A DNA stretch of 52,560 nucleotides, filler included, from Jimgerdemannia flammicorona (lineage: Eukaryota), in NCBI GenBank assembly GCA_003990765.1. It is 2 parts of 2 records of this genome, joined end to end, with 100 filler letters (N's around TTAATTAATTAA, not from the genome) between each part and the next. Parts side by side here need not be neighbours in the genome. Positions count along the whole stretch, not along the records: positions 1 to 26,230 come from RBNJ01000748.1; 1 more part is not named here. One strand, 5' to 3'. How positions within the stretch are numbered: the stretch's first letter is position 1; each line of letters starts with the position of its first letter. The translations under genes and the position numbers were made by a program. Shown piece by piece: positions 1 through 52,560 of the stretch. The notes under the pieces are model-generated. The model worked only from the letters and a program-made list of their open reading frames with translations, was not told where the DNA came from and did no database searches.

Positions 1-444
1 TCATAGTCATGCCAGAGGGTCATTCATTCGGTAGTGTCTTTGAGCTGTTGGGTCATTATATACTGGTAGTTGATGAAGTGTCCAAGGTCCTCAGTGTAGA
101 AGTTCAAGTGTTCGGAAGTATCTGGGCACCAGATGGCCTTCTTGATAGCTTCAAAGATCAGGGTCTTTGGGCCAGACAAAGGGGTAGAGCGGCGGGAGGT
201 CTGGTTGGTTCGGCAAATGGGAGGCATTGTGTGGTGGGTACTTGGTTCTTTGGTGCCGATCTCTGAGGTAAAGTAGGGTTCCTTAAATAACATGGTCTTC
301 ATTTTGGCTCGGATCTTCTTGTCTTCTTTTGGGATGATCACCTAATGGGTCAGGCTGTCTATTTGATTGTCACGCCATTATATCGTCTGATCTTGTGGTC
401 ACAGGGTACTCCAAATTTGGACAGGGTCAATTGTAGATGTCACA
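1..444 (-). mobile_element. Partial LTR-like sequence (runs off the window) containing the start of an ORF
   Basis: Composition switches abruptly to AT-rich DNA after 444. The minus strand starts TGTGACATCTAC. The plus-strand end ttgtagatgtcaca resembles the inferred LTR end at 39731-39744 (ctgtagttataata). The minus-strand frame reads MPPICRTNQTSRRSTPLSGPKTLIFEAIKKAIW. Confidence 0.4.
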
Positions 445-700
445 ATATATAGAATATATCTCTATCTTGATTATTATTAGTTTTGATAGTATTTATATTA
501 TATTACTCTTTATTATAATTCTTTTTACTACTTTTATATTACCAATATTAGTCTTTATACTTATTTTCATTATTCTCCTTATTCTTATAATAGCAGTTAT
601 TCTATATATATCCATACTTACCACAGTAATGATAGTTATTATTAACCTTAATAGATTTGTATTTCTAACCCTATTGATACTTCTTATCTTATCTATATGA

Positions 701-1560
701 TTTTTTATTTTTTTTTTTTAAAGTTACTTAGACTTTTATATTTATTACTAAACTCTCTATATAATAACAATATATCAAAGTCCTCTCCTATTTAATTCTA
801 TAGATAATTTTGCCCCCCCTCTCACTCTTTACATATATCTTATCTATCAATCTATAGTGAAGCCTCTCTCTGAGACTCTATCTCTACTACTACCTATTTA
901 ATAACTCCAACATCAATCACTTTCATCTTGCCACCCATACCCCCAGTACTAGCTATCACTTATTCTCAAAAATGTATAGCTAATATCTAGAGAGTTTAAT
1001 CTAAATAGTAAGAGCCCACTCTACTAATAATTACTCATTATTAACTTCTTCTACCAGCTGAGTCCAAAGAATATCTCACTATCTCCTCACTATCTCTTCA
1101 GCTTATCTCACCTCTAGCTAATTTTTAATTATCTACCAGAAGTCATCTAAAATCTTATATTTATCCAACCAATATTCTGGAGTTTGTACCACTCTTCTCT
1201 TCTACTCTATATTATAGTACTTTTTACAATCAAAGACACTCTTATCTATCAGATGCTCTGATCTAAAATTTAACATCATATTCTACCAAAACAGCCTCTA
1301 CTATACTACTCAATATTTGGATAAAAGCTATTAGACTATAGTCTCACACTATAGCTAGACTCTAGCTCAGTCTCACTCTTTACTAATTTCTACTATTTGC
1401 TATGACTCTGACTATAGATTACATATATTCCTAAAGATAATCCATATTATCCTCTAGATAATAACTATCTATCAAAGTGTCCCCCAACAGAAGTCAGTCT
1501 TATCTCTATATCTTGAGTCTCCAGTCTCTCTCTCTTTTATCACTTTGTCTATATAATCTA
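701..1560 (-). mobile_element. Heavily mutated 3' fragment of the L1/Tx1-like LINE family
   Basis: Poly-T at ~701-719, followed by sequence recognisably homologous to the 3' end of the LINE at 33495-39315 (e.g. ctctgatctaaaatttaacatcatattct vs ccctgactgaaatttcagtatcacattcc). Confidence 0.6.
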
Positions 1561-3099
1561 TAAAATTCTTTTTTATTATCATCATTATTATTACCTTGAC
1601 ATATTTCTTTATTAATGAGACTTGTTATTATTGAGTATAGTCTGTGAGTTTTCTGCTCTTATATATAGCTATTACTTAATATTATACATCTTAGAGAGAT
1701 CTTTTATAAGAGTCAGAACCTTGTCTTTATTACTAATACACTCTGTTAATATACTTAGAGAATTCATCTTATTTATCAGATTATTAATACATTCAGTATA
1801 CATATTTACAGATACTCTTCTTGAGCTTTATTTATAGATTGAATAGCTTAGATTTCAGATGGAATTGATTCAATAAGAATACTTTTATATAATAATTATA
1901 TAGAATCTCTTATATATTGTCTACTGTTATAGCATATATTATAAGCTTTATTTACTAGTTTGATAATATAAAAGTAATCTTTAATAATACTCAGTAATCA
2001 TTTGCAATATCATAATCTTAAATCTATACTTATAGTTTTATATACTCTATCAATCTATACTTCTCTAGAAGATTATATATAAAATATCTAAATAGTATAA
2101 TTCTTACTATTAAAGATTAGAATCAATCTCTTGGTTATATTTATGCTTATTATAGAGACTATAATCATCATTATATCTATTCTGGAGATATCTGTACCTA
2201 CTATAGCTAGTACACTTATACTGGCTTCTTAATTTGTCTCTTATAATATCTTGATATAAAGTAGTATATAGTTTTAGAGAGATATTTATTAGCTACTAAG
2301 TAGGGCTCATAATCTATATTATAACTTAGTTGAAAATATAGAGTAAAGAAGAGCAATAGTATTATTTATTAATTGTTTATATTTTTATATATTGAGTAAT
2401 ATAACTTAAAGATGATATAATTATAAAGAATTACATATTTAAGCTATATTATTAAGATATATAATAATAAGAATTTCAATAGTAGGGGAGACCAGTAATA
2501 TATAGAGAGGTGTTGAATAGATTCTTAGTATCTGGGTTCTGATGATTACTTATTAGTAATGGATTTTTGATAAGAAATAGTAAATAGAAGTTAAAGAGTT
2601 AGTGAATAGATAGTGATAGTTATTCTAAAAAGTAGTATAGAGGTGGTAGTATCAGAGAAAGAGGAATCAATTTAGTATTCTAAAGAAGATATAAGGAATT
2701 GTACTAAGAAGTCAGAGCTGTTTAATATTAGATAATCAGGGGGTAAAGTAGAAGAAAGATATTGACTGAGGGTCTTATCTAAGATAATTAGTCTTCTTCT
2801 TTATATAAGATAGTTTTCTACTGATATGATATAAGGACATTTTGCTGTATATAGAACTCAATAAATAAAGTATTATAATACTTGTAAAAAAAAAAAAAAA
2901 AAAAAAAACTATTGCTATAATTATATATAGCTGAGATTAAGACTAGAGTTATATATATATGAGAATTTCAAAAATATAAATCAGCTATGTATAAATTTTG
3001 GTTATGTGTGAATTTTAGTAATATGTAAATTTCAAGTAATATATTTTTAAAATAAAGAACTAATTATATCATAATATAAGCTATTAAGAATCTTAAATA

Positions 3100-3257
3100 A
3101 AATTGATATTTAATTTAATTTAATTAATTTGAATTAGACTCTCAATTTGATTTGAATCAAATAGAATCAGATCTCAATTCAATTCAAATTTAATTTTATT
3201 TAAATTCAATTTAAATACAAAAATTTTCAATTTAATTCAATTTATTTGACAGTACTA
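3100..3257 (+). repeat. Decayed right end of the hAT family
   Basis: Degenerate (A)TTCAA/TTGAA subterminal array ending ...gacagtacta, like the right ends at 8693, 9733 and 30747. No matching left end found. Confidence 0.6.
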
Positions 3258-3639
3258 TTGAATATAAAAAAAGAAATAAAAATAGCTATATTTTAGATTT
3301 TCTTATAGAATATCATTGTTTTGAATATACCAAGTTAGAATACTTTTTTTTTTTTAATAAAGTTTGATAATAAAGATAGAGATATTTCTTCTGCCTCGTA
3401 TATAAGTTCTCTACTCATCTCATTAGAAAGAACTAGGTCCTATCTACTGTTCTATACTTTGAGAGAGATTTTTCTTTATCTATTACTCTATTTAGGGTAG
3501 TAGAGGCTATATAAATTGACTTAGTCATAGTCTTATATATATATTGGGGTTTTGGATATATATTTTTAATTATGGGTATATAGTTGTTTTCTTTCTAGTA
3601 GTAAGAAGAGCATAGTATATAGAATGAGTATAGGCTATT

Positions 3640-3822
3640 ATAAGTCCTACTGTATCTAGTATAGTTGAGCTACTAGATAATAGCTAGCCTAGATTAATGA
3701 AGATATTGTACTTAGAATAGAGGTGAGAGAGAATTTTGGCCTATATAGTCTAGATTCTCTTCTAATAAAAATCCATAAGACTTAAGTCTATTAAAAATAA
3801 AAATAAATTAAATTAAATTAAA
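3640..3822 (+). mobile_element. 3' end of a second poly(A)-tailed retroelement family
   Basis: Shares gagaattttggcctatatagtctag...aataaaaatc...ttaaaa with 21740-21899. The A-rich tail here has degenerated to (TTAAA)n. Confidence 0.55.
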
Positions 3823-4393
3823 TTAAATTAAGTTAAAATAGAGATAGATTTTTGTATAACAATAGAGGCTTAGTCTGTTATAATTATTCTGAAATCTGTC
3901 TTTTATATATATAGTTAATACTCCCAATGAATTGAATTGAGTCAAATTTGACCTCAATTCGATTTGATTCGAAATATTCAAGGGCCAATTCGATTCGATT
4001 CGATTCGAATCAAGGTTCCAATTCGATGTGATCAAATCAAATCAAAGGTCCAATTCAATTTGAAGTTTGATTCAAACCTTAATTTTTCAAAATTCATCAA
4101 CTCAACGAAAACATGTCCAAAATTGATGAATTTTAGCTTGTTAGATTTGCCTTATTCAGGCGAATCCAACACAATAAAGAATATCAAATTTGGACATGTT
4201 TTCATCAAGTTATTGCATTTTGAAGTTTAGGTAGTACTCCTAATGAATCAAAATTCGATTTGAACAAATCGAATCAAATTAATTTGATTCAAACTTGAAT
4301 GGATTGAATCGAATCAATTCGATTTAAATCTAAATAGTAGTAATTCACACATATGGTTTAACATACAACAACACTCTCTCAAAGTAATCAAGT

Positions 4394-7015
4394 ATGTCTG
4401 ATACACTTTTGACACCACTATCTATAGAGGATACTATGGTAACAGCTTCAGTGTCAGATACAAGTATAGCTACAACAAGTGTAGTCTCATCACAGGTCTC
4501 ATCATGGTCTGAGAAAGGAAAAGAATACTCTGACATTTGGAAGGAGTTTACAAAGGAGTATATGGAAAAAGGAAATGTTCAAATCAAATGTAACCACTGT
4601 AGAGCATCATATAAAGCTATTGATAGTTCAATAACAAATTTGTGGACACATTTTAATAAGTATCATAAGAGTTATCAAGGAGGAGGAGGGATAGAGTTAT
4701 TTTTTTCGCAAGTATGTTTTTTATATAACTTGTCTTTTTTTTTTTTTTTTTTTTTTTTTTTGTTATTGTTATTAATTTATTATTACTTTATAATATTCAA
4801 AAATAGCCAAAATTCTCCATGCCATTATTTTGAGAAAAGCTTGTTTGCTGGATTATCAGTAATAGTCAACCTTTTATAGTTATTGAGAATTCGGAGTTGA
4901 AAGATGTTTTTTCCCTTTTAAAACTAGACATTATTATGCCTTCTACTGGAACTATATGAAATGAAATTAAACTGGCCTTTCAACAGAAGCGTGATACTAT
5001 CAAAATTATGCTATAGGTAAGATCTAATATTTTGATGTTAAATATTAATTCAAGTATTCAAATTAATCTTATTGAATTTGAAAATAGAATATACGAGATC
5101 AAATATCCTTCACTGTTGATACACGGACATCTCTAAATATGCATACATTTCTTGGAATTAATACACACTAGATCTGTCAGAATTGGCAACTCAACTATAT
5201 GCTGATTGATTTTGTCAAGCTATCAGGATCTCATTCAGGTGAAAATATTACTGATGCCTTTGGAAAATGTGTTCGAGATTTTGACATACAGACAAAGGTA
5301 CATAGATCATATTTTGAAAAGGTCAAAAAAAAAAAAAAATTCAGGATGGTTGGGATTTTCAAAAAGAGTGGGATTTTTGGGATTTTTCAAAAAAGAGCAG
5401 GATTTTTCGAAAAAGGGTGGGATTTTTGAAAAAGGTCAGAATTTTTGAAAAAGGTTGGAATTTTAGAAAACTTATATTTCAAATTATTGATCTTTCACTC
5501 TAGATATTAGCTATAATAACAGACAATACATCCAACAACAACACGTTTTTTCAAGCAATTGGAATAGAGTTTGATACTGGTCTTTATCAGCCAATACAAT
5601 ATGCTTGCTACCTGGCTCATATTATTAATCTGGCTGCTCAGGCCTTTTTAATTTGTATGAAGGCTAATGATGATAGAGAACTAATTTCAAAACTCCAAAT
5701 AAGTATTATTAAGATTCGGTCATCACTACAATGTCTTGATTGATTTAAAGTATAATGTAAAGCTTTTGGAATCAGCAATCTAAAAGAACTTATTCTGGAT
5801 ATTAAGACTCAGTGGAATTTAATATATTTTATGATTAAATGGGCCTTAGAATTATCAGAGGTAAGTTTTATATTATATTATATTATATTATATTATATTA
5901 TAATAATTTATTTATTAATAAATTAATTTTTATTAATAGCCCTTAACTACAACAATTATGGCTGATAAAGATTTGCGAAAATATGCCATTGAAGATAATA
6001 TTTGGCAAATGCTAAAAGATATTATGAAAATTCTAAAAAACTTTCAAAAGGCAATAGATCTTGCAACTAAGCAGAAATATATAACAATTTATATGGCTAT
6101 TCCAATTTACAACTATCTGCTGAATAAGTTGAAGGATGACAAAGATATTCAAATGCCAAAGATGAGAGAGCCGACAGATGAGCCAATGGATATTATTCAT
6201 CAGGCAATAACAGCAGCTATTGATAAGTTGAAAATATATTATTCAATGACAGATGGTCTTTATTATATTGGTACTAGTAAGTAAATATTTTGATAAATCT
6301 ATTTTGAAATTTGCTTGGTGTTAAGACAGTTTCGAAATTTGATCAGTTGGTCACTATGAATCTATTTTTTGGAATGAAAACTAGTTCTCAATCTCAGAAT
6401 TAAACTAGAATATTATTCATCCTATGGTTGGGAAGACATTTGGATTCAAGAGGCTGAAAACACACTTTATATAGTTTATAACAAAAACTATGCCCCTCCA
6501 TCTGGATCAGTTTATTGTACAATTTCCAATGTTGATGTCAATGTTGACGTCAGTATTGATGTCAATGTCAATGTCAATACTGCAATTGAAGATAATAATG
6601 ACATCCTTGCTGAACTAGATGAATATATATTCTATGGTAACAAAAGACAAAAACTGACAACAAATCCTGAGCAGGAGGTAGATGCTTATTTAAAAAGTGA
6701 AATTGTTAAATTTCAATTAGGAGTTGATATATTATCATGGTGGCAAGTGAGTTGGGCCTTCATATTCGAATTTGGTCTATATATTTCCAAAGTCTTTTTC
6801 TAATTAATTCAATTTATTGGGAATATTAGAGCCATAGTGGAGATTTCTGAAATCTAGTGAAAATGGCATGTGACTATTTAGCTATCCCAGCAACAAGTGC
6901 TCCGATTGAGCAGGTTTTTTCAAGTGGTACAGATCTTGTAATATCCAATAGAGGTGCTTTAGACCCTGAAATGATCTGTGAATGTATATGTTTAAAGGTA
7001 TGGCAATCAGTCTAG
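4394..7015 (+). pseudogene. hAT transposase pseudogene with a BED zinc finger, about 7 exons
   Basis: BED finger (IWKEF...CNHC...NLWTHFNKYH); ISFTVDTRTS; LSGSHSGENI; AIITDNTSNN; CYLAHIINL; DIKTQWN (TRWNS-like); C-terminal LAIPATSAPIEQVFSSG. Predicted GT-AG introns 4712-4806, 5017-5087, 5298-5503, 5861-5939, 6277-6384, 6747-6829. Several in-frame stops (CGA->TGA, CAG->TAG, TGG->TAG type). Confidence 0.9.
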
Positions 7016-7109
7016 TATTCCAATCTCAAAATATAGTATAATCTCGAAATATAGTTTCTTGAAATACCAAATATATATACATACCTGATCATTATATCAG
7101 AATTCTGAA

Positions 7110-7565
7110 CAATGAAGTGTCTATATTCCAAGCTCTTGGCTTGCTTGTCTGCATTATATTGGTTCACTGCATCACTGCCAAAGCTACCTATTTGCACTAT
7201 TGGTACTGCCGAAGCTTCCTGACATCACCACTTCGAAACTCTCCTGCTCTACACCATATTGGCTCCATTGAAGCTACCTGTCTACCAAAGCTTCCTGATG
7301 GTACCACTGCCTCAAAGCTCTCCATATTGCCTCACTGCATCACCACTATATTCAAAGCTCTCAGCATCACAGCTATATTTGAAGTTCTCGGCTTGACTGT
7401 ATCACCACTATATTCAAAGCTCTCCATATTGGCTCATTGTATCATCACCACTATATTCAAGGCTCTCAGCATTACACTGCTATATTTGAAGCTCTTGGTG
7501 TCATGCTTCGAAGCTCTCAGCATCACACTACTATATTTGAAGCTCTTGGCATCATGCCATATTTA
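7110..7565. repeat. Degenerate tandem repeat array inside the hAT
   Basis: Recurrent units like ccactatattcaaagctctcagcatca / aagctctccatattggctcactgcatca, variable length ~27-40 bp. Confidence 0.8.
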
Positions 7566-7642
7566 AATCTAAGTATCAGATAAAAAACATATAAATAGGC
7601 TGTCTAAGCTGCGCTTCTGTCTGCATTTCAAGCTAAAAAAAA

Positions 7643-8225
7643 ATGACTGACAAATTTCAAAATTACCTTCATCATTTATCTTGGCAAGTTTATCTTGAAG
7701 ACTTGTCCAAGCACTTCAAGGAAATGAATAAGACTATCAGCAAAGTTTTCAAATGGCTAAATGATGACAATGATGATAAGACTGATGAAAACTACAAGAA
7801 AAATAAGAAGAAAATAGAGAAAGCACTTGAGAGATTTATCTCAGCCAGTCATGCCCTTGCTGACCCTCAAGTCCAAGTCCCTGCCAGCCCTCAAACTCAA
7901 GCCTCTGCCAGCCCTCAAGCCTAAGCCCCAGCCAGCCCTCAAGCCCTGGCCCCAGCCCCTCAAGCCCTGGCCCAAGCCTCTCAAGCCCCAGGCTCTCAAG
8001 CCCTGGTCCCTCAAGCCCCAGCCCCTCAAGCCCCAGTCCCTCAAGCCCTGGTCCCTCAAGCCTCAGCCCCGAAGCCAAGAAGAGGATGACATATTACAAG
8101 TTGCCATAATTGCAGAGTGTATGGTAAAACATGCCATACCATTCCCAGGATTTGTCAACATCTTGATCCAACCATCTCTGATATTCCTCCAGGCAAAAGA
8201 CCATATGATAATATACATCGGATAG
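7643..8225 (+). pseudogene. Second (passenger) ORF inside the hAT, unknown function, Pro/Gln/Ala/Ser-rich repeat region
   Basis: ATG preceded by an A-run; helical-looking N-terminus (MTDKFQNYLHHLSWQVYLEDLSKHFKEMNKTISKVFKWL...), then ASPQA-type repeats encoded by the ccctcaagccc array at ~7860-8075. Interrupted by a stop at 7922-7924; the 3' extent is uncertain. Confidence 0.45.
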
Positions 8226-9315
8226 CAGCTGCTGTGGCCAGGCATACTGAGAATGCTTGAATTTATATGTTGGGTGATGGATTGCCATCGGTGGTGATGT
8301 ACAGGAAGAACATGGACATAGTGACACCAGGAATTGTGGTAAGTAGTGGGGGGATGTGCTGGAATCGGCCAGGAATGCTGAATTGTGAATAAATTAGGAT
8401 AGGAATTAGGATGCTTGAATGAATAGTATGAAAATGAATTGTACGGTGGGTGCCGAGAATGCTGAATTGTGAAAATCGATTATAAATAAAAAGATTGATG
8501 ATACAAGATTGATGACGTAAGATTTGAATCGAATCCTCAATTCAATTCGATCGAATCGAATCAGACCCCCAATTCAATTTGACTTTGATTCAATTTGACT
8601 TTGATTCGAATCAAAAAATCCTCAATTCGATTCAACTTCAATCAACTCCAATTCGATTTGATTCAAATTAATTTGATTTGTTTGGGAGCACTATATATAG
8701 TAGAGTTTTGAAGCTATTTTAATTACTCTATAAAATACTTACTTAGCTTAATATTATTAGTATAGATAATAGTAATATTGTAATAAATTAGATCCTTCTA
8801 AATAAAGACAATATTATCTCTGAAATTAAAACTGCTCTCATATTATCTAAAATAAGAAAAATAAAGAGTTTTTTTTTTTTTTTTTTTATAAACACTAGAC
8901 CCCTTATTAACTAATCTATAATAAACATATAGTTCTCATATCATACTGATAGTTACAACCCAACTTTACTCTACTCTACCCCAATATACTCTTTTTTCTC
9001 TACCCTCTCTTTCTTAAAAACTATCAGATCATTAACTATCTCAATCTACCTACTACTTCTCTTATATATCTCTTCTATTAAATATCTATAGTGACTCTTT
9101 TGGGGGTTCTACCCTCTATCAGCCTGATAGAACATCTATTATTAATCTCTTCTACTTCACTATTCTTTCTTTCAAAACTATCTATCTCTTATTCTTAAAT
9201 ACATATTATTGATATAATCTACCAACCACTCTCTTAAGTTATCCCATCTCTCTCCCTCTCTACTATCTTGCTGTCATACCTTTAGATAATCCAACTATTA
9301 CTCAGAAGTCATTAA

Positions 9316-9733
9316 TAGTACTCTCAATAAATTGAATTAAACTGAATTTGATCCAAATTTGATTTGATCAAATCAAATCAAAGGTCTAATTCAATTTGAT
9401 TTAAATTGAATTAAAGGTTAATTCAATTGAATCAAATTAAAGACTAATTTAATTTAAGGTCTGATTCAAATCCTATTTTTCAAAATATAATAACTTGACA
9501 AATATATATCCAAATTCAATAATCTTTAGCTTATTAAATTCCTCTTATATAGGGAAATCTAATAAGCTAAAGATTATTGAATTTTGATATATATATATTA
9601 GTTAAGTTATTACATTTCAAAAAATAGGATTTGAATTGGACTCTTAATTCAGTTTGAATTCAATTTAATTCAAATTGAAAAATCTCCAATTTGATTTAAT
9701 TTGAATTGATTTTTGATTTATTTAAGAGTACTA
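9316..9733. mobile_element. Non-autonomous hAT derivative (MITE), 418 bp
   Basis: TIRs tagtactctcaa / ttaagagtacta; TSD gtcattaa (9308-9315) / gttattaa (9734-9741); subterminal arrays; central palindrome of ~170 bp. Confidence 0.9.
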
Positions 9734-10349
9734 GTTATTAAGTATCTTATACTCTCTTAATCAATATTCTAATATCAATATAATTCTCTTCTTCTATCTA
9801 ATATTATAACAATCCTTATACTCAAAAACTTCTTCTTCTGTCAAGTGTTCTGATCTAAAGTTCAATATAATATTTCTCCTTAAGATATATTACCATACTA
9901 CTCAGAACCTTGGAGAAAGCTACTACTATATCTCAGTACTCTAAGACCAGACTCTAGCTCAGTCTTATATCTTACTAATGTCTATCAACTACTAGTTTAT
10001 TGACCACAGATCCTGTCCCACCCCCTATTGATACTTAATGTCAGTACTAATGTCAAAGTTCATCACTGGTAAACTACCCAATAGAAGTCTGTAAGTACAC
10101 AATCTCTAAGTCACCAAAATTACACATGATCTCCAAACAAATCTGGAAATCACCTGTAAGATTATGAAGCTAAGTTAAACCAAAATCATAGTACACAAAG
10201 CTAAGTTAACTCAAAGTCACAGAATATAAGAATTACACAAATAGAGTCTAACCAATCAAGACTAAATGTATATATACCAAGTACTGAGATATGTTGAAAC
10301 AGAGAACCACAATAAACCAAACAAACAACCCCAACTCCTATATACAAAC

Positions 10350-11447
10350 ATGACCACTGAGATCTATAACTATATCTATACTGATATTTGAAATACTATT
10401 GTCAACTGAGCTATACCCCCTCTGCCCCTTATGAATATCCATAGCCTAGCACTCCTCTACTTTATAGAAGCCTGATGGAATACCCTGAACATGCTTAGCA
10501 AAGCCCACCAAATTGGACAAATCTCAAGCTACTACCAGATTGGCTACTTCCTAGAAGACATGGTCAAATACTACTATGATATGGATATTACTCAGATATC
10601 TCAATACCAGAAACTCATTGCCTGCAAATATCAAGAACTCTTCTATGAGTATAGCACTGTTATTCTCCACCTTTGAGTTACTACTGTCAAAATAGTTACT
10701 ACTCTATCCTATGGCCAAATTGACAATATGATACAAGAACTCAACTACAAGTATATTGAGTATATTCAAACTACAGACAGAACCTTTCCACACTCTGATG
10801 ACCATATTTTGTAAATGCCTCAAGTTAGATATGCCATAAAGGATGTCTATAATATAATCTGGTTTGACAAAGATAAAGCAGAAGATAATGATTTCTCTGA
10901 TACTAATATAACCCCCAGCTAAGAATCTCTACCAACCCTGATCATCTCACCAATCTTATCAATAAACTTACAATAGTTCATAACCATCTATGAGATTTAT
11001 TAGGATAATGACCACTGGTATAAATACTTGCCTGCATTTACCCCTAATTACTTTAACTATAATGAAAAGACTGGAGAATATAATCTATATCTCCAGACAA
11101 CTCTTGAGATTAAACCAATGACTCTACTATCTGAGTATAAGCAATATGAACCACAGCCACCAGTTTACTACAATTCAGCAACTTATAGCACTATAACTTA
11201 TAAAAGATATACAGATAGTGAATCTGACAAAAGTGAAGATAATACACCCCTCTTTTGCCCACCAACTCTATACCCAGCATATGAGGTAGATGATGCTATT
11301 CTGTAAAATAGTAATGAGGTTTCAATATATTACTATATGAGTAAACAAGGAGAAGTAATCTGAGAAGTACTCTTTATAGATGACTACTTCATCAGAGATA
11401 ATATCATCAATAGTGATATTATTAAAGAATACTCAAATAGCATCTAA
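10350..11447 (+). pseudogene. LTR-internal ORF (~365 codons, stop-interrupted), unknown protein
   Basis: One frame from ATG 10350 (MTTEIYN...) to TAA 11445-11447. It contains ORF-track pieces 10491-10676 and 11028-11306 in the same frame. Several internal stops are sense codons in copy B. Confidence 0.75.
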
Positions 11448-11640
11448 ACCTATAGATAGCTTAATAGTCATAGTATAGTTAGATTAACCTTATATGATGT
11501 AACTGTGAACTAACTCAGCAGTCAGACAATCTTTTGATACATATGTCAGATCACACTTATACTACATGACTGCATTCTGACTCAGCAAGATACTAAGTAC
11601 TATATCTATATTTAGCATAGTCTAGATAGCCCCTCACTAG

Positions 11641-11652
11641 TATAAATACCCC
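11641..11652 (+). promoter_or_regulatory. Putative LTR TATA box
   Basis: TATAAATACCCC, conserved in copy B (12482-12493, minus strand); a similar motif occurs in the other LTR family (32711-32720, minus strand). Confidence 0.55.
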
Positions 11653-12005
11653 CTCCTCCAGACCTCAGAATCTTAGACTTAAATAATCTGAATAACTTCT
11701 GAGCACTTCCCCACAATACCCCTTCATATAGACTACTTCTAGTATAGCAATATCATAAATAGTGAATAAACTTATTTAATAACCTATAAACTACTCTTAA
11801 GTAAATCTGCTCTCCATTAGGTCCCACTTCTAACCCCATCATGAAATTTCCTAATTGGGTATTGTCTGCAGTAATACACTAATTCAACTAAGCTAGCCTT
11901 AGTTTCTTGAACTTCCTGAAATACAGAAAATTCTGAACATTCAGAACTAGTCTGAAAAAAGGACTTTGGTTGAGATGTCAACTCAATCTTGAAATCAATA
12001 AGTAT

Positions 12006-14068
12006 TATAAGAGGGTTACTTTTTAGGGTAATCGTTATGTAGTTCTGGAAAGGTTTTCTGGATATTCTGGATGTTCTGGAAGACCATTTTCTTATGGTCA
12101 AGATCAATTTCATATGGAGTACATCCTCTATGCTTATTGATTTCAAGATCAGGTTGACGTCTCAACCAAAGTCCTTTTTTGGACTAGTTCTGGATATTCA
12201 GGATTTTTTGTATTTCAGGAAGTTCAAGAAACTAAGACCAGCTTAGTTGAATTGGTGTATCGCTGCAGACAATACCCAATTAGGAAATTTCGTGACAGGG
12301 TTAGGAGTAGGACCTAACGGGAAGTGGATTTACTTAAGGGTGGTTTGAGGGTTATTTAAATAGGTTTAATTGCTATTCATGATATTGCTATACTAGGAGT
12401 AGTTGTATGAAGGGATATTGTAGGGAAGTATTCAGGAATGTTCTAGTGTATTTGAGTCTGAGATTCTGAGGTCTGGGAGAGGGGGTATTTATACTAGTGA
12501 GGGGCTATCTGGACTATGCTAGATATGGATATAGTACTAAGTGCCTTGCTGAGTCGGAATGCAGTCATATAGTACAAGTGTGATCTGATATGTCAAGAGA
12601 TCGTCTGACTGCTGAGTCAGTTCATAGTCATGTTGTACAAGGCTAATCTAACTATACTATGACTACTAGGCTATTTATGGGTTTAGGTGCTATCTGGGTA
12701 GTCCTCGATGACATCACCATCAATTGTATCATCTCTGATGAAGTAGTCATCTAGGAAGAGTGGTTCGCAGATTACTTCTCCTTATTCGCTGAGGTAATAA
12801 TACATTAGAACTTCATCACCATCCCACAGGATAGCATCATCTGTCTCGTAGGCTAGATAAGGTGTTGGTGGACGAAGGATGGGTGTATTGTCTTCACTTT
12901 CATTGGATTCACTGTCTGCATACCTTCTATAGGTTACAGCACTATGAGTTGCAGAATTGTAGTAAGCTGGCAGCTGTGGTTCATGTCACTCATACTCAGA
13001 TGGTAGAGTGGTTGGTTCAATCTCGAGGGTTGTCTGGAGGTACAGGTTGTGTTCTCCAGTCTCTTCATTGTAGTTGAAGTAATTGGGGGTGAATGCAGGT
13101 TGGTATTCATACCAGTGGTCATTGTCTCAATAAGTCTCATATGTAGTTATAAACTATTGTAAGTTCATTGGCAAGGTTGGCGGAGTGATCAGGGTTGGCA
13201 GAGATCCTTGGCTAGAGGTCATGTCAGTGTCAGAGGGATCATTGTCTTCTGCTTTGTCTTCATCGAAGTAGATTATATCGTAGATGTCCTTCATGGTGTA
13301 TCCAACTTGGGGCATTTGCAGGATATGATCATTGGGGTGTGGGAAGGTTCTAACTGTAGTTTTGACATACTCAAGGTACTTCTGGTTGAGTTCTTGTATC
13401 ATGTCATCGATTTGGCCATAGGACAGAGTAGCAACCATTTTACTGGTAGTAACTCGGAGGCAGGGAATAATGGTGCTGTACTCATAGAAGAGTTCTCGAT
13501 GTTTGTGGGCAATGAGCTTCTGGTGTTGATACATCTGAGTAATGTCTGTATCATAGTGGTGTTCGACCATGTCTTCCAGGAGGCGGCCGATCTGGTAGTA
13601 GCTTGAGATTTGTCCGATTCAGTGGGCCTCGCTAAGTATGTTCAGGGCATTCCATTGGGCTTCCACAAAGTAGAGGGGTACTAGACTATGGATATTCATG
13701 AGGGGCAGAGGGGGTGTGGCTCGGTTGACAATGGCATTCCAAATGTCAGCATGGATATGGTTATAGATCTCAGTGGTCATGTTTGTGTATTTGGAAGTTG
13801 TAGTTGTTGTTTGTTTTGGTTCTCTGATTTGATGCATCTTGATACTTGGTATATATGTATTTGATCCTGATTGATAAGATTCTGTTTGTATGAATCTTGT
13901 GTTCTGTGACTTCGTATTGACTCAGCTTTGTGCGCTGTAACTTCGGTTTGACTCAGCTTTGTGATCAAGCAGATGATTTCTAGATTTGTTCAGAGGTCAT
14001 GTGTGATTTCAGTGGCTTGTTCAGAGGGTGATGTGTAATTTCGGTGGCTTAGAGGTTGTGCACTTACA
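12006..14068 (-). mobile_element. Solo LTR copy B (2063 bp), inserted in inverted orientation into copy A
   Basis: Minus strand starts TGTAAG (14068) and ends CTTATA (12006; CTTACA with one C->T). 5-bp TSD agtat at 12001-12005 and 14069-14073. Homologous to copy A throughout and less mutated. Confidence 0.9.
12683..13780 (-). pseudogene. LTR-internal ORF in copy B (stops and small indels)
   Basis: MTTEIYNHIHADIWNAIVNRATPPLPL...YYQIGRLLEDMVEHHYDTDITQMYQHQKLIAHKHRELFYEYSTIIPCLRVTTSKMVATLSYGQIDDMI...; includes ORF-track 13619-13837 and 13154-13570. Confidence 0.75.
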
Positions 14069-14274
14069 AGTATAGAGGATGTACTCCATATGAAATTGAT
14101 CTTGACCTCAAGGAAACAGTCTTCCAGAATATCCAGAACTTCCAGAAAACTCTTTCAGAACTATATAATGGTTACCCTAATAAGTAATCCTCTTACAAAG
14201 TCTATTCTATCTCTACATTATAGATCTTTATTATATCTCTCTCTTAATATCTTATCAAAGGCTATACTAATGCA

Positions 14275-17200
14275 ACAACTAGTTCCCTAAGCCCAGTCTC
14301 CTCCCATCTTCAAAAACAAATAGCTAGTGACTGGCCAGCCTTACCCAAATTGCCAAAACCCAGTCTAAGGTAAGCCACTCCTTTTCTACCCCCCTAACCA
14401 GTCTATCTCTCAAATCCTCCCACCAACCCCATATGCTATCTCTCCTATATGCTACCCCCAAGCAGTCCCCAATAGTCCACCAAAAGTCACTAAGTACCTC
14501 ACACTCCTCTAGTCAATGTTCAGGCATCTGTATATATCCCCTTTCTTATCTAATATTGTAATACTCCTCACAGTCAAAGCAATCTCCCTTGATAAGGTGA
14601 CCCAAGCAGAAGTTGAGCATGATATTCCTTCTCAGTATGTACTACCAGACCACTCAGTACTTTAGTAGCATCCCACCTTAGCACTCTAGGTCCACACACT
14701 ATACCAGTCTCACTCTTCTCCAATATCCACTCTCTGCTATCTGCTAGACCACAGATCCTGGCCTTGTCTTCTTTGGCAATCTATCTGATCACTAATGTTA
14801 AATTCAATCAAGAGAACACCTTCCAGCAATACTCTGTTCCACCTCTACATTGCTAGGTCCCAAGCTGCCTCTTCTTCATTATCCTGCCAATGAATTCCAA
14901 TACAGTGCACCCCCTCTACATCTCTCCACCAGAAGTCTTTGTATCACAATTGTGCAGTATTCCAAAGCCCAACCAATGATAAGAGATCTTCTATTAAGCC
15001 TCTTGGTGAGGACTTCATCTCTCAGACCTTCTGCAACAGGGAGACCCAACTACCCCTGCTTAGCTCCACTGCTCTCTTTAATCACCATACTCTCAAGCAG
15101 TATAGTCTTCTCAAAAAGTCAACCAGCCCAAGCCCTCCTCTTTCCACTAGTAAAGATAAGACCTCCCAACTGATCTGACTCCTTCTTTTAGCTCAGATCC
15201 ACCCCTTGGCCAGCTTCATCAATCACTTCACTACCCAGACTGGGAAGTCTAAATAGTAAGCCAGATACCACAACTTTAGTAGCCAATAGACATTCAAAAT
15301 TGAGACATGCTCTGCTAGAGACAAGTGGCAACCCCCCCAGCTCTGCAGGGCCTCCCCCCAGATTCCAACCCTCTACTCCCACCAAAGTCTAGGTAGTACT
15401 GACCCATATACTGACAAATAAATACTCAAGTACCACACTACCTTACCAGTAGGGATGATGGTTCTGATAACATCTTCTCCTACCAGACTATTATCCAATA
15501 CCATTGTTTCACACTTGTGCCAATTGAGTTTAGCTTCAGAGTTCTCCTCATACCACTTCACTGTCTTCTTGAGCTCCTCAACATCAACAATAGACCTCAG
15601 GCTGACCACTATATCATCAGCAAAGGCCCCAACTTTCTACCCAATTCTAAGGACAGAGAGCCTCACTATCTTCCTCCTGATTCTATCTATTAGGGGCTCC
15701 AGGGAAAGGGCATATAGAATGGGGGACAGTGGGTCCCCCTGGGGCACACCCCTATCTAGGAGAAATAATACCTCTCTATGTCCATTACATATGAGCACAG
15801 CCCTACTCTCTTCCAGTAGGCTGATCATTGCTGACTAGAACTGGAGCAGTACCCCAGTCCTATCCAATACTTTCACTAGCCAGACTCTCCACACCTAGTC
15901 ATAAGCCTTCTCCTGGTCCAGGAAGACCAGTTGCCCATCCAGTCCACAAGCTTATGCCTCTTCAATAACTCTATGTATCCAGGCTGTGCCATCTCTAATG
16001 AACCAGCCTTCTACAAAGCCCCTCTGCTCAACACCCAAGACTTGCTGGGCCACCTTCTGTAGTCTCACAACCACTACCTTAGTCACCAATTTTCTGTCCA
16101 TATCTAGCAGTATAATTAGCTACCAGTTCTTCCAGTTCTCTTGCCTCCCTTTGTTCTTGTAAAGCAATGTTATCAGCCACAGATCCTGCTTCCCCACCCA
16201 CCTCTCTGTCTGTAATATAAAGTCACACAATGCTGCTATCTCACTCAGTACTCCTGGGACCTCCACCATCTTCTTCCAGAAGTCCCAGGGCAGACCATCC
16301 TCTCTAGGTGCTGTACCCAAGATTATTGTGGCAAGAACCTAGTAGATCTTTTTCTCTTGTACCAGTAACACCAAATCACTCAACCCATTCACTCATAGAG
16401 GGTACCAATCCTCCAATACCTAGTCAATGGCAGCAGCATCTGCCCCACCCTCCTTCTCACTCCACAATCTACTCTATCACTCCTTTAATGAACCAAGAAT
16501 GTCTTGTATACCATGCACCAGTATACTATCAGAGTTAAGCACCCCCTCCCATCTTTGCTATATCCTTCTTATCTGAAGGGCCCTTAAGAGATACTTAGAG
16601 GGCCTCTCCCCTTCCTCCAAATCTTATCAATGAAGCTGTGCTGCTAGGCTCTGCACCTTTGTCTCCTTCTCATCCTGCAGCACCTGTTGTAATTCTCCAA
16701 TCTCTATTTTCGCCCTCATTAACCTCCAATTCTCTCTCCCCTCTACTGTCACTAGCTCTGCCCAATCTTCCAAGAGTCTAGTCAGTCTAACAGAAGCCAT
16801 CTCACCTGTCATCTCCTCTGCTTCCCAGCCTCCCTGCCTGCCTCACTCCAGTAGACCCTGGTCATCTCTTTCATCCTCATCTACTGAATACCAACTGGGG
16901 TACCTTCCTACCTCTAGCTCTCCACCCTCAGTTGAATGTCCTCAGTCCACTCATCTTACCAGATCCTATTATCTAATAAAGAGGAATTGAGGTACCAATG
17001 TCCAGATCTATCCCCACTCCTCCCAAAATGCCCCTGCCCTAACAGCCCCCAATGATCCAACCAAGGACACTATTCAACCTCCAGCAACTTCCAAACATCC
17101 AAACCCCAGCAGCTGGCCATCAACATCCAGTCAATCCTTATCCCCAGGCCTTCTGCTCAGTGTGTATATATCCTTCTATCCCCCCAATACTCCCTACCAG

Positions 17201-19270
17201 TATCTACTAGAGTACTTAGCCTTTCTACATCCTCCTATACCACCAGCCCTCTACTCCTACTCTCAGCTCTCTGGCTGCCATTTGTTCTATCCATCAGTAC
17301 ATTCTGAACTATATTGAAATCTCTACCAAGTATATTCACCCCAGTCTCTACAAGAACCCCACTCTCCTGTAGACCCTTCACCCAATCCATATGCTCACTC
17401 TGTACAGCAGGGCAGTAACAGGAGCCCACTATGACCAGCTCCTAGCCTGTATATATCCACTCTCCCCAGACCAATCTATCCCCCCAGCTCCTCATATTTC
17501 ATATCTCCCCTCTGCTTTTCTAGACCAGAATCCCAACCTTGCCCTTCTAAACCACCTCACCTCTCTATTCCTTCATCTATTCCAACCTATCCAAATCATC
17601 CTCACACCTGATATCCTATAAGAGAAAGACATTGGTCTCCAATTCTTTCAGCCAAGTAAAAGTGTTCCTATATCAAGAAGTGTTTTGTAATCCATTTACA
17701 TTCAAAGAGAAAATATTGGTTATACTATTCAGGTGTATTATCCAGTTCATCCCTACTGCTCCATGTTTATCTCTTCTTATACTAAGTCCAGATTATATTC
17801 TGCAGTCACCTCCTCCTCTTCAGCCCTCTGAGCCTCCAATCCAGCCAATAGCTCATTCATCTCCCCATCTGCCTTCTTCTCAAACTCCTCTTGATACTCT
17901 AGATAGGTCTCCTGCCAGAGCTGCAATCCATAATACTTAGTTCAGCAGTATTTAGCTCTCTCATCAGCAATACCTGTCAGCTCCACCTCCCACTCCTTAT
18001 CTACCTTATACTCTTTCTTCTTCAGATATACTACAAGGATTTCCACCTTCAATGCCAACTCTACCCCATCCCTCTGCAGGATCTATGTCCAATGCTCATC
18101 ACTCATCACTCTCAAGTCTACCTCCCCTAACTCCTCAGCTACTAGGTTATTTATCATCCTACACATCCAAAGTAGGTTTCCCACCTCCTTCCCCCCAGGA
18201 GTCTCTGGCCTCTCTCTCTCCAATATCATGGTGTCAGCCCCAGCACTCACAGACTCATCTCATATCTCTGGAATATCCACTAATTCCTCCTCTTCAACTA
18301 CCACTACTTGTCCCCTATTTGCTATCTCAGGAACTCTAAATTGTACTTGCTGGGCCCTCCACATTGGCACATCCTCTCCCACTCTGCTTTGGGAAATCAG
18401 GCCTCTCCTGATAAGAGAAGTAGGGATAGATGATCTCTCCCAGGCCTCCTCCCAGACCTCAAACATACCATCAGCATATGGGTCATCACTAGTCACTTTT
18501 TTGTCCTCTCCTATCTCCTTTTCTGCACTCCCACCACCCTTGCCAGCCCAGACACTCACTTTGGTACCCCCTGTCTCTACCATTCTACCTGTATCTTTCT
18601 GTAGTCTACTTCACAGCTTAGTCAGCAGCTCCTTCTGACACTTATATCCCTGAGCTCTTTCTCACTATTCCTTGTCTACTCAAATCTACTTCCCATTCAC
18701 TACCTCTAAGTATGTTGACTCCACAAAAGTCTTCCAAGCCTTTGCCTACTACTCCACCACACCACTCAGCTCTTCCAGTGCTTTCAATAAGTCCTTTTCC
18801 TCCTCCTCACTCCCCTTCACTCTCATTATCTTACACAAGATCACCCCCCAGACCATCACCAAAGGCCAGTCCCTTGCCTTCCTGGTAGCTTTCTTTCCTA
18901 CCAGCCAAATCTGCACATCAACATTCTCAGTCTTGAGTGAGATCCCCTCCCAGACTCTGAACCTGATATCCACTACCTTGCTATACTCTACTATGACCTC
19001 CTCGACTCTCCTTCTCATCTCTACCACCATCACTATGGGCACTCCTTTCATCAGCAGTTGTACTATCTTGGGGTCCCATCTCAGGCAATATACCATTGAG
19101 ACACATATCTCCCTAATAGTCAAACCAACCTTCAGTACCTCCTCCAAAGACTCAGTCTCCTCAAAGCCCACCTCTACTCCTTCCAAACTCTTTAGAAACT
19201 TTACTGATGTCACTCCAGCCACCTGCTTAGTGATGAGCCCTAGTACTATTTTCACCATCACTACTATCAA
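14275..19270 (-). mobile_element. L1/Tx1-like non-LTR retrotransposon, degenerate (ORF1 plus APE-RT ORF2)
   Basis: APE motifs (FSLNVNG, GSCYCPA, GRDFN); RT motifs (GTAPREDGLPWDFWKK, RGVPQGDPLSPILY, FADD); C-terminal cysteine motif; ORF1 at ~17750-19270. Many stops. Both boundaries approximate. Confidence 0.9.
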
Positions 19271-19439
19271 CTCTACATCTACTCTCTTTACTTTCTCTTT
19301 ACTTATAGTCTAGTTACTTGTCTTCACTTCTCTCACTCTCTCTCCAGCCCTGCTCCTCATTCTTTCTGTCAAACTAGCCAATAGATCCTACTGACTCTTC
19401 TTTCCCTAAGCCTTCTTTTACATTATCTTATTTATATAA

Positions 19440-20425
19440 ATTCTCTTATCATTTACTATCTCCAAATATATCAATGTCAAGTAAGCCTACTACATATACT
19501 ATCATAAACATTCTACTACTTTATCTGAGTTTCTTCAGAGTCTTTAGTAAGTCTTTCTTCTTCACTTTACTCTCTTTCACTATAATAAAAGTATCTTACA
19601 TTATTAGTTTTTAGTCTTCTCAGTAGCTTTCTTTCTAGTAAGCTAGAGCCTAATATCTATATTATCTATTCTGAACTTAGTACTCTTTTATATATAGAAT
19701 CTAATATCTATAATCTTCTCATACTTCTTTATAATCTCCTTAACTCTTATCTCAACAATTATCACTATAGATATCTCTTTTACTAAGAGCTATATAACTC
19801 TCAGATCTCATCTTAAATACTAAGACATTAGTACTACTATCTTATCTATTGACAGCCTCACCTTCAAGGTCTCCTCTAAAGGCCTCTCCTTCTCAAACCC
19901 TACCTCAACTCTCTCTAGTCTATACAGAACTTCACTGAAATGATACTAGATATGTATCTGATTTATCAGTAATCTCAGTACTATCTTAATAGTTACCACA
20001 AAACCTCTGAAATATAATATAACTATAAACTCTAAGATTGATTTCTTGATTAATGGGGTCACTGCCAGTTCTATTATACTATTAGCTAGATCTTTCTTCC
20101 TCAAGTATTCTATCTACTCAGTCTTACTATCAATTATTATATCTGGATTTTTTTTCCAAATCTACTATCACTTTTCTATTAGTAGTCAAACCTAGACCTC
20201 TTACTCTAGTCCCTCTAGTCTCTATATCAACTCTATTAGGCAGTACTCCTTCAGCTCTCTCAGTATTCAACTTCTTCTTCTCTATCTACTGTTTATCTAT
20301 AGTATCTTTAGGCCAATTACCTGTCTTCATCTTATTTGTAAAACTCATCTACTCAGATCTCTTATTCTTTAATATATTACTATTATCTTTCTCTAATAAA
20401 CTATATAAAAAGTATTGTGAGTTAT
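19440..20425 (-). mobile_element. More decayed 5'/ORF1 fragment of the same LINE family
   Basis: Homologous to 38200-39270 (e.g. ttctcaaaccctacctc, atctggatttttt, aaaaagtattgtgagt) but much more AT-rich. Confidence 0.6.
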
Positions 20426-20429
20426 TTAT

Positions 20430-21871
20430 ATAATATAAATAGTAATAGAGAAAGATAAATATAGAAGTTTTGAGAAATAAAAGGTTCTGTTTGAATAGTT
20501 AAAAAAAATTTAGATTATAGTATAGTTATCAAAATATGTATAACAAGAAAAGTAAGCTACATAATATATAGACTAATTATTAAATATAGAACATCTGCAC
20601 TATCTAAAATCTCCAGTCTGAGAAGTTTCCTAAAGTGGTATATCTCTATTTCAGATAGTGCAAATAAATAAATTAAATATTATTTAGAGTGAAGTTTATT
20701 ATAGCTTCTTTCTCTACTACTATATCAGTTATAAGATATTAGTAAACAACTATCTGGATCTCTTTTTCTCTAACTTTACTCTCTTTACTCTAGTATAATT
20801 TGCTATTTATTAAATTGTAGTAAGAGAAAGACAATAGTGTGAGTTACTCCTTTATTAGTATCAGATTAGGGCTTTCTTTACTTTTTCATAGTTTCTGGTA
20901 CCTTCAGCTATATCTGAGATATATCTGTTTTGATATAGCACCTTCTTCTTTTTGCTATCATTAACTAAGTATTATCTTAGTATATTTTGGACTATATAGA
21001 AAGTCAGCTGATCTTGGGTATTAAGTGTTAGTATAGGTTATCCACAGGTTATTAGTATCTATAGTAGAGCTCTCTGAGCTTTAGTAAGCTTCTCAGTAAG
21101 TATAGTTTTAATATAGGTAATTGTTTTTTAGATAATATTGAGATAGAAGAGAAAATAGCTATTATAGATAGATAGAAAAGTAATTATAGTAGACTAGTCA
21201 GATATCAGACTGGTGATAGCTATTAGGATATTGTAGATACTATCTTAGTGGGGTCTTTTGATTAACTGACTAGAGGTAGAAGAGTATAGAAATCAGTATT
21301 CTAGCTATATTCAACTGGAACTAAGAGCTGATATAGTAATATAATCAAGGCCCACAGACTTAGAAAGTGTGATCTTTTTTATTAGATAGTACTTAACTGA
21401 AATTGGGAGCTAATATAGTAATATAATTGAGACCTATAGGCTCAGAGAGTGAGATTGGAGTCTTCTCAGATCTTAGCCCATATATCAGTTCTTTTGAGAG
21501 AGGTTTTGTATATTACTCATCTATTTTGAATCCTTTCTGCTTCTTATTAGTTAATTGGAAGGTTTTTCTTTATCTTAGGCTTTCATTTAGAGTTTGGAGG
21601 GCTATTCCTTATTCAGTTCCAGCATTGCTAGATCCAATACATAAGTATGCTCTCACAGTAAATGGGCCAATAATTTAGCCCTAGTAAGTGGATAAGTCTG
21701 ATCTATATAGTAAGAGATGGCATATCTGTCATATATAGCTAGAATAGTGAGACTGCTGGACAATTTGATAGCTTAGATTAATAGGGGGATAGTGCTCAGG
21801 GAAGTGGGGAGAATTTTGGCCTATATAGTCTAGGTTCCCTTTCAATAAAAATCTGTGGGGACTTGATCCTG

Positions 21872-21899
<28 letters not shown>
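20430..21899 (+). mobile_element. Decayed poly(A)-tailed retroelement (second family)
   Basis: CpG-free sequence ending in AATAAA and poly(A) at 21874-21899; the 3' end matches 3640-3822. Coding domains not recognisable; 5' boundary approximate. Confidence 0.5.
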
Positions 21900-21902
<3 letters not shown>

Positions 21903-23148
21903 GCGAAGTTTAGTAAAAGTATCTTATGGCCTATCTGGATTGGTACCCTTTTTCTCATTTATTCAACATCATACCCGCCTATTCTATGATAGCATCATTC
22001 ACAACTCGTTGCAGGGCTAAACTGCATGAGTTTTTAATTCACGCATATTTTCTTGTCCTGGATGCGTAGTTATAAAGGAGAAGGCCAGTAGCAGTATAGA
22101 CATGAAAAGATAAACTAGCAGATAACACACGCAATTTATGGTGCGGGCTTCGTAACGTGTGGTCTTGAAGAAATCGAAAAATCGCATCGCGAGTAGCAAG
22201 GAATGCGGGGTCGAATACGTTCAAAGACGATCGACAATTGTGTTTGGGTGGATGTGAGCGGTGACCGATTATAAGAAATGAAAAAAAAAGCTGCTTACGC
22301 TCTGCCATGTCGTTAGTTACCTTTTCCGTAACGGCTACGGACGGCGAGGGAGATGGCAGTGAACTACATTTAATTGAATGGACTTGACTTGCTCAATCCT
22401 TTGTTACCAAGGTGTGGTCGGAGATTGCCTTCATTGTCTTGCAAATCTCAATGTCTGTCATGTGAAGTTTTCAATAAAGGGGAAAAGCTTCACTTCCTAA
22501 CGAAGTACTCATGAGGTTACGACCGTGCGCTCGAAGTGGTAAATATATACTAATTCCGAGAAATGTATATCTTAATTCTACAGCGTTTGAAAATCTAGAA
22601 ATTCGTGGTTCTACGAATCAATCCGAAGAGCACTGTTCATGCTGAGATGGGCAGCACCCCTATCTGGATGTCCTTAGCGGATTTGCCGAGCGAAGACTCC
22701 GACGCTCAGCCTTTTTTCGTGGAAGGGGGAAATGAGAAAATGGCTCATTTTAGTTTCTCGTCTCACGCAAAGCTCGCTTACAACATCATGTGGTGTCTGA
22801 TGAAAGCAATTCCTTCTCGGCGAAAGAACCTTGCCTTTTAGGGCCTGTCATCCGCACGATTTGACAGAGGATGTATAGTCACGCGACAAAGTTGTGTGTC
22901 GCAAAAATAAATCTAGGGAGCAGGGCGATGGGCTCAGACATGCTCTTGTGGAGAGGCTTTTCAGGCGGTGATACTAAGATGGGCAAGACTGGGGCTGAGG
23001 GAATGGGGGGAGTGTGGAAGATGTGTGCGATAAAAATAGGGATCCGAACCATGTCTATTATTGGCAGATCCCCAAAGGGTCACGGGAGACTTAAATTTTC
23101 TTCTTGACCTCGCTCGCGCGCCTTTGCTCGACCGCACATTACACCATA

Positions 23149-24201
23149 ATGGGGAGGCGTTCTATGAAATCCATTTTTATCAAGTACCGTCGCCGTGGAT
23201 TCAGCGACGTTTATCCTGACGAGCTGTCTGGCTTCGTATGTACACCCCAAGTTCTCCTTCACAATAGGACATATTCTTTCGGTGGTCACGTCCGAAGCAT
23301 ATGAAACCCGCCCATTGCCCCCAGGTCTTCGGTCGATCTCGCTAGCCAGTCGCTCATCCGTTCACCCCCCCCCCCTTCCTCCCCATCTTGTAGCTCCCCG
23401 AATCCGTCTTCCATACGCGGATCGCAACCCTCAACACCAGACTCAAATGGCGACACCCCAAGTACGGTCTTCCGCTCTACCTCCTTGGGATTATGGTGTT
23501 CTTTATCGTATGCGGTGCCGTCTTCGTCTTTGTGGGGCCTTTCGCCACGCAGAACAGGTTGCAATACATGGCAGTCATGGCCGCGTTCGGAGCTAGCTGG
23601 TTTCTCTCTTTGGTGTTCTTTTTGATGTACGTGAGCGTGTCGTCCAAGGTGAGTTTCCTGAATTTGGAGTTTGAAGTTGGGGGAATCACAGATGATAGGA
23701 AACGAGCAACGGGAAGGAAAATAAAAGCAAGCAATTTTACTTAGAGGATTGCCTTGTATTTTGCCATACCTATGAATCTACTTTACTGACACCGTGTATC
23801 GCACGACATACTGAAATTATCTGATGTCGGCCATCACAGTTCAAAAAAATTGGCACCCAACTTTGCGTAGAATTCAATGCGCGCGATACGCTCCAGTATA
23901 ACGTTCGATGGAACCTGGTGCGCAAGCACGTGGACGCGGCAGAGGCGGACGACGAGATTCAGCAGGGTTGGGTACGTTCTACATCAAAGGTTTTATTTTT
24001 TGGTTATTAATTTTCTGCAGTGACGAAAAAATAAAAATAAAATAACAATGCGACACTTTTAAACCACAGTGTGTCGAGATACGCCCAGCGCAGTCCTTAT
24101 CGGGCAATCTTGCTCCCGTCGAAATTATAATAGAGGAAAGCAACGCGAAGGAGAAGGAAAAGCCGATGGAGGAGAGAGGGTTGTTATCGCACGCTGGTTG
24201 A
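23149..24201 (+). CDS. Predicted 201-aa two-transmembrane protein, Erf4/Golgin-A7-like; exons 23149-23235, 23394-23648, 23840-23971, 24070-24201
   Basis: All three introns are GT-AG (donors gtatgt, gtgagt, gtacgt) and phase 0, giving an open frame: MGRRSMKSIFIKYRRRGFSDVYPDELSGF/LPESVFHTRIATLNTRLKWRHPKYGLPLYLLGIMVFFIVCGAVFVFVGPFATQNRLQYMAVMAAFGASWFLSLVFFLMYVSVSSK/FKKIGTQLCVEFNARDTLQYNVRWNLV...GW/CVEI...HAG*. The family call rests on a by-eye pattern (F..YP.EL.G.L....F...I..LN, TM hairpin, EFN...N.RW). Confidence 0.75.
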
Positions 24202-24679
24202 TCGAACCGAGGGTTTCCAGGAGAAGTACGGCGGAGGAAGTAGGGTGTAAATTGCAATAAGAAATGTGAAATGTATAGGGACTGGTCAATACCGAAGGAT
24301 GCGGGTTGCATGTTGTAAATATCGCCACTATTCTTACTCTCCTTTTGTGTCGAAAAATCGTTCGAAGTATATATATACATGCGGTTACGCACATTGAATT
24401 TGTCGTTTTACAGTATGTGAATGTTACATTTGTTGGCCGTCGCTATAATCTATGTTCAATTTACCGACAAACAATACGTTGCACGTTATCATTGGTTCGA
24501 AATACGCACTTAGACGATCACTATCCTGGTTCTTATGCCATGCACTGGTATTCTCACACCTCACGGTTTTATCCAGTCCGGTAAACATTTACCAAATAAA
24601 CGAGCAGATTAGAATAGTATATTTTTATACATATGCAAAACAGGCCACACCCAAAATACTCCTGGTTCGAGATATCCAA

Positions 24680-26180
24680 TCACGCGATGATACCCACGAT
24701 CCGCCGCCACCAACTCATCTTCTCGGGTTCCTCGGGATCAACGGGTACGTCACGATGACGTGTCGCGCCCGTGTCGAAATCGGCCTCGAGCAGAGGTACG
24801 AGGTGGGTTTTCTTGACAAACTTGTAGCCGAAGAAGAGGACAGCGAAGACGACGACGCCGACTGGATAGTAAGTAGGAATGTGGTTTTTCGAATGAGTAC
24901 TTTGGCGTCTTTTATTTCTATTTTTTTTTATTTTTATTTTTGGCGGTTTTAATAACCAGACACAACATCCTCTCGCTACCACGATACCTACTGTAAACAC
25001 CGATGACGCTGACGGCGACGTTGTCGCTCTGCGTAGCGGTCCATCCCTCGCCAGCGAAGATGAAAGTAGCGATGACGATGGCGAAAGTGGGGCCGAAGGG
25101 GTACAAGGCCGCGCGGTACGGTAGGTCTTTGATGTCGCGGCCCTGGGCGCTATACGCCTGACGGAAGCGGATGTGAATAACGGAAATGGACATCCAACTG
25201 AGGAGACCTGAGATGCCGGTTAGATTGATGAGCCAGCTAAGGAAATGAAGGGTGGAGCTGGTAAGGCAAGTGGAAATCGAAGATTGATAGGCTAGATGAT
25301 GAACTTACGTGAACACTTTGCCACCTTTTGTTTATCGCGATGATGCAAAAGAGAAGTGACATACGTATGTTAACATTTAATCCAAAAAAATCTTTCTCCT
25401 TGCAAATTTTTATCAACAACGACCCCTCCGCCATCCCCACACATACCTCCCCACAAAGTCGTTGTGAATGAGATACACGCCACCAACGTCGTCGCGATAA
25501 GACTCCAGAGGGGCACGCCGCGCCGATCGACGTGGGCGAAGATCTTCGGCGCCTTACCCTCCTGGGCCAGCGCCATGAGGGTGCGGCTGGCGGCGTAGAA
25601 ACAGCTGTTGGTCGCGCTGAAGACCGAGGAAAGAATGACTGTGGGAAAAGTAATGTAGAGATATTTGTGAGCGAGGAGAAAAAACGAAGACACGTCTGGG
25701 AACGAGAGTATGTGCGATTTAATCTTACGTACCGGCGTTCATAACGTGGGCGGCCTGCTTGAGATGGGCGATCTAATCATGTGTGTTTTATAAAGCGAAA
25801 TAATGGTCTTCATCAGATATGCGAACATAAAAATAAAATAAAATAAAATAAAAAAAAAATCCCTCAATAATAATAGTAATTAAAGTCCACCTGCAGCACC
25901 AAGGTAAACGGCGCGATGGTGATATCGTTGTTGTTGCTGGCGTTGAGCAAGTTCTCGTTGTTGTACGGAATGACCAGACCGATGACGAGGATGGTGAGGA
26001 TGTAAAAGAGGAAAATACGCCAGAAGGTGTTTTTGACGGCCCTGGAGTATGGAGATAAATTTTCAGAAGTGGTAGGGCCTTTTCTCTCCTCATTCCGTAA
26101 AAATAAAAATCGGGAAAACTATTACTTTGGCACGTTCTTTTCCGGATTCTCGCTCTCCCCGGCAGCAATACCGACGAGTT
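24680..26180 (-). CDS. Amino acid permease (APC superfamily, fungal YAT type), 3' half only; exons 26126-26180, 25891-26041, 25733-25772, 25447-25638, 25309-25324, 24992-25236, 24680-24861
   Basis: The spliced frame is open: ELVGIAAGESENPEKNVPKAVKNTFWRIFLFYILTILVIGLVIPYNNENLL...APFTLVLQ...SATNSCFYAASRTLMALAQEGKAPKIFAHVDRRGVPLWSL...VFTWLINLTGISGLLSWMSISVIHIRFRQAYSAQGRDIKDLPYRA...GYKFVKKTHLVPLLEADFDTG. Canonical splice sites. The 5' exons are lost at the gap. Confidence 0.95.
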
Positions 26181-26230
26181 CTAAGAATCAGGAATTTTAA
26201 AGGGGATTGATGAAAACTACATGAACAAAA

Positions 26231-26330
26231 NNNNNNNNNNNNNNNNNNNNNNNNNNNNNNNNNNNNNNNNNNNNTTAATTAATTAANNNNNNNNNNNNNN
26301 NNNNNNNNNNNNNNNNNNNNNNNNNNNNNN
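26231..26330. other. Artificial contig spacer (N44-TTAATTAATTAA-N44)
   Basis: Exactly 100 bp and symmetric; the central 12-mer gives stops in all six frames; it truncates a gene. Confidence 0.95.
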
Positions 26331-26379
<49 letters not shown>

Positions 26380-26699
26380 TATATAGTCTTTTTGTAATAA
26401 TGTAGTATAATATACTAGCTTAATAGAGACAAATTACAAGATTGAGACTACTATATAAATTGGTTTAAGCTCTTAGTTACTTTGTCAAAAGCAATAAAAT
26501 ATTCTATTTTATATAATATAGGTGATTTAGATATTTTTTTTTATTTTGACAGTTCTTGAGTATAGTACTGATTTAGTAATTTTAGAAGTTTTCTTCTTGA
26601 GTAGTAGACAATCTCTATATAGTATGATGATCTCTAAAAGTATGTGATTTTATAATGATCTCTTATATAGTATAAGTAGTTTCTTTATACAATTTCTGT

Positions 26700-27700
26700 G
26701 AGACAATCTTGGTGAATTTCCTTATTTAGATTTTTGAACAAAATGGCAGATAGTATAGATTCTTCTTAAATTGGCAGATTACTTAGTAGATATAGATTCT
26801 TAAGCAAAGTTATGTCAAAGACTACTTCATTTATATAAACAGATTTACTATAAAGGTGTATCTTATACTAGAGTCCCCTCTAAACTACTATGCCATCCCA
26901 CTCTCTTATCTATATCTGTCTATTCAATCTCTTCTTATAGTATATATTCTGTAGTAAAAAAAAATCAGCCTACAAACTCTGCAGCCAAGCAAAAATATTT
27001 CAATATTCCTCATAGTCCTACAGATCATTCATATTCAATAAGAAAATGATAGTTATATTATTCATAAAAAAATATTATTATGTTGCAATCCTATCTCCTT
27101 TATAGTTCTATACTCATCTTCTCTTGAGTCAAGTCTAGACTATACTTTGCAATTGCTTCCTCCTCCTCAATCTTCTTAGTATTCAATTTAACCAGTATCT
27201 CAGCAATTACCTTATCATTCTTAATCTCTATCTCCTCTTTATACTTCTTATATACTATCTGTCAGAGCTGCAACTTATGCCTCTGTCTCTATTAGAAAGT
27301 AGTATACTCTTTAGCAATTATTGCCAATTCAGCCTCTCTTACCACATCTACCTTATAACCTTTCTCTTTCAAAAAATATAGCCAAAACCTTGGTCTTCAG
27401 CTTCCCTATTACTCTATTACCCCACAACACTCTCTCTTAGTACTTCTTATTAATAATATATAAGTTTACCTCTCTCAGCTCCTTTATAGCTAACTTGTTC
27501 ATCATTGTACTAATTTACTACATATTGCCAATATATTCCCATTAAGAGTTATAGGCCTCCTCTCTATTAGCAGAGCAGCATTAGTACCAATACTAGCAAA
27601 CTTATTCCACTATTCCTCAGGAATATCATATACATAGCTCATTCTCCTTAATATCCAACTATCTGTCCTCTCTTTGCTATATCTGATACTCTAAACTAGA
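26700..27700 (-). mobile_element. Decayed LINE fragment (ORF1 end / APE start)
   Basis: Resembles 17300-18300 and 36900-37700, with heavy C->T change; boundaries approximate. Confidence 0.5.
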
Positions 27701-27719
27701 CTCTAGATATATCTAAGGT

Positions 27720-29240
27720 GAGAATACTGGTATAGAGAGACAAGGAGAAACTATGAGAATAGGAAGACTGTTTGGTATAGAAGAAGTAGTAAAGGCCAGA
27801 GTGAGATCCAGTAATAATAGGCTCTTGTTATTACTCAGCAGTTAGGAGTGACTGAGTAGAGTAGCTGGGTGGACTTCATAAGTATGGAATGCTTGCTGAA
27901 ACTGATGTAGATATATTAGATAGAGACTTTAATATAGTGCAGAATGTACTATTAGACAGGACTGATGAAGTGAGGTATACAGTAGGCTATAGTAGCAGTT
28001 TGGATATTTGGTAGGAAGTAGAATATCTAAGTTTATTGGTTGATACTGATAGGATGGTGTGAGGTGATCAGAAGGTTTATACTTATTGGGTAAATAGACT
28101 TAAGAGAATATATTGCCTTAGAACTTGGTGATTGAAGAGAGCTGTTAAGTTATAGAGCAGAGAGTGGGTACCATTAATATAGAAGGTCTGGGAGATAAGG
28201 TTCTTCCCTAGAGATTCTTTGGGAGATTTATTGGTGATAGTTAAACTGAGAAATAATAGGTACTTATAGAACAGAAGATTCTAGTAAGGGGTGGTAGAGA
28301 GAGCTTACTATATTGGTTTCTATTAATATAGTAATAAGAGAGAGATACAATAGAGACCTATAATATAGAGGTGAGATAGGCTTCTGTTGATAGTTTACTT
28401 CTGGTAGACTTTGATATTAGTGTTGGCATATAGAGTATCAATGGAGGGTAGGACAGGATCTGTGGCCAATTGGCTGATAGTCAGTAGGTATTAGTGAGAT
28501 ATAGAACTGGGCTAGAGTCTGGTCTTGGAGTGCTATAGTGTGATATAGACTTTCTCCAAAGTTCTGGATAGTGTGGTGATATATCTTGAGGAGAAACATT
28601 ATATTGAACTTTCAATCTGAATACTTGGTAAAAGGTAGAGTTTTCAAGTATGAGGAGTATTATAATATAGGACAGAAGAAGGAGATTATACAGATACCTG
28701 AATATTGACTATATGAGTATAAGATACTTAGAGACTTTTGAGCAATAGTGAGAAGTTACTTAGGGGTGAAAAGGCAAAATAGTGGAAAGAGAGAAAGATG
28801 AGATAACTTGAGAGAGTAGTTGGTGGGATATATTGGTAATAAGTGGCTCACTATTGAGTAGACATTGATAGTATAGATGAGGTTGACTGGATACTGACTA
28901 TATGTATTTGAAGATAGAAAATAGATGGTTTTGGGGGAAAAGATAGCAAGGTAAAAGAGATTGATAGTGGATGTTCTGTCAAACTGGTAGAAGGGGTGAG
29001 GCTCTCAAGGAGGTTGCTAGTGAAGTCTGGTAGAAGGGATATATGAGAGGAGTAGTGGGCAGATTGAGGTAATTAATGATCTAGTTATTTTTAAGAGAGT
29101 GGAAGGAGAGGAAAGAGAGTGGGTTAAGGTAGGGTAGAGTAGAGTGGGGTTGGGTTGGGGCTACTGGTGTAGTATGAATACTATATATTAGTATAAATTA
29201 GTTAATAAAGAGGTCTAGTGCTCAAATGAAAAAAAAAAAA
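27720..29240 (+). mobile_element. Internally deleted LINE copy with poly(A) tail
   Basis: APE segment (ataggctcttgttattactca, gactttaatatagtgcag) joined near 28100 to the ORF2 C-terminal part (cf. 51600-52560); A-tail at ~29229-29240. Confidence 0.7.
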
Positions 29241-30600
29241 CCTCTTAATTAAAACTCTGCAAGAACTCCTTTAAGTATATAGAAAATAAAAAGAAGAGAA
29301 ACCAGCTAAGGAGTGGAAGAAAGAGAGAAATGAAATCCAAGACCTCAACTTTAAGTTAGACCAATTGGTCAGGCAAATTAAAAAACTCACCACTTATAAA
29401 ATTCAGAGCTACTCACAGGATAACAGAGAATACATACTATAAAGGAACTAAGACTACTCACCCAGAGCCAATAGAAACCATCAGCTACAAGAAGAAAGAA
29501 GATACTCAGTCTGATACAGAGCCTAAGTCCAATGCTTTTACTATAGATAGTTTGGATACTATACTACTGAGTATGATAATAGAAGAAGTGACTGAAGAAA
29601 CTCAGAACAACCAAATTAATATAACTAAGTACAAGAAGACTAAAGCTCACTCTGTTGAAGACTTTGAAGAAGAAAGCAACAGTAAAGACTATAGTAATCT
29701 AAATCTATACCCAATCAAGGTCATTATTAAGAAAACTGTCTACTCAGCTGAGAAAAGAAAGAGATCAGTAAGAAGACCATCCAGAAATACCAGCAGAAGA
29801 ATTATTCAAGTGAAGATGAAGAAAATAAAGAGGAGCAAGTTGAGACACCTTTTAGGTCCTCCTCATCTTTTATCTCTAAAACAAATAAACTACTACCAGA
29901 GAATGAAGAAATAAAGCAAGAAGAATAAGAGTCTATTATTCTAAGCTCAAGAAGAAGTATATCCCAAAGACCATACCCAGAGATATCCATAGAAGTCTGA
30001 CAAAAGATTCAAGAAGCCAAGATGAAAGTCTCTCTCTTATAGTTCTTACAACTGATATCTACTAGGATTTGAAACAAACTATTGAGAACTACTAGATCCA
30101 GCATTGGTAGAATCTCAATCTCATAATAAGAATTACCACCAACTACTATTCATACTGCAGAAAGATATATCAGCATATATCTATATAGAGGTATTGGAGG
30201 ACAGAAGGTGAAAATCCTCATTGATACAGGAGTAGCTATCTGTATCATTGTCAAACAATTCCTAGATACCCTCCAGTGGCCCATTTATGGACCATCTAAC
30301 CTCAGCATTATAGTAGCAGATGGAGACTGAACTCAACCTCTTGGAGAAGTATATAACATCACTATCTCTCTTGGACACATTCAGTTTTCTATTCTAAAAG
30401 CTATTGTCACTAAAGTAATTATCTATAACATTATTCTTTATACCAACTAGATGAAGGAAATAAATAAGATTATTGATATTGGTAAACAGGTGCTCAAATT
30501 CGACTATAGAGAAAAGAAGTACAGAATCAAGATGACTAGCTATAAGTAATTAAAGAAAAAAAAGAAGGTCATTATTTAGAAAGAGTATGTTAGTAGTGAA

Positions 30601-30747
30601 TAGTACTTCCAAATAAATCAAATCAATTCAAATCAAATTGAATTGAGGGTTATTTGAATTAAATTGAATTGAATTGAATCTTTAATTTGAGTGAATTGAA
30701 TTGAATTTAAATCAAATTTGATTTAATTTAATTTATTGGAAGTACTA
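30601..30747. mobile_element. Minimal hAT MITE, 147 bp
   Basis: TIRs tagtacttccaa / ttggaagtacta; TSD gtagtgaa (30593-30600) / atagtaaa (30748-30755; two G->A); only subterminal repeats inside. Confidence 0.85.
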
Positions 30748-31879
30748 ATAGTAAAGAATCTACTATAGAGAAAGAAGAAGAATTGAAAGATAGAAATGAT
30801 CCCAGACTTAATTCATAAATAAACCTAGTAGATAATATACCAGAAGATAATATATAGACCAAAGATACTATTTTTATCATAATTAGAGCTATTGCAGAAT
30901 AAGTCAGAGAATATCTCACCTATCTCTAAAGATATCTAAAACTAAAGCTGCAGAAGTATAAGCAATCTAGGGTCAAGAAATATCTGATAAAGAAACTCTT
31001 AAATAAGAAGTTTCCAAACAGAAGAAACTCTCTGAACTTATATTCTTAGATGACTCCCACTAAATATTACTAGAAGATAATAACTCCTGGGATACTAAAG
31101 TAGAACTAAGTATAGTTACCAATGCTCTAAGATAAGAAATATACCAGAAAGAGTCTTTTATCTAAAAAGATACTAGTTCAAAAGGTCTTCTACTCACTCC
31201 AAGATTACTGCACTTATTGGATCTACAAGAAAGATAGAGATGCTGTAAATCAGGATCTCTAATCACCATTATACAGATAATTACCTTTTAAGAAATTACT
31301 ATAATGTTGAAAAAATAAGCCAATGAATAAGATTACTTTATCTGAACAGAAGTACAGCCCTTAGCCACCCTTCTCCCAACCTATAATAAGAGAAGATACT
31401 GATTTCAAAAGTAGTAAGAAGTCAATAATTGAGAACTACATTTTAAGTAATTGGATATTACAAATATAGAAAACACTCAGATTACTAAAACTGTCTATAT
31501 CTGAAGATTTACTTCAGCCAAGATATTACTATAATATATTGAAGAAAGAAGATAACAGAGCTCAGATCTAAAGAAGTCAGGTCAGAAAACTAAAGAAAAA
31601 GACTCTTAAGATCTATGATCTAGGAAATGATATCCTAGTTCTCATCAGATATAAAATCTATCAAAGATAGGTAGAAGATATCATCAACTTCATAGAAGCC
31701 CTAGATCCTATGGGAAAAAGAGGAATTAATTATCTCTGAGACTCCTTTACTAGAGCCAGAGAGTTGCATCTCAATCTTAAACTCTGGAAACTCATCTATC
31801 TTAGACCCTAGAGACTTATATCTATAGAGCCTCAGCTCAAGAACAACCCAAACTTAGTGAAGATATTGCCCAGTATATC

Positions 31880-32273
31880 TTGCTATATCCTAAGGCTAAA
31901 CTTCCAATAAAACTCATCAGAAAGATATGGAATATGATCTTTATAACCTTAGAGACAAATCTATTAAACCTGGAAGAATAATAGAGCTTAGTACTGAACT
32001 GGCTATATAGCTATCCAAAGAAACTTATATCTAACTGATCTTAAGGTCTGAACTTGTTAAACAAGAAATAACTATAAAAGGAGAAATAATAAACCCTAGA
32101 TATATAGGTAAAATTAAGGTCATTTTGAACAATAGTGGTATAAAATGAAACTGAATCTATTAAGAGCAAAAGATTATTCAAGCAATCTTCATAAAGATCA
32201 AGACTCCCAACTATAAGAGGTTACTAAACTGACTCAAGGTATAAGACAAACTAAAGGATTTGAAAGCTCAGAT
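31880..32273 (+). pseudogene. dut: dUTPase domain of element A (degenerate)
   Basis: YDLY (motif I), LRSEL (II), GEIINPRYIGKIKVIL (III), KIIQAIF (IV), RQTKGFESSD (V). Many departures from consensus are G->A type. Confidence 0.75.
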
Positions 32274-32978
32274 AAGAAAGAAGTGTATCTCCTCCAGATC
32301 AACTACTTCAAAAAGAATGCTTCTCAATAAATATACTGTCAACTAGTAAAACTATATAAGAACCTCATCCTAGAACTAGAAGAGCAGATCATTTTCAAAA
32401 TCTTCACACTATCTGATTTTAGAAATCTCTTCTTTGAATCTAATGAGGATATCAAGAACCTAGATATAGAAGATATTATCATGTAGTAGTCACTGAGTCC
32501 ATCAAATATATCAGATTCTCTTCAAGGTATATCTCTTAGACTAACTCAAGTTTGTTATAAGCAAGTTCTTATTGGAGTACCTTCCTAAGGTCTTATAGTT
32601 CTCAAACTTCTTATCTTTTAAACTGTCTTGTTATCTCTTTAGATTGCTTGTAAGGAATTGTGTATATTGTACTAAGAGGAACTGACTTTATTTCAAAGGA
32701 AATAAGAGAGGTATTTATACAAAATATAATTCAATAGTTGCTAAGATATAAGGCTAAATATAAATTCCAATAACCAAATAAAATGCTGGAATATAGAAAA
32801 CTACCAAGTTTCAGTGTCAGCACAGATAGTTGTATAGATTCAGGATGTTGGTATAATTTCAGTAATATAGGAAAAGGGTGCTGGAATAATTCTGAGTTAC
32901 ACAAGATCAGAATGTCAGTGGAGGAATAGCTGTTATATAGAAAAAGAATGCTGGCATAATTCAGTATAACTAAGGGAC

Positions 32979-33492
32979 TTAGAGCAGAATGTTCAGAACC
33001 ATGAGTACTTTATCTTCATCAGAGATCAGAATGTCTTCAAAGAAGATGAGATCAGTTTCATCACATATTTCACATATATTACATGGGATGACATCATTGC
33101 CAATAATGTCATCACATTTGGCAGTGGCAGGGAGAGTGAGGAGATCTGGGGCTCTCCAGTCTATGAGGTTCTCTTCCATGAAATAAGGAACAAATATGAG
33201 GTCTTGGAGAGATCTAATCTAGATGCTGGGGCCTTGGAATGCAGAGATCAATTCTTGTAGGAATTGATCTGGGTTGTCCTGGAAGATGGAATACCAGAAC
33301 TCTTCTACCTTATTACTATCAAGAGTGATAGTGGACTGGGCTTCTGTTGTCACTCTGGCTTCTAGTACATTGATATAGCAGACTGATAGATCTCTAAAGT
33401 CTGTGACTCTAGTATACTCCAAGTTGGGGATTGACTATGATATATGTCTGAAGATCTGATGAATCTTCTTAGCTGTCCTTGTTTTACATATA

Positions 33493-33574
<82 letters not shown>

Positions 33575-36500
33575 TCATGTGGACTGTCCTTTATTACTGC
33601 TATCTATAATAATAATAATACAATATCACCCCATCCCCTCACCCAATACTCCTTGGACTCATTCCTTCCCCCTCAATGCCCCTCTGCTGGAGGACAACCC
33701 AGTCCCCCACCACCCCAATCCTTCCGCTACTTTTCTAGGAGATATACTATACTAAACCTCTGCACCTCCCCCCACCCAGTCCCCACCCTTGCCACCAGCC
33801 ATTCAAAATGTCTAGTAATAACCATTCCCAATGTACTACCTTATCCCCAACCCCAACCTGCTGGCCCTCCTCAAATATATGAACCCAATGTCCAGCCATC
33901 CCAATCCATATGGCCAGAGCCCAGTCAAGAGTCAGCCATTCATCTCCAACCCCACTGACCAGCCTTCAGTGAAGCTCTCCCCATCTCTCCCCTTCCCCTT
34001 CCTCCAGTGCCTGCAGCCCTAACTGGTCCATGATATATCCCCAAAACACCCCCAAAACATTGCACTCACCAAGCCAATGTTCAGGTATTTGTACCACTCT
34101 GCCCTCCTGACCAACATTAAAACATTCCTCACACTCAAATGTACCACCATCTACCAAGTGCCCTGACTGAAATTTCAGTATCACATTCCACCTTAGAACT
34201 CGCCACCACACCACCCAGAACTTGGGGGGCAGCCATTGCATCACCTGTCTGCTCTAAAGCCAGAGCCCATTCCAGTCCCACTCCTCACCAATCCCTACCC
34301 TCTGCCAGGCTTCAGGCCAAAGGTTGCCACCCAAGCCCTGCAGACACTCTATACCCTCACCAAGCTGGAAGTCCTCCACCAAAACACCACCCATCAGAAG
34401 TCTGTCCCACTGCTATATCTGCAGTCCCCAGTCCTCCTCTCCTTCATCACCTTGCTACCAAAGTCCAATTCTCTTAGTGCTATCTACCACCCCCTACTAA
34501 AAGCCTTTATACCGCATCCTCCTGCTCCCATCTATGGCCACCATCACAAGCAGGTCACCATGAGGGGAATACTGGACCTCCTACACCCTCTGCCTGAGTG
34601 GCACCCACTCTCAGTCCCTCAGCTCACTCACCCTCCTCAGCCACCAGGTCCTCAAGCAATGAAGCCATTTGGTAAAGTCCACCAAACCCAGCCCATCTCT
34701 TTCCACTAGGAGTGTAAGCACTTCCCAACCTATCTGACTTTGCCACTCTCCCTAGATCTATAATCTCACCATCTTCAATAGCCCCCTGACCACCCAAGCC
34801 AGAAAGTCCAGATGATACCCCACATACTACAGCTTTGGCAGCCAATATACATTTAGCATCATCACTCTTCCTGCTAAGGATATATGTCAACCACCCCATT
34901 ACAGGAGCACTTTTCCCCCACTCCAGAAGCTGACAGTCCCACCATACACAGGAGAGAAGTGACCCAAATACCAAGAAGTAGATCTCCAAGTAATGAACTA
35001 GCTTGCTAGCTGGTACCATGGTCCCAATTACGTCACCACCCACAATTCTACTGCCAAGCACCAGAGTCTCACATTTGTGCCAATTGAGTTTAGCACCAGA
35101 TCCCCTCTATTACTATTCAACAGACTGTCGTAATTTCCCCACATCTACCAATGAGCCCAGGCCAACCACCATGTCATCTGCAAAGGCCCCCACCTTCCAA
35201 TTAATCTCTAAAATGTCCAAACCCCCAATTCGACACCAAATCCTATCCAGCAGAGGCTCCAGAGAGAGGGTATATAAGATGGGTGACAATGGGTCACCTT
35301 GTAGACCCCATGACCAAGAGAAAAGGCCACACCCCTGTGGCCATTGACCACTAATACCACCTGACTGTCCTCCAAGAGGCTGATCAATGATCCACAGAAC
35401 TCTGGGGGAATACCAATCCTTTTCAACACTCCCTCTAACCAGATCCTCCTCACTCTATCATATACCTTCTTCTGATCCAAAAACACCAATCTGCCATCTA
35501 CTCCTGCAGTCCAGGCCCCTTCAATCACACCATGTACCCAAGCCATCTCATCATAGATCAACCTGCCACCGACAAATCCTTGTTGCTCCACACCAAGCAC
35601 TTGCTGAGCAATTCTCTGCAGCCTCATCACCAATATCTTTATCACCAGTTTGTAGTCCATGTCAAGTAGCATGATTGGCCACCAGTTCTTCCAATTTTCC
35701 TGTCTCCTCTTATCTTTATAGAGCAAGAAGACCAGCCCTAGGCACTGGTCCCCAATCCAAGTTCCAGACTGAAGAACCTCACCACACATATATATCTGTC
35801 ATTTTCTCCAGTATCTTGCCCACTCCAGCCATCTTCTTCCAAAAATCCCAGGGTAGTCCATCCTCCTCTAAAGCCATCCCCTTACTTGTTATAGCCAAAA
35901 TCTTGTAAATTTCCTCTCTCCTCACTGGATCCCCCAGAGTCCCCAAGCCCATTGCAGGGTCTGGATGCCACCCTCCAGCTGCCTCTCAATGTTCAAAGCA
36001 TCCTCCCCCTCTTCCTCCTTGCTCCACAGATCCTCTCAATGGGTCCACAGCAATCTCAGAATTGCCAGAGTCCCCACCACCATCTCTCCATCTACATCCA
36101 GGACCCCATCTCACTGCTGCTTCATTCTCCATACTTATAACATCCGCAATAAAAACCAAGTAGGTCTCTCTCCCTCCTCAAGCCCCTGCCACCTCAGCCA
36201 TACCACCATCCCCTTTAGCCTAACCTCTTCCTCCCTTTATAATACTTCCTTAAGCGCCTCAACTTCTTTCTGGATCCTCACAATATGCCAGTTGGTCACC
36301 TTCCAGTCTTCTAGCACCCCTACCCATCTCCCCATGAGCACTGCCAATTGCTGTGAGGCCTATAGCACCCTCTGCTGCTGTTGGGCACACCTTCCTTTCC
36401 CTGCTTCCCTCCAGTACTCCTGAGCACTTGCTTTCAGCCTCCTCCAGCAGTCTCCAATTATCAGGCCCTGGTCCCACCACCTCCCAATATTCCCAATAAC

Positions 36501-39500
36501 CTCCTTTTCCCAGTCTGCCCATAAAACCCCATCCTCTAACAAAGAAGAATTTAGTCACCAATGTCCAGGCCCATCCCCACTTCCTCCAAACCTCTCCCCT
36601 CCTAACAGATCCCAGTAATCTGACCACAGACACCAAACCACCTCCAGCATTGTCCAGACATCTACTCTCCAGCATTTTGCCATCAATATCCAGTCAATCC
36701 TTGAGCTCAGCCCTACCACTCAGTGAGTATAAATTCAACAATCATCCCAAAACCATCTCCCTGAATCAATGAAAGAACTCAGCCTCTCCATCTTCAACCA
36801 GTCATCCAACCCACCATTGCTGTTCCTCATTCCTCTCCCTCCATCTGTCCTGTCCATCCTCTTATCCTGTACCATGTTGAAGTCACCCCCCAGACAATCA
36901 AACCCAACCTCTATCAAGATACTGGCCTCTTTCAAACTTCAAATCCAATCCACCTGTTCCCCTCTCTCTGCTGGGCAGTAACACAACCCAACTGTTAATG
37001 GGCTCCATCCTGGCCTCTTCCACACTCCCTACACCAACTGAGTCCCCCAATGTCCAATGTCCCCAATGTCCCCCAACCCCTTTTGAACAAGGATACCCAC
37101 CCTCCCCATCCACACCCCCATTCCTTAGTCTAATTCTGTAAGTCTACATCTACCTCATAATGGACATCCTGCAGTAAGAAGAGATCTGCATCTAGTATCT
37201 TTAGCCATCCAAATATGTACTTCCTCCTAGCTGCCTCCCATAACCCATTCATGTTCAAAGAGAATATTCTAGTTGTACTATTTATATTGAAAAATGTTTG
37301 AATTTGAGATCCCAGCCTAGTATTTCATGCTCATCTCATCCCCAGCCAGATCTAAGCACTGCTCTGCTTCCAAATCACCCTCTACAACAGTCTGAGCATC
37401 CAATGCCTCCAAGATTTCTTGACATTCCACCCCATCTACCACCTCCATCTCTGATCAATAGTCTGTGCAGACCACTCTCCACTTCTCCAATCCCTTCCTT
37501 GAGTTCCACAGGAATGCTGCCCAGTCATTTGCAATCCCCCTAAGTTCCTCTTCCCTCTGATCATCAACTTGGTATTCAATGGATTCCAAGAGGACTGCCA
37601 AGATCTCATTCCTCATCTTCCTCAGCACCTCCTCCCCCCATAGAATTTCCTCCCAATGCCTCTCTTCCATAACTCAGAAATCCTCCCCTCCCAGCTCCTC
37701 TGCTGCCATCCCTTCCAGAGTCTTCCACATCCACTTCTCCTCATCCACTGTCTCTGCCACACTCTGGGCAATCCGACCACCCCCCACCTCTGGGTCCACC
37801 AGGGTGTTCCTCCTCACCAACTCATCTGGTACATCTAGCAACTCCTCCTCCCCCCCAGCTCCACCTGAGACACTATACTGAGAGTATACTCCTTTGCTCA
37901 TTTCCACATCTGCCTCCGCACCACCTCCCCTCTCCTCTTCTAATCCATCCTGCACCCCACCTTGGGCCATCCTGCCTCCCCCCACCCAGGCACTCTCCTG
38001 CAATCCCACTCTCTCATCCCCTATGCTGCTGTCTGCTCTACTACCACCCAGCTTTGCCAGCAGCTCCTTCTGGATTTTTCTCCCCTGCATCTTCTCCAAG
38101 GTCATCTGATCTATCCTGACCCTCTTCCCATCAACTACTTCCACCACCATCCTGGCCTCATACTCCTTCCAAGCCAATCATCTTCTCTCCACTGCCCCTT
38201 CCAGATCCTCCAGAGTCTTGAGCAAGTCTTTCTCCTCTTCCTGCATCCCCTTCACCCTTGTGACCTTGCACTCCATAGGTCCCTACCTCAGAGTTGCTGA
38301 CCAGTCCCTTGTCTTCCCCATATTCTCTTTTCCAGCCAGCCTCACCCTGATATTGACATCACCAGTCTGGAGCTCCGTACCCTCCCAGACCTTAAACCCA
38401 ATATCCACAATCTCCCTATATTCTTTGACTGCCTCCATAATCAACTCCCTTGCCCTCTCCTTTGATACTATCAGAAGATCCAACACTGTCAACTGTACCA
38501 CTTGAGGGTCCCAGCATATGCACCTGGCCATAGGGACCACAACCCCACCCACCATCACCCCCTTCTCCATGGCCACCAGCAATGCTTCTTCCTTCTCAAA
38601 CCCTACCTCGACCCCTTCTTTCCCCTTTAAAAACTTCACTGAAGCTATACCTTTCACCTCCTGTACCACCAGCCCCAAAATCATCCTTGCAGTCACTGCC
38701 AAGCCCCTGAAACACATTGTGACTACGAATTTCAATCTTGATTTCTTAAGTAATAGTGCTGACACCATGCCCATCACCCCATCCATGAGGTCCCCAGGCC
38801 TCATGCCCACCCTCTGTCCTGAATTAGCCACCACTATCACATCTGGATTTTTTGCCAGATCCCCAGTCACAGCCCCATCAACAGTCACATCTCCAGCCCC
38901 TACTCCCCCTCCTTCTCTACTACCAGACACTCCCCTGGGCACACCTCCCTGACCCCTAGCAGCAGCTGTCAGCGCCTTCCCCAGGCCCAGCCAACCATCC
39001 AGACCAGAGGCCATCTTCCCCATCTTGACCTTGTCAGTGAAGGTCAACCTCTCCCCTCCTTGCTGCCTCAGACCACCCCTCCCTCCACCACCAGGGCTTC
39101 GGCTAGCCATCAAAGCCCCTGGCATTCCCAAACTATCTCCCCTCCTCCCCACCTATTATCAGCCAAAGGCACCACCTCCCCCCTGGCTGGTACACTCACC
39201 AGTTCAATAATTACTATCCATGTTGATAGTTATCTATCACCAAAAATGTTGTAAAAAGTGTTGTCTGAGTCTTGTGTCACCTGAATATTACCAGTGAAAG
39301 ATACTATCAGTAATGTGTTTTATATATATCTATGAGAGTGATATCTTATAACTCTTGAGGGCTGGCCTGTGGAAACTCCCAGTAGAGAAGGTTTCCTATT
39401 TCATACTTCTGCCATATTTGGAGGCATTCAGTAGTAATAGTGATCCTTGTTTTCATTTCATAGCAGTAGAGGATAAAGTGATAAGGATCCCCAGTACCCA

Positions 39501-39624
39501 GGTTGAGGCTAGGAGTCCTTCTTATATAGGTCCTTATGGCTCTTCTGATGTCTTAGAACATTCTTTCTTTGACTGAGAGGCCTTGGTAATTCCTTGATCT
39601 TGAGGTTTGGTAAGCAGCAGGCAT
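32979..39624 (-). pseudogene. LTR-internal ORF of element B (~270 codons; 39624-39316 joined to 33479-32979)
   Basis: One frame across the LINE insertion: MPAAYQTSRSRNYQGLSVKERMF*DIRRAIRTYIRRTPSL...QKYEIGNLLYWEFPQASPQEL*DITLIDIYKT/RTAKKIHQIF...IPNLEYTRVTDFRDLS...VLNILL*. A second copy lies at 46054-46819. Confidence 0.75.
33495..39315 (-). mobile_element. Full-length L1/Tx1-like LINE (degenerate)
   Basis: Poly-T at 33495-33566; 15-bp TSD tgttttacatatatc (33480-33494) / tgttttatatatatc (39316-39330); ORF1 ~37300-39220; ORF2 with APE (FSLNMNG, LLQDV, GGDFN) and RT (GLPWDFWKK, FLDQKKVYDRV, FADD). Confidence 0.95.
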
Positions 39625-40249
39625 TTTATTTATGGTAAGTCTTTGATCTATTTTGGGATTGGTGGGTCTTGTTGAGTTGCTGCTACTGCAGTTCCTTGAT
39701 CCTTCTTTTATATTCCTCAAGATGACTATACTGTAGTTATAATAACTCATAGTTGGTCATCATTACTTATCTTGTAGTCTGGGTGAGTCATGCTATATGA
39801 TCTTCTTATGCTCTGATCTGATAGCTTGTAAGGAATTGCTGTCTCTTGTACTGATGTCATCATTCTGAAATCACTATTACATCTTCCTTCTGAATAAGGA
39901 TCTTCTTAAACATCCTTATTTATTGGTCCAGTTCTGAAAAATTTACTGATCCCATAACCTCTGACAGGGAGTTGAAAAGTAGTATTTATGGCCTGGCATC
40001 TTCTCTATATATTTTGGTATAATAGTAAAGAGTTGCTCCCTTCATATAGAGCAAGGGTCTGATTCTGATCTTGATCAATCAGTTGATGATTTAAACTCCT
40101 CTGGCTTTGAAAATCTTATAGATGAGTAGTTGCTGGTACCATATCTCTTAAAGAATAGTCCAGACAGATTGTCTGCTGGTCATGGGACATGCTGTTATAA
40201 TTCATGGACTAGAACCTTATGGTGGTCATCATATTTTGCTTCTCTTATA

Positions 40250-43200
40250 TAGGTTCATGGTACTTCTTGAGTCTGTTTCTATATACTATGATAGGCAGTA
40301 TAGTCTCTAAGAGTTTTCTAAGCCAGAAGGTAGTTCTCTTGATATCTTATACATAGAAGAGTCCTTCCCATTTGGGCTCCAGTTTTTACAACCATGAGGC
40401 TTCTACCATATTTCAATATAGTAGGACCTTTTCTCTAATTTGGATGAGTTCTATAGTCTTGTAATTCTTTTCTGCATTCTTTCTCATCAGTACTTGTGAC
40501 TTGATGATATAATCTTCTAATTTAATATAGTCTCTGGATTTCTGGGTCAATCCATCTCCAAGTTAGATCTAGATTTATAGCTGAGGTTCTATCAGAATCT
40601 TCTTCTCTGAAGAGCAGTTCTCTTGAGATAAAGTGTGTACTCTGTGACCATATGTCTTATAGCAGTTGGGAGGTAGTTATCCCAATTCTCATATGTGTCT
40701 GAGATCTTCGCCAAGATATTCTTGAGGGTCTTATTGATTCTCTCTGTCTGTCTATTTTCTTAAGAGTGGTATATGGTAGTCTTGATATTCTGAATCTTGA
40801 ATTTCTGATATATTATCTCATAAAATCCATTGACAAATTCTGTACTATGGTCTGTGGTAATTTGCTTTGGTGTCTTATAGTGGCAGATGATTTCTCAGTA
40901 CAGGAAGTCAGCTATAGAGAGGGCATTGGCTTCTTATAATGCTCTTGCTTCTATCCATTTGGTAAAGAGGTCTATAATAACTATAATGTAGCAGTTTCCT
41001 GATAGTGTTACTGATAGTGGTCCAATGATATTCATTGTGATGTAGTAGAAGGGGATAGACTCAATTCTTGATGACCCAGATACCTGGTCTTGCTGATCTT
41101 GTTTCTGTTTTTGGCACTTATCACACTCTTTGATAAATTAGTGTAGGTCATCTTCCATTTTGGGCCACCATATGGTTCTTCTTGCCTTGTTATATATATT
41201 GGTTCCTCCTAGCTATCCTTGTTTATATACTTCCTTCATTACTTAATACTTCTTATGTTCAGATATTATAAGCTTTTATCCTTTTCTGAGTATAGTATTG
41301 TCTAGTTCAAACTGTTTCTAAGTCTGGTTGATGATGGTGATTGTCCAGGGTTTGAGGTGGTTGGGTATCTTCCATTACCCAAGATAGCTATTAATCTATA
41401 GTATAACTCCTTATTTATGTTAAATAGTCTTGATGAGAGTATTTCAGGGTATCCTTGAGAGTGCATCAGCATTGGTGTTGGTTCTTCCTAGGCAGTACTT
41501 GATAGTACAATCATACTCTTGTAGTCTGTAGATTCATCTGATATATATTCCTTTGGGGTTCAGAGTATAGAATAGCCAGAAAAGAGCAGAATGGTCTGTT
41601 TGAATAGTAAAGTATTTCCTGACTAGGTAGTAGTGGAACTTGTCTACTGTCTAAACTACTGTTAAGTATTTGAGCTTACATGACTTGTAGTTCTGTTTTG
41701 CTCTATGGGAACCTTGGCTTATATAGGAGATGACATATTCATGTCCATCTTTCTTCTGAGCTAGGACTGCTCCAAGTCCTATAGTACTTGTATCTGTCTG
41801 CAGGATGAACTCTAGGTTCCAATCTGGTCTTCTGAGGATGGGTGCTTGGGTCAATCTGGTCTTGAGTTCATTGAAGGTTTCTTGGCATTCTTTGGTCTAT
41901 TCAAATTTGGTCTTCTTCTTCAGTAGCTCATTGATAGGTGCTGTAATATTAGAGTATCCTTTGATAAATCTTCTGTAGTAGGAGACCAGTCCAAGGAAGG
42001 CATAGACTTCTATGATTGTTCTGAGTCTTGGGTAGGCTGCAACAGCCTCAATCTTCATAGGATCTGTATAGATTCTGGTCTAATTGATGAGGTGTCCTAG
42101 GTAGGCAATTTCCTGAGCTGCAAACTTGCACTTCTTGGGCTTAATATAGAGGCCATACTCCTTGAGCTTCTTGAGGGCTAGCTGTATATGATTGATATGT
42201 TCCTATGCAGTATTGCTAAAGATGATCATATCATCAATATAGATAAAGAGCTATTTTCCAATCTCATTGCTGAAGTCTCTGTTCATCATTTGCTGAAAAC
42301 TTACTGGGGTATTGCACATTCCAAATGACATTTACAGGTAGATATAGGTGGTATCAGGTATAATAAAGGCTGATTTCTCATAGGTATCTTGAGTGAGACC
42401 AATCTGATGAAAGCCTGAGAACAGATCCAAAGTGGTGTAGTATTTGGATTTACTTTCAAGAGTGATAAGGATTTCTTGAATATTTGACAAGGGCTGCCTA
42501 TCCATCTTAGTGATTGCATTGAGCTTCCTATAGTCAATACAGAGTCTTGGGGCAAACTTTCCAGGCTTGCTTCCTTTCTTTAGAGCAAGGACAATGGGTG
42601 AAGCCCAGGGACTGATAGCTTGCTTGATGATTCTGGCTTCTTCCATTTCCTTGAGTTCTGCTTGCAGTCATTCTCTGTAGACAGGTGGTATAGGTCTGGC
42701 TTTCTGATAGATGGGCTTGGTATCACCAGTGTCAACTTCATGATAGTACTTGGGTTCTTGATTGTAGATATCCCTGAAGTCTGTAGTAAGTACTCCTTCA
42801 TTCTGGTACAGGATCTTGAGAAGTTGTTCTTCTAGAGGAAAGTTTTTTCCAATTGTATATGTGTGCTTGTTCTGGTTCTTGTCTTTCTTGTACTCAAGTT
42901 TGGTAATCTTAGTGGCAGCATAGGCTCCTCTTTTAGTAGATCCAAGGCCTTGTTCTCCTCTCTTGATCTTGATGAGTTTGATGGCTTTGGTGATCTTGGG
43001 CTTATTGATTTCATAGATCAGTATCTGGCCAATCCTGTCATGCTTCTTGACTTCGAATAGGGTAGTGGGGTTGTGATTCCTGACTATGAGGAAGATCTCA
43101 CCAGTCTAATTAGGGTCAATTACTCCTCCTTCAACTGAGATTTCACTTTTGGTCAGACTGCTTCTGGTCTTGATAATTCTGGCATAGTTCTCTGGTAACT

Positions 43201-45490
43201 TGACTCCAATTCTGGTACCAAGTAGAGTGGTGGTCTGTAGTTCAAGAGTAGCATCTTGAATGCTGGCAAGGTCTATTCCTATAGCTCCTTCAGTCTTATA
43301 TTTTGTATTCTGGGATCTTGGCTTCAGGGTGAAACTTCTGGTGATGTCTGGTTCTTGTTCCTCCTCATCATCACTATCAGCTTAAAGCTCTGGGAGCTGG
43401 TCATCTTCTTCAGCTTTTCTTTTTGCTTCAGCAGCTTCTTGCTTATACTTCTGTTGATGAATTTTCCTGACTTCACTAATACAAGACCAGTAGTCATTCA
43501 GGTGTTCAGAGTAGTACATCCTAGTATCATGGGGGTATCTTCCTTGAGGGGCATAGCTATCAATGTTCTTATTGTACCACTACTCATCTGTGAGCTTAGG
43601 TGTCTTGTTCTTGTTTTTGTTCACCAAGTACATGAAGACTTCTGTATCCTATTCATCTCCTTCCTCTATGTCTGGTAGAACTCCTTTGTGGACATTGATA
43701 GAGACTCATACCTTTCTTTCTCTATAGTTGATCTACATCTTCTGGGCATTGAGGTCAATGATGGCCTTGGTCTTGTGAAGTCATTGGTTGCTGATGAGAA
43801 TATCATAGTTGGTAGTGCTTATAATAATCACATCTACTGGGATGGTAGCTCCTCCTATCTTGATGGGGACTTCTCAGATTTTACCAAGGGGGGTAGCTTG
43901 TGTACCATCTGCTGTAATATAGACCATCTTGGTGGACTCTTCAATATCCCAGCCTAGGTGGTCAATTGCCTTCTTGCTTATGAGGCATCCTCCAGCACTA
44001 GTATTAATGATAGCATCAAAGATATAATCTTTAATCTGACATGGGGTATAGGCTGATGTCTTGTGCTAGTTTTTGAATTCTTCACCTGAGTTTTTGGATT
44101 CTTCTTGTATATTGTGAGCTTCTACAATCTTGTACTCTTGATTCTTGGCAGTAGTTGCAAGTTCTACTCTCAACTACTATCTGAAGGCAGGGACTTCAGC
44201 TAGCTATCCAAAAGTGGCATTGACCTTCTATTCCTTAAGATCCTTATAGATATCATACTGGTGAGTCTTGATCTTACATAGCTTCTGTTCTTTCTTGCTT
44301 TCACTTTATCCAGAGACTGGAGTAGTGCCTTTAATAATTTGGCAGGCAGCTTCATCTAACTCCATATCTTGATCAATCTTCTTGGGTTGGGTCTTGCTTT
44401 GAATAGTGATAGCTGGGGTCTTCTTTGGTCTTATAACTGGCTTGCTGTTGCTCTTCTTGTTATAGGGCTTAGACTGGGTTCTGATACCTTTAGTAATAGG
44501 ATAGAATTTGGACTCCTTATAGTATTCTTTATCATCAGTATCACCAATCTCCTTGATGACTACTGTATTGGTTTATTCTCTAGTTCTGGTAGTATTACTT
44601 GGTTGAGCTTTATATCTTGTTTCAGTTATGTAACTCTTTGCATAGCAGCCTTCTTCTCTACATCTGAAGTATGTGATATTGTATTCTTCTATAGCAGCTA
44701 CAAATATCTATACTGGTCTCCTGTTGGCACTTCAGACTTCTCTAATAACATTATTAAGCTATACAGTTATCTTGATAAACTCCTTGGTGAGTTCCTCTAC
44801 TGGATCAGCTTTGACTGCCTTGGGGGTAGATAGGGATGGTTGTCTGCTTACAACTGTAGTGGATATGATACTAGTTAGCTTTGATGGCTCCATCTTGATG
44901 TCAGTTATTTTCTCCATTGAGTGTTTGGTAGGGTGTCTAGTAGTCTAATATCTCTATACAAAGACCACTTTCTGATCAAGAGTCAGTGCAGCTAGGGTAG
45001 ACTGGATTGCTAAGACAATTTCAGGGTGAACTCCTTTAAGGAAGATTGAATCTGCTATTTGTTCCTTGAGGTGGTCATCATAACCAGTTAAGACAATCTG
45101 GTGGCAGATTCAGATATAGAATGAGTTGAGATCTTTACTGAGTCCCTGGCAGATAGTATTGAGTTGATCCTTGAGAGCTTACTTGATCTCTTCAGTATAG
45201 TATATAGTTCTAAGAAAGGTCTTCATGTTGGCAAGTCTGGCTGCACTAGTATCAGCAATGGTAGGTATATTGAACTTGTCTCTGGTAGATCCTCTGAGGC
45301 TGACTGGTAGAAGGGCCAAATATACATCCACATTGAGAGCTTGTATAGTGGCAAATTGTTCAAAGTCTTCAATGAAGATCAGGATTGACTCTTCAGTAGT
45401 ATATCCATAGAATATAGGGGAATGCATTTCTATCTTATCTTGAATTCTTACAGGGGTGACTCTTGTAGTCAGGGTAGTTGTTATAGAGGT
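40250..45490 (-). pseudogene. pol: gag-pol of element B (many stops)
   Basis: Gag (PIFYG...FIEDFEQFA; degenerate CCHC knuckle at ~44630-44680); protease AIINTSAGGCLI ~43975-44015; RT SPWASPIVL, RLCIDYRKLN, LDLFSGFHQI, FIYIDDMIIF ~42220-42250; RNase H FILQTDTSTIGLGAVLAQ; integrase CDKCQK and core ~40600-41200. Confidence 0.92.
42934..43300 (-). pseudogene. dut: dUTPase domain of element B, between protease and RT
   Basis: All five motifs in one frame: EGAIGIDLAS, KTRSSL, GGVIDPN*TGEI, DRIGQI, RGEQGLGST. Confidence 0.9.
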
Positions 45491-45533
45491 TGTTCATTTT
45501 TCAGCTTAAAAGTGAGGGATTCATCTTGAATCA

Positions 45534-45550
45534 CCAGCCAATGGGCACCA
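45534..45550 (-). other. Candidate tRNA primer-binding site
   Basis: Minus strand TGGTGCCCATTGGCTGG starts 3 nt inside the 5' LTR end (..TGACA); TGG is complementary to tRNA CCA. tRNA identity cannot be assigned given CpG decay. Confidence 0.55.
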
Positions 45551-45553
45551 AGT

Positions 45554-46821
45554 TGTCATATAGTAGTCACTGAGTCTTTCAAATATATCAGATTCTCTTC
45601 AAGGTATATCTCTTAGACTAACTCAAGTTTGTTATAAGTAAGTTCTTATTAGAGTACCTTCCCAAGGTCTTATAGTCCTCAAACTTCTTATCTTTTAAAC
45701 TGTCTTATTATCTCTAGATTGCTTGCAAGAGATTATATATATTGTACTGAGAGAAACTGACTTTATTTTGAAGAAAATAAGAGGGGTATTTAAATAAAAT
45801 ATAATTTAATGGTTGCTAAGATATAAAGCTAAATATAAATTTCAATAACTAAATAAAATACTGGAACACAGAAAACTGCCAAGTTCCAGTATCAGTACAG
45901 ATGATTACATAGGTTCAGAATACTGGTATAATTTTGATGATATAGAAAAAGAGTGCTGGAATAATTCTGAGTTACACAAGGTCTGAATGCCAGTAGAGAA
46001 ATAGCTATTATATAGGAAAAGAATGCCAACATAATTTAGTATAACTAAGGGACTTAGAGCAGAATGTTCAGGACCATGGAGACTTTATCTTCATCAGTGG
46101 TCAAGATGTCTTCAAAGGAGATAAGATCAATTTCATCATATGTTTTGCATATATCATATGGAATGATATCATTACTGATGACATTATCATATTTGGCAGC
46201 AGCAGAGAGAGTGAGGAGATCCAGGGCTCTCTAGTCTATGAGGTTCTCTACCACAAAATAAAGTACAAATGTGAGGTCTTGGGGAGATCTGACCTGGATG
46301 CTGAGGCCTTAGAATACAGAGATCAATCCTTATAGAAATTGATCTGAGTTGTCCTAGAGGATGGGATACCAGAACTCTTCTACCTCATCACTATTAAGAG
46401 TGATAGTAGACTGGACTTCTGTTACCACTCTGGCTTCTAGTATATTGATATAGTGGGCTGATAGATCTCTGAAGTCTGTGACTCTAGTATACTCTAAGTT
46501 GGGGATCAACCATAGTGTATATCTGAAGATCTGATAAATCTTCTTAGCTATCCTTGTTTCATATATATCCATGGGAGTGGTATCTTGTAACTCTTGAGGG
46601 CTGGCCTATGGGAACTCCTAGTAGAGAAGGTTTCTTATTTCTTGTTTCCATTTCATAATGGTAGAGGATAAAGTGATAAGGATCTCTGGTACTCAGGTTA
46701 AGACTAGGAGTCCTTCTTGTATAGGTCCTCATGGCTCTTCTGATGTCTTAGAACATCCTTTCTTTGACTGAGAAGCCTTGGTGGTTCCTTGACCTTGAGA
46801 TTTGACAAGTAGTAGGCATTT
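45554..46821 (-). repeat. 5' LTR of element B (truncated in this window by a LINE), with ORF copy 46054-46819
   Basis: Direct repeat of 32477-33494 plus 39331-39627; has a deletion of roughly 40 bp near 46640 relative to the other LTR. Confidence 0.9.
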
Positions 46822-49800
46822 CAACATTTTGTCCACTGGTAACATTTAGGTGATACAAGACTCAGGCAACACTTTTGACAATGTTTTTGATGAAAGGCAA
46901 CTAGCAATATGGAAAGTGATAAACATACAGGTGCATGTACTAGGTTGGATGGACCTAGGGCCTTCGACTGGCAGCAGGTGGGGAGGGGTTATGGCCTGGA
47001 GATGGGGGCCTTTGGAGGGCCAAAAAGTGGAAAAGGCTCTGGAGGGGGACCAGTGTCTGGTGGCAATGAGAGAAGGTCTGGTCTCCCAAGCTTTGCCAAT
47101 AAGGTTAAGGAGAGTGGGTGGTCAGCTGGTACTAGGGCTGGTGTTGCTGAGAAGAAGGGCAAGGCATGCCTTGGGAGGGAGGGTGGTGCTCCAGCTGGGA
47201 GTGCAGGTGTAGGGGCTGGAGGTACTGTGGCTGGGGGTGTAACTGTTGATGGGAGTGTGACAGAGAATCAGGAAAAAAAAGGAGATGTGATGGCTGATGG
47301 CCAGGTGGGGCAGGGGTTTCCAATGTGGAAGGGGGACCTAGCAGATAGTGTAATGGGGCTGGCAGTGACCCCATTGCTCAAGAAGTCAATCTCGGAGTTT
47401 GTGGTGACCTTGTGCTTCTGGGGCTTGGCGGTGATGGCGAGGATGGTTCTGGGGCTTGTTTCGAAGCAGGTGGCTGGGGCGGCCTCGGTGAAGTTCATAA
47501 AGGGTTTGGAGGGGGTCAAGGTGGGCTTTGAGGAGACAGGCCTACTGGATGAGGCACTGAAGACTGGAGTCATGGTTGGAGAGGTGGTAGTCCCCATGGT
47601 GTAGTGCTTGCGATGAGACCCCAGAGTGGTGCAGCTTCTGGTGAAGGAGGTGCATATGGTGAATAAGGAGGAGACTAGAAAGAGGGTAGAGGAGGTGATG
47701 ATTGAGTATAGTGATGTAGTGGACATTGGCTTTCAGGTGTGGGAGGGGACAACAATCAGGACAGGCAACATTGATGTCAGGATTCAGCTGGTGGGCAAGG
47801 AGGCCACAGGAAAGACAAGTGACTGGCCTTCTATACTGATGTGGGGGGCATTCATCTATAAGGTGTCAAGGGTGAAGGGGAGTGAGGAGGAGGAGGAGGA
47901 CTTGTTGGAGGCACTGGAGGAGATGAGTGGAGCTGTGGAGAGGAGGGCAAGGGCCTGGAAGATATATGAGGAGTTGATGCATCTGGAGGTTGTGGATGGA
48001 AAATACATCTGTACTGACAGGAAGCAGTGGGAGTGGGCACAGGGGTGCAGGAGGCAGAGAGAGCTATGTACTTATAAGTATGAAAGTAGAGGCAAAGCAG
48101 AAGGCAGTGGGAGCTGAAGGATCTGGGGGTGTCAAAGCCAGTGTTTGGGCGAGTAAAGGGGTTGGGGAGGTGGAGGCAGGCAAGGAAGGGGCTGAAAAGA
48201 TACTGAGCAAGGACCCCTATACCAATGGCACTTTTGAGGTCTAGGAGCAGGAGCTGGATGCAACCCCCCCCCCTCTTATTAGGAGGGACCTGGCAGGAAA
48301 GAGATGGACAACAGAGGATGTACTGATGAAGGAGGCCCAGTGAGTGCACTTTGGAGTCCCTGATGTGGAAAAAGGGGGTCAGGTGGTGGTAGTTGGTGAG
48401 GATGAGCTGGTGGATGTCCCTGAGGAGGAGTGGGATGAGGCTGCCAGTGTGGAGGCTGACACCACGATGTTGGACATAGGATGGCCAGGGACTCTGGGAG
48501 GGAAGAAGGTGGGGAACTTGCTGTGGATGAGCAAGGTGATGGATAACCTTGCAGCTGAGACTTTGGGGGAAGTGGACCTGTGGATAATACCTGAGGAGCA
48601 TTGGGTACAGATTTTGCACAGTGAGGGAGTGGTGGAGGCACTGAAGGGGGAGATTCTTTTGATTTTCCTGGAGGAGGAGGGATATGAGTTTGATGAGGTG
48701 AGGAGGGCCAAGCTGGCAGTGGTCACTGGTGAGTGGGTGGCATACTGTTGGGCAGAGTGATATGGTTTGCAGTTCTGGCAGGAGGCCTGTCAGAAATATC
48801 ATGAGGACTTTGAGGAGCGAGAAGATAGGGCAATGGTGGAACTTCTGGGAGGGTTGGAGGTACAGGAAGCTGATGAAAGGGAACTAGCTACTGATCATGA
48901 CTTGGATTTGTTGCAGGAGGAGCAGGATGCAGAATTGTAGAGAGTGGGTTCATGATACAACTTTTTTTCTCTTATGAACAGTACAACCAATATTTTCTCT
49001 TTGAATGTAAATGGGCTAAGGGGATTTGGGCAGTATAAGAACATTTTTAATTGGCTCAAGGGATTGGAAGCCGATCTCTTTTTACTGCAGGATGTTTGGT
49101 ATGAGGATGAGGATAATCGGGTTGAGTAGACTAGGGAATGGGGTGGGGCTACTGCTTGGTTTGGAAAAGTGGTGATTCTGATGAGAAAGGGTAGAGGACA
49201 CTTGGGAGGTATTGAGAGCTGGGGTGATCACTTGGTCTGGGGAGATTGGCATCAGCCAGAGTGGGAGATGGTGAGGGTTGGCTCTTGCTACTGCCCTGCA
49301 GTTAGGGGTGAGAGGATTGCATGGATTAAGGAGATGCTGAAGGAGGCTATTCTCTTGGCAGAAGGGGTTGATGTGCTTGGGGGGGACTTTAATATGGTTT
49401 GGGATCAGCATCTGGACCGAACTGATGATGGGAGGAGTTCAGAAGGAAGAAGTGGAGGCCTGGATGCATGGGAGGAGGTGGAGAGACTGAGCTCCTTAAG
49501 AGATATGGGCAGAACATGATGGGGCAACTCCAGGGTCTACATGCATTGGATGAATGGCTTAGGTATAAGAATTGACTGAATTCTGATAGCAGAATGCTGG
49601 GAGTCAGATGTCTGGAAGGTATTGGAGGTGGAATGGTGTCCATGGTCTGATCACTGGGGACTGTTGGGACAGGGGCAGTTTAGGGGGAGTGGAGATGGAC
49701 CTGGACATTGGCACCATAACTCCTCCCTGCTGGCTTAGAAGGAGTTGTGGGATTCATGGGTAGAGGACATTCAGGTGAAAGTTTCTTACTGGAGGTGTGA

Positions 49801-52560
49801 GGATTTGTCAGTGGATGTCCATTGGATGAGGTTGAAAGAGGCTGTGAGGGTCTATTGGGGAGGGGCTGAGAGAGAAGCTGGGAGACAGAGGAGGAAGTGC
49901 ACAAGGTGTACTTCCAACAGGCTGAGGAGATTGCAAATGGATTGAGCAGGTTTGCTTACTTCTGATGGGGTGGAGGATTGAAGGTTAGTGTGGATTAAAT
50001 TGGAGATAATGGAACTGCAACAGGTGTTGAGAGAAGAGGAGAGGTGCATATGCAAGGTATGGCTGCTAGGCTAAGGTGGCAGGGGCTGGAGGAGGGTGAG
50101 TGGCCTACTAGATATTTGTCCTGTCTGCTCAAAGCTAGGAGGGTGAGACATCGGTGGGATGGAGTCCTAGATGCTGATGGGGATATGGTACACAGCACAC
50201 AACAAATCTTAGGGATTTTGAAAGAGAGATGGCAGGGTTTGTGGAGTGAGGAAGAAGGGGGTGCTGATGAGGCAGCTATTGAAGATACATTAGGGGAATG
50301 GAGGCTGCCGCATGTGACTGGACTGGATGACTTGGCCTTACTGATGTGAGGTGAGGAGGTCCAGAGTATCCTTATAGCAACTAAAACTGGAACAGCACCA
50401 GGGGAGGATAGACTGCTATGGGACTTCTGGAAGAAGATGGTTAAGGTCCCCAGTATTTTGGATGAGATGACTGCTCTCTGTGATCATGTTCTTCAGAGTG
50501 GTGAGTGGGTTGGAGAGCAGGACCTTGGGCTGGTGGCTTTATTGTACAAAGACAAGGGGAGGAGAGAAGACTGAAAGAACTGGTGACTGATCATGTTTTT
50601 GGATATGGACAGGAAGATGGTAACTAAGGTGGTTATTGCAAGGCTACAGAAGGTTGCCCAACAGGTGCTGGGGGAGGAGCAGTGGGGCTTTGTTAGAGGC
50701 AGACTTATAAGAGATGGGACTGCATGGGTGCATGGTGTCATTGAAGGGGCCTGGGCTTGTGGCCTGGATGGAAGGTTGGTCTTCTTGGACCAGAAGAAGG
50801 CCTATGACCAGGTCTGGCAGGTTTGGCTGGGCAAGGTGTTGGATTGTATTAGTGTTCCTCCAGGATTTCAGGCTTCCATGTTGAGTCTGCTGGAGGGCAG
50901 TTGGGTGGCACTGATGTGTAATGGTCACCATGGTCTGGCATTTACCTTGAGAAGAGGGGTTCCTCAGGGGGACCCCCTGTCCCCTATTCTTTATGCCCTC
51001 TCATTAGAACCATTAATAGATAGGATTCACCAGAAGGTGGTAGGGCTCTCTATCTATGGCATAGTGTAGAAGGTGGGAGTCTTTGTGGATGATATAATGG
51101 TTGGCCTTGGGTCTGTGGCAGATGTCAAGGCACTTAAGGAGACAGTGGAATGGTATAAAGATCACTCTGGGGCAAAGCTCAACTGGCATAAGTGTGAGAC
51201 TATGGTGCTTAAGAATAGACTGGTGGGTGGGGATGTCATTGGAACAATTATCCCTACTGGTGAGGTGGTATGGTATCTGAGCATCTTCCTCTCTGTGTAT
51301 GGCTCTGTCTTGCCAATAGTGTGGTGGGTGAGCAGGGTGGCTGTTTGGGGGGAGGCCCTTTGAGGTTGGAGAGGCTGCCATATCTCTCTAGTAGGGTGGG
51401 TATCTATTCTGAATATATACTGGTTCCCCAAGCTGTAGTATGTGGCCTACTACTTAGACTTCCCAGCTTGGGTGGTGAAGAGGCTGACAAAGGTGGCTAG
51501 GGATTGGATTTGAGCAGAGAGGAGATCCCAGGTCAGTTGGGATACTCTTGCAACACCAGTGGTCTGGGGAGGTCTTGGCCTTGTGGATTTCCCCAAGAGG
51601 TTACACTGCTTGTGAGCCTGGTGGTTGAAGAGGGCAGCTAAACTGCAAGGAGAGGATTGGGTGCCTCTGCTGCAGAAGGTGTGGGAGATGAGAACCTCCC
51701 CCCAAGGGTCCTCAGGAGATCTACTCTCTTTAATAGAGCTCAATAGAATTTGGAGGCTGTGGTTTAAGGACTTTTGGTGGGGAGTGGTCAATGGAGCACA
51801 CAGAATTGGTCTGTGCTGGCAAGGCAATGAGAGGGAGATGTTGTGGGGATCTAGTATGTGGCGATGGGATAGATAGCTACTGGGGGGTGCTCTACTTGAT
51901 ACTTTTGATATTGGGGATAGAGTGGAGTATCAGCAGGGTCTTGGCCAGGATCTTTGGCCAAGTAGTTGGCAGGCAGTCAGGATTGGTGAGGAGTGGGACT
52001 GGGCAGGTATCTGATCTTGGAGTGCTGAGGTGTAGCAGTGGCTTCCCCCCAAGTTCTGGATGGTGTGGTGGCGAATGCTGCAGAGGAATGTCATGCTGAA
52101 TTTCCACACCAGGCATCTAGTGGATGGTGGCTGTTTCGATTGTGAGGAGTGTTACAATGTAGGGCAAGCTGGAGGTTTGGTGCAGACACTGGAATATTGG
52201 CTGGGAGAGTGTGAGGTTTTGGGGGACTTTTGGGTTAAAATAGGGAATAGACTGGGTGTAGAGCACAGGTCAGCAGGTGAGGGTGATTACTGGGAGGACT
52301 TGAGATCTCGGCTAGTGGGGGGGGTGGGTGATAGTTAGCTCACTGTTGGGTGGATGTTAGCAGTTTGGGTGGGATTGATGGGACATTGGCTATTTGTGTT
52401 TGAGGAGGGGTGGCAGATAAGACTGCAGGAGAAGGTTTTAAGATGGGAGGAGCTGTTGGGGGATCTGATGACTGGATGGTGGATAGGTTGGGGTCCTTCA
52501 GGGGGGCAATGACGAGGTTTGGTGGTGAGGATATGTGAACAGAGTGGTGGGAGGGTGGGG
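46820..52560 (+). mobile_element. L1/Tx1-like LINE, near full length, runs off the window; ORF1 ~46909-48940, ORF2 from ATG 48974
   Basis: The 5' UTR matches that of the LINE ending at 39315 (cactggtaa..ggtga.acaagactca). ORF2 reads MNSTTNIFSLNVNGL, LLQDV, GGDFN, SDHWG, KTGTAPGED, FLDQKKAYD, RGVPQGDPLSPILY, FVDD, C-terminal CFDCEEC. Scattered stops and frameshifts. Confidence 0.95.

Follow-up and report, generated by a model that had tools for sequence, protein, structure and literature searches.

Two LTR-retrotransposon families of Jimgerdemannia flammicorona that probably encode an accessory protein within their LTRs

Results

Reading frames inside the LTRs of two retrotransposon families

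Analysis of a 52,560-nucleotide stretch of Jimgerdemannia flammicorona DNA, filler included (hereafter referred to as the window), points to two families of LTR retrotransposons that each probably carry a complete accessory protein gene in the U3 part of the LTR, in the sense of the element. All four copies of the ORFs found in the window are dead, having been destroyed by stops, a frameshift and the insertion of a LINE. Uninterrupted relatives of both proteins were, however, recovered among environmental proteins.

Family 1 is known here from solo LTRs alone, and the window holds no full element of this family. Its two LTRs each contain an ORF of 365 codons plus a stop, one at 10350-11447 (+) in LTR no. 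1, with 10 internal stops, and the other at 13780-12683 (−) in LTR no. 2, with 5 internal stops. The latter copy shares 88% identity with P0009, an uninterrupted fragment, and 66% with P0008.

Family 2 is represented by an element at 32477-46823 (−) whose 1.27-kb LTRs carry an ORF of about 270 codons. The LTRs are direct, 86% alike, and surround Pfam domains in the order protease-RT-RNase H-integrase, with a dUTPase between protease and RT. All of these domains lie in one frame of the internal region (39629-45553, −), which shows that the family belongs to Ty3/Gypsy. The 5-bp sequences flanking the element differ, and a possible 4-bp duplication (ATGT/ATAT) has copies that are one transition apart. 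Within the 5' LTR (45554-46823, −; 1270 bp, TG..CA), the ORF runs from 46819 to 46054 (−). Its ATG is at LTR base 5, and it has suffered a frameshifting 44-nt deletion near 46650 as well as 7 internal stops. The ORF of the 3' LTR is interrupted by a LINE-like, poly(A)-tailed non-LTR retrotransposon (33495-39317, −), which is bounded by a 13-bp target duplication (33482-33494 and 39318-39330). The first part of this LTR (39331-39628, −) holds the ORF start at 39624 and codons 1-98, while the second part (32477-33494, −) holds the rest of the ORF (33494-32979), a TATAAATACC box at 32710-32719 and the LTR end; the interrupted ORF copy accordingly spans 39624-39316 and 33494-32979 (−). A LINE-like element was also seen to abut the 5' LTR of family 2. 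The positions given for the ORFs of both families in the original prediction, and its statement that the family-2 ORF is in the sense of pol, are borne out by these coordinates and by the frame of the Pfam domains of the Gypsy element, respectively.

Uninterrupted relatives and properties of the proteins

Among 1.84 billion representative proteins, three matches to the family-1 protein were found, two of them real (fragments of 247 aa and 128 aa). For family 2, six matches were obtained, the longest being a full-length protein of 271 aa with the same start and end. A C-terminal LN(F/I)LL motif is kept in frame in five of these six relatives despite at least 8 length differences, and such in-frame length changes argue for translation of the reading frame. 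Moreover, the stops in the window copies fall at positions occupied by Q, W or R in the relatives. These intact sequences are short fragments from environmental protein sets, known as protein without DNA context, and the set is biased because ORF callers list open frames alone. A family-1 search among proteins of 30-69 aa gave no match, and a protein-pattern scan of JGI metagenome contigs returned 11 pattern matches, none of them related. The one match to a degenerate 29-mer representing the best-kept stretch of the LTR (L001) was discarded as an AT-rich chance occurrence with no blastn likeness to the window. The existence of uninterrupted relatives supports the view that the LTR ORF of each family is a genuine coding sequence.

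The full or long forms of the proteins have a predicted pI of 4.0-4.6, and the family-2 protein has an arginine-rich start. Maximum 19-residue hydropathy stays below 1.0, with no hydrophobic stretch in the protein of either family. Computed properties thus agree with the acidic tail and the lack of a membrane segment that had been noted at the outset. The possibility raised at that time that the proteins belong to a described domain found no backing, as neither protein matched Pfam at E values up to 1 or PDB sequences at E values up to 10. AlphaFold2 models reached pLDDT values of 40.7 and 31.5, the ESM Atlas model of P0014 has a pLDDT of 0.35, and none of the Atlas look-alikes of P0014 scored above 0.83. 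The models of both proteins are therefore poor, and no fold backs any function. We propose that this acidic product is helical in its front part and disordered in its rear part.

Relationship between the proteins of the two families

It had originally been claimed that the two families share no DNA similarity, yet that their proteins align, notably in a block with 11 of 36 identical residues, a number that a count by hand confirmed. DNA comparisons bear out the first part of this claim; for the LTR DNA that follows the ORFs, the scores between families were reached by 37 and 15 of 300 shuffles. The protein alignment exists as described, but the best BLASTP hit between the families had an E value of 0.042, the block alone had an E value of 31, and HMMER profiles gave no link. 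Likewise, a family-1 profile found no family-2 protein among the 1.84 billion representatives, and the family-2 LTRs did not stand out in a tblastn search of the window with the family-1 proteins. Profile-profile comparison with hhalign was more favorable: it returned one collinear alignment of 113-120 columns (E 0.018 over 113 columns) with a score of 23.6, versus 14.2 ± 2.3 for column shuffles, none of 200 scoring as high. The joined window copy gave a Smith-Waterman score of 65, which was reached by 0 of 1000 shuffles. With intact relatives the scores were 40, 49 and 35, and the 40 and 49 of the intact proteins that have the relevant region were equalled by 27 and 5 of 1000 shuffles. With statistics this mixed, homology between the family-1 and family-2 proteins is only suggestive.

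The negative side of these results is what one would anticipate if the two ORFs were independent pick-ups, unrelated to one another, without a role for the element and slowly decaying, their likeness being due to chance. The BLASTP result is not significant, the HMMER profiles are unlinked, the family-1 profile fails to reach family 2 and the intact proteins score just 40 and 49. Against this stand three observations: both ORFs have stayed open in relatives that are diverged and that differ by in-frame length changes, they occupy an equal place in the LTR with equal sense, and the collinear hhalign alignment beats every one of the 200 column shuffles. We regard independent acquisition as unlikely.

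Position of the ORFs relative to the LTR promoter

The ORFs had been predicted to lie upstream of a common motif in each LTR. An exact TATAAATACC box is indeed present in three of the four LTRs, with the ORF upstream and its end 194-250 nt away. In LTR no. 1 the box is at 11641-11650 (+), 194 nt 3' of the ORF stop, and in LTR no. 2 it is at 12484-12493 (−), downstream of the ORF. The fourth LTR, the 5' LTR of family 2, instead reads TTTAAATACC at 45785-45794, which is the box with one mismatch. Lying ahead of the TATAAATACC box, both ORFs are assigned to U3, an assignment that is defined by position relative to this box. The whole ORF would accordingly be contained in U3 in the sense of the element, with the LTR promoter downstream of it.

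Family 1 has additional features ahead of its ORF. A TATA-like TATATATACC at 10269-10278 (+), inside the LTR and about 80 nt 5' of the ATG, is a candidate promoter of the family-1 ORF. LTR no. 2 has tandem repeats of 31-32 bp at 13897-14050 (−), which lie in its first 170 bases, ahead of the ORF, and may be enhancer-like. In run X6, about 30 nt past the box of LTR no. 2, depth rises from 11.4 to 2247, while runs X1, X2 and X3 are flat; this step comes from the contigs of a single run that is guessed to be RNA, and we take it as a weak hint.

The same features could be read to mean that transcription starts upstream of the ORF, which would then lie in R and form the first cistron of the genomic RNA, comparable to the pre-gag ORF of some plant elements. 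Both the tandem repeats and the TATA-like box of family 1 are inside the LTR and 5' of the ATG, and very long R regions are known in Retrosat2 (PMC3485330). However, family 2 has no space for an LTR-internal promoter ahead of the ORF, its ATG being at LTR base 5. In addition, a strong TATAAATACC box lies 3' of the ORF in both families, and the X6 depth step, weak as it is, falls downstream of that box. A location in R is consequently quite improbable, and we retain the placement of both ORFs in U3.

Structure and decay of the family-1 LTR pair

What looks like a 3.9-kb palindrome at 10090-14197 is formed by two family-1 solo LTRs, the second nested in the first in inverted orientation. LTR no. 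1 (+) begins with TGTAAG at 10090, breaks off at 12005, where LTR no. 2 has inserted, and continues from 14074 to its CTTACA end at 14197. LTR no. 2 (−) is complete at 12006-14068 (2063 bp), with the termini TGTAAG...CTTATA, one transition off. Each has its own perfect 5-bp target duplication: AAGTC at 10085-10089 and 14198-14202 for LTR no. 1, and AGTAT at 12001-12005 and 14069-14073 for LTR no. 2. At the uninterrupted site, AGCAT is read once. Other copies of the family, on contigs of run X2, have a purine-rich tract before the LTR and a primer-binding-like sequence after it, as full elements would. A purine-rich tract was found on four X2 contigs that depart from the window at 14069 (the LTR start), and a primer-binding-like sequence on three that depart from it at 12005/12008 (the LTR end). 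This sequence presumably resembles an initiator-tRNA site; no tRNA genes were found in the window, and hence it offers no local sequence for a primer-binding comparison. An Rfam search of 9800-14400 gave no match.

Termini of the TG..CA type, target duplications, and the polypurine tract and primer-binding-like sequence of other copies confirm that the repeats at 10090-14197 are LTRs, as originally proposed. The solo-LTR coordinates proposed with them (10350-11447 and 12683-13780) are correct as limits of the ORFs but not of the LTRs, which are 10090-12005 plus 14074-14197 and 12006-14068. With inverted arms that are 80% alike and a short centre, the repeat at 10108-14018 might be taken for a foldback or long-TIR DNA transposon, or for an assembly artefact, but this was rejected with near certainty: the centre and the 14069-14197 segment are an exact fit for a single LTR 3' end that has been split, two distinct target duplications of 5 bp are present, the purine tract and primer-binding-like sequence adjoin other copies, and a recent artefact is excluded because the arms are merely 80% alike.

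The two LTRs differ by 314 transitions and 45 transversions. Changed sites make up 43% of CpA and 68% of CpG, versus 11-22% of CpT and CpC, an excess of C-to-T/G-to-A changes of the kind by which RIP-like mutation is recognized. The family-1 ORFs are broken by such RIP-like transitions. In the better copy, the ORF frame has 5 stops as compared with the 18.1 predicted from base composition. The ORF strand is G-poor (17% G), and the notion that the long frames are a by-product of this composition and no genes at all was rejected as having practically no chance of being right, given 5 stops where 18 are predicted, 16 and 38 stops in the other two sense frames, and stop-free relatives of 128-271 aa.

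Discussion

The best reading of these data is that the LTR ORFs are accessory genes which would be expressed via the 3' LTR or an LTR-internal promoter. Since the gene is within the LTR, both ends of the element would receive it during reverse transcription, and it would stay in every solo LTR; both family-1 solo LTRs do retain a copy, as had been predicted. With the ORF upstream of the LTR TATA box, the 5' LTR copy would fall outside the genomic RNA, and transcription would include the 3' LTR copy at the 3' terminus of that RNA. For family 2, an ATG at LTR base 5 implies that the protein would have to derive from the 3' LTR copy, probably by way of a spliced or internally started subgenomic RNA from the 3' LTR. 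In family 1, 260-288 bases holding tandem repeats and the TATA-like box precede the ATG, and each LTR, solo copies included, may represent a small transcription unit of its own.

As for the protein, our guess, offered with low confidence, is that it is most likely nuclear and acts on the expression of its own element, either as a transactivator or as an RNA-export helper like Cer1 CERV. On a broader and rather speculative view, which we think has only a slim chance of holding in full, LTR-borne ORFs would constitute an unrecognized class of fungal Ty3/Gypsy accessory genes with an ancient helical N-terminal domain common to LTR families that lack DNA likeness. The family-1 gene would then be self-contained (repeats, TATA-like box, ORF and LTR poly(A) site), and thousands of solo LTRs would still make a trans-acting factor serving the family, for example in promoter activation, RNA export or the blunting of genome defence.

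The LTRs of retrotransposons are normally non-coding and are treated as control regions. Genes inside them go unseen because repeat annotation masks LTRs. A complete U3 gene that is duplicated in each cycle and survives in solo LTRs alters the capabilities of a solo LTR. If the protein aids the element through activation, RNA export or counter-defence, it would amount to an accessory gene of the retroviral kind carried by a fungal element that lacks env. The origin and death of such genes could then be studied on abundant natural variants, which are intact in soil data and have been killed by RIP here.

A precedent for the arrangement is MMTV sag, a superantigen ORF located in U3 of both LTRs in the sense of the element and expressed from the 3' LTR copy. 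As with sag, a whole protein-coding ORF lies in U3 of both LTRs in the element's sense. Sag, however, comes from a vertebrate retrovirus and is a type II membrane glycoprotein, whereas the proteins described here have no membrane segment and no Pfam likeness, and their hosts are env-less retrotransposons of a probable fungus. No likeness to Sag or Nef was detected by Pfam (E up to 1), by PDB sequence (E up to 10) or in the form of a membrane anchor. Lentiviral nef and foamy-virus bel/bet are 3' accessory genes that reach into U3 and are made from spliced RNA. They share with the present ORFs the placement of an accessory gene at the 3' end involving U3, but they start in the internal region and overlap U3, whereas here start and stop are both within the LTR; there is no sequence likeness. 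In C. elegans, Cer1 CERV is a nuclear protein that is translated from a spliced mRNA and is required to export the genomic RNA (PMC10309623). Like it and the 3' ORFs of many LTR retrotransposons, the ORFs here would specify a lineage-specific accessory protein without outside homologues, 3' of pol; unlike them, CERV is encoded in the internal region, partly by gag exons (PMC10309623). Plant LTR retrotransposons also have extra, fast-evolving, family-specific ORFs whose function is unknown, such as ORF0 of Retrosat2/RIRE3/RIRE8 (PMC3485330, PMC7264820), although ORF0 sits between the 5' LTR and gag-pol. None of five phrases for an ORF in an LTR occurs in the text of the latter review, and the open-access literature searched yielded no report in which the LTR of a non-retroviral element holds a complete ORF. 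Of the known cases, the nearest are MMTV sag and lentiviral nef, together with the 3' accessory ORFs of LTR retrotransposons.

Nested family-1 LTRs

Two LTR families in the window carry a gene within the LTR, in sense and upstream of the TATA box, which is kept open in other copies. The two LTRs of family 1 were found to be arranged as an inverted nest. In a self-comparison of the window, 10108–14018 is 80% identical to itself read as the reverse complement, and alignment of the arms placed the left one from ~10088 to 12004 and the right one from 14068 to ~12115, with an unpaired centre of ~100 bases. A 131-base piece over this centre (12005–12135) has an inverted second copy at 14068–14198. 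LTR no. 1 (+) runs from 10090 (TGTAAG start) to 14197 (CTTACA end) between perfect 5-bp duplications (AAGTC, 10085–10089 and 14198–14202), and is split by LTR no. 2 (−), a complete copy of 2063 bp running from 14068 down to 12006. The latter is flanked by AGTAT at 12001–12005 and 14069–14073; LTR no. 2 itself contains the uninterrupted site once, as AGCAT, and a base-by-base check fits the nesting. The original prediction of two solo LTRs was correct in substance, but its coordinates marked the ORFs, and it missed the nesting. Tandem repeats of 31–32 bp, in two sets, occupy the 5′ end of the LTR (13897–14050, −), and LTR no. 2 has one unit more than LTR no. 1. Just left of LTR no. 1 is a 325-base local palindrome (9388–9712), and a further repeat family has inverted copies at 8860–10090 and 28378–29250.

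The mutation pattern of the nested LTRs is RIP-like: 314 transitions and 45 transversions separate them, with 43% of CpA and 68% of CpG sites changed versus 11–22% at CpT and CpC. Across the window, AT-rich blocks (23–31% GC) alternate with blocks of 46–50% GC. The only host-like gene seen, an amino-acid permease in fragments (23982–26180, −), lies in a 46–47% GC block; its fragment at 24921–25304 (Pfam E 1.2e-16) groups with ascomycete clusters in the ESM Atlas of predicted structures, which is a lead only. Taken with the RIP-like mutations and the abundance of family 1 in soil runs (below), it makes a soil ascomycete the likely host. An ORF at 4388–4876 (+) encodes a BED zinc finger (Pfam E 8.8e-05) and is possibly the remnant of a hAT-type transposase.

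Contigs of four public sequencing runs were matched to 11950–14450 at 80% likeness. Family 1 is plentiful in soil metagenomes: soil run X1 gave 3791 contigs matching the region (428 at ≥99%), whose summed depth was 1009 in the bin that ends at 14217 and 8.7 in the following one, a drop close to the end of the LTR (14197). Four contigs of run X2 diverge from the window at 14069, the LTR start, with a purine-rich run, AAGAAGGGGAGAG, directly before the LTR in LTR sense, and three diverge at 12005/12008, the LTR end, into what we take to resemble a primer-binding site for initiator tRNA. Because of these flanks, full family-1 elements are concluded to be present elsewhere, and the positions of the flanks give the element the same sense as the ORF. 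A search of the window for a tRNA gene found none. In another run, X6, a contig from a different organism (record 26, on 12874–13340; 9.6 kb, high depth) starts within ~81% likeness to the middle of the family-1 ORF; its remaining ~9.2 kb is unlike the LTR.

The ORF of family 1

Both family-1 copies of the ORF comprise 365 codons and a stop, with 10 internal stops in LTR no. 1 (10350–11447, +) and 5 in LTR no. 2 (13780–12683, −). Base composition predicts 18.1 stops for the frame in LTR no. 2, and the other two sense frames hold 16 and 38. Codon 218 is a stop in both copies, though not the same one, and was therefore hit independently in each. Among 5.8 billion proteins, a word-indexed search returned a sole environmental relative, P0008 (247 aa, 66% identical), which is free of stops and shares the end of the window ORF. 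A HMMER search of 1.84 billion representatives gave three matches: P0008; a second relative, P0009, of 128 aa, 88% identical, with the same start and no stops; and a bacterial repeat protein, which was spurious. The positions of the stops in the window copies are occupied by Q, W or R in the relatives.

The element and ORF of family 2

The family-2 element (32477–46823, −) is a Ty3/Gypsy retrotransposon. Its repeats (45554–46823 versus 32477–33494 plus 39331–39628) are 86% alike with TG..CA ends, and a single minus-strand frame between them encodes protease, dUTPase, RT, RNase H and integrase. The dUTPase domain (42671–43381, −; Pfam E 3.5e-19 in the read-through frame) sits between protease and RT. 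A non-LTR element at 33495–39317 interrupts the 3′ LTR; it has a poly(A) tail of ~35 nt and is bordered by a 13-bp target duplication. This LINE-like insertion (−), which lies within the LTR ORF, is one of three related elements (~65% alike), the others being at 46834–52413 (+), beginning 10 bases from the Gypsy 5′ LTR, and 14300–19261 (−). The coding strand of all three is very G-rich, and two share the same ~27-base 5′ end.

The 3′ LTR copy of the family-2 ORF is split by the insertion at 33495–39317 and has 4 stops; the 5′ LTR copy has lost 44 nt and contains 7 stops. With an alignment of both copies as query, six relatives of 138–271 aa were found, all without stops. One of them, P0014 (271 aa), has the start (MPAA...) and end of the window ORF, and the relatives carry Q at codon 24, where both window copies have a stop. 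A C-terminal LN(F/I)LL stays in frame in five of the six despite at least eight length differences in the acidic region, an argument that the frame is under selection, subject to the bias that ORF callers report open frames only; in the sixth the tail is unrelated, as a frameshift would leave it.

Position of the ORFs in the LTR

The ORF occupies bases 261–1358 of the 2040 in LTR no. 1 and 289–1386 of the 2063 in LTR no. 2, with TATAAATACC at 1552 and 1576, respectively. In the family-2 3′ LTR (1316 bases without the insertion) it begins at base 5 and ends at 814, with TATAAATACC at ~1065; the 5′ LTR has TTTAAATACC as its box. These positions and the minus-strand polyprotein frame bear out the original prediction of an ORF upstream of a TATA motif and in the sense of pol. 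Because they precede the TATA box, both ORFs lie in U3 if this box is the promoter. In contigs of the single run X6, guessed to be RNA, depth rises from 11.4 in the bin holding the box (12454–12537) to 2247 in the one immediately downstream, whereas it is flat across this region in runs X1, X2 and X3. The step agrees with a U3 position, a weak hint that, coming from contigs of one run, falls short of start-site evidence. Family 1 may also have a promoter of its own inside the LTR, since tandem repeats and a TATA-like TATATATACC, ~80 nt before the ATG, precede the ORF.

Possible relationship of the two proteins

Both proteins are acidic (pI 4.0–4.6 for the long forms), and that of family 2 begins with an arginine-rich segment. 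As predicted, neither contains a hydrophobic stretch that could serve as a transmembrane segment, and no described domain was matched, with no family in Pfam (E up to 1), no relative in the PDB (E up to 10) and no look-alike in the Atlas. AlphaFold2 models were poor (pLDDT 40.7 and 31.5), with helices in the first ~140–180 residues and little order beyond.

The claim that the proteins align despite a lack of DNA similarity was upheld for the DNA, with no likeness beyond the TATA box in the comparison; for the proteins the evidence is divided. In its favor, hhalign of family 1 (4 sequences) against family 2 (9 sequences) gave one collinear match, residues 7–120 on 20–135 (E 0.018); a rerun scored 23.6, against 14.2 ± 2.3 (maximum 21.5, 0/200 as high) for column-shuffled alignments and 15.8 for a reversed one. 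Smith-Waterman comparison of P0009 with the family-2 3′ LTR copy, read across the insertion, scored 65 (shuffles 28.7 ± 4.4, 0/1000 as high), and none of 948 chunks from outside family 1 exceeded 42 when the window was scanned in six frames. On the other hand, the intact family-2 relatives P0014, P0011 and P0012 scored only 40, 49 and 35 against the same P0009 (shuffles as high: 27, 5 and 77 per 1000). BLASTP between the families found nothing significant (best E 0.042), and the 36-residue block originally proposed had an E of 31. HMMER profiles of neither family ranked the other above shuffled decoys, and the family-1 profile found no family-2 protein among the 1.84 billion representatives. 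Homology of the N-terminal ~120 residues has about even odds, perhaps slightly better because position, sense and general build are common to both.

Proposed mechanism and comparison with known systems

In the retrotransposon cycle, both LTRs receive their U3 from the RNA's 3′ end. A gene borne there would therefore travel with the LTR and persist in solo LTRs, and its 5′ copy would be absent from genomic RNA, with the 3′ copy within the RNA's 3′ end. Translation would need a subgenomic RNA. In family 2 this would arise by splicing or by initiation close to where the internal region ends, and in family 1 its promoter could be the upstream repeats and TATA-like box within the LTR itself. Our guess is that the protein acts in the nucleus to regulate the RNA of its element.

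Among retroviruses, the whole sag ORF of MMTV lies inside U3, and nef and the foamy-virus bel genes overlap it. Extra ORFs of LTR retrotransposons are known from plants, rotifers and worms, in the internal region. ORF0 of Retrosat2, for example, lies between the 5′ LTR and gag-pol (PMC3485330), unlike the present ORFs, which are wholly within the LTR. A term search of a review of plant LTR retrotransposons found none of the queried phrases for an ORF in an LTR (PMC7264820), and full-text searches of an open-access library turned up no paper describing a whole ORF within an LTR outside the retroviruses. For the guessed nuclear role, the closest worked-out case is CERV of the C. elegans element Cer1, a lineage-specific accessory protein made from a spliced RNA and required for export of genomic RNA (PMC10309623). 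LTR retrotransposons with an accessory ORF are known; here, in two families, that ORF would have moved wholly into U3.
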